Positions 1 through 64,000 of a DNA stretch of 64,000 bases are shown here, one piece after another. The stretch is from an uncultured Chlorobiota bacterium (GTDB lineage Bacteria > Bacteroidota > Bacteroidia > Bacteroidales > JAADGE01): contig CAMZKL010000043.1 of the NCBI GenBank assembly GCA_947311255.1, forward strand, positions 1,685 to 65,684. Direction: 5' to 3'. The notes below the pieces were generated by a model. It searched no databases and was not told where the DNA came from. It saw only the letters and a program-made list of their open reading frames with translations. How positions within the stretch are numbered: position 1 is the first letter of the stretch; each line of letters opens with the position of its first letter. The translations under genes and the position numbers were made by a program.

Positions 1-509
1 TCTCCACTTGTTAGATGAATTTTAATATAATCACTCAGCCCTTCAATATATAATATGTCTTTGAAATTAATTTTTATGTTTTTGTATTCAGATTTTACGA
101 AAACCCATTCTTTTTTATTATCATATTCTAATTGCCTGTTATTCTTTGTTTTATGTAATGAATATGCTTTACTTACAGCTTTCAAAAAACGTTCAAAAGT
201 GAATGGTTTTACAAGGTAATCAATGGCATCAAGTTCAAAGCCTTCAACTGCATAATCTGAATAAGCGGTTGTGAAAATTACAGGCGGAATATTTTTAATA
301 CTTTTTACAAATTGCACTCCTGTTATACCAGGCATCTGAATATCTAAAAAAATTAAATCAATATTTCCTTTTTCAATGATATCAATTGCTTCTGTTGCTC
401 TGTAACACCGTTTTTCTAGTGTTAAAAAATCAACTTTCTTAATATAATCTTCAACTATATCAAGTGCCAAAGGCTCATCGTCAATTGCTATGCAGTTTAG
501 TTGTTTCAT
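1..509 (-). CDS. LytTR-family response regulator (3' end cut by window edge)
   Basis: Absent from the ORF track because it runs off the window. Reverse-strand translation from ATG (507-509) reads MKQLNCIAIDDEPLALDIVEDYIKKVDF...IFLDIQMPGITGVQF (receiver domain), then ...NFKDILYIEGLSDYIKIHLTSGE (LytTR DNA-binding domain). The frame is open to position 1. Confidence 0.85.
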   Translation of the reverse strand, partial: MKQLNCIAIDDEPLALDIVEDYIKKVDFLTLEKRCYRATEAIDIIEKGNIDLIFLDIQMPGITGVQFVKSIKNIPPVIFTTAYSDYAVEGFELDAIDYLVKPFTFERFLKAVSKAYSLHKTKNNRQLEYDNKKEWVFVKSEYKNIKINFKDILYIEGLSDYIKIHLTSG

Positions 510-560
510 TGTATTATTTTTTATACCCTACTAGCTTTAAAAACCCGCAATATCTTAATT

Positions 561-1235
561 TTAGTGAGACCATTTTTGTGCATAAGGATGATTGTGTCTT
601 TTTTCGTATGCTTTATTTCTTTTCAAATTTCCATTCCAATAAAAATTTGTTAAACCTGTTTTGCTGATAATTGAAAATAAATTTCTTTTTATTTTTGACA
701 TCTTATATGGTTTCCGCAATTTACTATTAATTTCTTCATCAAATTCATTATTTTTTGCAAAATATTCTCCCAAGCTACTAAAATTTGTAAATAATTCTTT
801 TGTCATCCAAGAAGGCATTAATTTAATTCCTTCAACTCCACCTTTAATAATTGTTCCAATATAATCCAGTTTTAATCTTTTTGCTAATTTTTCTAAATAT
901 TTTTCAACAAATATTGATTGGTATGCTTCTGGAAAACCAGACTGAACAACAAATGCAATTTTTTTTCTTTCAGAATTTTTAATTTTAGAAATATCTTCAA
1001 AAAATTCTTTTACAATTCCCGGCATCATATCAGTATAAAGTGGGAAAAATATAATTACAGTTTTTGCATTTTTATAAGCATATAACAATTCTTCTTTTTT
1101 ATTTAACGATGCAATATAATATACTGGAACTTTTGTATCAATAACCTTCTTATATCCCGATAAAAAACTATTAATCAGCAATTTAGTATTACTTTTCTTT
1201 CTTCTTGGCGAACCATTAAATATTACAACTTGCAT
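561..1235 (-). CDS. Flavodoxin-like-fold NAD(P)H-dependent oxidoreductase
   Basis: 224-aa ORF. The N-terminus MQVVIFNGSPRRKKSNTKLL is typical of flavodoxin-like-fold NAD(P)H dehydrogenase/FMN reductases. Overlaps the upstream gene by 20 nt. Confidence 0.7.
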   Translation of the reverse strand: MQVVIFNGSPRRKKSNTKLLINSFLSGYKKVIDTKVPVYYIASLNKKEELLYAYKNAKTVIIFFPLYTDMMPGIVKEFFEDISKIKNSERKKIAFVVQSGFPEAYQSIFVEKYLEKLAKRLKLDYIGTIIKGGVEGIKLMPSWMTKELFTNFSSLGEYFAKNNEFDEEINSKLRKPYKMSKIKRNLFSIISKTGLTNFYWNGNLKRNKAYEKRHNHPYAQKWSH

Positions 1236-1770
1236 TTACTATTTCTTTTACAGTATTAAAATTTACAGATTTTAAATATCTTTTTTTACAATGAAAATTT
1301 ATTGCAAACCTATCATAAATATCATTCAAAATTTGAATATCTTCTTTATCTGTATCATTCTCTTCTTTAATTAAAAGACCAAAATCAGGATAGTTTTTAT
1401 ATCGTTTTGTATGATGACTTTCTTTATTTCTAATTTCGATGTAAGGATGTAAAAGTACAATAAGTCTATCTGAAATCTTTTTTAAAGAAGAGCTTGTGAA
1501 ACCAACATATAATGGCGATGCAAATAATACAAAATCAGAATTTATATAAGATTTAAAAATTATTTCCGCATCATCTTTTGTTGAACATAAACCGGGATTT
1601 TTCCACCAACAATTCCAACATCCATGACAATAACTTAATTCCATTTTTTTAAGATGAAAAACATCAACAATATTGTTATTCACTTGAAATTGTTTCACTA
1701 AATTTTCAATATAATCAGAAAAATCAGAATTTTTTGTTTCCAAATCGCCATTTAATATTGTTATCTTCAT
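1216..1770 (-). CDS. Iron-sulfur flavoprotein-like flavodoxin-fold protein
   Basis: 184-aa ORF starting MKITILNG. Compact Cys motif CHGCWNCWWKNPGLC (CX2CX2CX7C), as in Isf-type iron-sulfur flavoproteins. Only a 2-nt gap to the kinase gene. Confidence 0.65.
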   Translation of the reverse strand: MKITILNGDLETKNSDFSDYIENLVKQFQVNNNIVDVFHLKKMELSYCHGCWNCWWKNPGLCSTKDDAEIIFKSYINSDFVLFASPLYVGFTSSSLKKISDRLIVLLHPYIEIRNKESHHTKRYKNYPDFGLLIKEENDTDKEDIQILNDIYDRFAINFHCKKRYLKSVNFNTVKEIVNASCNI

Positions 1771-1772
1771 TT

Positions 1773-2798
1773 TTACTTATTAAACCAAATTTTTAAAACC
1801 GATACAAAAATATCATCTTTTATTTCTGTAGTAAATCTATGCTTCTCAGGATATAAAAGTTCGAGTCTTTTTTTCAAGTTGTTTAGCCCTATTCCACTTC
1901 CTTTGTCATTTTTAGTTTTTTGCGATCTATCAATTTTATTTTCAACTTTAAAGAGCATTTTTGTTTGTTCAATTTTCAATAAAATATCAATTTTAGCATC
2001 ATCCGAAAAAATATCTCCATGCTTAAAAGCATTTTCTACAAAAGGAATTAATAACATTGGTTCAATTTCTTTTTTAATCCCATCTCCTATAACATTAAAT
2101 TTAATCTTTGATTTATCTGCCATTCTAAGTTTCTGTAATTCAATATAATCCGACAAATAATTAATTTCTTTGCTTAATTCAACTGTTTCTTTTTTTGCAT
2201 CATCTAACATATATCGCATCAAATGCGAAAGTTTAATAATTGCATTAGGCGTATGTTCAGATTTTCTGTTTGCCAAAGAATATATGTTATTAAGTGTATT
2301 GAATAAAAAATGTGGATTTATTTGCGATTTAAGAAATGAAAGTTCAGAATTTAGCTTTTCATTTTTTATTATATTTTTTTGTTTTTCGTTTTCATACCAA
2401 TTTTGAGTTACCTTAATGCTTGTACTTATAGCAATTAAGAAAGTAGAAAAGAAAACTAATGATCCTTTAAATCTGTAATTGTGTGTATTTGGTGCTGCAA
2501 TATCAGGTAAAATAATTGAGGAAGCAATATGATTAAATAAAACAAGAAAACTTATGCTAATAATTATTGCTAATGTGTAAAAAATAAATTTCCGTTTTGA
2601 AAGTAGGATAGGAATAAAAAATAAATAATTTGAATAAAAAATAATAATAAATAAAGATACGTGTATTATAAAGAATATTATTTTATCTATTGTAAATTCT
2701 TTTTCAGGATTGTTAAAAAGAACCATAGGCAATAATATTGCAAGGAGCCAAATGACTATATGAATAAATATCTTTAAATATTTTCTTTTTATATGCAT
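1773..2798 (-). CDS. Sensor histidine kinase, LytS/YehU type
   Basis: 341-aa ORF. The N-terminal half is all hydrophobic helices, followed by the H-box SQINPHFLFNTLNNIYSL and a C-terminal ATPase region (GSGIGLNNLKKRLELLY). Confidence 0.85.
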   Translation of the reverse strand: MHIKRKYLKIFIHIVIWLLAILLPMVLFNNPEKEFTIDKIIFFIIHVSLFIIIFYSNYLFFIPILLSKRKFIFYTLAIIISISFLVLFNHIASSIILPDIAAPNTHNYRFKGSLVFFSTFLIAISTSIKVTQNWYENEKQKNIIKNEKLNSELSFLKSQINPHFLFNTLNNIYSLANRKSEHTPNAIIKLSHLMRYMLDDAKKETVELSKEINYLSDYIELQKLRMADKSKIKFNVIGDGIKKEIEPMLLIPFVENAFKHGDIFSDDAKIDILLKIEQTKMLFKVENKIDRSQKTKNDKGSGIGLNNLKKRLELLYPEKHRFTTEIKDDIFVSVLKIWFNK

Positions 2799-2979
2799 TT
2801 AAAACTAAATTTTTACCAAAAGTATTATAGATTACATAAGTTTTCAAATAAAATCTATAAACACTGTTTTTTTATCGGCTAAAAACAAATAAAAAAGCGA
2901 ATGAAATTCCAACAGTTTTTATATTATTTACATTAATTCTAAATAAGATTTTTTACATTTGCAAAAAAAAGATAAAATT

Positions 2980-5900
2980 ATGAAACATATATATTTATTG
3001 CTGATTTTAATTAGTTTAAATACTGCATTATTTTCACAAAATAATAATACCCTAAACCACAATCTTTATGTAAACATAAATCCTATAAGCTCAGAAATAG
3101 CTGTAACAGATAGCATTACAACTTTTAAAGATTTTAATAAAGAATTTTTGCTCAATGCTGAATTAGTTCCTTTTTCAAATTCAAAAAACATTAAAATTAA
3201 GAAAATTTCTGACAATGTAAATGCTTCTGATATTGGAATGGACAGAGATAATGCAGAAAATGAAGCAAGTTTAAAACTTACAAAATGGCAAATTAAGGGC
3301 AAAGCAAAAAGTTTTGTTATTTCATATAAAGGTAAAATTACAGGAGGTTTTGACGGAAATAAACAAAACTACCAAAGGGGTTTTTCGCAAACATCAGGAA
3401 TAATTTCAGAAAAAGGTATTTATCTTGCAGGTTCAACATATTGGGTGCCTGTTTTTAATGATAAGTTAATGACTTTCTCCTTAACTAGCGAACTTCCTAA
3501 AAGTTGGAAAAATGTTACACAAGGCAAAAGAATTTCGGACAAAACAATTAATAAAAAGCATATTGATACTTGGGTTTGCAACAAAGCACAAGAAGAAATT
3601 TTCTTAATTGCTGCAAAATTCCATGAGTATTCTTACGATATGAATAATGGAATTAAAGCAATGGCATTTTTACGAACACCAGACGAAGGATTGGCAAATA
3701 AATATTTGGAAGTTACTGAGCAATACGCAAATATGTACGAAAGTATGTTAGGAAAATACCCTTACACAAAATTTGCTTTGGTCGAAAACTTTTGGGAAAC
3801 CGGCTACGGAATGCCTTCTTTTACTCTTTTGGGCGAAAAAATTATTCGCTTTCCGTTTATTTTGCACTCATCATACCCGCATGAGCTTTTGCACAATTGG
3901 TGGGGCAATAGCGTGTATGTTGATTTTTCAAAAGGGAATTGGTGCGAAGGCATTACGGCATACATGGCAGACCATCTTATGAAAGAGCAAAGAGGTGCAG
4001 GTGAAGAATACAGGCGTTCAACTCTGCAAAAATTCAGTAATTTTGTAAACGAAGAAAATGATTTTCCTTTAAGCAAATTTATTTCTCGCCACAACGGAGC
4101 AAGTGAAGCAATTGGTTATGGCAAAGCACTTATGATGTGGCACATGTTAAGAAGAAAAATTGGAGATGAAAACTTCTTAAAAACAATGAAACTTTTTTAT
4201 GAAAATTATAAGTTCAAAACTGCATCTTATGATAATATTAGAAAAACCACCGAAGAAGTAACAGGAATTGATTTAAAAAACTTCTTTGAGCAATGGACAA
4301 AAAGAAAATCGGCACCCGAAATTGCAATAAAAGACCTAACAAAGAATATGTATGCAGGAAAATATCGTGTAAATATAACTATTGAGCAAAAACAAAAAGA
4401 TGACGTTTTTAATATTGATTTACCCATAAATATTGCAACAAAAAATGGTATTGAAACTTTTGTTTTTAGCATGAATAAAAAGGTGCAAAATTTTCAAATA
4501 ACATTAAAAAATGAGCCTTTAAAAATTGCAATTGACCCACAATATGATGTATTTAGAATTTTAAATCCGAATGAAGTTCCTCCAACTCTCTCTAAAATTT
4601 GGGGAAGCAAAGAAAATATTATTGTAATACCAAGCAAAGCAAATAAAACACAACAAAGAATTTATATGAAATTTGCAGAGCAGTGGCAAAAGACTGACAA
4701 TGACAATTTTAAGATTGTTCTTGATAGTGAATTAAAGGAAGTTCCCAAAGGTATAACAGCTTGGATTTTAGGTTTTGAAAATAAGTTTGCAACAGATTTT
4801 CAAAAACAATTAACAGAGCATCATACATTTTTTTACAACGACCATATTATTTTTAATAATAAAAAATACTTAAAAAAAGGCAACAGTTTTGTTTTTACAA
4901 TCTACGAAAAAAAGGACATAAATTTTCAAAAAATATTTATTACTTTTGATAATGAAAAAGCTATTGCCGGACTTGTTAGAAAACTTCCGCATTACGGAAA
5001 ATACAGTTATTTGGCATTTAAAGGAGGTGAACCTACAAATATTGCAAAAGGACAATGGGAAGTTTTAAATTCGCCATTAGTTACTACTTTTATGAAAGGT
5101 GTAAATAATCTTTCTGTAAATGAAGAAAGGAAAGCTCTTGCTGAACTAAAAACGGTTTTTTCAGAAAAAAGGATGATGGCAACTATCAAATTTCTTACAT
5201 CAAAAGAACTGAAAGGCAGAGGTTTAGGAACACCTGAATTAGAAGATGCTGCAAAATTTATTGCAAAAAAATTTGAAGATGCCGGTTTGGAAACTATAAA
5301 AGACAATTCATATTATCAGAAATTTATACATAATTTTAAAGACAAAGGTAAACTAAACCTTACAAATGTAATAGGAATAATTCCAGGCAACGACCCAAAA
5401 CTTAAAAATGAAACAGTTGTACTTTCTGCACATTTTGACCATCTTGGTATAGGTTGGCCAGATGTGCATAAAGGCGACAAAGGAAAAATACATTTTGGAG
5501 CAGACGATAATGCAAGCGGAGTTTCAATTTTAATTGAACTTGCAAAATCAATGGCAAAAACCGTAAAACCAAAACGAACAATTGTGTTTCTTGCATGCAC
5601 AGGCGAAGAGGCTGGTTTAATAGGTTCCCGGTACTATGTTGAGCATAGCAAAGATTTTTTTAGCGGAAATATTTTTGCAGATGTTAACCTTGATACTAAT
5701 GGAAGTTTATTCGACAAAAAACTTCTCGTTCTTAATGGAAATACTGCAAAAGAATGGAAATTTATTTTTATGGGAACTGATTACACAACCGGTGTTAAAT
5801 CGGATGTTATTGATAAAGAATTAGATTCCAGCGACCAGGGAGCATTTATTGAAAAAGGTATTCCTGCTGTTCAATTATTTACAGGAGCAACATCAAATTA

Positions 5901-6339
5901 CCACAGACCCTCAGACACTTACGAAAAAATTGACGGGAAAGGTTTAGTAAAAGTTGCAACTGTAACAAAAGAAGTTATTACATATCTTGCCGACAGAGAA
6001 AAACCAATGCTTTACACAGGCAAAACTCCCGATGCTAACAGAAAAAACAATCAAAATCTTGATAAAAAAACTGAAAGAAGAGTAAGCACCGGAACAGTTC
6101 CTTCGTTCAGCTACAAAGGAAGAGGAGTTAAAGTTGGAAGTGTAATTGAAGGTTCAGCCGGAGATAAAGCAGGTTTAAAAGCTGATGATATTATCGTAGG
6201 AATTAATGATAAAAAAGTAAATACTTTAAAAGAATATTCAGATTTATTGAAAGAATTTAAACCAAATGATGTTATAACTCTTAAAATTTTAAGAAGTGCC
6301 AATAAAAAAGATATTAAACTGAAATTAGGTGAAAGATAA
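2980..6339 (+). CDS. Secreted multidomain metallopeptidase: M1-like gluzincin + M28 aminopeptidase + C-terminal PDZ
   Basis: The ORF-track start at 2959 is TTG. The first ATG (2980) gives signal peptide MKHIYLLLILISLNTALFSQ. HELLH-X18-E motif from nt 3880. M28 motifs SAHFDHLG, GADDNASGVSILIELA, GEEAGLIGS and NYHRPSDT. PDZ segment GVKVGSVIEGSAGDKAGLKADDIIVGIND. Confidence 0.85.
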   Translation: MKHIYLLLILISLNTALFSQNNNTLNHNLYVNINPISSEIAVTDSITTFKDFNKEFLLNAELVPFSNSKNIKIKKISDNVNASDIGMDRDNAENEASLKLTKWQIKGKAKSFVISYKGKITGGFDGNKQNYQRGFSQTSGIISEKGIYLAGSTYWVPVFNDKLMTFSLTSELPKSWKNVTQGKRISDKTINKKHIDTWVCNKAQEEIFLIAAKFHEYSYDMNNGIKAMAFLRTPDEGLANKYLEVTEQYANMYESMLGKYPYTKFALVENFWETGYGMPSFTLLGEKIIRFPFILHSSYPHELLHNWWGNSVYVDFSKGNWCEGITAYMADHLMKEQRGAGEEYRRSTLQKFSNFVNEENDFPLSKFISRHNGASEAIGYGKALMMWHMLRRKIGDENFLKTMKLFYENYKFKTASYDNIRKTTEEVTGIDLKNFFEQWTKRKSAPEIAIKDLTKNMYAGKYRVNITIEQKQKDDVFNIDLPINIATKNGIETFVFSMNKKVQNFQITLKNEPLKIAIDPQYDVFRILNPNEVPPTLSKIWGSKENIIVIPSKANKTQQRIYMKFAEQWQKTDNDNFKIVLDSELKEVPKGITAWILGFENKFATDFQKQLTEHHTFFYNDHIIFNNKKYLKKGNSFVFTIYEKKDINFQKIFITFDNEKAIAGLVRKLPHYGKYSYLAFKGGEPTNIAKGQWEVLNSPLVTTFMKGVNNLSVNEERKALAELKTVFSEKRMMATIKFLTSKELKGRGLGTPELEDAAKFIAKKFEDAGLETIKDNSYYQKFIHNFKDKGKLNLTNVIGIIPGNDPKLKNETVVLSAHFDHLGIGWPDVHKGDKGKIHFGADDNASGVSILIELAKSMAKTVKPKRTIVFLACTGEEAGLIGSRYYVEHSKDFFSGNIFADVNLDTNGSLFDKKLLVLNGNTAKEWKFIFMGTDYTTGVKSDVIDKELDSSDQGAFIEKGIPAVQLFTGATSNYHRPSDTYEKIDGKGLVKVATVTKEVITYLADREKPMLYTGKTPDANRKNNQNLDKKTERRVSTGTVPSFSYKGRGVKVGSVIEGSAGDKAGLKADDIIVGINDKKVNTLKEYSDLLKEFKPNDVITLKILRSANKKDIKLKLGER

Positions 6340-6345
6340 TTTTTT

Positions 6346-7875
6346 TTACTCCCATTCAATAGTTGCAGGAGGTTTTGAGCTTATATCGTAAACAACTCTG
6401 TTAATTCCTTTAACTTGGTTAATGATTTTATTAGAGACCTTAGCCAAAAAATCATATGGAAGATGCGACCAATCAGCAGTCATTCCATCAGTTGAACCGA
6501 CTGCTCTAAGTACAACTGCACTTTCATATGTTCTTTCATCTCCCATAACTCCAACTGATTTAACTGGTAATAAAATTGTTGCTGCCTGCCAAACATCTTT
6601 GTATAAACCCGATGTTTTTAATTCATTAATATAAATATTATCTGCATCTTGGAGTATTCTAACTTTCTCATATGTAACATCTCCAAGAATTCTAATTCCT
6701 AAACCCGGACCAGGAAAAGGATGTCTGCCAAGCAGTTCTTTACTTATGCCTAGAGATGCACCAATTCGTCTTACCTCATCTTTAAAAAGAAGTTTTAGCG
6801 GTTCAACAATTTTTAGTTTCATATAATCTGGTAAACCTCCAACATTATGATGAGATTTTATTGTTGCAGATGGTCCTTTAACAGAAATTGATTCAATAAC
6901 ATCAGGATAAATTGTTCCTTGAGCTAGATATTTAACATCTTTTATTTTAGCAGATTCTTTATCAAAAATATCGATAAAAGTATTGCCAATTGCTTTTCTT
7001 TTTGCTTCTGGTTCTATAATACCTTCTAATGCTTTGTAAAATTCATTTTTTGCATCTACTCCTATAACATTTAGCCCCATTCCTTTATATGAATCTAAAA
7101 CTTCAATAAATTCATTTTTGCGTAAAAGTCCGTTATCAACAAAAATACAATATAGATTTTTTCCAATAGCTTTATCTAACAAAACTCCGGCAACAGTAGA
7201 GTCAACTCCTCCAGACAAACCAAGAATAACTTTATCATTTCCAATTTTTTCTTTTAATTCTTTTACAGCAACATCAATAAACGATTCTGAGGTCCAGTCT
7301 TGTTTAATCTTACAAATATTTACAACGAAGTTTTCTAAAATTCTTTGCCCATCGGTAGTATGATAAACTTCTGGATGAAATTGCAGACCAAAAGTTTCTT
7401 CTCCTTTTATTTGAAATGCACCAACTTCAACATCGTCTGTTCCAGCAGTAATTTTAAAATTTTCAGGTATTTCAACAATCGTATCTGCATGGGACATCCA
7501 TACCTGAGTATCAATTTTAATATTTGAAAATAATGGATTTTTTTTATTTATAAACTTCAAATTTGCTCTACCGTACTCTCTATGTTTTGATGGTGCAACT
7601 TTGCCGCCAAAATTATGTGCTAAGTATTGTGCTCCATAGCAAACTCCTAATAATGGTTTATTTCCTTTAATATTTTTCAATTCAGGAACTGGGGCATCTT
7701 TGCTTCTTACAGAAAATGGACTCCCAGATAAGATTACTCCTTTTACTGTTTCATCAGGTTCAGGAAAATGATTATAGGGGTAAACTTCGCAATAAACATT
7801 TAATTCTCGTATCTTTCTAGCAATAAGTCTTGTATATTGAGATCCAAAATCAAGGATTATTATTTTGTTTTGCAT
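6346..7875 (-). CDS. guaA: GMP synthase (glutamine-hydrolysing)
   Basis: 509-aa ORF with GATase N-domain ([23 protein letters not shown]), ATP-pyrophosphatase motif SGGVDS, and C-terminus KPPATIEWE. Confidence 0.97.
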
Positions 7876-7903
7876 TTTTGTTTTTATAATATTTTAATAA
7901 TTA

Positions 7904-8962
7904 CTATTTAGTATGAAGGTCAATATATATAGGCAAATGGTCGCTAAAACCATCATGAAATTTAAATCCTATATATGTTCTAAAAGTTTTTGATCCTACA
8001 TAATGTTTGTCTGGTTCTAAAAGAAAAGGAGCTTCAAAAACATGGGCATCATCTTTTGTCATATTTATACTATTATTTTGCATAAGCAAAGAACCTGAAA
8101 TTATAATCTGATCTAACACTCCCCATTCTCCTTGATACTTATGAGTTCCTTTACCCTTTTCTTCTTGAAGATAATATGCTAAATTATACAGTTCCTCTTC
8201 TTGAATTTCATTGTATTGGTGTTTTGCTCTCAAAACTTCTGTAACACTCTTATTATCAGGATAATCATTCATATCTCCCATTATTATAATATTTGGGTTT
8301 TTATCAGCCAAAAACAAAGAATCTACTTTTTTTCTTACAACAGATGCAACAAACATTCTTTTTCTATCTGTTTCTAATTGCCCACCCCATCTTGAAGGCC
8401 AGTGATTGATAAAGATATGTAAAGTATCATTTGAATTATTGTAACCTTTAACATATAAAATATCACGAGTAGGTTTGTTTGCTGCAAAAGGAAAAGTAAC
8501 ATTTATAGCTTCATAAGAAATTGGTTTAAATTTATCTTTTCTATATAAAAACCCAACATCAATTCCTCTTCTGTCGGGAGATTCTTTATGAATTATTTTA
8601 TATGAAAATTTCTTTAAGGCGGTTCTATTTATTAATTGTTCAAGAACAAATCTATTTTCTATTTCACAAAGTCCGACAATTTCGGGAAGTTCCCATTGTC
8701 CTATTGCAGTTATAACTTTTGAAATATTATATAATTTTTTATTAAATCTGCCTTTGTTCCAATGTCTTTCTCCTTCGGGAGTAAATGCTTCGTCAATTTT
8801 TAAAGTATCATCATAAATGTCAAATAGATTTTCAACATTATAAAACATTATTCTCATATCTCCTCTCGGAAATTCGTATTCTTCTAGTATTTGAGATTTC
8901 AAATCTAAAAATATAACAAGAACAAAAAATAATATAAGTAACTGTGTTTTAATATTATACAT
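7904..8962 (-). CDS. Endonuclease/exonuclease/phosphatase (EEP) family protein, secreted
   Basis: 352-aa ORF with an N-terminal hydrophobic signal. EEP-type motifs FYNVENLFD, IIMGDMNDYPD and FSDHLPIYIDL. Confidence 0.8.
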   Translation of the reverse strand: MYNIKTQLLILFFVLVIFLDLKSQILEEYEFPRGDMRIMFYNVENLFDIYDDTLKIDEAFTPEGERHWNKGRFNKKLYNISKVITAIGQWELPEIVGLCEIENRFVLEQLINRTALKKFSYKIIHKESPDRRGIDVGFLYRKDKFKPISYEAINVTFPFAANKPTRDILYVKGYNNSNDTLHIFINHWPSRWGGQLETDRKRMFVASVVRKKVDSLFLADKNPNIIIMGDMNDYPDNKSVTEVLRAKHQYNEIQEEELYNLAYYLQEEKGKGTHKYQGEWGVLDQIIISGSLLMQNNSINMTKDDAHVFEAPFLLEPDKHYVGSKTFRTYIGFKFHDGFSDHLPIYIDLHTK

Positions 8963-8972
8963 AATAATTATT

Positions 8973-9251
8973 TTACAAAAGTTTTTTAATGTAGTTTATA
9001 AATACTGCAATCGAAATCCAAAGAATATTTATAATTAAAAATCTAGAAAAAAACATAAATATTGAAGAGTTTGTATTAAAAATATAATTAACTGATTGTT
9101 TGAAACTATAATCCTTTATTCCATAAAATAGAGAAAAATGGGTAATAACAGACATAACAGAGTATGTTAATAAAGTAATTAATAACATTATAACTAATGT
9201 TTTTAATACAGTAAATATAAATTTTTCTTTATTTTTATTATCTTTACTCAT
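8973..9251 (-). CDS. Small hypothetical membrane protein
   Basis: The ORF-track start at 9260 is TTG; the first ATG is at 9251 (MSKDNKNKEK...). Two or three hydrophobic helices and no recognisable motif. Confidence 0.45.
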   Translation of the reverse strand: MSKDNKNKEKFIFTVLKTLVIMLLITLLTYSVMSVITHFSLFYGIKDYSFKQSVNYIFNTNSSIFMFFSRFLIINILWISIAVFINYIKKLL

Positions 9252-9294
9252 TCGTTGCAAATTTAATATAACATTTTAATAAAATTTATTAAAC

Positions 9295-12200
9295 ATGAAT
9301 AAAAAAAGCATTTTTATAGTTTTGTTTTTGACTTTTACAATTAATATCAATTTTGTATTTTCTCAAACAATAAAAAAGTTTACTTCTGACAGTTTAATTT
9401 CAGAACTACGATTTTTTTATGAATTAAATGAAGCCAATTTAGAAAAAAATTTAGATGCTTTTAAAAAAGATTCTGTAATTTCTGTTTTAGGAAAATTTTG
9501 GAGTTCTTCTATTGAGAATAGTTCTAAAGAAGTTATTACTAATATTTTAAATTTTCAGATTAAAAAAAGATATAAAAAAGAAACAACAATCTGGGATTTT
9601 ATTACAACAATAAATTATTTAAAGAATAATAATTCGCAAAACTTTAATCAATGGTTAAAAATGTTAGAATACATGACGGGGTCTCCGCTGATATCATCTT
9701 CAAGCATTAAAAATTTCATTACAAATATTAAGGTTTTAGTTTACGAAAACTATCTTTCAAAAACTAAAAAGGCAAAATGGAAAATAGAAGAAAATACTGC
9801 CTACAAATTCAAATTTAATAATGAAAAAAAATCTTTTATTATTAATGTTCCTAATACTCTTTTAAGCTCACAAAGTCAAGATAATGACGAAATTAAAATC
9901 ATAAATACCTCCGGGGAGTTTGATATTATAAAAAATCAATGGAAAGGAAAAAAAGGAACTGTAACATGGGAAAAATTTGATTATTCTCCCGACGAAATGA
10001 ATGCAAAATTAAATAATTATGTTATAAATATGCACATTCCAGAATTTTCAGCTGATTCTGTAACATACACAAATAAAGATATTCTTGAGAGTGATGTTCT
10101 AGGAAAATTATCACATAGAGCATCTATGAGAGCGTATAAAAACGGATTATTTCCGCAATTTAGATCATATAAATCTGATTTTAAAATAAAAAGCAAACAA
10201 GATAATGTATTTTTTACAAGTGGTATTGAAATGAAAGGATATTCGTTAAGTTATGTAGGATCAGAAGTTGAACCTGCGACCGCTGAATATATTAAAAATG
10301 GTAAAAAATATTTAAAAGCAAAATCAGAAAACTTTATTTCTTTAAAAGAATCTTTGCAAGCAACAGAAGCAGGTATAACACTATACATTGCAAATGGAGA
10401 TTCTATTACCCACCCTAATGTTTTTCTATTTGTTAAAGAAAATGACTTTTCATTTACCAGAAATAAATCAGGGACAGGGAAAAGACCTTTCTATAATTCA
10501 TATCAAAAAGTATATATGACTGTTGATAATATTAATTGGAATATACAAGACTCATTAATACGGTTTTATTCTAAATCCGGTAATATTGCACAATTTAAAT
10601 CATTTGATTATTTTACAAAAAATGATTTTACAAAACATAGAATGTATGAAACAAGAAACCCATTATTCGATATAAGAAATTACACAAGAGATTATGAAAC
10701 TCGAGATTTTTACGCATCAGATTATGCAAATTATATTAAAATAAACCCAACTGCAACAAAACACAGATTAATGGGACTTTGGTATGAGGGTTTCTTAGAC
10801 TATAACCCTAAAACTGAAAAAGTTTTTGTGAGAGAAAAACTATATAATTACATAAAATATTTCTTTGACAAAAAAGATTATGATGTTATTAATATAAAAT
10901 CTAAAGGGAAAGCAAGAAAAAAAGATGCAGAACTTTTTCCAATAGTAAATGCAACTTTTGATGTTAAGACAAACCAAATGGCAGTGTATGGTGTTGATAG
11001 AGTTGTTTTAAACAAAAGAAAAAAAGTTGGTTTTGAACCCTACAAAAATGAAATATTATTAGATTTTAACAGAAATATGTTCTTTTCCGGAAGATTACGT
11101 GTTGGTTTAGCGGATTTTTATAGCAAAAATGGGTTTGCTTTTAATTATGAAAACTATAATATTAAATTTACAAATGCAGATTCATTAACATACAGGGTTT
11201 GGGATGAAAAATTAACAAAAGACAGCAAAGGTATGAAACCAAAATTTCTTACTTCAAATATTGAACAGCTTACAGGAGAAATTAAAATTGACATAAAAGA
11301 AAATAAATCCGGAGCTAAAAACAACCCTATCTACCCAACTTTTGATTGTACTGATACTTCATATGTTTATTATAACCAAAGAAACAAACAAGGAAATGAA
11401 GTTTTTAAAAAAGACAGGTTTTACTTTACAAATTATCCGTTTTCGCATGACAGTTTACTATATTTAACAAAAGACAATTTAAAAATCTACGGGAAACTAA
11501 TTGCAGGAGGAATATTCCCTAATTTTGAAGACACATTAGAGGTACAAAAAGACTATTCTCTAGGACTAATTTATGAAACTCCCGATGAAGGACTTAAACT
11601 TTTTAGTGGAAAAGGAACTCTTTCTTCACAAAACAGTAATTTAAAAAGTTTTATAACACTTAGTAACCAGGGACTTCAAGCAAATGGTAGGGCAAAGTGG
11701 AACAATATGACAGTTGCAACTAAAAAATTCAATCTTTATCTGGATTCGTTAACAGCTTTAGCAGATAAAGTTGAAATTACTGAATTTGTAAATACTGAAA
11801 ATTATGCAGAATTTCCTCAACTAGAAGGCGAGAACATAAAAACTAGCTGGGATGCAGTAAAAAATGTAGTAAAATACACAACCACTAGAAAACCTGCTGA
11901 GATGTATAATGGGAAAGTTCAATTTACAGGCGAATTTGAATACAGACCAAAATCTTTAACAGGAAATGGTGTTGTAACTGTTGATGAAGGAACATTAACT
12001 GCAGAAAAATATTCATTTAATAAAAAAAGTTTTTTTTCTGAAAAAGCAGATATTAGTTTAAAAGGAAAAAATGAAAAAGATCCTGGTGTTATAATAAAAA
12101 ACATGAGGAGTTATGTGGATACAAAATCAGACAAAGCTGTTTTTGCAAAAATTAAAGGAGAAGATTCTCATGTAAATTTTGTAACAAATCAATATAAAAG

Positions 12201-14061
12201 TTATCCATCTCATTTAGTTTGGCACACCGGTAAAAGAAAAATTAATTTGAATTATAATATGGAGAAATTTACTAATTCAAAATTTTCAAAAGAAGATGTT
12301 TTACTAAGCAGAACAGAATTATTAGATGTTTATGGTTTTAGTGATTCTATTTTTAGTTCTGTTTATGGTAACCTTAAATTTATTTCAACAAATAAAGATA
12401 ATGACTCTTTAACCTTCTTAGGCAGTAGATCAAACTATAGTCTTGATAGTAAAAGAATTATCACAAAGGATGTTCAAAAAATTATCGTTGCAGATATAGT
12501 TGTTACACCAAGTAGCGATGTAATTATTGATAAAAATGGCGAAATGGAAAAACTTTTAAAAACAACAGTAAGAGCAAAAGAGGTTCATAATATAACAGAA
12601 GTTGATATTTTAATTAAAAGTAGTAATAAATATACTGCTTCATCTGGTATTTACCAATATGAAGACATGAATAAAGTTTTACAAAATATTAATTTTGACA
12701 ATATTACATATGATCAAGAAAAAGAAGCCTCTGTTGCTCACGGTTTTATTGAGCAATATGAAAAGTTTACTTTAAACCCTTGGTTTGAATATTATGGAGA
12801 TGTTTTCTTCAATGCCTCAAAAGACAGATTAAATTTTGATGGACATGCAAAAATAATTCATAAATGTACATCTCCTCCTCAATGGTTTTATTTTAAATCC
12901 GAAATTAATCCCGATAGTATTTATTTGCCATTAGATAAACATTTACACTCAGATATTGCACTTAATAAAGCTAGAATTTTTGGAGATATTATGTCATCAC
13001 AAGATTCAATTCATACTTTTCCTGTATTTTTATCTAATGATCCATACGGAAACTCAGAATCTCTTTTTTCTGTCAGAGATAGCGGAAATTATGTTACATA
13101 TAATCAAATTGATAACAGATACGAAATAACATCATTAAATAAATTTAATAACAAAAGTTTACCTGATAATTATTTCGAGTTGAGTAGAAATAGATGTCTA
13201 TTTAATGCTGAGGGAAAATTATCATTATCTAACTCAATAAAAATTGATGACTTTGGTAGTATTGGAGAAATTTCTTTTGATTCAAATTCTGATAAGATTA
13301 ATATGAATACTCTAACATATTTAGATTTTCTTTTTTCTAAAAAGTCATTAAGTATTATGTCTGACAAAATAATTCAAAACCTTAACTTACCATCTGTTGA
13401 TTTACAAAAAGATTCCTATAAGAAACCAATGTCTGGTCTTATTGGCAAAGAAGAAACAGACGAAATGTTAACAGAAATGTCCATAAATGAAGGAAAACCA
13501 AAGAAATTCCCTAAAAAACTTAATAAAACAATTGTTTTCACTAATCTTTTTTTCAAATGGGATGCTGACAGTAAATCATATAAATCTATGGGAAAAATAG
13601 GCATTTCAAATATTGGAGATAAAATGATAAATAAATATGTTGATGGATATATTCAAATTCGTAAAAGAAAGACAGGAGATAAAGTGTATATTTATCTTGA
13701 ACCAGAAAAAGGCACATGGTTTTTCTTCACATTTTCAGGCGGTATCATGCGTACAATATCCTCTATTCATGATTATAACCAAACTATTGCAGATTTAAAA
13801 ACAAAACACAAAAAGAAAAAAACTAAAAACGGAACTTTTAATTATATGCTCACAAATAATGAAACAAAGAATTTATATATTTATGAATTTACAGGTGTTC
13901 ATCCAGCAATAGATGATTTTAACAATAATTCGCAAAATAATAGCTCAGATGGAGAAATAGAAATTGATGAAGACGAAGATGGAAAAATAGAAATTAAATC
14001 CAAAAAGAAAAGAAGACTTAGAAAAAAACAAAAAGAAGACAAGGGTACTGATTATGAATAA
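9295..14061 (+). CDS. Very large secreted hypothetical protein (1588 aa)
   Basis: Uninterrupted 4.8-kb ORF with signal peptide MNKKSIFIVLFLTFTININFVFSQ and an acidic then Lys/Arg-rich tail (DGEIEIDEDEDGKIEIKSKKKRRLRKKQKEDK). No motif I recognise and no T9SS C-terminal domain. Confidence 0.8.
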   Translation: MNKKSIFIVLFLTFTININFVFSQTIKKFTSDSLISELRFFYELNEANLEKNLDAFKKDSVISVLGKFWSSSIENSSKEVITNILNFQIKKRYKKETTIWDFITTINYLKNNNSQNFNQWLKMLEYMTGSPLISSSSIKNFITNIKVLVYENYLSKTKKAKWKIEENTAYKFKFNNEKKSFIINVPNTLLSSQSQDNDEIKIINTSGEFDIIKNQWKGKKGTVTWEKFDYSPDEMNAKLNNYVINMHIPEFSADSVTYTNKDILESDVLGKLSHRASMRAYKNGLFPQFRSYKSDFKIKSKQDNVFFTSGIEMKGYSLSYVGSEVEPATAEYIKNGKKYLKAKSENFISLKESLQATEAGITLYIANGDSITHPNVFLFVKENDFSFTRNKSGTGKRPFYNSYQKVYMTVDNINWNIQDSLIRFYSKSGNIAQFKSFDYFTKNDFTKHRMYETRNPLFDIRNYTRDYETRDFYASDYANYIKINPTATKHRLMGLWYEGFLDYNPKTEKVFVREKLYNYIKYFFDKKDYDVINIKSKGKARKKDAELFPIVNATFDVKTNQMAVYGVDRVVLNKRKKVGFEPYKNEILLDFNRNMFFSGRLRVGLADFYSKNGFAFNYENYNIKFTNADSLTYRVWDEKLTKDSKGMKPKFLTSNIEQLTGEIKIDIKENKSGAKNNPIYPTFDCTDTSYVYYNQRNKQGNEVFKKDRFYFTNYPFSHDSLLYLTKDNLKIYGKLIAGGIFPNFEDTLEVQKDYSLGLIYETPDEGLKLFSGKGTLSSQNSNLKSFITLSNQGLQANGRAKWNNMTVATKKFNLYLDSLTALADKVEITEFVNTENYAEFPQLEGENIKTSWDAVKNVVKYTTTRKPAEMYNGKVQFTGEFEYRPKSLTGNGVVTVDEGTLTAEKYSFNKKSFFSEKADISLKGKNEKDPGVIIKNMRSYVDTKSDKAVFAKIKGEDSHVNFVTNQYKSYPSHLVWHTGKRKINLNYNMEKFTNSKFSKEDVLLSRTELLDVYGFSDSIFSSVYGNLKFISTNKDNDSLTFLGSRSNYSLDSKRIITKDVQKIIVADIVVTPSSDVIIDKNGEMEKLLKTTVRAKEVHNITEVDILIKSSNKYTASSGIYQYEDMNKVLQNINFDNITYDQEKEASVAHGFIEQYEKFTLNPWFEYYGDVFFNASKDRLNFDGHAKIIHKCTSPPQWFYFKSEINPDSIYLPLDKHLHSDIALNKARIFGDIMSSQDSIHTFPVFLSNDPYGNSESLFSVRDSGNYVTYNQIDNRYEITSLNKFNNKSLPDNYFELSRNRCLFNAEGKLSLSNSIKIDDFGSIGEISFDSNSDKINMNTLTYLDFLFSKKSLSIMSDKIIQNLNLPSVDLQKDSYKKPMSGLIGKEETDEMLTEMSINEGKPKKFPKKLNKTIVFTNLFFKWDADSKSYKSMGKIGISNIGDKMINKYVDGYIQIRKRKTGDKVYIYLEPEKGTWFFFTFSGGIMRTISSIHDYNQTIADLKTKHKKKKTKNGTFNYMLTNNETKNLYIYEFTGVHPAIDDFNNNSQNNSSDGEIEIDEDEDGKIEIKSKKKRRLRKKQKEDKGTDYE

Positions 14062-14067
14062 TGCGGG

Positions 14068-14099
14068 TTAAGGTGATTATAAAATTATAATCACCTTAA
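14068..14099. terminator. Bidirectional hairpin between convergent genes
   Basis: Perfect 15-bp inverted repeat TTAAGGTGATTATAA / TTATAATCACCTTAA between the stops at 14061 (+) and 14110 (-). Confidence 0.7.
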
Positions 14100-14109
14100 A
14101 ATATAAAAG

Positions 14110-15579
14110 CTAAAAATTGAACCAACTATCATAATGTTCCGGAATTTTTCGTTCAACATCTTTGTGGAAAAATTCTCCAACTGATTTATCAAAAATATAA
14201 TCTTTTGACCATTCTTTTGCACTCCTAATAACTTGCTTAATCGCATCAAGTATAAAATACAATTCATCATTTTTTAGTGTAGGATGTAATGAAAGCCTAA
14301 CCCACCCTGGTTTTTCTGTTAAATCTCCATTATTTATCATTTCTGTAATCCTATGAGAATCAGATTTTGATACATGCAACAAATAATGCCCATAAGTTCC
14401 AGCACACGAACAGCCACCTCTGAGCTGAATCCCAAACCTATCATTTAAAAGTTTAACAATTAAATTATGATGAATATTCTCAGTATAAAAAGAAACAACG
14501 CCTATTCTATCTCTCTGATTATCAGCTAAAATATGCAATTCAGGAATTTCATCAAAAGCTTTATATGTAATTTTTAAAAGCTCATGCTCTCTTTCAAGAA
14601 TTTTATCAACTTCCATTTCATCTTTTAATCTCAAAGTTAGAGCAACTTTCATAGTTTGAAGAAAAGCAGGAGTTCCACCATCTTCACGAGCTTCAATATT
14701 TTCCAAATATGCATATTCATTCCAACGATTTGTCCATAACACTGTTCCGCCTCCTGGATTATCCGGACGTTTGCTTTTATATAGTCTCTTATCAAAAACT
14801 AAAATACCGGCACTTCCAGGACCTCCCATTGCTTTATGTGGAGAAAAAAAGATTGCATCTAATTTTTGAAGTTGATTTTCTGGGTGCATATTCATATTTA
14901 TATAAGGTGCCGAAGCAGCAAAATCTACAAAAGCAACACCACCATTATTATGCATTATCTCAGCTAATTTATGATAATCGGGTATAATTCCAGTAACATT
15001 TGAACCTCCGCTAAAAGATCCAATTTTAGTTTTTCTGTTTTTATATTTTTTTATCTCTTTTTCAAGTTCTCCTACTAAGTCAATATCATCCTCCGGCAAT
15101 AAAACAACAACATCTGCAATAGTTTCCAGCCATGCAGTATGATTTGAATGATGTTCCATATAAGTAACAAAAACAACCGGCACATCTTCTTTTGCAATAT
15201 CCTTAATAATATATTTTTCAGCTTGATCAGGAATACTTAATCCCAAAATCCTCATAAATTTATTAACAGCACCAGTCATTCCAGAACCTTCTGCAATCAA
15301 ACAATCGTCTTCTCCAGCATTAACATGTGTTTTAATAATATTTTTTGCTTGTTTATAGAGCATAGTCATTGTAACACCTGTTTCACTTGCCTCCGAATGG
15401 GTGTTTCCAACCATTGGTCCGAATTTATTTCTCATTAAATCCTCAATTGGAGAATACAACCTTCCGCTGGCAATCCAATCTGCATAAATCATTTTTTTAG
15501 TACCGTAGGGTGTTTCAAATTCAGTATCTATTCCTACAATATTTTTTCTAAATTTCTGAAAATGTTGTTCTAAATTCAT
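14110..15579 (-). CDS. Aminotransferase class V-fold PLP enzyme (cysteine desulfurase/selenocysteine lyase-like)
   Basis: 489-aa ORF with PLP-lysine context FFSPHKAMGGPG and a conserved N-terminus (DTEFETPYGTKKMIYADWIASGR). Confidence 0.8.
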   Translation of the reverse strand: MNLEQHFQKFRKNIVGIDTEFETPYGTKKMIYADWIASGRLYSPIEDLMRNKFGPMVGNTHSEASETGVTMTMLYKQAKNIIKTHVNAGEDDCLIAEGSGMTGAVNKFMRILGLSIPDQAEKYIIKDIAKEDVPVVFVTYMEHHSNHTAWLETIADVVVLLPEDDIDLVGELEKEIKKYKNRKTKIGSFSGGSNVTGIIPDYHKLAEIMHNNGGVAFVDFAASAPYINMNMHPENQLQKLDAIFFSPHKAMGGPGSAGILVFDKRLYKSKRPDNPGGGTVLWTNRWNEYAYLENIEAREDGGTPAFLQTMKVALTLRLKDEMEVDKILEREHELLKITYKAFDEIPELHILADNQRDRIGVVSFYTENIHHNLIVKLLNDRFGIQLRGGCSCAGTYGHYLLHVSKSDSHRITEMINNGDLTEKPGWVRLSLHPTLKNDELYFILDAIKQVIRSAKEWSKDYIFDKSVGEFFHKDVERKIPEHYDSWFNF

Positions 15580-15627
15580 AATAAAAAGTTAAAAAAATTT
15601 GTTAAAATTATAAAAACGTGTTAAATT

Positions 15628-16341
15628 TTAAAAGTTTAAATAAAAATCTTTTGTCAATTCTTTGTATTGCGTTGTATATTCATTTGTATTTTTATCTCTT
15701 ACAATTATCATTTCATTTTTCATCTTCTTTTTTAGTTTTGAAAACTCAAGAATTACTCTATTAGCTGTTTTATTTTCTTTCGGAAAAATTAATATTTCTC
15801 GTTTACAAAAGAGAAAATTTTCTAAAGAAAGTTGCATGAGTTTTTCAAGATTATCAAAAGGAACTATAACACTAAAGATTCCATTTTTTGAAAGTAAACT
15901 CGAAACACATATAATAAGCTCATTATAAGTAAGTTGAACTGTATGTCTCGCAATGTTTTTTGTATTATCCTTAGACAAAAATGAATTCTCAAAAAATGGA
16001 GGATTACAAATAATATGATCAAATTTATTATCAGTCTTTAATACAAATTTTTGAACTGAAATATTTAATATATCAATTTTACTTTCCTTGCTATTCATTA
16101 TAATATTCTCCACACATTGATTATATGCATCATAATCTATTTCAATTGCAGTAATTTTTGCATTTGTTCTCTGCTCCGCCATAAAAGATAATAAACCTGT
16201 TCCTGCTCCAATATCTAAAACATTATTCGGATTACAAAAACCGGCAGACACTCCAAACAATAAGCTGTCAACACCAACTTTCATAGCAGTTTTATCTTGA
16301 TTAATTTTAAACTTCTTAAAACAAAACCATGAATTAGACAT
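15628..16341 (-). CDS. SAM-dependent methyltransferase, tRNA (adenine-N6) YfiC/TrmN6-like
   Basis: 237-aa ORF with SAM-binding motif VLDIGAGTGLLS and N6-adenine methyltransferase motif IICNPPFF. Confidence 0.75.
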   Translation of the reverse strand: MSNSWFCFKKFKINQDKTAMKVGVDSLLFGVSAGFCNPNNVLDIGAGTGLLSFMAEQRTNAKITAIEIDYDAYNQCVENIIMNSKESKIDILNISVQKFVLKTDNKFDHIICNPPFFENSFLSKDNTKNIARHTVQLTYNELIICVSSLLSKNGIFSVIVPFDNLEKLMQLSLENFLFCKREILIFPKENKTANRVILEFSKLKKKMKNEMIIVRDKNTNEYTTQYKELTKDFYLNF

Positions 16342-16399
16342 AAATCTTAAATTTTTATTGAATTTCTTTTTATACTTTTGTTAAAAATAAATATATAAA

Positions 16400-16906
16400 A
16401 TGACAACATATAACAAAAAATTAAAAGTCTGGTCAAAAAAAATAAAAACTGAAATAAATATTCAAATAAATGATATCTATAAAAGAGATTATAAGTTCTA
16501 TAAAATTGATCGTTTAGAGAGAATGGCTGAAAAAATTGATGAATTTTCTGACGACTGTAAGCAATGCAATGCTTTTAAAACTGACATTGAAGATATTTCA
16601 AAAAAACTATCTACATATCTTGCCGGAAGCCCTTCATTACGCTCAGAATACGAGAAAAGAAACGAGAAAATAGTGAAACATTTGCAAAAAAATCATAACT
16701 TATCATATAAAGAGTATTATACTTCATCTTATTCTTTTATAGGTATAATTTCCGGTTCTGCTTTTTTTGGAGCTGTTATGTGGTTCATAAATCCTAATTT
16801 TATTGTTCCAACAATATTAATGGGTTTCACAATAGGAATAATTATTGGAAGAATTATGGGAAAGAAAAAAGACAAAAAGCAAGAAAAAAACGGATTAATT
16901 TTATAA
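16400..16906 (+). CDS. Hypothetical membrane-anchored protein
   Basis: 168-aa ORF with a charged helical N-domain, two C-terminal TM helices (FIGIISGSAFFGAVMWF, VPTILMGFTIGIIIGRI) and a basic tail. Confidence 0.6.
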   Translation: MTTYNKKLKVWSKKIKTEINIQINDIYKRDYKFYKIDRLERMAEKIDEFSDDCKQCNAFKTDIEDISKKLSTYLAGSPSLRSEYEKRNEKIVKHLQKNHNLSYKEYYTSSYSFIGIISGSAFFGAVMWFINPNFIVPTILMGFTIGIIIGRIMGKKKDKKQEKNGLIL

Positions 16907-17004
16907 ATTCAATAAAATAATATTTTAAACATAAATTAAAATAGAATTTTATAAATTTGTAAAATATACAAAACACAAAATTTTATTAATAAAAAAATAA
17001 AAAA

Positions 17005-19134
17005 ATGAAATACACCTTTAATATAGCAATCGTTTTATTTGCATTTCTATTTTCGTGCAAAACAGATACAACAAATAATACTAAATACAATTATCCGGAA
17101 ACAATGAAAGATTCAACTGTTGATGAATATTTTGGAACAAAAGTACCAGATCCATATTCTTGGTTAGAAGACGATAATTCAGAAGCAACTAAGACATGGG
17201 TAAAAAAACAAAATGATTTTACGTTTTCATACTTAAATAAAATACCATTTAAAGATAATATTAAAAAACGTTTAGAAGAAATTTGGAACTATGAAAAAAT
17301 AAGTTCTCCTACTAAAAGAGGAGATTATTATTACTTCTATAAAAATGATGGTCTTCAAAATCAATATGTTTTATACAGAACAAAAGAACTTGGTAAAAAT
17401 GAAGAAGTTTTTCTTGATCCAAATACTTTTTCGGAAGACGGAACTGTCTCAATGAGTGGAGCAAGTTTTACAAAAGATGCCTCAATAGTTGCTTATCAAA
17501 TTTCCGAAGGAGGATCCGATTGGAGAAAAGTTATAATTTTAGATACCCAAAGCAAAAAACAACTTGAAGACACACTTGTTGACATTAAATTTAGCGGACT
17601 TGCTTGGAAAGGAAATGATGGGTTTTACTATAGTAGTTATGACAAACCAAAAGAAGGTAGTACTCTTTCGGGCTTAACACAATATCATAAACTATTCTAC
17701 CATAAATTAGGTACTTCTCAAAAAGATGACAAACTAATTTTTGGAGGAAACAAACAAAAAAGAAGATATTTGGGTGCTTATTTAACAGAAGACCAAAGAT
17801 TTTTAATAATTTCTGCTGCCGAAAGCACTAGCGGTAACGAACTATATTTCAAAGACTTATCTACACCTAACAGTAAAATAACTCCAATCATGGAAGGTTT
17901 TGATAGTGATTTGTATGTAGTAGACAATATAGGAAGCAAATTATTAATAAGCACTAACCATGAAGCTCCTAATAACAAACTAGTAGAAGTTGATGCGTCA
18001 GCACCACAACCAGAAAACTGGAAAGATATAATTCCTGAAACAGAAAACGTTTTATCAATAAACACAGGTGGAGGCTTCCTTTTTGCTTCATATATGGTTG
18101 ATGTAAAATCAAAAGTAATTCAATATGATTATTCAGGGAAAAAAATAAGAGAAATTAAATTACCTGCAATTGGAACAACCTATGGTTTCAGTGCAAAAAA
18201 AGAAGACAAAGAACTATACTATACATTTACCTCTTTTACTTACCCTTCCACAATTTTCAAATACAATATTGAAAAAGGAACTTCTGAAATGTATTGGAAA
18301 CCAAGTATTACTTTTAATCCTGATGATTTTGAAACAAAACAAGTATTCTATAAAAGTAAAGATGGAACAAAAGTACCTATGTTTATAGTGTATAAAAAAG
18401 GTATTGAACTTAACGGAAAAAATCCAACTTATTTATACGCATATGGAGGATTTAACATCAGTTTAAAACCAGGTTTTGATTTAAGAAAACTAGTTTGGAT
18501 AGAAAATGGAGGAATATACGCCCAACCAAATATCAGAGGAGGAGGAGAATATGGAGAAAAATGGCATAAAGCAGGAACAAAAATGCAAAAGCAAAACGTT
18601 TTTGATGATTTTATTGCTGCTGCTGAATATTTATTTAAAGAAAAATATACATCAAGTGATTATCTTGCTATTGCCGGAGGCTCAAATGGAGGCTTATTAA
18701 TTGGGGCAACTATGACTCAACGACCTGATTTAGCAAAAGTAGCATTCCCTGCAGTAGGAGTTATGGATATGCTTAAATACCACAAGTTTACATCCGGAGC
18801 TGGTTGGGCAAGCGATTATGGAACTTCCGAAGATTCCGAAGAAATGTTTAAATACCTCTATAAATACTCCCCAGTTCATGCAATTAAAGAAGGAGTAAAC
18901 TATCCTGCAACTATGGTAACAACTGCAGACCACGACGACAGAGTTGTGCCAGCACATTCTTTTAAATTTATTGCAAATTTACAAGCAAAAGCAAAAAGCA
19001 ATAATCCTCTTTTAATTAGGATTGAAACAAATGCCGGACACGGTGCTGGAACACCTACATCTAAACAAATTGAGCAAGTTGCAGACAGATATGCTTTTGC
19101 TTGGTATAATATGGGAATTAATCCATTTGAATAA
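17005..19134 (+). CDS. Prolyl oligopeptidase (S9A), probable lipoprotein
   Basis: 709-aa ORF with lipobox-like signal LFAFLFSC. N-terminal motif DEYFGTKVPDPYSWLEDD. Catalytic Ser in GGSNGGLL, Asp in ADHDDRVVP, His in NAGHGAG. Confidence 0.93.
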   Translation: MKYTFNIAIVLFAFLFSCKTDTTNNTKYNYPETMKDSTVDEYFGTKVPDPYSWLEDDNSEATKTWVKKQNDFTFSYLNKIPFKDNIKKRLEEIWNYEKISSPTKRGDYYYFYKNDGLQNQYVLYRTKELGKNEEVFLDPNTFSEDGTVSMSGASFTKDASIVAYQISEGGSDWRKVIILDTQSKKQLEDTLVDIKFSGLAWKGNDGFYYSSYDKPKEGSTLSGLTQYHKLFYHKLGTSQKDDKLIFGGNKQKRRYLGAYLTEDQRFLIISAAESTSGNELYFKDLSTPNSKITPIMEGFDSDLYVVDNIGSKLLISTNHEAPNNKLVEVDASAPQPENWKDIIPETENVLSINTGGGFLFASYMVDVKSKVIQYDYSGKKIREIKLPAIGTTYGFSAKKEDKELYYTFTSFTYPSTIFKYNIEKGTSEMYWKPSITFNPDDFETKQVFYKSKDGTKVPMFIVYKKGIELNGKNPTYLYAYGGFNISLKPGFDLRKLVWIENGGIYAQPNIRGGGEYGEKWHKAGTKMQKQNVFDDFIAAAEYLFKEKYTSSDYLAIAGGSNGGLLIGATMTQRPDLAKVAFPAVGVMDMLKYHKFTSGAGWASDYGTSEDSEEMFKYLYKYSPVHAIKEGVNYPATMVTTADHDDRVVPAHSFKFIANLQAKAKSNNPLLIRIETNAGHGAGTPTSKQIEQVADRYAFAWYNMGINPFE

Positions 19135-19154
19135 TCGATAATTATTAAAACTAA

Positions 19155-19189
19155 ATCTGACTTGTTTTAAAACAAGTCAGATTTTTTAT
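19155..19189 (+). terminator. Rho-independent terminator after the first prolyl oligopeptidase
   Basis: Perfect 14-bp palindrome ATCTGACTTGTTTT/AAAACAAGTCAGAT followed by TTTTTATT. Confidence 0.85.
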
Positions 19190-19249
19190 TTGCAAAATAT
19201 TAAACATTTTAAAATAAAATCTTAAATTTACACACTTATAGCCACTCTT

Positions 19250-19436
19250 TTTATCTAAAAAAAGCATGAAACACTCATGACAAATATTCATACACTTAAG
19301 AGAATGGTAATAAACTAGCACATTAATTTCTTGTAGAAAAAGGCAAGAATTCCTATGTGCAAAGCAAAACAATTATTGAAAATATAAACACTCAATCAAT
19401 TTGTTTAATATCAAATAATTATACAAATTAAGACAC
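19250..19436 (+). repeat. Family A upstream module, full copy (A7), ends at the ATG of the second prolyl oligopeptidase
   Basis: In gene sense ...CATGAAACACTCATGACAAA...TTCTTGTAGAAAAAGGCAAGAATTCCTATGTGCAAAGCAAAACAATTATTGAAAATATAAACACTCAATCAATTTGTTTAATATCAAATAATTATACAAATTAAGACAC-ATG. It aligns along its whole length with the reverse complement of 33799-33965. Confidence 0.85.
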
Positions 19437-21578
19437 ATGAACCACCTAATAACTATTTATATAATATATTTCTTTTTATTCTTTTCTATTAAAAATAGTT
19501 ATAGTCAAAATATTGATTTTAAATACCCAAAAACTTTTAAAGATACTACAAAAGAGGAATATTTTGGAACAAAAGTAAATACTCCTTTCTCTTGGTTAGA
19601 AGACGATAAATCCGAGAAAACAAAAAAATGGGTAAAATCTCAAAACAACATAACTTTTTCGTACTTAAATAAAATTCCATTTAAGAATAAAATAAAAAAA
19701 AGGCTTGAAGATATTTGGAATTATGAAAAAGTACAGGCACCAGTAAAAATTGGTAAATATTTTTATTTCTATAAAAACAATGGTTTACAAAATCAGAATA
19801 TTTTATATCGTTCAAAAGAACTACAAGGCAATGATATTGAAATTTTTTTAGACCCAAATACATTTTCAAAAGACGGAACAACTTCAATGAAATCTACAAG
19901 TTTTTCTTATGATGGCTCATTAATGGCATATCAAATTTCCGAAAAAGGCTCAGACCAAATGAAAGTTATTATTTTAGATACTAAAACTAAAAAGCAAGTT
20001 GATGACACATTAAAAAACATAAAATTCAGTAATATTTCATGGAAAGGAAATGAAGGTTTTTATTACAGTAGTTATTTCAATCCGAATAATTTCAATACTT
20101 TTTCAAACTCTTCAAAATATCATAAATTATATTTCCATAAAATTGGAAGCTCTCAGAAAAACGACAAACTTATTTTTGATGGAAATAAAAATAAAATAAG
20201 ATATATTAGAGCCTACTTAACAGAAGATCAAAGATTTCTAGTTATAAATGTACGGAAAAGAATTTCGGGGAACAAACTATATATCAGAGATTTACATTAT
20301 TCTAACAGCAAACTAATTCCTTTGATTCAGAATTTTGACAATGATGTTGTTATTATTGACAATCAAGATACAAGATTATTAATTTACACAAATTATAATG
20401 CCCCAAATTACAGACTTATTGAAGTTGATGCAAATGCAATCTCAATTAATAATTGGAAAGATGTTATTCCCGAAAGAAATAATGTTTTGAGTATATCAAA
20501 AGCAGGAGGATACCTTTTTGCAACATATTTGGTTGATGTTAAATCAAAAGTTATTCAATATGACTATGACGGAGAAAAAATTAGAAACATAGAATTACCG
20601 GCACCCGGAACAGTTAAAGGGTTTAATGCCAAAAAGGATGAGCATTTTTTATATTATACATTTACATCTTATACATACCCTTCAACAATTTTTAAATATA
20701 ATATTGAAAATGGATTAACTGAAATGTTTTGGAAACCAAATATTGATTTTAATCCGGAAAATTATGTAACAAAACAAGTTTTTGTTAATAGCAAAGATGG
20801 AACAAAAATACCGATGTTTATTGTTTATAAAAAAGGAATAAAACTAAACGGAAAAAACCCTACATACTTATTTGGCTACGGAGGTTTCAATATAAGTTTA
20901 AAACCATCATTTATAACTCAAAATATTGTTTGGTTAGAAAATGGCGGAATTTATGCCGAAGCAAACCTTAGAGGAGGCGGAGAATACGGAAGAGAATGGC
21001 ATAAAGCAGGAACAAAAATGCAAAAACAAAACGTTTTTGATGATTTTTTTGCAGTTGCTGAATTTTTAATAGAAAAAAAATATACATCTAATAATTTTCT
21101 TGCAATTGCAGGACCCTCAAATGGAGGCTTATTAATTGGAGCAACAATAACCCAAAGACCAAAATTAGCAAAAGTTGCATTACCTTCTGTTGGAATATTA
21201 GACATGTTAAAATATCAGAATTATACCGGAGGTGCCGGTTGGGCAAGTGAATATGGTACATCAGAAGAATCTGAGAAAATGTTTAAATATCTTTTAAACT
21301 ATTCCCCTGTTCATTCGGTAAAAGATGGAATTGATTATCCTGCTACACTAATTTTAACTGCAGACCACGACGATAGAGTTGTTCCTGCTCATTCTTTTAA
21401 ATTTGCTGCTGAATTACAAGCAAAAGCAAAAACTAACAACCCAATTTTAATTAGAATTGAAACAAATGCAGGACATGGTGCAGGAGGCGGAACTCCAACA
21501 TCTAAAATAATTCAACAAATTGCCGACAAATATGCATTTGCATGGTATAATATGGGAATAAATCCATTTAAAAATTAA
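19437..21578 (+). CDS. Prolyl oligopeptidase (S9A), paralog with non-lipoprotein signal peptide
   Basis: 713-aa ORF collinear with 17005-19134 (EEYFGTKVNTPFSWLEDD, GPSNGGLL, ADHDDRVVP, NAGHGAGGG). Signal MNHLITIYIIYFFLFFSIKNSYSQ has no Cys. Confidence 0.93.
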   Translation: MNHLITIYIIYFFLFFSIKNSYSQNIDFKYPKTFKDTTKEEYFGTKVNTPFSWLEDDKSEKTKKWVKSQNNITFSYLNKIPFKNKIKKRLEDIWNYEKVQAPVKIGKYFYFYKNNGLQNQNILYRSKELQGNDIEIFLDPNTFSKDGTTSMKSTSFSYDGSLMAYQISEKGSDQMKVIILDTKTKKQVDDTLKNIKFSNISWKGNEGFYYSSYFNPNNFNTFSNSSKYHKLYFHKIGSSQKNDKLIFDGNKNKIRYIRAYLTEDQRFLVINVRKRISGNKLYIRDLHYSNSKLIPLIQNFDNDVVIIDNQDTRLLIYTNYNAPNYRLIEVDANAISINNWKDVIPERNNVLSISKAGGYLFATYLVDVKSKVIQYDYDGEKIRNIELPAPGTVKGFNAKKDEHFLYYTFTSYTYPSTIFKYNIENGLTEMFWKPNIDFNPENYVTKQVFVNSKDGTKIPMFIVYKKGIKLNGKNPTYLFGYGGFNISLKPSFITQNIVWLENGGIYAEANLRGGGEYGREWHKAGTKMQKQNVFDDFFAVAEFLIEKKYTSNNFLAIAGPSNGGLLIGATITQRPKLAKVALPSVGILDMLKYQNYTGGAGWASEYGTSEESEKMFKYLLNYSPVHSVKDGIDYPATLILTADHDDRVVPAHSFKFAAELQAKAKTNNPILIRIETNAGHGAGGGTPTSKIIQQIADKYAFAWYNMGINPFKN

Positions 21579-21615
21579 GCAATTAAAAAAAAATAGTATA
21601 TATCGCAGAATTAAA

Positions 21616-22254
21616 ATGAATAACAATTTCATAGTAATAGAAGGAAATATTGGAGCAGGAAAAACAACATTAGCCAAGAAATTTGCAAATGAATATAATG
21701 CTCAATTCATTCCCGAAGATTTTGCAGAAAATCCTTTCTTACCAAAATTTTACAAAAACCCTGAAAAATATTCATTCCCGCTAGAACTTTCTTTTCTGGC
21801 AGATAGGTTTCATCAATTAAATAAAGAAATTAGAAATAGAGATTTATTCAAATCATTTGTAATCTCTGATTATTATTTTACAAAATCATTAATTTTTGCA
21901 AGAAATACACTATCAGAAGACGAATACAGTTTATATCGCAGAATTTTTGATATAATATATACTTCACTACCTAAGCCAGATTTATATGTATATTTATATC
22001 TTGACATTCATAATTTAATGAAAAACATAAAAAAACGAGGAAGAAACTATGAAAGAGATATAAAACCAGAATATCTTGATAAAATACAAAAAGGATATTT
22101 TGAATACATGAAACAACACAGAGAAAAATATAAATTCCTAGTTATTGATACAAATAAAATTAATTTTGTAAAAAACATTACAGATTATGATAAAATTAAA
22201 GATGTTATTTTAAATAAAGAATACAAAACAGGAATAAACAGAATAATTATTTAA
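21616..22254 (+). CDS. Deoxynucleoside kinase
   Basis: 212-aa ORF with P-loop IVIEGNIGAGKTTLAKKF and dNK-family layout (ENPFLPKFY, DRF). Confidence 0.85.
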   Translation: MNNNFIVIEGNIGAGKTTLAKKFANEYNAQFIPEDFAENPFLPKFYKNPEKYSFPLELSFLADRFHQLNKEIRNRDLFKSFVISDYYFTKSLIFARNTLSEDEYSLYRRIFDIIYTSLPKPDLYVYLYLDIHNLMKNIKKRGRNYERDIKPEYLDKIQKGYFEYMKQHREKYKFLVIDTNKINFVKNITDYDKIKDVILNKEYKTGINRIII

Positions 22255-22353
22255 AATACAAAAACAACTTTTTTTAACTCAACTTTGTACAAAATTCAAA
22301 AGAATTAGAATATAAACCTTAATTAACTTTTCAACTTTTAACTCTTGTAGGAT

Positions 22354-23091
22354 ATGAAAATTATGATATTTGCAGCAGGTCTTGGAACAAGACTCAAACA
22401 TCTAACTAATAACTCCCCAAAAGCACTTGTCAAGTTAAATAAAAAACCTATTTTAGAACATTTAATACTTAATTTAAAATCGCAAGGATTTAATGATTTT
22501 GTAATAAATGTGCATCATTTTGCAGACCAAATTGATGATTTCCTAAAAAAAAATAATAATTTCAACTCTAATATATACATTTCTGATGAAAGAGAAAAAC
22601 TGTTAGAAACTGGGGGTGGTCTTTTGAAAGCAAAAAAATTTCTTTCAGGTTCAAAAGAATTCATATTATATAATGCTGATATTTTTTCTGATATTAATCT
22701 TAAAAAATTAATTTCAGCACATAGAAAAAACAATGCCATAGCAACTCTTGCAGTCCAAAATAGAGATACTGCAAGAAAATTATTGTTTAATGAAAACAAT
22801 GAACTTTGCCAATGGAAAAATTTTCAAACAAACGAAGTTAAAATTGCAAAAAAAACTAACAGCAAATTAATAGCATGGGCTTTTTCAGGAATTCATATTG
22901 TAAATAATCAAATATTTAACGAGATAACCGAAAAAGGAAAATTTTCAATTATAAATTTATATTTACGATTAGCAGAAAAACATAAAATATCAGCATATAA
23001 AACAAAACATTCTTACTGGTTCGACATTGGAAAACCAGAAAATTTAATTGAAGCTGAAAATTATGCCCTAAAACATGCAACTAAATTATAA
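22354..23091 (+). CDS. Sugar-phosphate nucleotidyltransferase (MurU/GlmU-N-like)
   Basis: 245-aa ORF with signature MIFAAGLGTRLK....PKALV near the N-terminus. Confidence 0.8.
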   Translation: MKIMIFAAGLGTRLKHLTNNSPKALVKLNKKPILEHLILNLKSQGFNDFVINVHHFADQIDDFLKKNNNFNSNIYISDEREKLLETGGGLLKAKKFLSGSKEFILYNADIFSDINLKKLISAHRKNNAIATLAVQNRDTARKLLFNENNELCQWKNFQTNEVKIAKKTNSKLIAWAFSGIHIVNNQIFNEITEKGKFSIINLYLRLAEKHKISAYKTKHSYWFDIGKPENLIEAENYALKHATKL

Positions 23092-23125
23092 AAAACAATC
23101 TTATAGTAAATAAACATAAAACAAA

Positions 23126-25897
23126 ATGAACAAATTAAAACTAATTATTTTAACAACTTTAATACTTATTTCAGCTAGTATTTATTCCCAAAACAATTCT
23201 AAAATTTCAAATAAACTCCAAAACTTATTTGATACAAAGAATAAATCTGAATATTCAGTCTTTATATTTTATAAAGATAAAGGAGATAATTTAGCAAAAA
23301 AAATGGTTGATGCTGAAAAATTGTTACCTTCAAATGCAATAAAAAGAAGAAAAAAGTTAATGAAAAACAAAAGTTCTGTAGCAACTTTCTATGATATACC
23401 TCTAAACAAATATTATTTTAATGAAACAAAAAAATACATAAACAAACTAAGGCATAAATTAAAATGGCTAAATGCAATTTCAGCAGAAGCTTCCGAAGAA
23501 AACATAAAAAAAATTGCAAACTTACCCTTTGTAAAAAAAATTGATATTGTCAGAAAAGGAACAATAAACAGGGAAAACAATAAGATTGATTTTTCAAAGA
23601 ATAGAATGTACAATCCCTTTATTAAATCACCTAAAAACTCAAAATATAATTTAAACTACGGAGCTTCATTAACCCAACTGGAACAAATTAACGTTCCTAT
23701 TGTTCACGATATGGGCTATGACGGTTCAGGCGTAATTATTTGTGTAATGGATGCCGGATTTAATAATCTTGAACATCCTACTTTTAACAGCATGAACATT
23801 ATCGGACAATATGATTTTGTGAATGATGATGGAAATGTTGACGACGAAGGAGACATGGGAACAGGAAATCATGGAACAATGACTTTAAGTACAATTGGAG
23901 GTTTTCAAGAAGCTCAATTAATAGGCCCAGCATACGGTGCAAATTTTATTCTTGCAAAAACAGAAAATACAGATTCCGAAACAACAATAGAAGAAGATAA
24001 TTGGGTAGCTGCCGTGCAATGGGCAGAAGACAATTATGGTCCTGATGTAACTTCAACTTCTCTTGGGTACATTGATTTTGATGATGGAACTGGTTACAGT
24101 ACATCGGAATTAGATGGTAATACTGCAACAATTACAATAGGTGCAGATATTGCTGCAAGCCTTGGAATTCTTGTTGTTAATTCTGCTGGAAATGAAGGAA
24201 GCGGGGTAACCACAATTGGAGCACCTGCTGATGGAGATAGTGTTCTTGCAGTTGGAGCCGTATCTGCAGATAATAGCAGAGTATATTTTAGTTCTGTAGG
24301 ACCAACAGCAGACGGAAGAATAAAACCGGATGTAATGGCTATGGGTTCAGGTGTTGTTGTTGCAGAAGCTCCCTCTGGGACTGGATACACAACTGCAAGT
24401 GGAACTTCTTTTTCTTGCCCTTTAACAGGTGGAGCAGCTGCGTTACTTGTTCAAATGGTTCCAACAGCAAGCAATATGGAAATAATTGAGGCAATGAGAA
24501 TGACTGCAAATAACAGTAATTCTCCAAATAATGAATACGGTTGGGGAATTATTAATGTAAAAGCTGCTTATGAATATTTTGCTCCTTCTATAAATCATAC
24601 TCCATTATACGACACTGAAAATACTTCTGGACCATACCACATTACTGTTAATATAAATAGCCAATCGGATTTAATTTTAAATGAACAAAAATTATTTTGG
24701 AGAAGAAATAACGGTGCTTGGCAAACCATAATTATGAATTCTTCAAAAGAAAACGGAACCTTTTCGGCAGACATTCCCGGAGACGGTACAAATGCAAATT
24801 ATGATTATTATTTTAGTGCTAAAAATACTATTGCCACTAGAACATTACCAGAAAATGCACCATCATCATTTTTTAGTTTTTCAATAATAATTGATAATAC
24901 TTTTCCTGTAATAAATCACACTCCAATAGCAGAGTACTATAAAAATCTTTTTTCAGAAGCAAAAATAAATGCCGAAATTACAGATAATACAGGTCTTAAT
25001 TTACAAGAAAGTTATGTTGAATGGCTTATTAATAATAATTCCCAATCCAATTTCAATTTTGCTTTAACACAAGGCAATAACTATAGTGCTAATTTTCCAA
25101 ATACACTCATTAATATTGGCGATGTTATAAAATATAGACTAATTGCAACAGACAATGCAAATTCGCCTCATACAACATATTATCCTACAAGCGGATACAA
25201 TGAATTTACTATAACTGACCGTATAAGTTTTGAACAAAACCAATTTAGTCATAATTGGATTTTATCAGGTGAAGAAAACTGGTTTGTAACAAACTCTGAA
25301 CACCAAGATGGAAGTTTTTCTGCAAAATCAGGAAATATTGATGACAATCAAAAATCAATAATTTCAATATCTTTTACTTGTAATGAACCAGGGCAAGTTT
25401 CATTCTTTAAAAAAGTATCTTGCGAAGACAGTGGCTCTGATAATTGGGATTTTTTAAAATTTTCAATAGATGGAGTAGAAAAAGATAGATGGGATGGTGA
25501 AGTTTCTTGGAGTTCAGAAAATTATAATATTAATGCAGGAGAACATATACTTAAATGGTCTTATGAGAAAGATGGCAGTATTTCTACGGGAGATGACTGC
25601 GCATGGATTGATAATATAACATTACCAGAAAGTAGTGTTAATATTAAAACCTTCAAATCAAGTAATTTTAGACTATTTCCTAATCCTGCTAATGAATATA
25701 TTACATTTGATTTTAATAATGAACAAGAAAATTTAAATATTGAAATATACAATCAAACAGGAAAATTGATTAGAATTATCAATTCATATCAAAACAAAAG
25801 TACTATTGATGTTTCAAATTTTTCTTCCGGAATTTATTTATGTAAACTTATAAATAAAAAATCTGTTGAATTTGTTAAGTTTGTTATTTCTAGATAA
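23126..25897 (+). CDS. Subtilisin-like S8 serine protease with T9SS C-terminal sorting domain
   Basis: 923-aa ORF with a signal peptide. Triad contexts VMDAGF, GNHGTMT and SGTSFSCP. C-terminus FRLFPNPANEYITFDF...SGIYLCKLINKKSVEFVKFVISR. Confidence 0.9.
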   Translation: MNKLKLIILTTLILISASIYSQNNSKISNKLQNLFDTKNKSEYSVFIFYKDKGDNLAKKMVDAEKLLPSNAIKRRKKLMKNKSSVATFYDIPLNKYYFNETKKYINKLRHKLKWLNAISAEASEENIKKIANLPFVKKIDIVRKGTINRENNKIDFSKNRMYNPFIKSPKNSKYNLNYGASLTQLEQINVPIVHDMGYDGSGVIICVMDAGFNNLEHPTFNSMNIIGQYDFVNDDGNVDDEGDMGTGNHGTMTLSTIGGFQEAQLIGPAYGANFILAKTENTDSETTIEEDNWVAAVQWAEDNYGPDVTSTSLGYIDFDDGTGYSTSELDGNTATITIGADIAASLGILVVNSAGNEGSGVTTIGAPADGDSVLAVGAVSADNSRVYFSSVGPTADGRIKPDVMAMGSGVVVAEAPSGTGYTTASGTSFSCPLTGGAAALLVQMVPTASNMEIIEAMRMTANNSNSPNNEYGWGIINVKAAYEYFAPSINHTPLYDTENTSGPYHITVNINSQSDLILNEQKLFWRRNNGAWQTIIMNSSKENGTFSADIPGDGTNANYDYYFSAKNTIATRTLPENAPSSFFSFSIIIDNTFPVINHTPIAEYYKNLFSEAKINAEITDNTGLNLQESYVEWLINNNSQSNFNFALTQGNNYSANFPNTLINIGDVIKYRLIATDNANSPHTTYYPTSGYNEFTITDRISFEQNQFSHNWILSGEENWFVTNSEHQDGSFSAKSGNIDDNQKSIISISFTCNEPGQVSFFKKVSCEDSGSDNWDFLKFSIDGVEKDRWDGEVSWSSENYNINAGEHILKWSYEKDGSISTGDDCAWIDNITLPESSVNIKTFKSSNFRLFPNPANEYITFDFNNEQENLNIEIYNQTGKLIRIINSYQNKSTIDVSNFSSGIYLCKLINKKSVEFVKFVISR

Positions 25898-25984
25898 ATA
25901 TAATATTTTGTGATAAAAGTTACCTACACACTTTTCCATATATTTTAATTTTGCAGTATTATTAACATTAAAAAATAAATTATA

Positions 25985-26191
25985 ATGAAAAAAAATGTAG
26001 GAAAAACAGATAAGATTATTAGAATTGTTATTGCAATTATTCTAGTAGCACTATACTTTACAAATGTTGTAAATGGAACATTAGGAATTATTTTTCTTGT
26101 AGCTGCCGGAGTTTCAGTTGCAACTGCTTTAATTAATTTCTGCGGACTATATACTATTTTAGGTATAAACACTTGTAAAATAAAAAATTAA
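25985..26191 (+). CDS. DUF2892-like (YgaP-type) small membrane protein
   Basis: 68-aa ORF MKKNVGKTDKIIRIVIAIIL...ALINFCGLYTILGINTC. Preferred over the overlapping antisense ORF 25945-26172. Confidence 0.7.
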   Translation: MKKNVGKTDKIIRIVIAIILVALYFTNVVNGTLGIIFLVAAGVSVATALINFCGLYTILGINTCKIKN

Positions 26192-26216
26192 CTCAAAAAG
26201 TTAATGTATTGTTTTT

Positions 26217-26247
26217 AAAGCATCCTTATTTTTAGGATGCTTTTTTA
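26217..26247 (+). terminator. Rho-independent terminator
   Basis: Stem AAAGCATCCT / AGGATGCTTT, 7-nt loop, then a T-run. Confidence 0.8.
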
Positions 26248-26337
26248 TTTCTATGATAATATTTTAACAAAAGTATTTTTAAATCAATATAATATTTATG
26301 CTTTATTTAATTATTTTTACAAACTAAAATCAAAACA

Positions 26338-26904
26338 ATGGCAGGAAAATTAATAGTTTTTTCAGCACCTTCCGGTTCAGGAAAAACAACTATTGTAAGA
26401 GAAGTTTTAAAAGACGATATATTTAATTTTGAATTTTCAGTTTCGGCAACAAGCAGAAAAAAAAGAGGCAATGAAAAAAATGGAAAAGATTATTATTTTT
26501 TATCTGTTGAAGATTTTAAATCAAAAATATCTGATAATCAATTCATTGAATGGGAAGAGGTATATAAAAACCAATTCTATGGAACTTTAAAATCAGAAGT
26601 TAGGAGGATTATAAACAAAGGTAATAATATTATATTTGATATTGATGTTTTTGGCGGTATTAATATTAAAAAACAATTTGCAGAAGAATGTTTAACTATT
26701 TTCATAATGCCACCATCAGTAAAAGTACTTGAAAAAAGACTCAGACATAGAGGAACTGAAACAGAAGAAAGTCTTAAAAAACGTCTTGCAAAAGCAGAAA
26801 AAGAAATGACTTTTTCAAAAGAATTTGATGTAGTTGTTATAAATAATATTTTGGAAGACGTTATTATTGAAGTCAAAAAAATATTAGTTAATTTTTTATC
26901 ATAA
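26338..26904 (+). CDS. gmk: Guanylate kinase
   Basis: 188-aa ORF with P-loop SAPSGSGKTTIV and typical Gmk layout (SATSRKKRGNEKNGKDYYF, YGT). Confidence 0.95.
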   Translation: MAGKLIVFSAPSGSGKTTIVREVLKDDIFNFEFSVSATSRKKRGNEKNGKDYYFLSVEDFKSKISDNQFIEWEEVYKNQFYGTLKSEVRRIINKGNNIIFDIDVFGGINIKKQFAEECLTIFIMPPSVKVLEKRLRHRGTETEESLKKRLAKAEKEMTFSKEFDVVVINNILEDVIIEVKKILVNFLS

Positions 26905-26937
26905 TATTAGTTTGCACAATACATTACTCATAAAAAA

Positions 26938-26967
26938 AGGCGATAGTAAATATCGCCTCCTTTTTTA
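26938..26967 (+). terminator. Rho-independent terminator after gmk
   Basis: Stem AGGCGATA / TATCGCCT, loop GTAAA, then CCTTTTTTATT. Confidence 0.8.
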
Positions 26968-27088
26968 TTTATTTTAAAATATTTAATCAAACCAAGCTTT
27001 GAGTATTAGTATTTTTCGTTAAAAGTGTTCAAAACCCCAATAAAATCTAAGTTATGAAATTACAAACTTAGGGTTACAGAGATGTTGT

Positions 27089-27163
27089 AGCTCATTTGAA
27101 AAATAAATCCAGCTCATAAACAATGATATTTGAGCTAAATACACTATCTTTGTGAGCTAAATA
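27089..27163 (+). promoter_or_regulatory. Operator-like array of four AGCTCA/TGAGCT hexamers upstream of the Fic gene
   Basis: AGCTCAT at 27089 and 27111. TGAGCTAAATA at 27131-27141 and 27153-27163. Same-orientation copies are 22 nt apart and the array ends 7 nt before ATG 27170. Confidence 0.3.
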
Positions 27164-27169
27164 AATGAT

Positions 27170-28204
27170 ATGGACGATAAGAACTTGATAATAGAATACT
27201 TAAAGAAAAATCCCTATTCATCATCAAAAGAAATTTTTGAAGGTTTTGGAAGACAAAAAAGTCTTGCAACGGTAAAACGATTATTATCAAAACTAATACA
27301 AGAACAATTAATTGTATCGACGGGTAAGGGAAAATCAACACGATACAATCTATCTCCCGTTTATAAATTGTTTGAACCCATTGATATTGAAAAATATTAT
27401 GAAAAAGAGATTGACGAAAGAATAATAAAAGAAAATTTTAATTTTTCGATAATCTCTGAAATCTTACCGAAAACAAATTTATTTACAGAAAATGAACTTA
27501 CGAAATTAAATGAACTACAAGAAAATTTTACAAATAATATTTCAGAATTAAGTGGGTTAGAATTTAAAAAGGAATTGGAAAGACTTGCCATTGATTTGAG
27601 CTGGAAATCATCACAAATTGAGGGAAATACATATTCTCTTTTGGAAACAGAAAAATTATTAAAAGAAAAAGAAACAGCATCGGGAAAAACAAAAGAAGAA
27701 GCGGCAATGTTGTTAAACCACAAAGAAACTATTGATTTTATTGTTGAAAATCCTAATTATTTAATTCATTTAACTGTTTCTAAAATTGAAGATATTCATA
27801 GTATTTTAACAAAAGAACTTGCTGTTGACAGAAACATCCGAAAAAGAAGGGTTGGTATATCAGGAACAAATTACAAACCGATTGATAATGAGTTTCAGAT
27901 AAAAGAAGCTTTAAAAGGAATGTGCGATTTGATAAATAAGAAAGAGATTATTTTTGAAAAGGCTTTATTATCATTGATTTTGATTTCATATATTCAACCA
28001 TTTGTCGATGGAAACAAGCGTACAGCAAGAATTGTAAGTAATGCAATATTAATAAATCATAAATATTGTCCAATATCATTTAGAACTGTTGACAGTATTG
28101 ATTATAAAAAAGCAATGCTTCTGTTTTATGAGCAAAATAATATTTCAAGTTTTAAGAATATATTTATTGAACAATTTGAATTTGCAGTAAACACTTACTT
28201 TTAA
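27170..28204 (+). CDS. Fic-domain protein with N-terminal winged-helix and degenerate active-site motif
   Basis: 344-aa ORF. N-terminal wHTH-like region (EYLKKNPYSSSKEIFEGFGRQKSLATVKRLLSKL), inhibitory-helix motif SSQIEGN, and Fic motif region IQPFVDGNKRTAR (Gln where the catalytic His is expected). Confidence 0.85.
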   Translation: MDDKNLIIEYLKKNPYSSSKEIFEGFGRQKSLATVKRLLSKLIQEQLIVSTGKGKSTRYNLSPVYKLFEPIDIEKYYEKEIDERIIKENFNFSIISEILPKTNLFTENELTKLNELQENFTNNISELSGLEFKKELERLAIDLSWKSSQIEGNTYSLLETEKLLKEKETASGKTKEEAAMLLNHKETIDFIVENPNYLIHLTVSKIEDIHSILTKELAVDRNIRKRRVGISGTNYKPIDNEFQIKEALKGMCDLINKKEIIFEKALLSLILISYIQPFVDGNKRTARIVSNAILINHKYCPISFRTVDSIDYKKAMLLFYEQNNISSFKNIFIEQFEFAVNTYF

Positions 28205-28294
28205 AAAATAAATGAATAAAAACGAGCTACAACAAACGCTAAAAATAATTTTGGTTACGAGCCTCGCATTGATATTGTTCTGTTTTTGAGCCCC

Positions 28295-28324
28295 ACAAAA
28301 TCCTTTTTGGATTTTGTTTTATTT
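28295..28324 (+). terminator. Rho-independent terminator after the Fic gene
   Basis: Stem ACAAAATCC / GGATTTTGT, loop TTTTT, then TTTATTTT. Confidence 0.75.
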
Positions 28325-28510
28325 TAACGGCAAAAAGAATTTTGTTACTTTTTCCGTATGATATTTAATACAAAACAAGTCCAAAACGCTTATTAGCACA
28401 GTAGTTAGTTTTTCAGGTTGAAATAATTTGCTTTGCACTATAAAAAATCGCATTAATTGAATGAACCAAAATATTAATATATGAACAAACATTGGAATAA
28501 AGTGATAATA

Positions 28511-28747
28511 CTATTTTACACCTTTACATTCATCTCCTTCGGGATTTTCAACACATGAGAAATACCAAAGAGCTGCTCCAAATACAGTTTCTGCTCCAAT
28601 TAAAGAAAAAGAAAACACTTTAAAGCAATTGCAACTTAAACCAAATGCATTCATTAATATTCCCGCAATAATCAAAATAAAAACAATTGAAATACCTAAA
28701 ACTCCAAAAATTAATGATCCTTTTAATATGTTTTTTTGTAAATCCAT
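28511..28747 (-). CDS. Small Cys-rich membrane protein (hypothetical)
   Basis: The ORF-track start at 28774 is TTG; ATG at 28747 gives MDLQKNILKGSLIFGVLGISIVFILIIAGIL.... Two TM helices and five Cys in the C-terminal half. Confidence 0.4.
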   Translation of the reverse strand: MDLQKNILKGSLIFGVLGISIVFILIIAGILMNAFGLSCNCFKVFSFSLIGAETVFGAALWYFSCVENPEGDECKGVK

Positions 28748-28930
28748 AACTTTAATTTTTATTGTTATTAACAATACAAAGGTATGACATACAACGGTAT
28801 TTGCATAGAAAATGACTGTGCAAGTTAATAGATATTAACGTTAAATGTATCACATAAAAAAATGCGGAACTTTAAGTTTATTGCCTTATGATTTAGTATT
28901 TTCTTATAAGTGTACAAACTAAAATATAAA

Positions 28931-28978
28931 ATTTTACTACTTTAACCATAGAAATGCTACGATTAAAGTAGTAAAATT
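28931..28978 (-). terminator. Hairpin terminator downstream of htrA
   Basis: 15-bp inverted repeat ATTTTACTACTTTAA / TTAAAGTAGTAAAAT with an 18-nt loop. On the minus strand it is followed by TTTATATTTT. Confidence 0.6.
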
Positions 28979-29047
28979 AGAAAAGTGGTATATTCTGCAA
29001 TAGTTTGAGATCGTAATAGAAAGTTTTATATAATGTATTGAATGTTT

Positions 29048-30502
29048 TTACTCCATTCCGAAAGCATAATATGCAATATTTCCATCAGGATATATTCCTT
29101 GCACATAAACTCCTCCATGAATATTTTTCAATATCTTTTCTATTTCTTTTGGAGAAGAAACTTCTTTTCTATTTATATGAGTAATTATAAATCCATTTCT
29201 AACTCCTGCTGCCATTAATTTACCTGCCTGTAAATCAGCAACTTCCACTCCATTTTTAATGCCAAGTTTCTCCTTTTTATTATCAGATAGTTCAACAAAA
29301 CTTGCACCAAGAACATCAACTATATTTTTATTTACAACATCTGTTGTGCCTAAACTGTTTTTTAGTTCAACTAAAAATTTCTTTGTTTTATTATCTCTAA
29401 GAACCCAAACATCAATTTTATCGCCAGGGCTAAATCTACTAATATTTTCTTGAAGTTCAGAGCTTTTTTCAATTGTTGTATTATTAATTTTAATAACAAT
29501 ATCTCCTTCTTCCAAACCGGCATCTTCTGCTGCACTGCCTTTATTTACATTTACAATATAAACTCCTTTTGGTTTATCCATATTTAATTCATCTGCAAGT
29601 TTTGCATCTACATCTTTAATATTTACACCAAGCAAGGCTCTTTGAACAGTTCCAAATTCTTTTAAGTCTGAAACAACTTTTTTAACTATTGTAACAGGAA
29701 CTGCAAAAGAATAACCGGTGTAAGAACCTGTTTGTGAAGCAATTGCAGTATTAATTCCTACCAATTCACCTTTTGTGTTCACAAGTGCACCTCCACTATT
29801 TCCGGGATTTACAGCAGCATCTGTTTGAATAAAAGATTCAATTGCATACTTCTGTTTTTGTCTTAATAAATTAATATTTCTTTCTTTTGCACTAACAATC
29901 CCTGCTGTTACAGTAGAAGTTAAATTAAAAGGATTACCAACTGCAAGAACCCACTCGCCTACTTTTAGGTTATCAGAATTTCCATATGTTACTGTTGGCA
30001 AATCTTTTGCTTCAATTTTTACTAATGCAATATCTGTTGCAGGATCTCTACCAATGAGTTTTGCATTATAAGTTCTATTATCATTTAAAACAATCTCAAT
30101 ATCTTTTGCATTCTCAACAACATGGTTATTTGTAACTATGTAACCATCACCAGAAATAATTACACCTGAACCTGATGCCATTTGCGGCATTCTTTGTCCA
30201 TAAGGACTTCCTCCTCCAAAAGGATTTCCAAAAAAGAAATCTTGTATTGAGGGTTGTCCAATATTTTGTTGAGTATAAGTAGTTTTTACATGAACAACTG
30301 CATTTAAAGTTTTCTCTGCTGCAATTGTAAAATCCGGTAAAGTTGTAACTATGCTTTCTTGAATATTATTTACAGGAAGAATATTATTAAGTTCTGCTGA
30401 TTTTTGGATGTTTTTTTCTCCAAAATAGTAATTAATTCCGTATGCAGTAAGTCCTCCTACTACTGCAACCAAAAAAAGGCTTAAAAATTTTCTTATTTTC
30501 AT
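29048..30502 (-). CDS. htrA: Do/DegP/HtrA-family periplasmic serine endoprotease with two PDZ domains
   Basis: 484-aa ORF with an N-terminal TM/signal. Triad contexts TNNHVV, DIALVKI and GNSGGALV, then two PDZ-like segments. Confidence 0.93.
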   Translation of the reverse strand: MKIRKFLSLFLVAVVGGLTAYGINYYFGEKNIQKSAELNNILPVNNIQESIVTTLPDFTIAAEKTLNAVVHVKTTYTQQNIGQPSIQDFFFGNPFGGGSPYGQRMPQMASGSGVIISGDGYIVTNNHVVENAKDIEIVLNDNRTYNAKLIGRDPATDIALVKIEAKDLPTVTYGNSDNLKVGEWVLAVGNPFNLTSTVTAGIVSAKERNINLLRQKQKYAIESFIQTDAAVNPGNSGGALVNTKGELVGINTAIASQTGSYTGYSFAVPVTIVKKVVSDLKEFGTVQRALLGVNIKDVDAKLADELNMDKPKGVYIVNVNKGSAAEDAGLEEGDIVIKINNTTIEKSSELQENISRFSPGDKIDVWVLRDNKTKKFLVELKNSLGTTDVVNKNIVDVLGASFVELSDNKKEKLGIKNGVEVADLQAGKLMAAGVRNGFIITHINRKEVSSPKEIEKILKNIHGGVYVQGIYPDGNIAYYAFGME

Positions 30503-30700
30503 GTGTCTAAATTTTTATAATTAATTGATATTAAATAAGTTGCTTGTATTTTTGTTGTTAATAATATTTATTTTGTTCTGCACATAAGAACACCCGTATT
30601 TGAGCATTTTAAATATATTTATTTGTGAAACTACATTAGTAATTACTCTCTTTATTAGAGAGAAAGTTCCTTTGGGTGTTAACGTTTGGAATATAGTTTC
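30503..30700 (-). repeat. Family A upstream module (A1), abuts the htrA start codon
   Basis: The plus strand reads CATGTGTCTAAATTTTTATAATTAATTGATATTAAATAAGTTGCTTG...TTTTGTTCTGCACATAAGAACACCC...CCTTTGGGTGTT. Homologous to 33799-33965 and 60100-60289. Confidence 0.8.
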
Positions 30701-30790
30701 TTATGTTTAAAATATTATAATTAACTGACATTAAACAGTTTAAATGTAATTTACATTTAAAATATTTATGGTGGAGGTCTCATCTTAATA
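30701..30790 (-). repeat. Family A, decayed partial tandem unit (A1b)
   Basis: TTATGTTTAAAATATTATAATTAACTGACATTAAACAGTTTAAATGTAATTTACATTTAAAATA matches the proximal part of A5 (TATAATTAACTGATATTAA) and of A2 (GTGATTTACATTTAAAATA). Confidence 0.55.
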
Positions 30791-31013
30791 AAATTTTAGT
30801 TCTTAATAAATAAATTAAACGTTATTTTTTATAAATTAATATACGAATAAATTGTAATATAAAAAGACATAATAAAATTTAGAATTACTTGTATAAAAAA
30901 ACAATTTGTTTGCCATATTTAAAAATACTGACAATTTTTCAGTTTTAAAAATAGAACGGATATTTTTACAGGAAGTTACATTAAAAGATGTAATTTTGCA
31001 TAAATATTTTTTT

Positions 31014-31793
31014 ATGCTTAAATTTTATAAATACCACGGTGCCGGAAATGATTTCATTTTAATTGATAACTTTTCGGAAAATTCTGTTAATCTTTCAATC
31101 TCTCAAATTAAAAAAATGTGTGATAGACATTTTGGAATTGGTGCTGACGGATTAATGCTGTTAAAAAAACATTCTATTTTTGATTTTGAAATGGATTATT
31201 ATAATTCTGATGGAAGTGGAGGAACTATGTGCGGAAACGGAGGAAGATGCATTGTTGCTTTTGCTAAAAGATTAGGTATAATTACTAATTACGCAAAGTT
31301 TATTGCTTCGGACGGGGAACATGAAGCCTTTATTGATAAAAATAATATTGTAAAACTTAAGATGAATGATGTTAATAGAATTTCAAATTTTAATAATGAC
31401 TATTTATGTTACACCGGCTCACCACATTACATTAAATTTTGCAACAATATAAAAGAAAAAAATATTTTTCTTGAAGGACAAAAAATAAGATATAGTAATG
31501 AATTTAAAAATGAAGGAATAAATGTTAATTTTATTAAAATTAAAAATAATAAAACATTAAATATAAGAACCTACGAGAGAGGTGTTGAAGATGAAACTCT
31601 TGCCTGCGGAACAGGTGCTGTTGCTACTGCACTAACTTTTGCAAATAAAAATAATGAACTATCTGGCGAATATACAATTATCGCAAGAGGAGGAATTTTA
31701 AAAGTAAGTTTTACAAAAAAACAAAATAAATTTCAAGATATTTGGTTAACTGGCCCTGCAAAATTTGTTTTTGAGGGATTTTTTCATTTTTAG
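31014..31793 (+). CDS. dapF: Diaminopimelate epimerase
   Basis: The ORF-track start at 30906 is TTG. ATG at 31014 gives the canonical MLKFYKYHGAGNDFILID. Two catalytic Cys contexts: GTMCGNGGRC and ETLACGTGAVA. Confidence 0.9.
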   Translation: MLKFYKYHGAGNDFILIDNFSENSVNLSISQIKKMCDRHFGIGADGLMLLKKHSIFDFEMDYYNSDGSGGTMCGNGGRCIVAFAKRLGIITNYAKFIASDGEHEAFIDKNNIVKLKMNDVNRISNFNNDYLCYTGSPHYIKFCNNIKEKNIFLEGQKIRYSNEFKNEGINVNFIKIKNNKTLNIRTYERGVEDETLACGTGAVATALTFANKNNELSGEYTIIARGGILKVSFTKKQNKFQDIWLTGPAKFVFEGFFHF

Positions 31794-31805
31794 GATTTCT
31801 AAGTT

Positions 31806-32333
31806 CTAAAATTTAAATGATTCAAAAAAAGTTTTAATATTTTTCGTTTTTTCTTTTTCATTGCTAATAACAATTAATTGAAACTGAACTTTATTAATTA
31901 TAAAAACACGATAAAAAACATACATATTTTTGTCATCCAAAGATAAAAAAGCTTCTGCTCCTTTTATTTTATTATATTTTATCTTTTTACTATTTTGAAT
32001 TGTTCCTTTTATTCCTGTTTCAAAAGATTGCAAAGAAGCATTCATATATATCTCATTATCAGAAGATACAACAGGATTTGAATGTTCCGTATATTTTAAC
32101 ATATAAACTTCATTTCCCAACAATGCTCTATATAATTCTGTTTTAAGACCTTCATTATCGGAACTTTCTTCCATTTTATATTCAGCAGGGAAATTTATTG
32201 AGAAACTTGGCTTTTCTATTTTTAATTTAAAACTTGTATTATTTGTGCTTACATTAGTTTTTTGAGCACTTAAACTAAAACTAAGAAGTATTGAAACTAG
32301 TAATATCAAACTTATGTTAAATTGTTTTTTCAT
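31806..32333 (-). CDS. Secreted hypothetical protein (175 aa)
   Basis: Signal peptide MKKQFNISLILLVSILLSFSLSAQ, no recognisable motif. Start codon preceded by Family A unit A2. Confidence 0.65.
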   Translation of the reverse strand: MKKQFNISLILLVSILLSFSLSAQKTNVSTNNTSFKLKIEKPSFSINFPAEYKMEESSDNEGLKTELYRALLGNEVYMLKYTEHSNPVVSSDNEIYMNASLQSFETGIKGTIQNSKKIKYNKIKGAEAFLSLDDKNMYVFYRVFIINKVQFQLIVISNEKEKTKNIKTFFESFKF

Positions 32334-32541
32334 GTGTCTTTCTTTTTTTTTGCAACTTTCCAGAGTTTATACGCAGTTACGTGATTTACATTTAAAATAA
32401 TTGTGTTGTTCCGAACATAGGAGCACTTGTTTTTTTCTGCAAGGAATCAATGTGCTGAATAATAGTCGTGCCCTTTGGTGTCAAATTTTATGTCGTTGGG
32501 GTTTCTTCTTTTCTTATTTTCATATACAAATATACTATTTT
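32334..32541 (-). repeat. Family A upstream module (A2), fills the whole cinA-to-175-aa-gene spacer
   Basis: CATGTGTCTT...GTGATTTACATTTAAAATAATTGTGTTGTTCCGAACATAGGAGCACTTGTTTTTTTCTGCAAGGAATCAATGTGCTGAATAATAGTCGTGCCCTTTGGTGT.... The distal end carries TTTTCTTATTTTCAT (32509-32523), identical to the htrA 5' end at 30488-30502. Confidence 0.8.
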
Positions 32542-33798
32542 TTATTTCTCTTCATAATATCCTAATATAAACTTTCTTAGCATATCTAACGATTTTGAAC
32601 TTGCAAATCTTACATTCAGTAGTCTTCTTTTTCCAAAAGTATATTTCTTGGAAATTATTTTATTCTTTCCAGCAATAGCAATCCAAGTTGTTCCAACAGG
32701 TTTTTCTATTGTTCCACCACCAGGTCCGGCAATTCCGGAAATTGCAATGGAATAGTCAGTATTAAAAATTTCTCTTTGTCCTTTTGCCATAGCTTCAACA
32801 ACTTCTTTGCTTACAGCTCCGTATTTTTCAAGAATATTTTTTGAAACATTAAGCTGTTTATTTTTAATTTCGTTTGAATATGCTACAACTCCTCCTTTAA
32901 AATAGTTAGAACTTCCTGGAACAGATGCTATTAATCTTGAAACGTTTCCTGCTGTACAACTTTCTGATATTGAAAGTGTTGTCTCATTTTTAATTAATAA
33001 TTCCCCTATTCTGTTTTCTAAAAACTTATCTCCATATCCGAAAATATATTTTCCAATAATACTTTTTAATTTTTCAATCTCAAAATTAATAATTCCCTCT
33101 GCTTTTTTCTTTTGCTCACAAATCATGCTCAATCTCAATCGTATTCTTTCAGGAGACGGAAGATATGCTAATTTTATTTTATTATTAAGATTTTGTTCCC
33201 AATCAGATAACTTTTCCGCTAAAAATGCTTCTGGAATTCCATAAGTTAAAACTGTTTTATGAATTATATTTGGCAATTTCATCTTTTTTTTAAGTTCGGG
33301 AATTACTTCTCTTTCAACTAATTCTTTCATTTCAAAAGGAACGGCAGGCAAAGAAACAATTATAGTTTCATATTTCTCAAACCACATTCCAGGAGCTGTG
33401 CCATTTTTATTTCTTAAAACTTTACAATTTATGGGAATTTCTGCCTGTTTTCTATTTCTTTCGTTATTTAGTTCAAAACCTTTTGAGTGGATAAAGTTTG
33501 TAACATCTTCCAGAACTTCTTTATTTTCTTTTAGCTCAGAATTAAAATATTCTGCAAGAACTTGTTTTGTAATATCATCTTCTGTTGGTCCTAATCCTCC
33601 GGTTATTATTATTAAGTTAACTTCATTAATTATTGAATCTAAAACACTAATTATCTGTTCTTTATCATCACCTACTGTTGTTATTCTTCTAATTTCAAAA
33701 CCGATATTATTTATTTGCTCTGCAATCCATTGAGAATTTGTATCAGTAATTTGACCTATTAAAATTTCATCTCCAATAGTTATTATATCTGCTTTCAT
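32542..33798 (-). CDS. cinA: CinA-family protein (MoCF-binding domain + PncC-like NMN deamidase domain)
   Basis: 418-aa ORF with N-terminus MKADIITIGDEILIGQITDTNSQWIA and a C-terminal domain containing SISESCTAGNVS and ISGIAGPGGG. Confidence 0.9.
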   Translation of the reverse strand: MKADIITIGDEILIGQITDTNSQWIAEQINNIGFEIRRITTVGDDKEQIISVLDSIINEVNLIIITGGLGPTEDDITKQVLAEYFNSELKENKEVLEDVTNFIHSKGFELNNERNRKQAEIPINCKVLRNKNGTAPGMWFEKYETIIVSLPAVPFEMKELVEREVIPELKKKMKLPNIIHKTVLTYGIPEAFLAEKLSDWEQNLNNKIKLAYLPSPERIRLRLSMICEQKKKAEGIINFEIEKLKSIIGKYIFGYGDKFLENRIGELLIKNETTLSISESCTAGNVSRLIASVPGSSNYFKGGVVAYSNEIKNKQLNVSKNILEKYGAVSKEVVEAMAKGQREIFNTDYSIAISGIAGPGGGTIEKPVGTTWIAIAGKNKIISKKYTFGKRRLLNVRFASSKSLDMLRKFILGYYEEK

Positions 33799-33965
33799 AT
33801 GTCTAAAATTATATAATTAATTAATATTGAGCAAATTGATTGTGTCTTTATATTTATAATAATTGTTTTGCTCTGCACATAGGAACACTTGCATTCTTCT
33901 GCAAGTAATCTGTATACTAAGTTATAGTCATTTACTTGACTGTTTATGTTTTATCATGGGTGTTT
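33799..33965 (-). repeat. Family A upstream module (A3), abuts the cinA start codon
   Basis: CATATGTCTAAAATTATATAATTAATTAATATTGAGC...TTGTTTTGCTCTGCACATAGGAACACTTGCATTCTTCTGCAAGT...ATCATGGGTGTTT. The 30-mer at 33863-33892 is identical to 60165-60194. Confidence 0.85.
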
Positions 33966-34131
33966 CATGTGTCTAAGTTTATCTAATTAATTTATGTTAA
34001 ATAAGTTGCTTATGCGTTCATATTTATAATAATTATGTGTTCTTCACATTGGAACACTTGCATTTTTCGGCAAGAAATCAATGTACTAGATAATAGTCAA
34101 TATTTTAGTTATGAAACTTTCATGTTTGTTG
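33966..34131 (-). repeat. Family A unit (A4) in tandem with A3, with no gene attached
   Basis: Starts CATGTGTCTAAGTTTATCTAATTAATTTATGTTAAATAAGTTGCTTATG and continues ...GTGTTCTTCACATTGGAACACTTGCATTTTTCGGCAAGAAATCAATGTACTAGATAATAGTC.... Its ATG is followed by only AAA CAC CCA TGA. Confidence 0.8.
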
Positions 34132-34143
34132 TGCTTAATTTTT

Positions 34144-34172
34144 CTAAAAAACCGAACAAAATTGCTCGGTTT
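34144..34172 (-). terminator. Terminator after the fpr operon
   Basis: The minus strand reads AAACCGAGCAATTTTGTTCGGTTTTTTAG. 6-bp stem AACCGA/TCGGTT followed by a T-run. Confidence 0.65.
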
Positions 34173-34239
34173 CTTAATTAATTATATTTTATCTTAATTT
34201 ATATTTTTAAGAATTGCTTATTATTCTAATTAAAAATTT

Positions 34240-35052
34240 TTATCCCCAACTTTCTATATGAATTTGCCCTGGTGATTTCTTTTTGTGTTCAGTAAATCCG
34301 TCAGCTTCAAGATGTTCAAACATACTTTCAACCATTTTAGGGTTTCCACAAAGAAAAACATGAGTATTTTCGGGAGTTGGTTTACATCCCAAAGCATCTT
34401 CTACAACACCTGCAGCCCACATATCTTGAACAAATCTGTTATCTCCAATCCATTTAGACTCTTCTTTGTGTGCTTCCAAAACAGTGGGTATATATTTAAA
34501 TCTATCAGAAATATTTTGCAAAAGCATTAGTTCAGATCGATAACCTAAATCCCAAGAATTTGCAGCTCCATGAATAACAACAATTTTTCTTGTATTATTA
34601 CTCATAATATTTGATCTTAACATACTTACATAAGGAGCAACTCCTGTTCCTGTTGCAATAAGAACAATATTATTATCCTGCGGCACTTGTTCCAAAGTAA
34701 ACATTCCGACCATACGTTTTCCTAATTCAATTCTGTCGCCGTTTTTAAGATTAAACAATCTTGGAGTTAATGCTCCCGAACGTACAAGAGAAATATAAAA
34801 TTCAATAAATTCTTTTGATTTTGATGAAGATGCAATTGAATAAACTCTTTTAATCATTTTGCCATCTTCGTATTCTTCGGCATCAGGTGCTGCCCCTTCA
34901 ACTCTTTCAGCGGTTGCTGGCAATGCTAATGCGGCAAATTGCCCTGACAAGAAAGTAGGTAATTCCCACCCATCCGGTGAAATTCTAAATATCTTCATTG
35001 AAGGCGAAACGTCAATAATTTGAGATACTACTGCATTTAATTTATTATCCAT
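34240..35052 (-). CDS. fpr: Ferredoxin/flavodoxin-NADP+ reductase (Fpr type)
   Basis: 270-aa ORF with FAD-binding RVYSIASS, NADP-binding LIATGTGVAPY and FLCGNPKMV. TAATG 1-nt overlap with the upstream gene. Confidence 0.8.
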   Translation of the reverse strand: MDNKLNAVVSQIIDVSPSMKIFRISPDGWELPTFLSGQFAALALPATAERVEGAAPDAEEYEDGKMIKRVYSIASSSKSKEFIEFYISLVRSGALTPRLFNLKNGDRIELGKRMVGMFTLEQVPQDNNIVLIATGTGVAPYVSMLRSNIMSNNTRKIVVIHGAANSWDLGYRSELMLLQNISDRFKYIPTVLEAHKEESKWIGDNRFVQDMWAAGVVEDALGCKPTPENTHVFLCGNPKMVESMFEHLEADGFTEHKKKSPGQIHIESWG

Positions 35053-35561
35053 TAGTTTTTATTTAAAATTTTTAAAATATCTGCTTCTAAACTTATTTTT
35101 GTACTTTCAATTATTCGTCCTATTTCTTTACCTTTTTTATAAAAAATAAAAGTTGGTATTTTTTTAAATTCAATATTTGAAAGCAACTTATTTTGAGATG
35201 ATTTTTCAGTATCTATTCCAATTAGTTTTATTTTAGATTCTGAGAAATTAATTTTGTCAACAATCTTGTAAAATCTTGGTAGCTCTCTCCTACTGTCATG
35301 ACACCAAGTTCCAAAAATAACGACAACTTTTAAATTTTCTATATTTGAATTGTTTTTTAATTTGACAATTAATTTTTCATCAGGCTCATAACTGTTATAT
35401 TCAGAAGTAAACCATTTTTTGAATTCTTCTTTTTCAAATGCATTTCTATTACAATTTCCTATTAACTCAACTTTTTTTGTACGTTCATCAACAATAGTGT
35501 TGTTTACTTTACAAGAAAAAAGAAATAAAATAAAAATAGTTAAAAATATTAGTTTCTTCAT
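35052..35561 (-). CDS. Thioredoxin-fold lipoprotein with monothiol CxxS motif
   Basis: 169-aa ORF with lipobox-like signal ILFLFSC. The thioredoxin-fold motif reads FGTWCHDS (CHDS in place of CxxC). Confidence 0.7.
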   Translation of the reverse strand: MKKLIFLTIFILFLFSCKVNNTIVDERTKKVELIGNCNRNAFEKEEFKKWFTSEYNSYEPDEKLIVKLKNNSNIENLKVVVIFGTWCHDSRRELPRFYKIVDKINFSESKIKLIGIDTEKSSQNKLLSNIEFKKIPTFIFYKKGKEIGRIIESTKISLEADILKILNKN

Positions 35562-35567
35562 TCTTTT

Positions 35568-36551
35568 TTAATTTTTAAAATCTCCAAAATATTTCATAAA
35601 CTGAACACGTTCAAATGCTCTGTTATATTTATTTTTACCAAAACTTAATTTTCCTTTCATATCATCAATATTTTGAAAATTATGTTTAGATGCTATTTCG
35701 TCAAATTCTTTTAAAATTGTGTTGATATATTCTGCACCGTGTTGATATATTGAAGAAACAACATGAACTGCAGAAGCTCCTGCTAAAATTTGTTTTGCCA
35801 TACTGCTTCCGTTATGAATCCCGGTAGTTGCTGCTATATCAGCGTCAATTTTATCAGATAATAAAGCTACCCATCTTAAAGGTAAAGTATATTCGTCAGG
35901 TGTGCTGAATATATTTGAAGAAGTAATATCTAATGTTTCAATATCTATATCAGGATTATAAAAACGATTAAACAAAGTAAAGCCATCAACATTTTTTGAT
36001 GCACTTAAATTATAAATTAATTTAGCTAAACTAGAAGAATAATAACTCATTTTAAGAGAAACAGGGATTGAAATAATATTCTTAATTTTCTCTGTAATTT
36101 TGAAATAAATATCTTCATTATCGCAACTATCTTCAAAAGTGTCAGAAGGTAATAAGGCAATATTGAGTTCTAAGGCATCTGCTCCGGCTTTTTCAATTTC
36201 TTCTGCAAAACTTATCCATTCAGTATTTGTAACACAATTTATGCTTGCTATTACAGGAATATTTACACTTTTTTTAGAATTTTCAACTAATGAAAGGTAT
36301 TTTCTAATTGTATTATCTTTAGTATATTCTCTTATATATTCATATGCTTCGGGATAATCATTGTCTCCAACATTTATTGCATGAGATATTTCTTGATTTA
36401 TTTGCTCCTCAAAAAGAGATTTTAATACAACAGCTCCGGCATTATTGTCTTCAAGTTTTTTAATTTTATCTGCACTATCTGTCAATCCTGAACTTCCTAC
36501 TACTAAGGGATTCTTAATGTTTAATCCTAAATATTTTGTTGATAAATCCAT
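35568..36551 (-). CDS. Dihydroorotate dehydrogenase-like TIM-barrel flavoprotein (non-canonical)
   Basis: 327-aa ORF with DHOD-family N-terminus MDLSTKYLGLNIKNPLVVGSSGLT and GADALELN. The loop that normally holds the catalytic Cys/Ser (N-x-S/C-P-N) reads ELNIALLPSD. Confidence 0.7.
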   Translation of the reverse strand: MDLSTKYLGLNIKNPLVVGSSGLTDSADKIKKLEDNNAGAVVLKSLFEEQINQEISHAINVGDNDYPEAYEYIREYTKDNTIRKYLSLVENSKKSVNIPVIASINCVTNTEWISFAEEIEKAGADALELNIALLPSDTFEDSCDNEDIYFKITEKIKNIISIPVSLKMSYYSSSLAKLIYNLSASKNVDGFTLFNRFYNPDIDIETLDITSSNIFSTPDEYTLPLRWVALLSDKIDADIAATTGIHNGSSMAKQILAGASAVHVVSSIYQHGAEYINTILKEFDEIASKHNFQNIDDMKGKLSFGKNKYNRAFERVQFMKYFGDFKN

Positions 36552-36631
36552 CCTTAAAAATTTGTTTTACAAAATTAGTTATTTATTTTTTGTTACCTAA
36601 ATTAAACTACTTTTTATCTCTTTTTATAAGT

Positions 36632-36667
36632 AAAAAAAAGGTTGCTCAAAACAGAGGCAACCTTTTA
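36632..36667 (-). terminator. Strong intrinsic terminator (A-run / hairpin / T-run, usable on both strands)
   Basis: The minus strand reads AAAAGGTTGCCTCTGTTTTGAGCAACCTTTTTTTT. It lies between Family B unit B1 and the DHOD-like gene start. Confidence 0.8.
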
Positions 36668-36689
36668 TAATATTTTTAATTAGCTTGGT

Positions 36690-36835
36690 CTAATCCCCCT
36701 GCAAGGATATTATACAGTAAATACTAAAACATTTAATTGCTGATTCACAACCGATTAGTAAGACATAACAGGGGTCTTTTTCGAGTATCTAAGTTTTTTA
36801 GACTGAGCTCATTAATAATAAAGCTGAGTTATTAT
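36690..36835 (-). repeat. Family B intergenic module (B1)
   Basis: Shares with 59326-59493 the box CTTTTTCGAGTAT(C/T)TAA..TTTTTAG.CT.A.CTCATTA (plus strand; the 13-mer CTTTTTCGAGTAT at 36776-36788 equals 59451-59463). Closing stem CCCCTG (36696-36701) / CAGGGG (36769-36774). Confidence 0.7.
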
Positions 36836-37285
36836 TTATTTTGCAGCAGCTACGTCTTCAACCGTTACATTGTCAAAATTATTATCCCATGCATGATTAA
36901 CATAATTTGTTACATCTGCAATTTCTTGGTCAGATAGTTGATCTTTGAAAGCAGCCATTGCTGTACCTTCAGCTCCATTTAAAACAATTTTTAGGTCTAT
37001 TGCTTTTCCTTTTAATGCTGGGAATGTTTCGCCCATTCCTTCGCCATTTTCTTGATGACAAACTTGGCATTTACTTACATAAACAGTTTTTCCTGCTGTA
37101 TAATCTACAACTTCTGTAACTTCTTCTGTTACTTCTTCTACTTTTTTGTCTAATTCTTCTGTTGCTTGATTTGTTAAATCATTTGCAGTTTTTTCAGCAT
37201 CTTCTTCGCTTCCGCAAGAAACAAATACTGTTGATAAACTGAAAATAAATAATACAGCTAGTAATGATAATGTTAATTTTTTCAT
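36836..37285 (-). CDS. Class I c-type cytochrome, exported
   Basis: ATG at 37285 gives signal MKKLTLSLLAVLFIFSLSTVFVSC. Haem-binding CQVCH and a distal Met region GTAMAAF. The ORF-track N-terminal extension was rejected. Confidence 0.85.
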   Translation of the reverse strand: MKKLTLSLLAVLFIFSLSTVFVSCGSEEDAEKTANDLTNQATEELDKKVEEVTEEVTEVVDYTAGKTVYVSKCQVCHQENGEGMGETFPALKGKAIDLKIVLNGAEGTAMAAFKDQLSDQEIADVTNYVNHAWDNNFDNVTVEDVAAAK

Positions 37286-37385
37286 GATACCTTTTTTTGA
37301 TTTAAAATTAAATATTAATATAAAATTGTTACGCAAAATTATAAAAAACTTTATTTGCTACAAATTTATTTGTTTTTGATTAAAA

Positions 37386-37420
37386 TAAAAAAAGAGAGGA
37401 TTAAAGCCTCTCTTTTTTTA
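37386..37420 (-). terminator. Intrinsic terminator after the 285-aa lipoprotein gene
   Basis: AAAAAAAGAGAGGATTAAAGCCTCTCTTTTTTT: 7-bp GC-containing stem flanked by an A-run and a T-run. Confidence 0.8.
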
Positions 37421-37438
37421 TTTTATATTTTTATAAAA

Positions 37439-38296
37439 TTATTTTGTTGTAGGTGCAACATCTTGAATTTTATAAGTCATGTCAGTTATTAATTTATTTT
37501 CAGAAACATTTCCAACTTTTATTAATCCTGAAAGACCTGCTTCAGTTTTAAAATAAATTAAGTCTCCTGTTGCAAGATTTGTCATACCAGCTAAGTCAGC
37601 ATTAGCAGCTCCAGATGTTAAACTTGCATAATCAACAGCACTATAATCAGTACCAGCTCCTGAAATAAATAATGTATTAGGAGAATTCCAAGATGACATA
37701 TCTAAACCAGCATCAAAATGATTTATTCCTGCTGCAACAGCACCAGCAACTGAATATATAGAAGCATTTCCTGAATCTCCCCAGTAATGTAATAAATCAA
37801 TACTTGTTTGATTTGCAGTAGCTTCTGATGCTTTATATACAGTAGCATTAGCTAAATCAATAAAACTTGCAGGAGTATCATTTTGGTCTCCAAGAGTTAC
37901 TGTATTTTCTGTAATTTGGTCATCAATAGTAACGGTTACTTTTCCTTTTTTAGATTGACCTTCTTTATCTTCAACTAATACTTCAAAAACAAAAGTTTCA
38001 GTTACATCATTCCCTGGTATTACAACAGTTCCCGCATGTGCAGTTTTACTATCAAAGTTTTTAGTTATAGGTGTTCCATACCCTGCATCACCTTTAAGAA
38101 AAGAAATTTTTTCTAATTCACCCTCTGCTTTTACAGAGTAAGTAATTGTAACTTCTGTTCCTGCTATAACAGTTACATCTCCACTACTAATAGTAACTTC
38201 AGGTGGAGCAACTGCAGCTGGTTCAGGTTTGCAGCTTGTTACGAAAGCAGCTGTTATTGCAAAAAAAGCAACAAATAATAAATTTAATTTTTTCAT
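37439..38296 (-). CDS. Hypothetical lipoprotein, Thr/Ala/Gly-rich
   Basis: 285-aa ORF with lipoprotein signal MKKLNLLFVAFFAITAAFVTSC. Composition is visibly less AT-rich than its neighbours. No motif recognised. Confidence 0.7.
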   Translation of the reverse strand: MKKLNLLFVAFFAITAAFVTSCKPEPAAVAPPEVTISSGDVTVIAGTEVTITYSVKAEGELEKISFLKGDAGYGTPITKNFDSKTAHAGTVVIPGNDVTETFVFEVLVEDKEGQSKKGKVTVTIDDQITENTVTLGDQNDTPASFIDLANATVYKASEATANQTSIDLLHYWGDSGNASIYSVAGAVAAGINHFDAGLDMSSWNSPNTLFISGAGTDYSAVDYASLTSGAANADLAGMTNLATGDLIYFKTEAGLSGLIKVGNVSENKLITDMTYKIQDVAPTTK

Positions 38297-38814
38297 AATT
38301 TAAATAATTTAGTTAAATAAAATAATTAATCGTTTTTTATATTTATAAAAATTCAATCAAAAAACGTTTAAAACGCTTATTGATTGTGCAAAATTAAAAA
38401 AAAATGTTAAAATTTATTAAAATATCGTAGCTTTATTCTTAAATATTTAATTAAAAACAATTAAATATAGTCCTAATAAACTAACAATAAGAATATTACA
38501 AGAGAATAAAGTTTGAATATTTTTTTGAGAAAATGTTAAAAAAACTTAATTTTTTAAAAAAAATGCAACTTTTATAGTATTTTCTACTATTTATATTATA
38601 GTCAATGCAACATTTATTAAAAAAAAAACGTATATTGTAAGAAAGTAATAAAACATAGTTTTGTTAGATTACTTAAATTAGGTACACATTTTCATACTTA
38701 AAAAAAATGTAAGTACTTTCTTAAATTATTACATAATTGTATGATTATTAGTATTAAGGAAAATATTTAATACTAAATAAAAATTACACAAAAACACAAG
38801 ATATCCAAATAACT

Positions 38815-39678
38815 ATGAGACAATTAAAAATATCCAAATCCATAACCAACCGAGATAGTGCTTCATTAGACAAATACCTACAAGATATTGGCAAGGTAGA
38901 TTTAATCTCTGTTGAAAAAGAAGTAGAACTTGCCCAAAGAATTAGAAAGGGAGACCAAGATGCTCTAAGGCAACTTACAGAAGCAAATCTTAGGTTTGTA
39001 GTTTCTGTTGCAAAGCAATACCAACACCAAGGTTTAAGTTTGCCTGATTTAATTAATGAAGGGAACTTAGGTTTAATGAAAGCTGCCAAGAAATTTGACG
39101 AAACAAGAGGTTTTAAATTTATTTCTTATGCTGTATGGTGGATAAGACAATCTATTTTACAGGCTCTTGCAGAACAGTCTAGAATTGTAAGACTTCCTCT
39201 AAATCAAGTTGGTTCTGTGAATAAAATATATCGTTTTTTTTCTGAGTTTCAGCAAAAGTATAACAGAGAACCTACAACACGAGAAATATCTGAGGAATTA
39301 GATATTACTACTAAAAAAATATTTCAGGTTCTTAAAGCTGCGGGAAAACATATGTCTATGGATGCACCGCTTACAACAGATTCTGACAGTAATAGCCTAA
39401 TTGATATAATGGAAAACGAAGGGATTGATCCTTCTGACAATTATTTAATTAGAGAATCTTTGCTACAAGAAATTGAACGTGCCTTATCAACTTTACCAGA
39501 GAGAGAGGCTTTAATTATTAAACATTTTTTTGGTGTGAACGATAAGGAATTGTCATTACGAGAGATTGGGGATAAACTTGGGCTTACCAGAGAGCGAGTA
39601 AGACAATTAAAAGAACGTGCTTTAAGAAAACTTAGAAAAAACTCACGAAGTAAACATTTAAAAACTTTTTTGGGTTAG
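38815..39678 (+). CDS. rpoD: Primary RNA polymerase sigma factor (Bacteroidota-type sigma-70)
   Basis: 287-aa ORF with conserved regions DLINEGNLGLMKAAKKFD, FISYAVWWIRQSI and LREIGDKLGLTRERVRQLKERAL. Confidence 0.95.
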   Translation: MRQLKISKSITNRDSASLDKYLQDIGKVDLISVEKEVELAQRIRKGDQDALRQLTEANLRFVVSVAKQYQHQGLSLPDLINEGNLGLMKAAKKFDETRGFKFISYAVWWIRQSILQALAEQSRIVRLPLNQVGSVNKIYRFFSEFQQKYNREPTTREISEELDITTKKIFQVLKAAGKHMSMDAPLTTDSDSNSLIDIMENEGIDPSDNYLIRESLLQEIERALSTLPEREALIIKHFFGVNDKELSLREIGDKLGLTRERVRQLKERALRKLRKNSRSKHLKTFLG

Positions 39679-39694
39679 TGTTGATGGTATAATA

Positions 39695-39727
39695 AAAAAG
39701 CCCACGACTAAAGTCGTGGGTCTATTT
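39695..39727. terminator. Bidirectional intrinsic terminator between rpoD and the convergent gene
   Basis: AAAAAAGCCCACGACTAAAGTCGTGGGTCTATTT: 8-bp GC-rich stem CCCACGAC/GTCGTGGG. Confidence 0.85.
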
Positions 39728-39762
39728 ATGTTTTAATCCTATTTTAAGGGGACTTCTAAAAA

Positions 39763-40830
39763 TTATCTTATAAAAACTTTTTTAGAAACAAATCCTTTGT
39801 TTGTTAAAAGTCTAATTAAATATATTCCTGTTTTTACTGAATTATTAAGTTTAATTGTGTTTGAAGGTAAATTCTTTTGATTATAAACTTCTTGCCCAAT
39901 TGTGTTAATGACATCAACTTTAATTACTTTAACATCAGATTCCGAAATTATTTTAAACCCATCTTCTAATCCGATAATTTTTATATCATCATTAAAAATT
40001 TCATTAATTCCTGTAAAAACTGAATATTCTCCACCTGAAAAATCACCAAATTGATTTAGTGCAGATTCGTTAATTTGGTTTCCAGAAATAAGATTTAATA
40101 CATACCATTGAGAAGGGATGTAATAACCAGCATAAATATTTGCGTCATTTCCTGCAATGTCTCCTGCAACAAAATCTAGTGTTACATCATATTCAGGATT
40201 TGTTATTCCGCTTGCTGACAATTTCCAATATCTGTTCAGATAATCATTAGTACTTGAATTATTAGGATGTTTTGAGTTTTGAACATTTACTGCAAGACTT
40301 GCATTTGAATATGTTCCACTAGTCATTTCAATTGAGGCGGGAGTATAATCATTACTTCCTGTAATATCTCCTACTGGAAAAAGATATGTTCCGTTAGAAG
40401 AAATTCCTCTTATAAGATTGCCTGATGTGTTAGAAACAAACATACAAGCATTATCAAAAGAGCCGTTTAATACTGAGCCGTCTTCTAATGTTAAAGTGCT
40501 TGATTGTAGGTCAATAATACCGTTTTGCATATTTAACTCATCTGTTACCGATACATTATTGTTTAAAAGCAAACCAACGTTATCTACATATAATTTTTTA
40601 AATTGAATTGCTGAGCTACCGTTTATTTCTTGTTCTGATGAGCCTGCAAATTTTACATCTCCATTTAAAATTACATCAGAAGAATTGTTCTTAAAATCTG
40701 TACCTTCGGATAAAACTAAACCTGTATTATCTGACATATTAAAAGAGGTTCCGGAAGCAATAAAAATTTCTTGCCCAAAAAAAGACAAGTTCATTTGCAG
40801 TATAAATGCAATTATTATTATTTTATTCAT
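39763..40830 (-). CDS. Secreted hypothetical protein with T9SS C-terminal sorting domain
   Basis: 355-aa ORF with a signal peptide. C-terminus VINTIGQEVYNQKNL...KTGIYLIRLLTNKGFVSKKVFIR. Confidence 0.8.
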   Translation of the reverse strand: MNKIIIIAFILQMNLSFFGQEIFIASGTSFNMSDNTGLVLSEGTDFKNNSSDVILNGDVKFAGSSEQEINGSSAIQFKKLYVDNVGLLLNNNVSVTDELNMQNGIIDLQSSTLTLEDGSVLNGSFDNACMFVSNTSGNLIRGISSNGTYLFPVGDITGSNDYTPASIEMTSGTYSNASLAVNVQNSKHPNNSSTNDYLNRYWKLSASGITNPEYDVTLDFVAGDIAGNDANIYAGYYIPSQWYVLNLISGNQINESALNQFGDFSGGEYSVFTGINEIFNDDIKIIGLEDGFKIISESDVKVIKVDVINTIGQEVYNQKNLPSNTIKLNNSVKTGIYLIRLLTNKGFVSKKVFIR

Positions 40831-40946
40831 AGTTTATGGTTTTAAAAAATTCAATACAAACTTAGTAAAAAAATAATTTATTAAAATGTTTATCTATCAT
40901 TATTTGATAGAAAGTACTTTATACTTGATTAAAATGCTATATTGCC

Positions 40947-42776
40947 CTATGAAAATAACTTCTTAACTAAATCTTTTCGTTTCATTTTCATAAGTTTATC
41001 TTTTATTTTTTGTCTATATTCTTTTTTGTACCAAAAGAAAAACATTCGTTGAGATAATTTTTGTTCTTTACTTCTTGCTGTATAAACTTTTTCAAGAGTA
41101 TAAGGATGGTATCCAGAATAATAAATTATTGCTGCAACAGTCATTGGAGTAGGAGTTAAGTCTTGAACTTGTTCTAATTGAAAATCTAGTTTTTTAGTTT
41201 TTCCTGCAAGTTCTGCCATATCAGTATCTTTGCTCCCTGGGTGACTTGAAATAAAATAAGGAATAATTTGTTGCTTGAGTCTTAAATCTTTATTTATTTT
41301 ATCAAAATATTCTTTAAATTTATAAAACAAATTAAAACTTGGTTTACGCATGATTTTAAGAACCTTGTCTTCTGTATGCTCTGGAGCAACTTTAAGCCTA
41401 CCTGATACATGGTATTTTATGAGTTCTTTTGAATATTCTTCTTTATCTTTGTTTATTTTACCATTTTTATCAAAAAGCATATCGTAGCGAATTCCACTTC
41501 CAATAAAAGCGTGTTTAATTTTAGGATGTTTACGAGTTTTTTTATAAATATTTGTTAGTGCAGAATGATTTGTATTCAAATTAAAGCAAATTTCAGGGAA
41601 AATACATGAAGGACGTTTACATTTTTCACAAATTTTTAAATCGTTGCCTTGCATTTTATACATATTTGCAGAAGGTCCTCCCAAATCGCTAATTGTTCCT
41701 TTAAAATCGGGCATATTTGCAATAGAATCAACTTCTTTTAAAATTGATTTTTCTGAACGGCTTGAAACAAATTTCCCTTGATGTGCAGAAATTGTACAAA
41801 AACTGCATCCTCCAAAACAACCTCTGTGCATATTAACTGAGAATTTAATCATTTCATATGCAGGAATATTGCCTTTTCCTTTATATTTGGGATGAGGGAG
41901 GCGTGTATAAGGCAAATCATAAAAACTATCCAACTCTTTTTCACTTATTAAAGGATGTGGAGGATTGACAGTTATTGAAAACTCTCCAACTCTTTGCTCT
42001 AATATTTTTGCATGAATCATATTAGATTGAATTTCAATTTGCTTGAAATTTTGAGCAAACTTTTTTTTATCTTTTATACAATCTTCATGGCTATTAAGAT
42101 AAATAATAGCTTTTTTTGATTTTGTTTTTTTTAAACTTGGTACATTTTGAGTTAAATATACAGTTTGCGGAATGTTCTTCATGCTTGAAATTGGCACACC
42201 TTTATCTGCAAGCCTAGCAATTTCAGCAATTGATTTTTCTCCGTTTCCATAGACTAATAAATCTGCACCACTTTCAATAATTACTGATGGTTTTAGGGTG
42301 TCAGACCAATAATCGTAATGCGTTAAACGTCTTAAAGATGCTTCAATGCCACCGATAATTATGGGAGTTTCAGGAAATATTTTTTTTAATATTTGAGTGT
42401 AAACTGTTACTGCATAATCTGGTCTAAACCCAGCTTTTCCACCAGCTGTGTAGGCATCATTGGAACGAAGTCGTTTGTTTGCTGTATAATGGTTTATCAT
42501 ACTGTCCATATTTCCGGCAGTTACACCAAAGAATAGTCGAGGTTTTCCTAGTTTTTTAAAATCTCGTAAATCGTCACGCCAGTTTGGTTGTGGAACAATT
42601 GCAACTCTAAGTCCATGTTTTTCAATTATTCTTCCAATAACAGCAGCTCCAAATGCCGGGTGGTCGATATATGCATCTCCGGAAAAAAGGATAACATCAA
42701 GTTGTTCCCACGCTAAAGTTTTAAGTTCTTTTTTTGTTGTGGGAAGAAAGTCGGTTATTTTATATGTTTTAGTCAA
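40947..42776 (-). CDS. ygiQ: YgiQ-family radical SAM protein (UPF0313)
   Basis: 609-aa ORF with N-terminal domain LDVILFSGDAYIDHPAFGAAVIGR and radical SAM cluster motif CFGGCSFC. The annotated start codon is TTG. Confidence 0.88.
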   Translation of the reverse strand: MTKTYKITDFLPTTKKELKTLAWEQLDVILFSGDAYIDHPAFGAAVIGRIIEKHGLRVAIVPQPNWRDDLRDFKKLGKPRLFFGVTAGNMDSMINHYTANKRLRSNDAYTAGGKAGFRPDYAVTVYTQILKKIFPETPIIIGGIEASLRRLTHYDYWSDTLKPSVIIESGADLLVYGNGEKSIAEIARLADKGVPISSMKNIPQTVYLTQNVPSLKKTKSKKAIIYLNSHEDCIKDKKKFAQNFKQIEIQSNMIHAKILEQRVGEFSITVNPPHPLISEKELDSFYDLPYTRLPHPKYKGKGNIPAYEMIKFSVNMHRGCFGGCSFCTISAHQGKFVSSRSEKSILKEVDSIANMPDFKGTISDLGGPSANMYKMQGNDLKICEKCKRPSCIFPEICFNLNTNHSALTNIYKKTRKHPKIKHAFIGSGIRYDMLFDKNGKINKDKEEYSKELIKYHVSGRLKVAPEHTEDKVLKIMRKPSFNLFYKFKEYFDKINKDLRLKQQIIPYFISSHPGSKDTDMAELAGKTKKLDFQLEQVQDLTPTPMTVAAIIYYSGYHPYTLEKVYTARSKEQKLSQRMFFFWYKKEYRQKIKDKLMKMKRKDLVKKLFS

Positions 42777-42977
42777 AATAATATTTTATTTTGGACAAAT
42801 ATACTATAAGAATTTAATAATCATATATTACCGTTGTATTGATTTTTTTCACTAAACTCATTGAATAGTTTTAAGTATATAATAAATTTTGAATTATAAA
42901 TACAGAAGTAAAAATCAAGAAGTGTTTTTGGTGTATTTTGAAAATTAATAAATTACAAATTAACAAGTAATTTGTTT

Positions 42978-43172
42978 TCAATTTTTATTTTTCCGCCATG
43001 TAAGTCCAAGAAAAGTAAGAATTCCACCTGTTATAAAAAAATGAAAGTTATTAATTAATGTTTCATTAAAATTTTGTTTTCCTGCCAAAAGCACTATTAT
43101 TCCGGAGCTAATTAAAGTTATTCCGATTACAAGCATAAATATTCTCGCTATTTTTTCTTGTTTTTTAGTCAT
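42978..43172 (-). CDS. Small two-TM membrane protein (hypothetical)
   Basis: 64-aa ORF with a 1-nt start/stop overlap with the upstream gene. Two hydrophobic helices. Confidence 0.5.
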   Translation of the reverse strand: MTKKQEKIARIFMLVIGITLISSGIIVLLAGKQNFNETLINNFHFFITGGILTFLGLTWRKNKN

Positions 43173-43939
43173 TAGATTGTTTTTAGATATTTGTATTTAA
43201 TCCATGCTTTTTTTCCATCGGTTAATTTTATTTCGCACCAATCTCCTGCTTTGTTTTCTATTTTCACTTTAAATCCTTCAAATACTGAGAATATTGTATT
43301 TGCTTTTTCGTCTGGTGAGCTTTTTGCTTGCACTTCATCTTCAATAACAATTGCTAAATTGTGAGAATTTATGTAATTTGTTTGGTATTGCATAAAAAAC
43401 ATTCCGGTTAATGAAAAGAAAAGAACAATTGCTGAAATTAAAAAATATATTTTTTTTAATTTAGTTGTTTGGGATTTTATATACATAAAAAACATAATAA
43501 GAAAAACAACGAATAAGAAAATGCTAATGTAAGCCCAAAAGACAAGCGATAGTAAAAATATTAGATTTTGAAAAAAACTAACAATTGCATTCTCGGGAAG
43601 TATTGCAGGGCGATTTTTTACTCTTAAATTTGCTAATTCAAGATTGTATTTAATATCTTCATTATTAGGGTCCGACAATAATGCTTTTTCATAAAAGCAT
43701 ATGCTTTCGCCAATTTTATTGAGTCTGTAAAATGTGTTTCCAGCATTGTAAAATAAGTCTTTTGATACATATCCTGCCTCTATTATTTCTTGATATTTTT
43801 CTGCTGCTTCTTCAAATTTATTTTGTGAATATAGTTGATTTGCTTCCTTAAATTTTTGTTCATAAAAGTCATTTCCTATTTGGGAAAAGATAGGAAAATT
43901 TAAAACTATTATTGTTATTAGAAATGCTAGTTTTTTCAT
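43172..43939 (-). CDS. TPR + TM + SH3-like protein (BatE-like)
   Basis: 255-aa ORF with a signal peptide, TPR repeats (FYNAGNTFYRLNKIGESICFYEKALLSDPNN), central TM helices, and an SH3-like C-terminus GDWCEIKLTDGKKAWIKYKYL. Confidence 0.7.
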   Translation of the reverse strand: MKKLAFLITIIVLNFPIFSQIGNDFYEQKFKEANQLYSQNKFEEAAEKYQEIIEAGYVSKDLFYNAGNTFYRLNKIGESICFYEKALLSDPNNEDIKYNLELANLRVKNRPAILPENAIVSFFQNLIFLLSLVFWAYISIFLFVVFLIMFFMYIKSQTTKLKKIYFLISAIVLFFSLTGMFFMQYQTNYINSHNLAIVIEDEVQAKSSPDEKANTIFSVFEGFKVKIENKAGDWCEIKLTDGKKAWIKYKYLKTI

Positions 43940-43958
43940 TTTAATAATAAATTTTCAT

Positions 43959-44894
43959 TTAAAACATTCTTTCTTTTTTTAGAACTAATCCTCCTGTTTG
44001 TTCAGACCAAATTATAATTTTCTGACCTTTATATATATTATTTACAAAATGAGGAGCGGCAGCATAAAAAGTTTTTATGCCTGCTTTTCTTGCCTTTTCA
44101 TTATCTTGGATATATTCTGAAAATTCTTTTAATCTTTTATAATAATTATCTTTTTCAATACCATAAATTTCATCATCGTCTCTATGAAATATATAGGGGA
44201 TTCCGTCTTTATCTGTTGATTGCAACAAAATACCATCATCTTTTGCTACTTGTTCACTAAAAATTTTATATGGTAGAACAAGGTTTACTTTTTTGCCGGA
44301 TGCAATTTCTGAATAGTCGAAATTCATTACATAATTTAGAAAATAAATATCTCTTCCTTTAATTTCAACATCTTGTGTTTCAGGCAAATAATCATCACGT
44401 TCATAATCATAAAAATAGATTTTTAGAGATGTTTTATTTTCGATATAATTAACATCCATTATTTCCATTTTTGCAACTATATAACTTTTATCAAGATTTC
44501 GAACAACCGTTTTTAATTCTTTAATTTTGTTTTGGTTGTCGATAAAATCATTTATTCCTGATAAACCTGTTGATATTCCAACAATTGCCCATAGAAGAAT
44601 AAAAATTCCTAGCAAAACAGGTAGTTTGGAAATAATTCCCATAAAAGTCTTTACTAATTCACTAAAAATGGTATATATTTTTTCAATAATTGGTACTCTC
44701 AAATTTCTACTGATTGCTTGATGTGCTAGTTTCCGAATACGCATTGCATTCATTATGGTAAACAGTAGATAAAAAATTAAAAAAAGAAGCATTAAAACGT
44801 ATCCTGTTGTTGTTGTAAACAGAAACAATACAAAGTCTGAGACTGGTTTTAGAAACCAATTAATTTGTTCTAATAATTCTTGTGAGTTATTCAT
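43959..44894 (-). CDS. Hypothetical membrane protein, paralogous C-domain shared with 45085-45705
   Basis: 311-aa ORF with three N-terminal TM helices. The soluble domain contains VNLVLPYKIFSEQVAKDDGILL, matching IKIAFPYKIFTNKIPAKNGKLL in the neighbouring gene. Confidence 0.7.
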   Translation of the reverse strand: MNNSQELLEQINWFLKPVSDFVLFLFTTTTGYVLMLLFLIFYLLFTIMNAMRIRKLAHQAISRNLRVPIIEKIYTIFSELVKTFMGIISKLPVLLGIFILLWAIVGISTGLSGINDFIDNQNKIKELKTVVRNLDKSYIVAKMEIMDVNYIENKTSLKIYFYDYERDDYLPETQDVEIKGRDIYFLNYVMNFDYSEIASGKKVNLVLPYKIFSEQVAKDDGILLQSTDKDGIPYIFHRDDDEIYGIEKDNYYKRLKEFSEYIQDNEKARKAGIKTFYAAAPHFVNNIYKGQKIIIWSEQTGGLVLKKERMF

Positions 44895-45084
44895 AATTTT
44901 ATTATTTTATGAAGTTAATATATTAAATTAAAGCTTTTCTTTTATGCTTATATTTTAATGATTTTACAGTTTTTAATAAATTTAATTGTTCTTAATTATA
45001 GTAGTATTAATTAGAGACTTTAAGTAAAAGTCAATCTTTTATTTCATGAAAGCCCCTAATTACAGTAAAAATTATTAATACTAG

Positions 45085-45705
45085 TTATTCAATATTTTCT
45101 TTTATTTCTATTCCTCCTTTTGAATGAATAATTATTTGATAAATATGTCCTTCTGAGAATTCATTTAATTTATAAATGTCTTGAACCATACTTCCATAGA
45201 TATTTTCAATTTCTTCTGTTTTTCCGGATTTTATTTTTGCAAACAATTCTGTCATTATGTTAATAAAAGAAGTGTCTGCATTGGCATTATTAAAAACTTG
45301 CGGGAATCCGTGCTCGTTGTAATAGTTAAAAAGAAGTTTACCATTTTTTGCAGGTATTTTATTTGTAAAAATTTTGTATGGAAAAGCTATTTTAATTTGT
45401 CTGTTATTTTTTACATCTTTTACCGGAACAACATAAAAGTCGAAAGAAAGTTCTTGACCTTTCAGTGTAATAGTATCAGAAATAAATGCTTCTTTATTTT
45501 CATCTTGTTCATAAAACTTTAATAAGAATGTAATTTTATCTTCATTTTTTTCAATAATTTTAAATCTCAAAGGGACTGTTTCTTCTTTTAAAAAGTGGAT
45601 TTTATCTTCGAGTTTTGTAATTTGTTGTTCTTGATAATCACATCCTATGTATCCAACAACACATAAAATTCCTAAACTTATTAATATAATTATTATCTTC
45701 TTCAT
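45085..45705 (-). CDS. Hypothetical lipoprotein, paralog of the C-domain of 43959-44894
   Basis: 206-aa ORF with signal plus Cys (ILCVVGYIGC). Collinear similarity to the neighbour (see above). Confidence 0.7.
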   Translation of the reverse strand: MKKIIIILISLGILCVVGYIGCDYQEQQITKLEDKIHFLKEETVPLRFKIIEKNEDKITFLLKFYEQDENKEAFISDTITLKGQELSFDFYVVPVKDVKNNRQIKIAFPYKIFTNKIPAKNGKLLFNYYNEHGFPQVFNNANADTSFINIMTELFAKIKSGKTEEIENIYGSMVQDIYKLNEFSEGHIYQIIIHSKGGIEIKENIE

Positions 45706-45711
45706 TACTCT

Positions 45712-46479
45712 TTATTTAATTTCAATCTTTAAACCGTCATATGCAGGGAAAACATTTTTGGGTAATTCTTTTAGTAATTCATTATAAAAACCAAGTTTAT
45801 GACTTATATGCGTTAAATATGCTTTTTTAGGTTTTAGTTCTTTTATTATTTCTAATGCTTCTTCCAGATTAAAATGTGAAATGTGTTTTTTTCGTCTTAA
45901 AGCACTTATTACCAAGACATTTAGTTCTTTAAGTTTTTTCTTTTCTTCATTGCAAAGATAGTTCATATCTGTTAAATATGCAAAATCTTTAATTCTGAAA
46001 CCAAAAACAGGTAATTTGTGATGAGTGCCTCTAATTGGGATTATATTTTCATCTTCAATTTTAAAATCTTTATTTTCAATATTTTGAAAATTCATTTTTG
46101 GAATTCCAGGATAATTTTTTCTTTCAACAACATAGGCAAAATCTCTTGTTTGCAAAGAATTGCATACACGTTCTTCTGCATATATTTCCATAGGTTTTTT
46201 TTGAATATAATTGAAAGCTCTAACATCATCCAAACCACCAATATGGTCTTTATGCTCGTGTGTAAGAAGTATTGCATCAAGTTTTATGATTTTTTCTCGC
46301 AACATTTGTTGTCTAAAATCAGGTCCGGCATCAATCAGTATATTTTTATTATTTACTGAAACTAATGCCGAACTTCTGAGTCGCTTATCTTTTGCATATT
46401 TTGAACTGCAAACCTCACAATCACAGCCAATTAATGGCACTCCTTGTGATGTTCCTGTTCCAAGAAATGTAATTTTCAA
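45712..46479 (-). CDS. MBL-fold metallo-hydrolase
   Basis: 255-aa ORF with motif LLTHEHKDHIGG and N-terminus MKITFLGTGTSQGVP. Confidence 0.85.
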   Translation of the reverse strand: MKITFLGTGTSQGVPLIGCDCEVCSSKYAKDKRLRSSALVSVNNKNILIDAGPDFRQQMLREKIIKLDAILLTHEHKDHIGGLDDVRAFNYIQKKPMEIYAEERVCNSLQTRDFAYVVERKNYPGIPKMNFQNIENKDFKIEDENIIPIRGTHHKLPVFGFRIKDFAYLTDMNYLCNEEKKKLKELNVLVISALRRKKHISHFNLEEALEIIKELKPKKAYLTHISHKLGFYNELLKELPKNVFPAYDGLKIEIK

Positions 46480-46489
46480 AATATTATTT

Positions 46490-47452
46490 TTAATCTTCGT
46501 ATTTTAATGTAATTTTTGTTCCAAAAGATTTATCTGTAAGTTTTGTTGCTTCGGTAATTACACTTTTTTTGCCTCCATTTTCAACAAAATTTAAACAAGC
46601 TTTTATTTTTGGAGCCATATTTCCTTCTCCAAATTTTCCTTCTTTCATATATTTTTCTGCATCAGCTTTATTTAAGAAATCTAGTTTTTGTTCATTATGC
46701 TGCCTATAATTTATATAGACATATGGAACATCTGTTAAAATATAATATTCGTCTGCATTAATTTTTGAGGCTAAAACTGCTGTTGCTTTATCTTTATCAA
46801 TAACTGCTTCTAAGGGTCTTATGCTATTGTTTTCTTCATCAATATAAACAGGTATTCCTCCTCCACCTGATGCTATAACAATTGCTCCGCTTTTTGTAAT
46901 ACTTTCAATAGTTTTAATATTAAAAATATCATAAGGTTCGGGAGATGCTACCACCCTCCTCCACGCATCATCGGCTTTTGGGCTTTTTTTTAACTTCCAT
47001 CCTTTTTCTTTTTCTAATTTATTTGCTTCTGTTTTAGGATAAATTTTTCCAACACGTTTAGTTGGATTTAAAAACGCAGGGTCATTTTTTTTAACAAGCG
47101 TTTGAGTAACTAATGTAACAACATCTTTTTTTATTCCTTCTTCTCTTAAAATATTTCTTAAGCTTCTTTCTAGCATATAGCCAATTCCTCCTTGCGAATC
47201 TGCTACGCATATGTCCAAAGGCATTTGTGGTATATCATACATTTCGGCACCGGCATCATTTCTCATAAGAATATTCCCTACTTGTGGACCGTTTCCATGA
47301 CTTAAAATTATATCGTGCCCTTCTTTTATGAAAGGTATAATATTTTTAAGCGTATCTGCTGTATTTTGTTCTTGTTCTTCGATTGTACCAATTTGGTCTC
47401 CTCTGAGAAGTGCGTTTCCTCCGAGTGCTATAACTATTTTTTTCTTTTGCAT
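46490..47452 (-). CDS. arcC: Carbamate kinase
   Basis: 320-aa ORF with N-terminus KKIVIALGGNALL, HGNGPQVG and ASGGGGIPV. Confidence 0.88.
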   Translation of the reverse strand: MQKKKIVIALGGNALLRGDQIGTIEEQEQNTADTLKNIIPFIKEGHDIILSHGNGPQVGNILMRNDAGAEMYDIPQMPLDICVADSQGGIGYMLERSLRNILREEGIKKDVVTLVTQTLVKKNDPAFLNPTKRVGKIYPKTEANKLEKEKGWKLKKSPKADDAWRRVVASPEPYDIFNIKTIESITKSGAIVIASGGGGIPVYIDEENNSIRPLEAVIDKDKATAVLASKINADEYYILTDVPYVYINYRQHNEQKLDFLNKADAEKYMKEGKFGEGNMAPKIKACLNFVENGGKKSVITEATKLTDKSFGTKITLKYED

Positions 47453-47489
47453 AATTTTGAAATTTGATACTTGTATTTTTGATTTTTTA

Positions 47490-48116
47490 CTAATGTGTTA
47501 TTTGAAATATAAAATTTTCTATTAAACCCGGATTTAAAATTATTGGAAAAATTAATCCGAAAACTGAACCTACAAAGTGGGCTTCGTGTGCTATATTGTC
47601 TTTGTTTCTTTTACTCATATATACTGTGTATGCCAAGTAGAGCAAACCAAAGATATATGCAGGCAATCGAATTGGAATAAAAATTATGCCTAGAGGCAAT
47701 GTTGGAGCTAATAATATTGTTGTAAAAACAACAGCTGAAACTGCTCCCGATGCTCCAACAGAATTATAATAATGATTATTTTTATGTTTAATTATTGAAG
47801 GAATTGTTGCAATAGGAATTGCCAAGACATACATTAGCATATATAAAAGACTGCCAATTTTATATGTATGTGGGAAAAAATCAGGAGATGAAAAAGCTGG
47901 TTCTATCATTTCTCCAAACATCCAAAGAACGTACATATTAAAAATAAGGTGCATCCAACCACTATGTATGAAGGCATGAGATAATATTCTTGAATATTCC
48001 TTTTTATGATATACTAAATATGCATTAAATTTTAGTTTATTAAAAAATTCTAAATTATTGAATGCAATAATTGAAACAATTGATGTTAATACTATTAGTG
48101 TTAGGGTTAAATACAT
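47490..48116 (-). CDS. Rhomboid-family intramembrane serine protease
   Basis: 208-aa polytopic ORF with HLIFNMYVLWMFG, catalytic GASGAVSAVV and AHFVGSVFG. Confidence 0.85.
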   Translation of the reverse strand: MYLTLTLIVLTSIVSIIAFNNLEFFNKLKFNAYLVYHKKEYSRILSHAFIHSGWMHLIFNMYVLWMFGEMIEPAFSSPDFFPHTYKIGSLLYMLMYVLAIPIATIPSIIKHKNNHYYNSVGASGAVSAVVFTTILLAPTLPLGIIFIPIRLPAYIFGLLYLAYTVYMSKRNKDNIAHEAHFVGSVFGLIFPIILNPGLIENFIFQITH

Positions 48117-48159
48117 TTTTATTACTTTATTTTAATTGGTTTGCAAAAGTAATATATTT

Positions 48160-49158
48160 TTAATGTAAAATCTTAAAAACAAGTTCTTTTAACAAATCTC
48201 CATTTGTTGTACTTACATTATTATATCCTTTTGATTTCATATCGTATTCTCTTAATAAAGAAATTATTGAAACTGTTTTTCGGATATTGTATTTTCCTCC
48301 TGCCATTACATAATCTTTAACAAAAAAAGGGTGAACTCCAAGAACTGAGGCGATATTATTTTGGCTTTTATCTTTTGTATAGTGATAAGTAAGAATTTTA
48401 GAAAAATAATTAAACAGACTGATAATTACCATAACCATGGGGTTTGCTTTTGGGTTATTTGCAAAATGATTAATTATTCTATTTGCTTTTAAAACATCTT
48501 TTTGTCCAAGTGCGTTTTGTAGCTCAAAAATATTATAATCCTTACTAATCCCTATGTTTTTTTCTATATGTTCAGGTGTAATTGTAGTATTTTCGGGCAA
48601 AGAGATTATTAATTTATCAAGTTCATTTGATATTTTGCTTAAATCTGTTCCTAAAAAATCTGTTAGAAGTTTACTTGAAACAGGGCTAATTGAATACTTT
48701 TTACTTTTAAGGTATGACGTAATCCAGCTTCCAACTTGGTTTTCATAAAGTTTTTTTGACTCAAAAATTACTGCAGTTTTTTTTAGAGCTTTATAAACTT
48801 TTTTTCTTTTATCGAAATTCCTACTTTTAAGGTTAACTACAAGTATTGTAGAATTTAGGGGTTGTTCAGCATAAAATTGAAGTTTTTCAATTTGTTTAAG
48901 GTTTTGTGCCTCTTTGACAATTAATACTTGATGATTTGCCATCATTGGAAAGCGTTTGGCAGCGTTTATTACATCTTCAATTTTTGAGTCTTTACCGTAC
49001 ATCACAGTTTGATTAAATGCTTTTTCTGCTTCGGTAAGAATATTTTCGGAAATATAATCGGTAATTTTGTCAATAAAATAAGATTCTTCTCCATATAGGA
49101 AGTATATTGGCTTGTATATCTTGTTTTTTAGTTCTTTTATTATCTCTTCAAACTTCAT
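48160..49158 (-). CDS. holA: DNA polymerase III delta subunit
   Basis: ATG at 49158 gives MKFEEIIKELKNKIYKPIYFLYGEESYFID, a typical HolA N-terminus. The ORF-track upstream extension was rejected. Confidence 0.85.
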   Translation of the reverse strand: MKFEEIIKELKNKIYKPIYFLYGEESYFIDKITDYISENILTEAEKAFNQTVMYGKDSKIEDVINAAKRFPMMANHQVLIVKEAQNLKQIEKLQFYAEQPLNSTILVVNLKSRNFDKRKKVYKALKKTAVIFESKKLYENQVGSWITSYLKSKKYSISPVSSKLLTDFLGTDLSKISNELDKLIISLPENTTITPEHIEKNIGISKDYNIFELQNALGQKDVLKANRIINHFANNPKANPMVMVIISLFNYFSKILTYHYTKDKSQNNIASVLGVHPFFVKDYVMAGGKYNIRKTVSIISLLREYDMKSKGYNNVSTTNGDLLKELVFKILH

Positions 49159-49235
49159 TGCATTATTTTTGGAAGCGTAAAGATAAATAAAAATCAAAAT
49201 ACAAAAAACAAATATTAAATATCAAAATTTAAGAT

Positions 49236-49700
49236 TTATTTGTTCTGTTTCATTCCTTGCCCTTTATGTTTCATTTTTTTGAAGAGCATTTTTTTAAATT
49301 GTTGTTCTGCTTTATATAATAAAACTATTTTTATGGGAGGTAAAACATTTTTAAATTTTTCATTATATTCTTTGCCAAGTTTTGCTTGTTGTAAATTGTT
49401 TTGGGCAAGAAAGTCAGCTAAATCAGTAAGCTCTTTATCTGACATATTTAAACTATTCTTATAAAAATAGTGCATTTTGTTTCTTTTTTCAATAAAAAGC
49501 TTTTCTTTTTTAGCATTTAGTTCTTTTAAAAGAGGAATAAACTCTTTTTTTTCTTTTTCTGTAAGCTGAAGTTGAGATACTATATATTCAATTTGTTTTT
49601 TTAGAAATTCATTTCGTTTTTGAAAATGCTTTTCTCCTTGTGCTGAAATAGTATTTCCAAAGAATATAATTAATATTAAAATATTTATTGTAGTTTTCAT
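49236..49700 (-). CDS. Periplasmic helical protein (possibly Spy/CpxP-like), last gene of the ECF operon
   Basis: 154-aa ORF with a signal peptide and a Lys/Glu-rich helical sequence containing LTEKEKKEF and LSDKELTDL repeats. Confidence 0.55.
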   Translation of the reverse strand: MKTTINILILIIFFGNTISAQGEKHFQKRNEFLKKQIEYIVSQLQLTEKEKKEFIPLLKELNAKKEKLFIEKRNKMHYFYKNSLNMSDKELTDLADFLAQNNLQQAKLGKEYNEKFKNVLPPIKIVLLYKAEQQFKKMLFKKMKHKGQGMKQNK

Positions 49701-49739
49701 CTCTTTTTTATTAAAGTTAACATAAGAGTTAAATTTGTT

Positions 49740-50282
49740 TTATAAACTTGCTAAGATTTCATTTATATCATAGTCATCACTATAATCTGTTAAAAAATTA
49801 GATATTTCATCTTCGTTTGCGTTAATTTCAAATTTTGTTTCTTCTTCATTAGGCTCTGATAAAGATACAATATCTCCTTCATAAATGTAATTTTCTGTTA
49901 CCGAGTATAATTCCAACATATCATATTCATCAAAATTTTGTTTATTGCCTATGGTAGTTTCTTCTTTATTAATAACTGTTGTTTTAACGTTAGTTTTTGA
50001 AAGTATAAATTGCCACATAGCAATAACAACAACTATTCCTGCTGCTATTGTTAAATAAGGTTTTAATATTTCAAATATTTTTTGTGATTTTTGTTTTTTG
50101 TTTTCATTTTTTGGAATAAAGTTTTCAAAATAAGTATCGGGAACAGAAAAAGGATTTTTTTTGCCAAATTTTTCTTTTAATTTTTCTTCATAAATACGAG
50201 TTTTTATTTCATCATAAAATCCATTAAAATAATTATTCGGAGTCTTAAATCCTTGATTTTTTGTATTTATTTTTTTGTTCAT
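49740..50282 (-). CDS. Putative anti-sigma factor (single-pass membrane protein)
   Basis: 180-aa ORF directly downstream of the ECF sigma gene with one central TM helix (YLTIAAGIVVVIAMWQFIL). The call rests on position and topology only. Confidence 0.5.
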   Translation of the reverse strand: MNKKINTKNQGFKTPNNYFNGFYDEIKTRIYEEKLKEKFGKKNPFSVPDTYFENFIPKNENKKQKSQKIFEILKPYLTIAAGIVVVIAMWQFILSKTNVKTTVINKEETTIGNKQNFDEYDMLELYSVTENYIYEGDIVSLSEPNEEETKFEINANEDEISNFLTDYSDDYDINEILASL

Positions 50283-50340
50283 TTTTTTAAGTTAATACTT
50301 TAAATTGTAATATTTTTCAATAAACTAGCTTGCAGTTTTT

Positions 50341-50901
50341 TCAGTTACTATCCGGGTTTGTTTTTACAAATTTTTCAATTTTTTTGACTGCATGGTGATA
50401 TGATGCTTTAAGACTTCCAATGGAAGTCTCTAATATTTCAGCCATATCTTTATATTTTATTTCATCAAAATATTTCATATTAAACACAAGTCTTTGTTTT
50501 TCCGGCAAGTTTAAGATTGCTTTTTGCAGAATTAATTGTGCCTCATCTCCATTAAAGTATTCGTCGCTTTTTAAATTATTACTTAAAAAATTCTCATAAG
50601 TACTTATGGATTCTTCTACTTTTTTCTTTTTTTTATTTATAAAAGTTATTGATTCGTTTGTTGCAATTCTGTATATCCAAGTGTATATCTTAGATTTTCC
50701 TTTAAATTTTTCTAAATACTTCCAAACTTTAATAAATGTATTTTGCAAAACATCATCTGTATCATCATGAAGCAATACAATCTTTCTAATATGCCAATAT
50801 AGTTGTTCTTTGTATTCTTCAACAATATAATTAAAAGCATTGTCAAAATCTTTTTCTTTAATTAATTGATTTATTTGGCTTTCTTTATTTGTTGAATTCA
50901 T
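50341..50901 (-). CDS. ECF-type RNA polymerase sigma factor
   Basis: 186-aa ORF with region 2 (DDVLQNTFIKVWKYL, IYTWIYRIATNESI) and region 4 (MAEILETSIGSLKASYHHAVKKI). Confidence 0.88.
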   Translation of the reverse strand: MNSTNKESQINQLIKEKDFDNAFNYIVEEYKEQLYWHIRKIVLLHDDTDDVLQNTFIKVWKYLEKFKGKSKIYTWIYRIATNESITFINKKKKKVEESISTYENFLSNNLKSDEYFNGDEAQLILQKAILNLPEKQRLVFNMKYFDEIKYKDMAEILETSIGSLKASYHHAVKKIEKFVKTNPDSN

Positions 50902-51040
50902 TATTAAAATTAGTTCTACTATTTATGTAGTTAGTAATCTCATTATTATAAGGCAAATAAAACTTAAATAATTAAGTATGTTTTTTTAATAAATACATTT
51001 GTTTGACTATTTATAATAACAAAGGTTTAAATATAATACG

Positions 51041-51072
51041 TAAAAAACTGCAATTTAGTTGTAAACTGCAGT
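51041..51072 (-). terminator. Intrinsic terminator after the beta-barrel gene
   Basis: The minus strand reads ACTGCAGTTTACAACTAAATTGCAGTTTTTT. Confidence 0.65.
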
Positions 51073-51097
51073 TCTTTCAATATTTTTTTATAAAAAC

Positions 51098-51904
51098 TTA
51101 TCTTAAAAGTCTTCTCAGCCACATTTCAGCAGCATAAACTTTTCTTGTTGTCCAACTATTTAGAGGTATATTTAAGCCTGTTTTTATAAAGAATGTTCCT
51201 TTTGGATATCCGGCAAATGGTTTAACTCCAATAGTTGCATCTTCATAATTTTTACTTAAAAAATTTCCTACTACATAGTTTGCTTCAAAATTTAAAAACA
51301 TATAATTAAAACCGACTATTCCAGCAAAATTCCCAGTTTTCATCATATCTTTATATTTTTCAGGCTGACTTCTTTTAATTGTTTCATTATAACTAACATT
51401 TTCAGATTTTGATAAAAACAAATTATAGCTGTATGATACACCGGCATATATATATTTTTGAGTTTTATAGAATTTCTTACCATATTTTAAATAAACTGGC
51501 AAAGATATCTGCGAAACATTATAAACTTCTCTTAACTTATATATTTCTGGTGCAGGAGTAGTTCCTGATGGAAATGTTGTTTCATAATTTGCTGCAATTC
51601 CGTATGTTCTGTAGTCTATTCCAATACTGATACCGGAATTACCTTTTTTTAAATCATGGTTATATATTAAAGTTCCGTAATAACCAGGAACATAATTTAA
51701 TTTAACTCCTTTTGTTGGAACTAATTGTAAATGATCTCCTTCTGGAGAAATTAACATTTTATTTGGTAATTCAGCAGGTTGCTTACTAAACAAAGTGTGA
51801 GTTGCACCAACTTTTAAAGAAAAATAATCATATTCACTATTCCATTGAGAAAAACTTAATCCTGAATAGAAAACAATTAATATTAATACTATTGACTTTT
51901 TCAT
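51098..51904 (-). CDS. Outer-membrane beta-barrel protein (porin-like)
   Basis: 268-aa ORF with signal peptide MKKSIVLILIVFYSGLSFSQ and an alternating aromatic/hydrophilic strand pattern. Confidence 0.65.
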   Translation of the reverse strand: MKKSIVLILIVFYSGLSFSQWNSEYDYFSLKVGATHTLFSKQPAELPNKMLISPEGDHLQLVPTKGVKLNYVPGYYGTLIYNHDLKKGNSGISIGIDYRTYGIAANYETTFPSGTTPAPEIYKLREVYNVSQISLPVYLKYGKKFYKTQKYIYAGVSYSYNLFLSKSENVSYNETIKRSQPEKYKDMMKTGNFAGIVGFNYMFLNFEANYVVGNFLSKNYEDATIGVKPFAGYPKGTFFIKTGLNIPLNSWTTRKVYAAEMWLRRLLR

Positions 51905-51954
51905 ATCTATTTTTTTATGCTTTTTTACTTATTTTTACTTTAGACTTTTCCTTT

Positions 51955-53595
51955 TTAAGGTCTATAATGCCAAAAATCATTAAATTTTCCGCTGTTCAAC
52001 GGGCCAACCCACGCTCCGTTCCAACCTGTTCCAACATATCCTCGGTAGTCATCATCGCTAATTTTAATTCCTGCTCCAACAGCTTCATATCTTGCATTCC
52101 CTACGGCAACATACTGTCCTGTTCCTTCGTCTTTTATCATTCCAAAATCTGCTCTTCTATCCCATAAGTTTGTGAATGGATTATATCTCCAAAAATCTCT
52201 TAGAACATCTCCGTTTGCATTTCTACCTAATCCAATATAACCATTTTCACCAAGAGCAAAACCAATTGCATCAACCCTTGCAAGAGTGTCATGTAGCCCT
52301 GCACGGGGAGTAAATCTTAAAGATTTATCATAAGTTTTATTACACCTGTATAAATCACTTTTGAAATTTCCTGCATTATCTCTTCCTCCAAAAAGATATA
52401 CTTCTTCTCCAATTTTAAAAGATACAGCTTCTGTTCTTGCTCCTCCTTGAAAAATAAAACTGCTTTCGTTCCTCCATGTACCTTCTACGGCACTTCCTGA
52501 TCTTTCATTAGGATCAAAAACATAATAATTACTTCCTACACTTCCTGTATATGTACCTCCAAGAACATAACCAATACCTCCAATGGAAAAACCAATTGCA
52601 TTTTGAGATAATTGGCCAGGGAAATTAGCTTCATTACTAGCATTAGTAATATTTGTCCAATTTGATTCAAATCTACTTAAATCTAATCTGTAGAATTGAG
52701 AGTTTAACGAGTTGTTATCTTTTTTTCCGAGACCAAGGTATAAATAATCAAAAGTAACACCATTTATTTTAACATTTTCAATAACAAAACTTACAGCATT
52801 TGTAAAATTGTTCTCAAACCCAATATTAAAACTATTATAAATATTATCTTCCCAAATATTATTTTGTGGATCATATCTATAAAGAGTTATGTGAGTTCCC
52901 AAAGAACCACTTGCATGCCCCTGAACCACAAACATATATCCATCGTAAGTAAATGAAGTAGCACCTTTGTATTCAATAGAGGGAAAATCGGATGGAGCAT
53001 TTTCCATTGTTCCTCCAACCCATAAATCTAATGGTGTGTCTGTTGTAAATTTTAATTCTCTTTGGTTGTATGCAATATCTTCATATACGGGTTCACCATT
53101 TTCAAATCTACCTGTTACAACAAATGAACGAACATAATATTCTGTTTCATACAATAGTCCGAAACCATTTCTGAAATCCATTCCTGCTTTTAAATCATCT
53201 GATGTTAAGAAAGCGTTTGGTCTAGAACCGGACCCTTTAAAAGTGTATTTTGCTCTTTTATTTAATCTATTAATTAAATCAATTTTACCAACAGAATCAT
53301 ATCCACAAACAACAGGATTTGGACTTTTTGAATATATGTGCCCATATATTAAAATACTGTCGGACAATATTTTATCTTCATTTTTCTTAACATATGTAAT
53401 ACCTGTTTGTATTATTGCATAATTATCAGTAGCAATAATTAAACTATCAGGGTTTGCACTTATGTATTTTACTTTCCCATCAGGAGTAATAAAAGTGCCT
53501 CCATCAAATTCTCTGACAATTGAATAAGGTTCATCATTAAACTTACAAGAAGAAACAGCTAATAGCAGAACTAAAAAATAAGTAATTTTTTTCAT
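51955..53595 (-). CDS. Lipoprotein with Kelch-like beta-propeller repeats
   Basis: 546-aa ORF with lipobox LLLAVSSC. Repeated blades such as LYRYDPQNNIWE, DLYRCN, DFWRYNPFTNLWD and FNDFWHYRP. Confidence 0.7.
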   Translation of the reverse strand: MKKITYFLVLLLAVSSCKFNDEPYSIVREFDGGTFITPDGKVKYISANPDSLIIATDNYAIIQTGITYVKKNEDKILSDSILIYGHIYSKSPNPVVCGYDSVGKIDLINRLNKRAKYTFKGSGSRPNAFLTSDDLKAGMDFRNGFGLLYETEYYVRSFVVTGRFENGEPVYEDIAYNQRELKFTTDTPLDLWVGGTMENAPSDFPSIEYKGATSFTYDGYMFVVQGHASGSLGTHITLYRYDPQNNIWEDNIYNSFNIGFENNFTNAVSFVIENVKINGVTFDYLYLGLGKKDNNSLNSQFYRLDLSRFESNWTNITNASNEANFPGQLSQNAIGFSIGGIGYVLGGTYTGSVGSNYYVFDPNERSGSAVEGTWRNESSFIFQGGARTEAVSFKIGEEVYLFGGRDNAGNFKSDLYRCNKTYDKSLRFTPRAGLHDTLARVDAIGFALGENGYIGLGRNANGDVLRDFWRYNPFTNLWDRRADFGMIKDEGTGQYVAVGNARYEAVGAGIKISDDDYRGYVGTGWNGAWVGPLNSGKFNDFWHYRP

Positions 53596-53875
53596 ATTTA
53601 ATACTTTTTAATTATTTTTTTTTTATCTTATAAAAACATAAAATTATACAAATAAAACTAAATAAATTCAATATTTATTATTTATTTGACAATCTATTTG
53701 TTTTCTTTTGCAAATATTATACCTAAAACGACAGAAGTATATGTCTGTTTTTCATATTTATTAAATAAAAAAATGACAATTTGTCTTATGTATATATTTG
53801 GCAAAAATTTTGATATTTTCTCGAACAGTTTAAATATTAAAAATATTCTTCTTAAATATTTAATAAAAATAGAAA

Positions 53876-54424
53876 ATGGCAAAGAAAAATAAAAAAGATA
53901 GCGTTAAAAAAGACAAAAATCAAACGGTAAATTCTGAGAAAAAAAATTCAGTAAAAAAAAACAATAAGAATAAAAAAGTTGAAATAGATTTTGAAGAAAA
54001 ATTCAATCAACTTAATGATAAGTATCTTAGACTTACAGCTGAATACGATAACTACAGAAAACGTACACTAAAAGAACGTATGGAGTTAATGAAAAATGCG
54101 GGGGAAGATATTTTAATTAACTTACTTCCTGTTATTGACAATATTGATAGAGCAAAACAATCAATTGAAGATGCAAAAGATTTAGACTCTATAAAAGAAG
54201 GTATAAACCTGATACATAAGAATATAGTTGATTTTTTATCAAATAAAGGAATTTCTGAAATAAAAGCAGAAGGAGAAGTTTTTGATACTGATTTACATGA
54301 GGCTATTACGAAAATACCTGCTCCAAATAACAAACTTAAAGGAAAAGTTGTTGATGTAATAGAGAAAGGTTATAAAATGAGAGATAAAATAATTAGGTAT
54401 GCAAAAGTTGTTGTAGGAGAATAA
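53876..54424 (+). CDS. grpE: Nucleotide exchange factor GrpE
   Basis: 182-aa ORF with a Lys-rich N-terminus, LRLTAEYDNYRKRT, and C-terminus DLHEAI....V.EKGYK. Confidence 0.93.
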   Translation: MAKKNKKDSVKKDKNQTVNSEKKNSVKKNNKNKKVEIDFEEKFNQLNDKYLRLTAEYDNYRKRTLKERMELMKNAGEDILINLLPVIDNIDRAKQSIEDAKDLDSIKEGINLIHKNIVDFLSNKGISEIKAEGEVFDTDLHEAITKIPAPNNKLKGKVVDVIEKGYKMRDKIIRYAKVVVGE

Positions 54425-54480
54425 ATGTTTGAAGTTTTAATTCTTAAATTTCAAATCAAAAATTATAAATTTCAAACAAA

Positions 54481-55617
54481 ATGACAAAAAGAGACTATTA
54501 CGAAATACTCGGTGTTTCAAAAAATGCTGACAAAACTGAAATAAAAAAAGCATATAGAAAAATTGCATTAAAATATCATCCTGATAAAAATCCGGGAGAT
54601 AAATCGGCAGAAGAAAAATTTAAAGAAGCAGCAGAAGCATACGAGATTTTAAGTAATGAAGAAAAAAAAGCAAAATATGACAGATTTGGTCATTCTGCTT
54701 TTGATGGTGGACAAGGTTTTAGTGGTGGAGGTATGTCTATGGATGATATTTTTTCTCACTTTGGAGATATATTTGAAAACTTTGGTTTTGGAGGAGGTTT
54801 TAGTAGTGGATCTAGATCTGGGAGAAGAGTTAACAAAGGAAGTAATTTAAGGGTAAAAGTTAAATTAGACCTTAAAGACATTTTAAACGGTACAACTAAA
54901 AAAATAAAAGTTAAAAAATATGTAGAATGTTCACATTGCACTGGAACTGGTTCTGCTGACGGCTCTTTTGACAATTGTACAACTTGTAGAGGCTCAGGGC
55001 AAGTTATTCAAATTAGAAATACAATGCTTGGGCAAATGCAAACCTCTAGCACTTGTCCAACTTGCAGAGGTGAAGGTAAAATTATAAAAAACAAATGCAC
55101 ACATTGTTATGGCGAGGGCATTGTAAAAGGTGAGGAAGTTGTTCAAATAACTGTTCCTGCCGGAGTTGCAGAAGGAATGCAAATGAAAGTTGGAGGAAAA
55201 GGTAGTGCTCCCAGAAGAGGTGGAATAAATGGAGATTTGCATGTTGTTTTTGAAGAAAATGAACATCCGGAACTCATTAGAGATGAGGAAGATTTACTTT
55301 ATAATTTATTTATAAGTTTCCCGGAAGCAGCTCTTGGAACTTCTGTTGAAATACCAACTATTGAAAGCAAAGTAAAAATAAAAATAGCACCTGGAACGCA
55401 AGGAGGTAAAGTACTTAGATTAAGAGGAAAAGGCTTACCTACATATGGAAGTTATGGAAAAGGAGACATTTTAGTTAAGGTAAATGTGTGGGTTCCTACA
55501 AAATTAGAAAAAGATGAAAAAAGAATTTTGGAAAAACTAAAAAACTCTGATAATTTTGAGCCTAAACCCGATAAAAATGAAAAAAGTTTCTTTGACAGAA
55601 TGAAAGATATGTTTTAA
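54481..55617 (+). CDS. dnaJ: Molecular chaperone DnaJ
   Basis: 378-aa ORF with a J-domain ([16 protein letters not shown]), a G/F-rich linker and four CxxCxGxG zinc motifs. Confidence 0.97.
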
Positions 55618-55636
55618 ATATTTACAAATTTGTTTT

Positions 55637-56881
55637 ATGAAAATAAAGAACATAATTTTTTCAATATATCTAATATTTATTCATATTTTATATACTGAAT
55701 CACAAACAATTACATTAACTTTTAATGGAACTCCCGAAATTCCAGAACAAGTTATTATTGAAAACTTATCTAACAACACAAGTACTACTCTAATCGGAAC
55801 TAATGTTTTAAACCTTACTTCTGTTTCTATTTTTGAAGTTGATAAAAATAATTATAAAATTTTCCCAAATCCTTTTATAGATAATACAAATATTAGTTTT
55901 AATATTAATGAAAGCAAGAAAATTAATATACTTATTTACAATCAATTAGGACAATTAATTATTACAAAAACAAAATTTCTACACCGTGGGGAAAACATTA
56001 TAAATTTTATACCCGAAAAAAGTGGTATCTATTTAATAAAAATATTTGCAGAAAACTTTTACCAAAGTTCATCAGTAATTTGTGAAAAATCTACTCACAA
56101 AAATCCTGAGTTATCTTTTTCAGTAGTAAATCAAAGAAAAAATACTGAAACAAAATCTACTGACGATATTACTTTTACATTCGGAGACATTTTAAAATTT
56201 ACCGGTATTTATTCAAATCACAGCTCAATTATAACTGATTCTCCAACTTCTTCTACAACTTATAATTTTGAATTTCTAAGCTGTATTGATTTTGAGAATA
56301 ACAACTACCCTATTGTAAAGATAGGCTCTCAATGGTGGATGGCAGAAAATCTAAAATCTACTAAATATTCCAATGGTACAAATATTTCTGGCAGTTATAT
56401 TTATGACAATAATTCTGCAAATGAAGATATTTATGGCAGACTATACAAATGGGATGCTGTTATGAATGGAGCAGAAGGAACTAACGATAACCCAAGTAAT
56501 GTGCAAGGAGTTTGTCCAACAGGGTGGCATATTCCAAGTGAAATTGAATGGGATGAAATGAGAGATGCCCTTGGTGGCTGGGAAATAATGCACGGAAAAC
56601 TAAAAGAAACAGGAACTATACACTGGTTTGCACCTAATAATGATGCAACAAACGAATCTGGAATGACTGTTTTGCCAGGAGGAATAAGATTTGAAGATGG
56701 AGATTCTCAATATTTAGGAGAACAAGCATTCTTTTGGACTTCAACTGATGATTTATTCGGTACTGATATTGAAAATGCAAGCGGCTACACCTTATTTAAA
56801 GAACTACCTTCAGCTTCTTATTATATTTATACTTGGAATTTAAAAACAAGAGCACAATCTGTAAGATGTGTAATGGACTAA
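55637..56881 (+). CDS. FISUMP-domain (Fibrobacter succinogenes major paralogous domain) protein with an internal T9SS-sorting-like domain
   Basis: 414-aa ORF with a signal peptide. Residues from about 70 to 150 read KIFPNPFIDNTNISFN...SGIYLIKIFAENFYQSSSVI. The C-terminal half has IGSQWWMAENL, YGRLYKW, CPTGWHIPS, FWTST and SVRCV. Confidence 0.8.
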   Translation: MKIKNIIFSIYLIFIHILYTESQTITLTFNGTPEIPEQVIIENLSNNTSTTLIGTNVLNLTSVSIFEVDKNNYKIFPNPFIDNTNISFNINESKKINILIYNQLGQLIITKTKFLHRGENIINFIPEKSGIYLIKIFAENFYQSSSVICEKSTHKNPELSFSVVNQRKNTETKSTDDITFTFGDILKFTGIYSNHSSIITDSPTSSTTYNFEFLSCIDFENNNYPIVKIGSQWWMAENLKSTKYSNGTNISGSYIYDNNSANEDIYGRLYKWDAVMNGAEGTNDNPSNVQGVCPTGWHIPSEIEWDEMRDALGGWEIMHGKLKETGTIHWFAPNNDATNESGMTVLPGGIRFEDGDSQYLGEQAFFWTSTDDLFGTDIENASGYTLFKELPSASYYIYTWNLKTRAQSVRCVMD

Positions 56882-56886
56882 TCTCC

Positions 56887-56915
56887 GTATTATTTATACT
56901 ACGTATAAATAATAC
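56887..56915. terminator. AT-rich bidirectional hairpin between convergent genes
   Basis: 13-bp inverted repeat GTATTATTTATAC / GTATAAATAATAC with a 3-nt loop. Confidence 0.5.
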
Positions 56916-56929
56916 AGGCAAATATATCG

Positions 56930-57205
56930 TCATCTAACTTTTACAAAAACATATTTTCTATTGCCTTGAATTACTGTACACTTTGCACAATGCGACACAT
57001 AAGTTACATCATAATCTTCAAGAATATTAAATCCTTTATTTTGAAGTGCAAAAGTATTTTTACATTCTAAAACACCTGATGTAGAATATCTACTAATGTA
57101 GAAAATATTAATTTTAGAGCCTGTTTCAAAAAAAAACCAAGCACTTTCTCCGGTTCCATAGAGAAACTTGCTATTTTTAGGTATTATATTTTTAATTTCA
57201 GACAT
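56930..57205 (-). CDS. Hypothetical protein (91 aa), last gene of the decarboxylase operon
   Basis: ORF 24 nt downstream of the 228-aa gene. Contains HCAKC and no recognised motif. Confidence 0.55.
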   Translation of the reverse strand: MSEIKNIIPKNSKFLYGTGESAWFFFETGSKINIFYISRYSTSGVLECKNTFALQNKGFNILEDYDVTYVSHCAKCTVIQGNRKYVFVKVR

Positions 57206-57229
57206 TTATTTTTCAAAATTTTATTTCTC

Positions 57230-57916
57230 TTATAATTTAATTTGTACAGGAAGCATATAATTACTGATTTGCTCTTTAAAAGAAACTTTATGTTTAAAAA
57301 CTCCTTGTTCATTTACAGTATAATAGTAGTTATTACAAGCAAAAACATTAGCCTTTGTTAGTGGAGTTAGTAAAAAAGAAAAAGATAACTTTAATTTAAT
57401 CATAAATTTTGGATTAGATTTTTTTGCTATTGAAGTAATAAACCTAGAGCAATTTGTTCCATTAATTGAGTATGGTCCATATGAAACAGCATCATTATTT
57501 TGAATAGTTTTTGCATATTCAAAAGCTAAACTAAAATCTACATTTTCGAGAACAGATGCAAATAACTTACCTTTTCCTTTGCAGTTTTCATTATAAAATA
57601 ATTCAGTTAAAATTTCTTCAATATTTATTAATGTATTATTGGCAGAAAAAACAGCAAATGTTTTAATTTTAAGACCAGGGTCAGTTTCTTTACTTCTTGC
57701 TCTGCCAAACTTTGTAGGCATATGATAACGACCAAAGTCAAAATAATGCAATTCTTTTTTTTCGTGATTTACAATAACTGCTGCTGCATGTCCTGCAATA
57801 TAATATCCATCTTTTAGGAAACCTAAAAACTTTGTTACCACATCATACCATCTTCCTATTGCTTTTGCAGGTGTTTTTGGCCATGCTAAAATTATTATTG
57901 AATCTTTTTGGGGCAT
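57230..57916 (-). CDS. Hypothetical protein, possibly a permuted papain-fold (LRAT / YaeF-YiiX-like) enzyme
   Basis: 228-aa ORF overlapping the decarboxylase stop by 1 nt. His context YYIAGHAAAVIV precedes Cys context GTNCSRFITS (His-then-Cys order with an NCxxF-like motif). Confidence 0.6.
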   Translation of the reverse strand: MPQKDSIIILAWPKTPAKAIGRWYDVVTKFLGFLKDGYYIAGHAAAVIVNHEKKELHYFDFGRYHMPTKFGRARSKETDPGLKIKTFAVFSANNTLINIEEILTELFYNENCKGKGKLFASVLENVDFSLAFEYAKTIQNNDAVSYGPYSINGTNCSRFITSIAKKSNPKFMIKLKLSFSFLLTPLTKANVFACNNYYYTVNEQGVFKHKVSFKEQISNYMLPVQIKL

Positions 57917-59325
57917 TAATTGTTTATTTTATGGGCAATATCAATAAAATTTTGAAAAAAGACATCAATATCACCTTTTGTAACATCAGCATTTGAAATA
58001 ACAAAACGTATTGTCAAATCTTTTTCAATATATCCATAATTTACCATTGATTTTCCACTTTTTCTTAATTCTTCCCTAATTTTCATATTAAAAGAATTTA
58101 AATCAGAAATATTTTTAGTGTTATATCTAAAACAGACCGTTAAAGTTTGAACATCTGCCATAAGTTCAAAACTATTATGTTCCAATATTTTAAATTTTAA
58201 ATAATTTGCAATCTCAAACAAATTATTAATTCGTTTTTCAAAACCCAAATCTCCAAAAAACTTCCAAGTAAGCCAAACTTTTAGTGCATCATTTTTTCTG
58301 CCGCATTGTATTGAACTTTCACCCAAGTCGCAATTTTTTTCTTCATTTTCATGAAAGATATAGTCTGTTGTTAGTTTTGTAAGATTTGATTTAAGAACTT
58401 TATTGTCATTAAATAAAATAACGGATGCAACCAAAGGAATATTCATTAATTTATGAGGATTCCAAGCAAAAGAATCTGCTTGTTTAAGTCCTTTAAATAA
58501 ATATCTCTTTTTATTACTTAAAATTATTGAACCTCCAAAAGACCCATCAATATGAAAATGGCAATTATATTTTTTAGAAATTTTACTTATTTCTTCAAAT
58601 CTATCAAACGCTCCCAACATTGTTGTTCCGGCAGTTCCGGCAATAAAAAAAGGCAATTCATTTCTTTTTAAAGAATTTATTATTGCGTTCTCTAATTCAT
58701 TAATAATCATTTTGCCTTCTTTGTCAGTTTTCACTTTAATAAGATTATCTGCCCCTATTCCAAGAAGATTTGCTGCAGTACCAAAAGAGTAATGTGCCTG
58801 ATCTGACACAAATGCGGTTAGTATCTTTGTACTATAAAGCCCTTTATTCTTAGAATCTGGAAAAACTTTATTTCTTGCAGAAAACATAGCAATAAGATTT
58901 GCATTGCTTCCTCCTGTAACAAATATTCCTGAGCCTTTTTCAAACCCGGCAATATTACACATTTTAGAGATAAGTTCTTTTTCAATTAAAGTTGCAACCG
59001 GTGCCACTTCAAAAGTGTACATAGAAGTATTTGTTATGGAAGTTAAAATTTCTGCAATAAACCCAGGGAGAGTAAAACCTGAATAAAGTTGATTAAAAAA
59101 CTGTTTATTTCCTGTTTTTACACTATACTTAAGATAGTTTTCAACTTCATTTATTAATTGTTCTTCTGAAATAGGTTTATTCTGAATTTTTAAATTTAAT
59201 TCTTTTTTTAAGTTAACAGGATTTTTATATTCAATAACATTATTTGAATTTTGGATATTATTCTCAATATAATCTATAATAATATCGAATAATTTTGTTA
59301 GAGTTTTAAAGTAATTTGTATTCAT
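57916..59325 (-). CDS. Group II PLP-dependent amino-acid decarboxylase
   Basis: 469-aa ORF with PLP-lysine context SFAWNPHKLMN, HIDGSFGG, and a glycine-rich loop GIFVTGGSNANL. Confidence 0.88.
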   Translation of the reverse strand: MNTNYFKTLTKLFDIIIDYIENNIQNSNNVIEYKNPVNLKKELNLKIQNKPISEEQLINEVENYLKYSVKTGNKQFFNQLYSGFTLPGFIAEILTSITNTSMYTFEVAPVATLIEKELISKMCNIAGFEKGSGIFVTGGSNANLIAMFSARNKVFPDSKNKGLYSTKILTAFVSDQAHYSFGTAANLLGIGADNLIKVKTDKEGKMIINELENAIINSLKRNELPFFIAGTAGTTMLGAFDRFEEISKISKKYNCHFHIDGSFGGSIILSNKKRYLFKGLKQADSFAWNPHKLMNIPLVASVILFNDNKVLKSNLTKLTTDYIFHENEEKNCDLGESSIQCGRKNDALKVWLTWKFFGDLGFEKRINNLFEIANYLKFKILEHNSFELMADVQTLTVCFRYNTKNISDLNSFNMKIREELRKSGKSMVNYGYIEKDLTIRFVISNADVTKGDIDVFFQNFIDIAHKINN

Positions 59326-59493
59326 TTGTTTCTTTTTAAATTCAATACATTATTGAATTTGGCATCTCACCCCTGCCTGAGTAGTATATTCTATAATATT
59401 TTAAATTTTAATTAATGATTTACAGTGAATTAACAAATTCAGGCAAGGAACTTTTTCGAGTATTTAAACTTTTTAGTCTAAACTCATTATAAT
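59326..59493 (-). repeat. Family B intergenic module (B2), fills the redoxin-to-decarboxylase spacer
   Basis: Same conserved box as B1. Closing stem CCCTGCCTGA (59371-59380) / TCAGGCAAGG (59439-59448). A 10-bp AT hairpin at 59338-59360 sits 13 nt from the decarboxylase ATG. Confidence 0.7.
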
Positions 59494-60099
59494 TTATTTA
59501 ATAGATTTTAATGATTTAACTATCTCTCTTACCGGCATTCTACGTGTATAATCTTTGTTAAAATATCCATTGATAATTTTTTTATCTGTTCCAATAATAT
59601 ATGTTGCGGGTACGGGTAATGCGTTATCCGAATTTTTACTTGATTTTTTTAAATTTATACCTTTGAGTTTATAAAAGAAATGAGCAAATCCGGAAACATG
59701 CCAAGTTACTTTATAATCATCCATTATTTTATGCCCTTCATCATAAACAATACTAAAATTTGCATTAGTTTTTTTAATAGTTTCATCAATATAATAACTA
59801 CTTTCAGGTGTTATTGCAATTATTTTTGCTCCTAAATCAGTAATCATAGACAAGGAATCAGAAAGATCATTCATATATAAATTGCAATGCTTACACCATT
59901 CACCTCTGTAAAAAATAAGTACTACCGGCTGTTTATTAAGGATTTGATATAAATCAATTTTTCTATTATAATTATCTTTAACAGAAAAATTATGAACTTT
60001 TGTCCCGTTTGTAAGTTTTTCTTGTGCATTTATTGATAAGGAAAAGAAAAGAATTATAAAAAATGCTGTAAATTTAATAATTTTTATTGAATATTTCAT
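59494..60099 (-). CDS. Secreted thioredoxin-fold redoxin (AhpC/TSA-like)
   Basis: 201-aa ORF with signal peptide ...FFSLSINAQ and motif FYRGEWCKHCNLY (CxxC). Confidence 0.8.
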   Translation of the reverse strand: MKYSIKIIKFTAFFIILFFSLSINAQEKLTNGTKVHNFSVKDNYNRKIDLYQILNKQPVVLIFYRGEWCKHCNLYMNDLSDSLSMITDLGAKIIAITPESSYYIDETIKKTNANFSIVYDEGHKIMDDYKVTWHVSGFAHFFYKLKGINLKKSSKNSDNALPVPATYIIGTDKKIINGYFNKDYTRRMPVREIVKSLKSIK

Positions 60100-60289
60100 A
60101 TGAATATATTTATATAATTAACTGATATTAAGTAAGTTACCCGTACTTCCATTATTGATAATATTTGTTTTGCTCTGCACATAGGAACACTTGCTTTGTT
60201 CTGCAAATAATATGTATGCTTTGTTATGTCATGCCCTTGGGTGTAAAAATCTTTATCTTGGGTGTTTAGCTTCACTGAGCCTTTGGATT
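60100..60289 (-). repeat. Family A upstream module (A5), abuts the redoxin start codon
   Basis: CATATGAATATATTTATATAATTAACTGATATTAAGTAAGTTACC...TTGTTTTGCTCTGCACATAGGAACACTTGCTTTGTTCTGCAAATAAT...CTTGGGTGTTTAGC. Confidence 0.85.
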
Positions 60290-60340
60290 CATGTGTCTAA
60301 AAAACTTATAAATTTAAATGTATAAAGTTAAAAATTAATT
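60290..60340 (-). repeat. Family A, start of a further decayed tandem unit (A5b)
   Basis: CATGTGTCTAAAAAACTTATAAATTTAAATGTATAAAGTT resembles the proximal 40 nt of A1 and A4. Confidence 0.5.
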
Positions 60341-60358
60341 TGATTCAATTAAAAGGAC

Positions 60359-60514
60359 ATGAAAGAATTTGATATTTTTTTGAGTTATTACTTAATTCGT
60401 TCGTTAGAAAATACTTGGATATCAAATTATAAAAATGCTTACTTTATATCATTAATTTTAATCTATGCAGTTTTAATATTTGCCCTAAAAAAGGAATCAT
60501 TGCCAGACTCCTGA
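60359..60514 (+). CDS. Possible 51-aa single-TM small protein
   Basis: Below the ORF-track cutoff. ATG 60359 to TGA 60512-60514 gives MKEFDIFLSYYLIRSLENTWISNYKNAYFISLILIYAVLIFALKKESLPDS. The hairpin at 60495-60551 overlaps its stop. Confidence 0.25.
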   Translation: MKEFDIFLSYYLIRSLENTWISNYKNAYFISLILIYAVLIFALKKESLPDS

Positions 60515-60558
60515 GGAACTCTAAAAACTCAGAAACCATATGGCAATGATTATTTTGT
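60495..60558 (+). terminator. Long compound hairpin followed by a T-rich tract
   Basis: Outer 11-bp stem AATCATTGCCA / TGGCAATGATT enclosing inner CTGAG / CTCAG, followed by ATTTTGTT. Confidence 0.5.
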
Positions 60559-60855
60559 TACTAATTTGTTAATTAATATAAATTCTAAAAAATATTTATT
60601 AAAAATTAATAATGTCTTTACAAAGATAAAATGTTTTAAAACAATGTTGTGTAACTAATATCACATTTGATTGCAAAAAAGTAAATATTTTTGATTCTAC
60701 AAAATTGTATTTAAATAAATTGCACTTTTTTTAATACAAAACATTATTTTCAAACAAATATTCTATAATGAAATAATATTAGCAAGCATTTTGAAAACCA
60801 AAGATATACCTATAATCTAGCGGATTTATTTTTTGCACAACATAGTTATCTTAAA

Positions 60856-60909
60856 TACAAACACAAGAGTAACTTATTTAATATCAACAAATTAAACAAC
60901 CTTACTCAC
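60856..60909 (+). repeat. Family A, proximal-part-only copy (A6), abuts the ATG of the beta-barrel gene
   Basis: ACACAAGAGTAACTTATTTAATATCAACAAATTAAACAACCTTACTCAC-ATG matches the gene-sense end of A1, CAAGCAACTTATTTAATATCAATTAATTATAAAAATTTAGACAC-ATG. Confidence 0.6.
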
Positions 60910-62250
60910 ATGAGAAACGGACTTTTTCTAATTTTATTATCTTCAATATCAACTATTTTTTTTGCTCAAGAAACCGACACCTTAAATAAGAATAAAACTG
61001 GTTTCGGATTAGGTTTTGTTCCAATTTTTGCTTTTGATTCTGATGTTGGTTTAAAAACTGGCATTGCTGCAAATATATTTCATTATGGTAATGGTGAAAA
61101 TTATCCAAAATATGAACATTCCTTACTTTTAAAATGGTACAGAACAACAAAAGGAAGTAGATTAACACAAGTTATTTATGATTCTGATAAAATTATTGAA
61201 AATGTAAGACTTACTTCTGAGTTTAGTTATATTACTGACCAAACACTTGGATTTTATGGGTTTAATGGAAGTAAATCATTTTACAATACAAATTATGAAA
61301 TTCAATCAGAAAATAATACTAATTATATTTCAAAAATTTATTATAAGTATCAAAGAAAAATGCTACGATTTAAAATCGATTTTCAATATCCATTCAAAGG
61401 AACTAAGTTCAAATGGTTAATTGGATTTTCGCATTATAATATTATGATTCAAAGTGTTGACAGGGATAAAATAAACAGTCATAAATCAACTAAAGTTTTA
61501 TTGCCTGACACAGCAACGCTATATGATAAATATGTTAAATGGGGAATTATAAAAAACTCTGAAAAGAATGGCGGAAAAATAAATTATATAAAATCCGGCA
61601 TAATATACGACAGCAGAGACAATACAAGCAATTGTAATTCAGGTATTTGGACAGAAATTTTACTTTTATATGCACCTTCATTTTCAGCAAACAAATCTAA
61701 TTTTGGGAAACTATTATTAACTCATCGCCAATATTTCCCTTTAAAACTAAACAAACTTACTTTTGCATATAGATTAAGTTATCAAACAAAACTTTGGGGA
61801 GAAATACCTTATTATATGTTACCTTTTTTCATTGATTCAAAAAAAACAGAAGATGGTTTAGGTGGTGCTAAAAATTTAAGAGGTATTTTAAGAAATAGAA
61901 TAGTTAGTAACGGATTTGTAAATGGAACTATGGAATTAAGGTGGAAATTTTGGTCATTAAAATTTATAAAACAAGATTTTTATCTCTCGTTGAATTGTTT
62001 TACTGACGTGGCTACTGTAACAGAAGAGTATAAGTTTAATAGTGATCTAGTGAAATCTGACTTTGGATTTTCAGAAGAATCTAATTTAAAAACCATAAAT
62101 TACTCTAACAATAAATTCCATTTTACATATGGGGTTGGAGTTTACATAGTAATGAACAAAAACTTTGTAATTTCAACTGATTATGGAAGAGCTGTTTATA
62201 ATCAAGATGGAAAATCTGGCATATATGTAGGTCTTGATTTTATATTTTAA
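60910..62250 (+). CDS. Outer-membrane beta-barrel protein (Omp85/surface-antigen-like)
   Basis: 446-aa ORF with signal peptide MRNGLFLILLSSISTIFFAQ, beta-strand periodicity, and a C-terminal aromatic GIYVGLDFIF. Confidence 0.65.
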   Translation: MRNGLFLILLSSISTIFFAQETDTLNKNKTGFGLGFVPIFAFDSDVGLKTGIAANIFHYGNGENYPKYEHSLLLKWYRTTKGSRLTQVIYDSDKIIENVRLTSEFSYITDQTLGFYGFNGSKSFYNTNYEIQSENNTNYISKIYYKYQRKMLRFKIDFQYPFKGTKFKWLIGFSHYNIMIQSVDRDKINSHKSTKVLLPDTATLYDKYVKWGIIKNSEKNGGKINYIKSGIIYDSRDNTSNCNSGIWTEILLLYAPSFSANKSNFGKLLLTHRQYFPLKLNKLTFAYRLSYQTKLWGEIPYYMLPFFIDSKKTEDGLGGAKNLRGILRNRIVSNGFVNGTMELRWKFWSLKFIKQDFYLSLNCFTDVATVTEEYKFNSDLVKSDFGFSEESNLKTINYSNNKFHFTYGVGVYIVMNKNFVISTDYGRAVYNQDGKSGIYVGLDFIF

Positions 62251-62272
62251 ATCTTTGTTGGAAGAAAAAGAG

Positions 62273-62902
62273 TTAAATAATTTCTACAATACCCTTTTCT
62301 TGTGTAATTTTATTATTATTCTCAAGTTTTTTTAAAATTCTACTTACAACCTCTCTTGCTGTACCCATCTCTAATGCAATAATTTTATGAGTAATCTTTA
62401 TTTTCTTTAAGCCTGAAACTTTTGATTTTTCAAGAAGATATTCATAAATTCTTTTATCTAATTTTTCAAAAAGAACATTGTTTAATGTTTCTATTAAGTC
62501 TGAATACCTTTCATCATAAAGCGAATAAAAAAGAGAATTAAATGACGGATATTCTTTTATCCATTTTTTAACATTATCTACTGGAAACATCATAATTATA
62601 GCATCTGTTCCCGTTGTTGCATATATTCTACTTGGAGAATTCTTTAATACAGCAGAAAGAGACATAATACAACTTTCATTTGGTTGTATGTAATACAAAA
62701 GGAATTCTTTATCTTCATATTGACTATAGACTTTCACAACTCCACTAATTACAACTGGAAGCATTTTTAAATATTGCCCATGCCTAATAACTTCCATCCC
62801 TTTTGGAACTTCTTTTGTTACACCATTTGACAACATATCTTTTATCAGTTTTTTTTCAAAACTTGGAAACTTATTCTTTAAAAAACGAAAATCAATATCC
62901 AT
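62273..62902 (-). CDS. Crp/Fnr-family transcriptional regulator
   Basis: 209-aa ORF with an N-terminal cNMP-binding-like barrel and C-terminal HTH IALEMGTAREVVSRILKKL. Confidence 0.85.
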   Translation of the reverse strand: MDIDFRFLKNKFPSFEKKLIKDMLSNGVTKEVPKGMEVIRHGQYLKMLPVVISGVVKVYSQYEDKEFLLYYIQPNESCIMSLSAVLKNSPSRIYATTGTDAIIMMFPVDNVKKWIKEYPSFNSLFYSLYDERYSDLIETLNNVLFEKLDKRIYEYLLEKSKVSGLKKIKITHKIIALEMGTAREVVSRILKKLENNNKITQEKGIVEII

Positions 62903-62938
62903 AATTTATTTATTTTAAAATATAAAGATAAAACTTTT

Positions 62939-64000
62939 TTACAAAACTTCACCAATTGCATTCCCTTGTTCATTTATTTTTAATATTTTAAATCTCTCTA
63001 TTTTATTTATTAATTTCTTATTAAAAGGAATTTCAATTTTAATATAATTTTCAGTAAATCCAAACATTGAGTTCTCATATTTTGCTCCTTCAAAAAGAAC
63101 ATTATGCTCAGTGTTTACAAAACGCTTATAAAATTCAACATGCTTAATATCAGAAAGTTGATGAAGCATCTTACTCCTTTTCCTAATTACTTCTTTTGAA
63201 ACATGTCCTTGCATTTTTTCAGCAGGAGTACCAGAACGAACTGAAAAAGAAAACACATGCAAGAACGAAATATCAATATTTTTTAAAAAATTATATGTAT
63301 CACTAAAATCGTTTTCTGTTTCACCCGGAAAACCAACAATAACATCAATTCCAAGAAAAGCATCGGGTATAAGTCTGTTTATTTTCTCAATTTTATTTTT
63401 AAAAACATCAACATTATAGCGCCGTTTCATTAACTGTAAAACTTTATCGCTTCCAGATTGCAAAGGTATATGAAAATGAGGCAAAAACTTTTTTGATCTT
63501 AAAGAAAATTCAATTATCTCATCTGTTATTAAATTTGGTTCAATTGAAGAAATTCTATATCGTTCAATACCTTTTACTTTATCTAATTCTTTAATTAAGT
63601 CTAAAAATGTTTCATTTGTGCTTTTACCAAAATCTCCAATATTTACACCTGTAAGAATAATTTCTTTATATCCTTTTTCAGCAATCATTTTTGCTTGTTC
63701 AACAGTTTTTAAAACTGTCTCACTCCTACTCTTTCCTCTCACACTTGGGATTGTGCAATATGTACAAGGATAGTCGCATCCATCTTGAACTTTCAAAAAA
63801 GAACGAGTTCTATCTCCTGATGAAAATGCAGTATCAAAATTTTCAATTTCAGATGCTTCACATGAATGTATAGTTGCAGTTTCTAGTTTTTTAAAATCAT
63901 TGAAATACTTAAAAATATTAAATTTTTCATTCATTCCTAAAACTAAATCTACACCTGGTATTTTAGCAATCTTTTCAGACTCTGCCTGTGCATAACAGCC
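62939..64000 (-). CDS. mtaB: MiaB-like tRNA methylthiotransferase MtaB (5' end beyond the window)
   Basis: The ORF-track Met at 63934 is internal. The frame stays open to nt 64000, reading GCYAQAESEKIAKIPGVDLVLG-MNEKF.... Radical SAM motif CDYPCTYC and a C-terminal TRAM-like domain. Confidence 0.88.
   Translation of the reverse strand, partial: GCYAQAESEKIAKIPGVDLVLGMNEKFNIFKYFNDFKKLETATIHSCEASEIENFDTAFSSGDRTRSFLKVQDGCDYPCTYCTIPSVRGKSRSETVLKTVEQAKMIAEKGYKEIILTGVNIGDFGKSTNETFLDLIKELDKVKGIERYRISSIEPNLITDEIIEFSLRSKKFLPHFHIPLQSGSDKVLQLMKRRYNVDVFKNKIEKINRLIPDAFLGIDVIVGFPGETENDFSDTYNFLKNIDISFLHVFSFSVRSGTPAEKMQGHVSKEVIRKRSKMLHQLSDIKHVEFYKRFVNTEHNVLFEGAKYENSMFGFTENYIKIEIPFNKKLINKIERFKILKINEQGNAIGEVL

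Follow-up and report, generated by a model that had tools for sequence, protein, structure and literature searches.

Short, ORF-free, dispersed repeats, mostly intergenic and amplified in particular lineages into subfamilies, are known in bacteria as MITEs and as the Correia/CREE, RUP, ERIC and BOX elements; MITE-type repeats have a short direct repeat at their junctions and are able to alter the 5' UTRs of their neighbours. IS492 has a 5-bp CTTGT core, and the derivatives of IS200/IS605-type elements include PATEs, REP/RAYT and IStrons. Gene-restoring integration is known from SXT/ICE, which enter the 5' end of prfC, and from phages or ICEs that enter the 3' ends of tRNA genes. Mycobacterial interspersed repetitive units (MIRU) were reportedly described by Supply et al. 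in 1997. Bacterial MITEs and small non-autonomous repeats are among the subjects reviewed in PMC3184786 and PMC10969869, bridge-RNA recombination is one of the aspects of the IS110 family covered in PMC10849738, and ISPpu9, a member of that family, has a non-coding module, ssr9 (PMC12288879).

Here we describe Family A, a module of ∼174 nt repeated within a 64,000-nt stretch of bacterial DNA (the window). An nhmmer profile, built from six units proposed in an initial annotation and run on the window, recovered the same mutually homologous copies 5' of start codons, six full and two partial (Table 1), the strand of each being the sense of the downstream gene. Gene-proximal copies in the window all stop at the ATG of a long ORF, with the junction reading ...TTTAGACAC-ATG. 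The unit limits proposed initially stood at the 3' end, the ATG, and required correction at the 5' end, where the true start is a displaced start codon. As had been claimed, the window copies hold no credible ORF and no terminal inverted repeats were found in the module. Pfam bore out the names given to four genes behind the copies (HtrA/Do protease, CinA, AhpC/TSA redoxin and the second prolyl oligopeptidase). For the 175-aa and the 446-aa protein Pfam gave no match in the window, but Omp85 is present in relatives of the latter.

Table 1. Family A copies, conserved core and nhmmer profile matches, in window positions.
Feature	Position	Strand	Displaced start; uORF	Basis and remarks
Subfamily-A copy before second prolyl oligopeptidase	19266..19439	+	19266-19268; MKHS-stop	nhmmer, Pfam of gene; working ATG 19437-19439
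Gene-proximal copy before htrA	30500..30693	-		Profile match; ends TTTAGACAC-ATG, ATG at 30502-30500; mosaic, 5' two-thirds subfamily-B-like (cf. L015 unit 1), 3' third subfamily A
Older decayed or short unit distal to htrA	30694..30783	-	30781-30783 (original htrA start); MRPPP-stop	Weak profile match 30703-30771
Divergent subfamily-A copy before 175-aa secreted protein gene	32331..32507	-	Decayed to AAG at 32505-32507	Profile match
Gene-proximal subfamily-A copy before cinA	33796..33968	-	5' ATG 33966-33968; MKHP-stop	Profile match; 5' ATG doubles as 3' ATG of distal copy
Most conserved core, gene sense GCAAGTGTTCCTATGTGCAGAGCAAAACAA	33863..33892	-		Identical 30-mer at 60165-60194
Distal tandem copy, no gene of its own	33966..34123	-	34121-34123 (original cinA start); MKVS-stop	Profile match
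Subfamily-A copy before AhpC/TSA redoxin	60097..60292	-	60290-60292; MNPKAQ-stop	Profile match; 5' end ∼22 nt longer
Remnant 3' terminus of older unit, TTTTTTAGACAC	60293..60304	-		Read from sequence
Subfamily-A copy before Omp85-family gene	60768..60912	+	60768-60770; MK-stop	Profile match, alignment to ortholog
nhmmer match	19253-19436	+		E 1.6e-39; 5.7e-35 with 21-copy profile
nhmmer match	30503-30693	-		E 3e-30
nhmmer partial match	30705-30773	-		
nhmmer match	32334-32528	-		
nhmmer match	33799-33968	-		
nhmmer match	33969-34132	-		
nhmmer match	60100-60290	-		E 1e-44
nhmmer partial match	60784-60908	+		2.3e-07 with 21-copy profile

Several less regular units had been suspected. The gene-less tandem unit reported at 33966-34131 was found within the limits of Table 1, and the decayed partial unit at 30701-30790 gave a weak profile match; directly upstream of position 30783 lies the native htrA 5' UTR, as seen in alignment with the empty site L028. 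An older unit does exist within 60290-60340; its remnant is now placed as a 3' terminus that adjoins the redoxin copy on the upstream side. What had been called a proximal-only fragment before the Omp85-like gene is instead a near full-length copy, from which a 29-nt deletion relative to the intact ortholog (L029 9831-10003) takes out the conserved core.

A census of the window and related loci placed gene-proximal copies before 25 genes, 21 of them distinct, in at least four genomes or metagenomes. Before all 25 the predicted rules hold, every copy being gene-sense and ending exactly at the start ATG, and the census yielded no copies in the opposite orientation or at other intergenic sites; the L002 copy lies at an internal Met-Lys (...GAC ATG AAA) of a 127-aa ORF, which stops four codons further on. 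Nineteen of the 21 served genes start with ATGAAA, now or ancestrally (the Omp85-family gene reads ATGAGA today and, by alignment with its L029 ortholog, ATGAAA ancestrally); in the window this start is found in 12 of 50 genes, and in 8 of 45 (∼18%) among those without the element. The window also holds 11-14 intergenic ATGAAA sites that are not starts, with no copies, versus the 12 ATGAAA start codons, and copy placement is not accounted for by the hexamer on its own. At the 5' edge about half of the copies carry ATGAAACAC, and most others are one base off ATG (ACG, ATA, ATT, AAG), the pattern expected of a displaced start codon undergoing decay. In the window copies, the short upstream ORF (uORF) opening at the displaced start is closed by an in-frame stop after 2-6 codons; in the consensus edge, ATG AAA CAC CCA TGA, this stop is part of the element. 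The layout reads native 5' UTR, ATGAAA, CACCC...(element)...TTTAGACAC, ATGAAA, rest of gene.

Three comparisons of filled and empty sites with close relatives bear on the origin of the module; every sequence in the analysis comes from a MAG or metagenome assembly. Units stand before htrA in L015 and are missing from the sister loci L024/L025 (81-85% identical), the native intergenic DNA continuing to the ATG and then into the units. A 179-aa gene is filled in L027 and empty in L026; the limits of the inserted DNA are not fully settled, because codons 2-3 of this pair differ (AAT AAT when empty, AAA AAA when filled). The htrA site is filled in the window, whereas its ortholog in TAG_MAG_00004 (L028, 91-96% identical) lacks the whole block 30503-30780 and so is an empty site. 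Filled sites keep native upstream DNA and the original ATG at the 5' edge of the module, and the gene retains ATGAAA at the 3' edge. These alignments identify the module as an insertion.

Turnover is evident between the window and TAG_MAG_00004, whose genomes are ∼94% identical: htrA has two units versus none, cinA two subfamily-A units versus one subfamily-C unit, and the 175-aa protein gene (sec175) an A unit versus a 121-nt C unit. The distal cinA copy shares orthology over its first ∼30 nt with the 5' end of the TAG C unit. The nearest relative of the proximal copy belongs to another genome, L002 (87%), and this copy has no counterpart upstream of cinA in L026 and L027. Copies group by genome and pile up in tandem. 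Subfamilies A (∼174 nt), B (∼145 nt) and C (∼120 nt) have common termini (ATGAAACACCC.../...TTTTAGACACATG) and differing interiors, with mosaics among them; B and C lack most of the central hairpin, and C lacks the core. Orthologous copies are 75.5% (redoxin, window versus TAG_MAG_00004) and 82.1% identical, compared with 86.2% at four-fold degenerate sites (n = 780) and 93.8% in the native intergenic DNA between two orthologous copies. The copies diverge faster than four-fold sites, the native intergenic DNA is constrained, and the elements themselves appear to be under no constraint.

We consider it probable that Family A comprises mobile elements that are small (about 120-195 nt), non-coding and non-autonomous, site- and orientation-specific with an ATGAAA core, and that it represents a novel type of genomic parasite that spares genes, rather than a shared regulatory leader. 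Filled and empty pairs, turnover, subfamilies and clustering by genome all support one of the initial suggestions, a duplicative intergenic element with its own translation-start context. Integration occurs in a single orientation at ATGAAA, in practice the Met-Lys start of a gene, and leaves ATGAAA at both junctions: the original start codon at the 5' edge, followed by the element-borne in-frame stop, and ATGAAA with the full coding sequence at the 3' edge. Since the gene keeps both intact, insertion spares it, and since the target is re-created at the 3' junction, later insertions at one start codon build up tandem arrays. The mover may be a trans-acting site-specific recombinase or transposase, putatively encoded elsewhere in the genome, that uses ATGAAA as crossover or target core in the manner of IS110/IS492-type or IS200/IS605-type elements. 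Served genes would be transcribed mainly from native upstream promoters by read-through of the element. The window and ∼300 kb of related loci yielded no transposase or recombinase, nor any longer autonomous element bounded by these termini, so the case for mobility is entirely comparative.

Among described systems, MITEs and the Correia, RUP, ERIC and BOX repeats resemble Family A in their many short, ORF-free, dispersed, mostly intergenic copies, their lineage-specific amplification, their subfamilies, their junction direct repeat and their capacity to change neighbouring 5' UTRs. Family A differs in lacking terminal inverted repeats, in its strict gene orientation, in targeting a start-codon hexamer rather than TA or a random site, and in restoring the start codon that it splits. 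IS110 elements share the lack of terminal inverted repeats, sequence and orientation specificity and a short core at both junctions, and they offer a ∼150-250-nt non-coding module movable without transposase as well as possible precise excision. However, neither a DEDD transposase nor a bridge RNA nor a circle junction was seen for Family A, IS110 elements are known to target REP, attC or similar sequences rather than start codons, and the target flanks of Family A are variable where a fixed bridge-RNA guide would predict otherwise. IS200/IS605 elements likewise lack terminal inverted repeats, contain hairpins, insert in one orientation 3' of a short specific sequence and close at the right end in similar sequence, but their hairpins are subterminal at both ends, whereas Family A has a single central imperfect one, copies on both strands within 64 kb (a divergent pair lies 480 nt apart) and no TnpA or TnpB in sight. 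MIRU are also gene-oriented and tandem, with ends that coincide with flanking stop/start codons; they are, however, minisatellite units of 40-100 bp that lie within operons and contain small ORFs overlapping both neighbours, whereas the ∼174-nt Family A follows native 5' UTRs and its mini-uORF stops after 2-6 codons. Site-specific entry at a gene end, with the displaced part replaced by the element, is shared with SXT/ICE and phages; these are large, encode an integrase and enter a genome at a single site, whereas Family A is a passenger of 174 nt for which dozens of sites serve as targets. Riboswitch and leader families of Rfam have in common with Family A homologous non-coding sequence upstream of several genes, but Family A matches none, lacks covariation and is not kept at orthologous genes.

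It was initially suggested that the module is a portable promoter plus long 5' leader defining a regulon, for instance of envelope stress. On this reading a common regulator, such as an ECF sigma factor, would govern htrA, the redoxin, the Omp85-like gene and further genes, and the modules would be kept for regulation. This is unlikely, even though all copies are gene-sense and adjoin start codons, a strongly conserved core of 25-30 nt is located 70-95 nt before the ATG, and ECF sigma genes are present in these genomes (L027 included). The same genes lack the module in relatives 81-96% identical, orthologous copies outpace four-fold sites beside constrained native DNA, the window Omp85 copy has lost the core with its ORF intact, and one copy (L002) is embedded in an ORF at its 3' end; moreover, no Bacteroidota -33/-7 promoter and no -7 or TAnnTTTG box is conserved in the 21-copy alignment, and sigma-70-like matches are no higher than shuffled expectation. 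Many served genes do encode exported or envelope proteins, as had been noted, but cytoplasmic enzymes are served too (CinA, acyltransferase-like, thioesterase-like, glycosyltransferase), and the ATGAAA target explains the excess better than a stress regulon: signal peptides begin Met-Lys-Lys, that is, ATGAAA(AAA), so the bias would be a by-product of the target.

Decidedly unlikely is a mobile element whose core is also a working regulatory site spread with it, such as a target of RNA-guided sigma-E/dCas12f or a host-factor site. The core is the slowest-evolving part (27 of 30 positions identical in the orthologous redoxin pair, versus 75.5% across the whole copy) and begins with G ∼93 nt upstream of the ATG. 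RNA-guided sigma-E/dCas12f transcription, a system specific to Bacteroidetes, starts 46 bp downstream of the target-adjacent motif (PMC12259090), which here would give a ∼47-nt leader. Against this, the window holds no dCas12f/TnpB-like gene and no guide RNA copy of the core, one copy and the whole of subfamily C do without the core, in the former with no loss of the ORF, and core conservation may only reflect transposase binding or a recent origin of the copies.

Very improbable, too, is an origin without dedicated mobility, by local tandem duplication and ectopic gene conversion through ATGAAAAAA microhomology of 5' gene ends. Tandem arrays, mosaic units and orthologous sites with orthologous 5' ends yet different interiors would fit, but precise single-unit insertions occur at unlinked genes with a junction repeat of only 3-6 nt, identical termini bound subfamilies with unrelated interiors, and 21 unrelated genes show strict orientation and junctions; RecA-dependent conversion needs far more homology than six nucleotides. 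A structured cis-regulatory RNA common to several mRNAs (riboswitch, thermometer or sRNA-target leader), also suggested initially, is scarcely credible and largely refuted: the consensus fold, which includes a 19-pair imperfect central hairpin, beats shuffles (-27 kcal/mol, z = -2.96), but Rfam returned no family at gathering or E-value threshold, in line with the earlier view that the module resembles no named RNA family, RNAalifold retained only 5 pairs with zero compensatory changes, 77.3% of hairpin cells are paired versus 76.5% in shuffles (the covariation measures are attained by 66-89 of 500 shuffles), the 3' arm is fixed but the 5' arm is free to vary, and subfamilies B and C are without most of the hairpin.

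The core is the most conserved segment of the family. It forms the 3' arm of the central hairpin and has the peak information content of the 21-copy alignment. The identity of the 30-mer at two window positions, reported initially, was confirmed; a third copy with 3 mismatches lies at 19343-19372, where chance would supply none, and the core pattern has 5 matches in the window against 0.07 expected. Its conservation hints at some function besides. The core is the best-conserved part even among copies that were not chosen for it.

A profile built from six units of the initial annotation (nhmmer) recovered six full copies of the Family A module in the window (E-values 1e-44 to 3e-30), along with shorter partial copies. 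All window copies lie in gene sense, and the gene-proximal ones end ...TTTAGACAC, followed directly by the ATG of a long ORF, so that the mutually homologous modules ending at start codons were recovered as first described. The 30-mer quoted at that stage is identical at both of its positions, and Pfam supports the gene identities (HtrA, CinA, AhpC/TSA redoxin and two tandem prolyl oligopeptidases). Rfam returned no match on any unit (whole window at gathering thresholds; 30400-34300 in E-value mode), again in agreement with the first description. The window has a G+C content of 27.9%. T9SS sorting domains and its nearest protein relatives assign it to an uncultured lineage of the Bacteroidota, from which MAGs carry the label 'Chlorobi' or 'Bacteroidales'.

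Copies of the module in the window and representatives of the two shorter subfamilies in related loci
Feature	Sequence	Coordinates	Strand	Basis
Full copy	window	19253-19436	+	profile match
Full copy	window	30503-30693	-	profile match
Full copy	window	32334-32528	-	profile match
Full copy	window	33799-33968	-	profile match
Full copy	window	33969-34132	-	profile match
Full copy	window	60100-60290	-	profile match
Partial copy	window	60784-60908	+	profile match
Partial copy	window	30705-30773	-	profile match
Subfamily B, ~145 nt	L015	9687-9829		
Subfamily B, ~145 nt	L027	11439-11584		
Subfamily C, ~120 nt	L028	6928-7046		
Subfamily C, ~120 nt	L028	8335-8455		
Subfamily C, ~120 nt	L029	18025-18153		

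When genomes, one for each species, were searched with the conserved core (the region of the 30-mer), the core matched a single organism, 'uncultured Chlorobi bacterium TAG_MAG_00004' (GCA_947311445.1; hereafter TAG), at 11 loci; a metagenome scan with the core added two further copies, and a scan of viral contigs gave none. Further loci were taken from contigs encoding relatives of the window HtrA, CinA and Omp85-like proteins, and all compared sequences are MAG or metagenome assemblies. They include a strain 99.6% identical to the window (L023, GCA_054023215.1), two TAG loci syntenic with the window at 91-96% identity (L028 and L029), two more distant sister lineages (L015/L027 and L024/L026), and two lineages, L014 and L016, in which htrA has no member of the family. 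On this sampling the family appears confined to a narrow clade. More than 30 copies of 120-195 nt were found in ~360 kb of examined sequence, and gene-proximal copies ending exactly at the start ATG, in gene sense, precede 25 genes (21 distinct genes) in all compared loci. No copies were found at other types of intergenic position or in the opposite orientation across these loci, two copies being cut off by contig or locus ends. One TAG copy lies ~110 nt downstream of a tRNA gene and its terminator (L005 7664-7737 and 7850-8000), in a locus that stops short of the copy's 3' end. L014, a relative with no element at htrA, encodes an RVT_1 (reverse-transcriptase) fragment of 128 aa (4749-5135), and no link between this fragment and the family was seen.

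Sites with and without the element (filled and empty) could be compared in three independent cases; ATG(AAA) is single at the empty site and present at both junctions when the site is filled. At htrA in two sister lineages (81-85% identical), the empty site (L024) reads ...AATAATAAAAAG ATG AAAAAAATATTAAGT, and the filled site (L015) reads ...ATATAAAAATAG ATG AACACCC(unit)AATAGACAC ATG AAACACCCATGA(unit)TTTAGACAC ATG AAAAAAATATTAAGT, with the native intergenic DNA upstream of the units kept at 77% identity. In the second pair, the empty site of L026 is ...AAAAATATT ATG AATAAT..., and in L027 a 143-nt unit stands between ...AAAAATATT ATG and ATG AAAAAA.... In the third, the empty htrA site of TAG (L028) is ...AAAATTTTATTGAC ATG AAAATAAGA; the window has the same native leader, an ATG at 30781-30783, 278 nt of units, and then ATG AAAATAAGA. 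On its 5' side the element is thus bordered by the original start codon, and on its 3' side by an ATG that the gene retains; the comparisons show the module to have been inserted at the start codon.

The 5' edge of the element is ATGAAACAC in about half of the copies, most others being one base off ATG (ACG, ATA, ATT, AAG). Every displaced start in the window, that is, the gene's original ATG now at the element's 5' edge, meets an in-frame stop within 2-6 codons (MKHS*, MRPPP*, MKHP*, MKVS*, MNPKAQ*, MK*). The element is absent at htrA in L014, L016, L024 and L028, and at cinA in L026 and L027. Insertion 3' of ATGAAA by an element whose right end is also ATGAAA, and duplication of 3-6 nt, are both compatible with the sequence data; a CATG-restriction/ligation idea was discarded, since the displaced ATG is not preceded by a constant base. 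A terminator-like hairpin (AACCGAGCAATTTTGTTCGGTTTTTT, window 34140-34180), conserved in TAG, ends ~25 nt upstream of the displaced cinA start. Expression of cinA before the insertions must have relied on read-through or on a very short promoter region, and with the hairpin so near the displaced start the two units may matter more for cinA than for other genes.

An ATGAAA start, present or ancestral, is found in 19 of the 21 served genes (those directly 3' of a copy), while in the window ATGAAA opens 12 of 50 genes overall and 8 of the 45 without an element. The Omp85 gene begins ATGAGA in the window and ATGAAA in its TAG orthologue. A copy in TAG (L002) is an exception, lying not at a start codon but at ...GAA GAC ATG AAA within a 127-aa ORF, four codons short of its stop; the ORF now ends MKHP*, and the original MKKQ* is 3' of the element. 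The target thus appears to be a sequence, ATGAAA, which would account for the excess of exported proteins among served genes, since signal peptides here begin Met-Lys-Lys. Non-start intergenic ATGAAA sites in the window (11-14) are about as numerous as ATGAAA starts (12) and carry no copies. Possibly the target exceeds the hexamer, true start sites are recognised in some other way, or deletion spares only those copies that are tied to an essential ATG. We think it improbable that the elements recognise working translation start sites beyond the ATGAAA hexamer and are moved by an undescribed, possibly RNA-guided recombinase; if start-site recognition were true, these would be the first prokaryotic mobile elements with the start codon as a safe harbour, and the core might also act as a portable regulatory site (e.g. 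an RNA-guided transcription target), rewiring the expression of served genes. The tandem prolyl oligopeptidase paralogues (window 17005-21578) are ~75% identical in DNA and both start Met-Lys/Asn; an element is found only before the second, the first (ATGAAATAC) being an unoccupied target.

Alignment of 21 copies gave a 174-nt consensus, and two shorter subfamilies have the termini ATGAAACACCC... and ...TTTTAGACACATG in common but differ in their interiors. The window htrA copy is a mosaic, B-like in its 5' part and A-type in its 3' part. Copies cluster by genome (the ERZ28505417 pair is 84% identical, the metagenome pair 79%, and the TAG copies 80-93%), and the window and TAG differ in state at three of five shared sites: htrA has two units in the window and none in TAG, cinA two A units vs one C unit, and sec175 (encoding the 175-aa secreted protein) one A unit vs one C unit. 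Tandem arrays are expected, as the 3' junction re-creates the target, and the gene-proximal copy is the better preserved in all five arrays. A 5' end ~20 nt longer (AAYCCRAAGGCTCAG...) occurs in four copies (window 60270-60292 and 30684-30700; L029 18025-18050 and 9349-9371), directly following another unit's 3' terminus in all four; the master element may thus extend further at its left end than the common form does.

Between the window and TAG, four-fold sites are 86.2% identical (n = 780), orthologous copies 75.5% (redoxin, n = 196) and 82.1% (Omp85, n = 140; the window copy has a 29-nt deletion removing the core), and the native intergenic DNA that separates these two copies (60346-60767) 93.8%. 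With the copies below and the native DNA above four-fold identity, the elements drift at or above the neutral rate and the old promoter region is constrained, which suggests that transcription still starts in the native promoter region. Strain-level polymorphism was sought and rejected, the 99.6% identical strain having the same units (7 differences in 963 element nt vs 78 in 20,495 other nt, not significant).

These patterns bear on the three readings offered by the initial annotation. The filled and empty sites, the turnover, the subfamilies with common termini and the clustering of copies by genome support a duplicative element with its own start context. The reading then preferred, a portable promoter and leader defining a regulon, drew on the exported proteins that the served genes encode, and it is not supported, because the module is absent from relatives' orthologous genes, has no conserved promoter box and drifts as described. 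The Bacteroidota TAnnTTTG box has one exact match in 21 copies and, allowing up to one mismatch, falls at no position in six or more copies; sigma-70-like matches (22 vs 25.8 in shuffles) are not above expectation. Within the scope of these sigma-A- and sigma-70-type scans, no promoter box recurs at a constant spacing from the gene, and a sigma-70/terminator scan found nothing conserved, with weak terminator-like hairpins on the antisense strand in only two of four copies. Replication-strand bias was uninformative, as the window GC skew is weak and follows gene strand. A cis-regulatory RNA leader or riboswitch is not supported either: the consensus does fold into one central imperfect hairpin (19 pairs, z = -2.96) with unstructured, AT-rich ends, but the hairpin has no compensatory change among copies, neither RNAalifold nor explicit pair counting on it found covariation, the units lack an Rfam match, and the module is not kept before orthologous genes across relatives. 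An antisense ORF (LFCSAHRNTCF...), open through the core in 15 of 22 copies, was dismissed for its inconsistent start and a distal-half frame that differs between copies.

The core (GCAAGTGTTCCTATGTGCAGAGC) is the slowest-evolving part of the element (27/30 identical in the orthologous redoxin pair) and could be where a mobilising enzyme binds. A more speculative role is that of a portable regulatory site. In Bacteroidetes, transcription guided by RNA through sigma-E/dCas12f relies on 14-nt targets that have a 5'-G, with initiation 46 bp downstream (PMC12259090), a geometry that would fit the core. A site of this dCas12f type finds no support in the sequence examined, and the core has been lost from one copy.

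On comparative evidence that shows site- and orientation-specific insertion and ATG(AAA) at both junctions, Family A is probably a set of small non-autonomous mobile repeats with an unusual target, the start codon, presumably moved by a trans-acting recombinase or transposase that uses ATGAAA as its core. An inverted-repeat search of four copies found no terminal inverted repeats, only internal AT-rich palindromes. The termini are instead direct (ACAC(CC)ATGA at both ends), with three direct ACAC(CC)ATGA copies per element, two near the left end and one at the right; an internal motif, TTTTGACACCC...CATGAC, resembles both termini and is a lead only. Neither a gene for a mobilising enzyme nor an autonomous partner was found in the window and ~300 kb of related loci (regex for both termini >1 kb apart; Pfam on every window ORF). 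The closest working analogues are of the IS110/IS492 type, the other being of the IS200/IS605 type, although membership can be claimed in neither. In IS110/IS492-type elements, each junction contains a short core, and non-coding modules can move alone (PMC12288879). Like the IS110 family, the repeats lack terminal inverted repeats, insert with sequence and orientation specificity, and carry a short core at both junctions; no DEDD (RuvC-like) transposase gene occurs in the sequence examined, and on the question of a bridge RNA the units gave nothing in Rfam. IS200/IS605-type elements (PATE) have subterminal hairpins at both ends, an architecture mismatched by the one central hairpin here. Classical MITEs are alike in being small, dispersed, without coding capacity and flanked by a direct repeat, here ATG(AAA), but differ in having terminal inverted repeats. 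REP/BIME sequences are 20-40-nt GC-rich palindromes, often in inverted pairs, whereas these repeats are 174 nt, AT-rich and in direct tandem.

In the literature searched, no miniature element that targets and restores start codons, and no repeat that targets them, is described. If correct, our reading describes a hitherto undescribed strategy of selfish DNA in bacteria, in which the element lands on a start codon, supplies a fresh one and ends translation begun at the old one. Such a strategy would explain how repeats come to number roughly one per 8-10 kb of a compact genome and leave its genes undestroyed. The family would also be a concrete case of mobile DNA rewriting the 5' UTRs of dozens of genes, as raw material for regulatory evolution in Bacteroidota, a group that lacks Shine-Dalgarno-led initiation, and would point to a recombination activity that is specific for site and orientation, has a 6-nt core and may be of genome-engineering interest. 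For annotation, the warning is that homologous 'leaders' 5' of unrelated exported proteins can mimic a regulon.

Several neighbouring features were recorded in passing. An additional peptidyl-prolyl isomerase, of 716 aa and bearing a T9SS sorting domain, is encoded in TAG between Crp-like and radical-SAM genes (L029 11993-14143), and this isomerase is missing from the window; the 60 nt upstream of its gene end ...AAAAATAGACAC|ATGAAAAAT and contain CCTAATGTATGAG, and the gene may carry another decayed or different-subfamily unit. Between the divergent redoxin and Omp85-like genes, a long hairpin followed by a T-run (window 60494-60556; AATCATTGCCA...CTGAG-loop-CTCAG...TGGCAATGATT) may represent either a gene for a small RNA or a terminator acting in both directions; an ORF of 53 codons from 60359 is not conserved, having a stop at codon 10 in TAG. 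The Omp85-family gene (window 60910-62250) is intact (446 aa) in the window and TAG. The 86.5-kb contig of GCA_054023215.1 lists it instead as separate products of 246 and 144 aa, the result of either a frameshift/pseudogene or an assembly error. The mechanical ORF of dapF (window 30906-31793) starts at TTG 30906; the canonical DapF N-terminus (MLKFYKYHGAGNDF) is at ATG 31015, and the htrA-dapF intergenic region is therefore ~512 nt, not 403. The window also encodes a protein with a TseH-like type VI effector domain (57230-57916) and a Fic-domain protein (27170-28204), both unrelated to the element.
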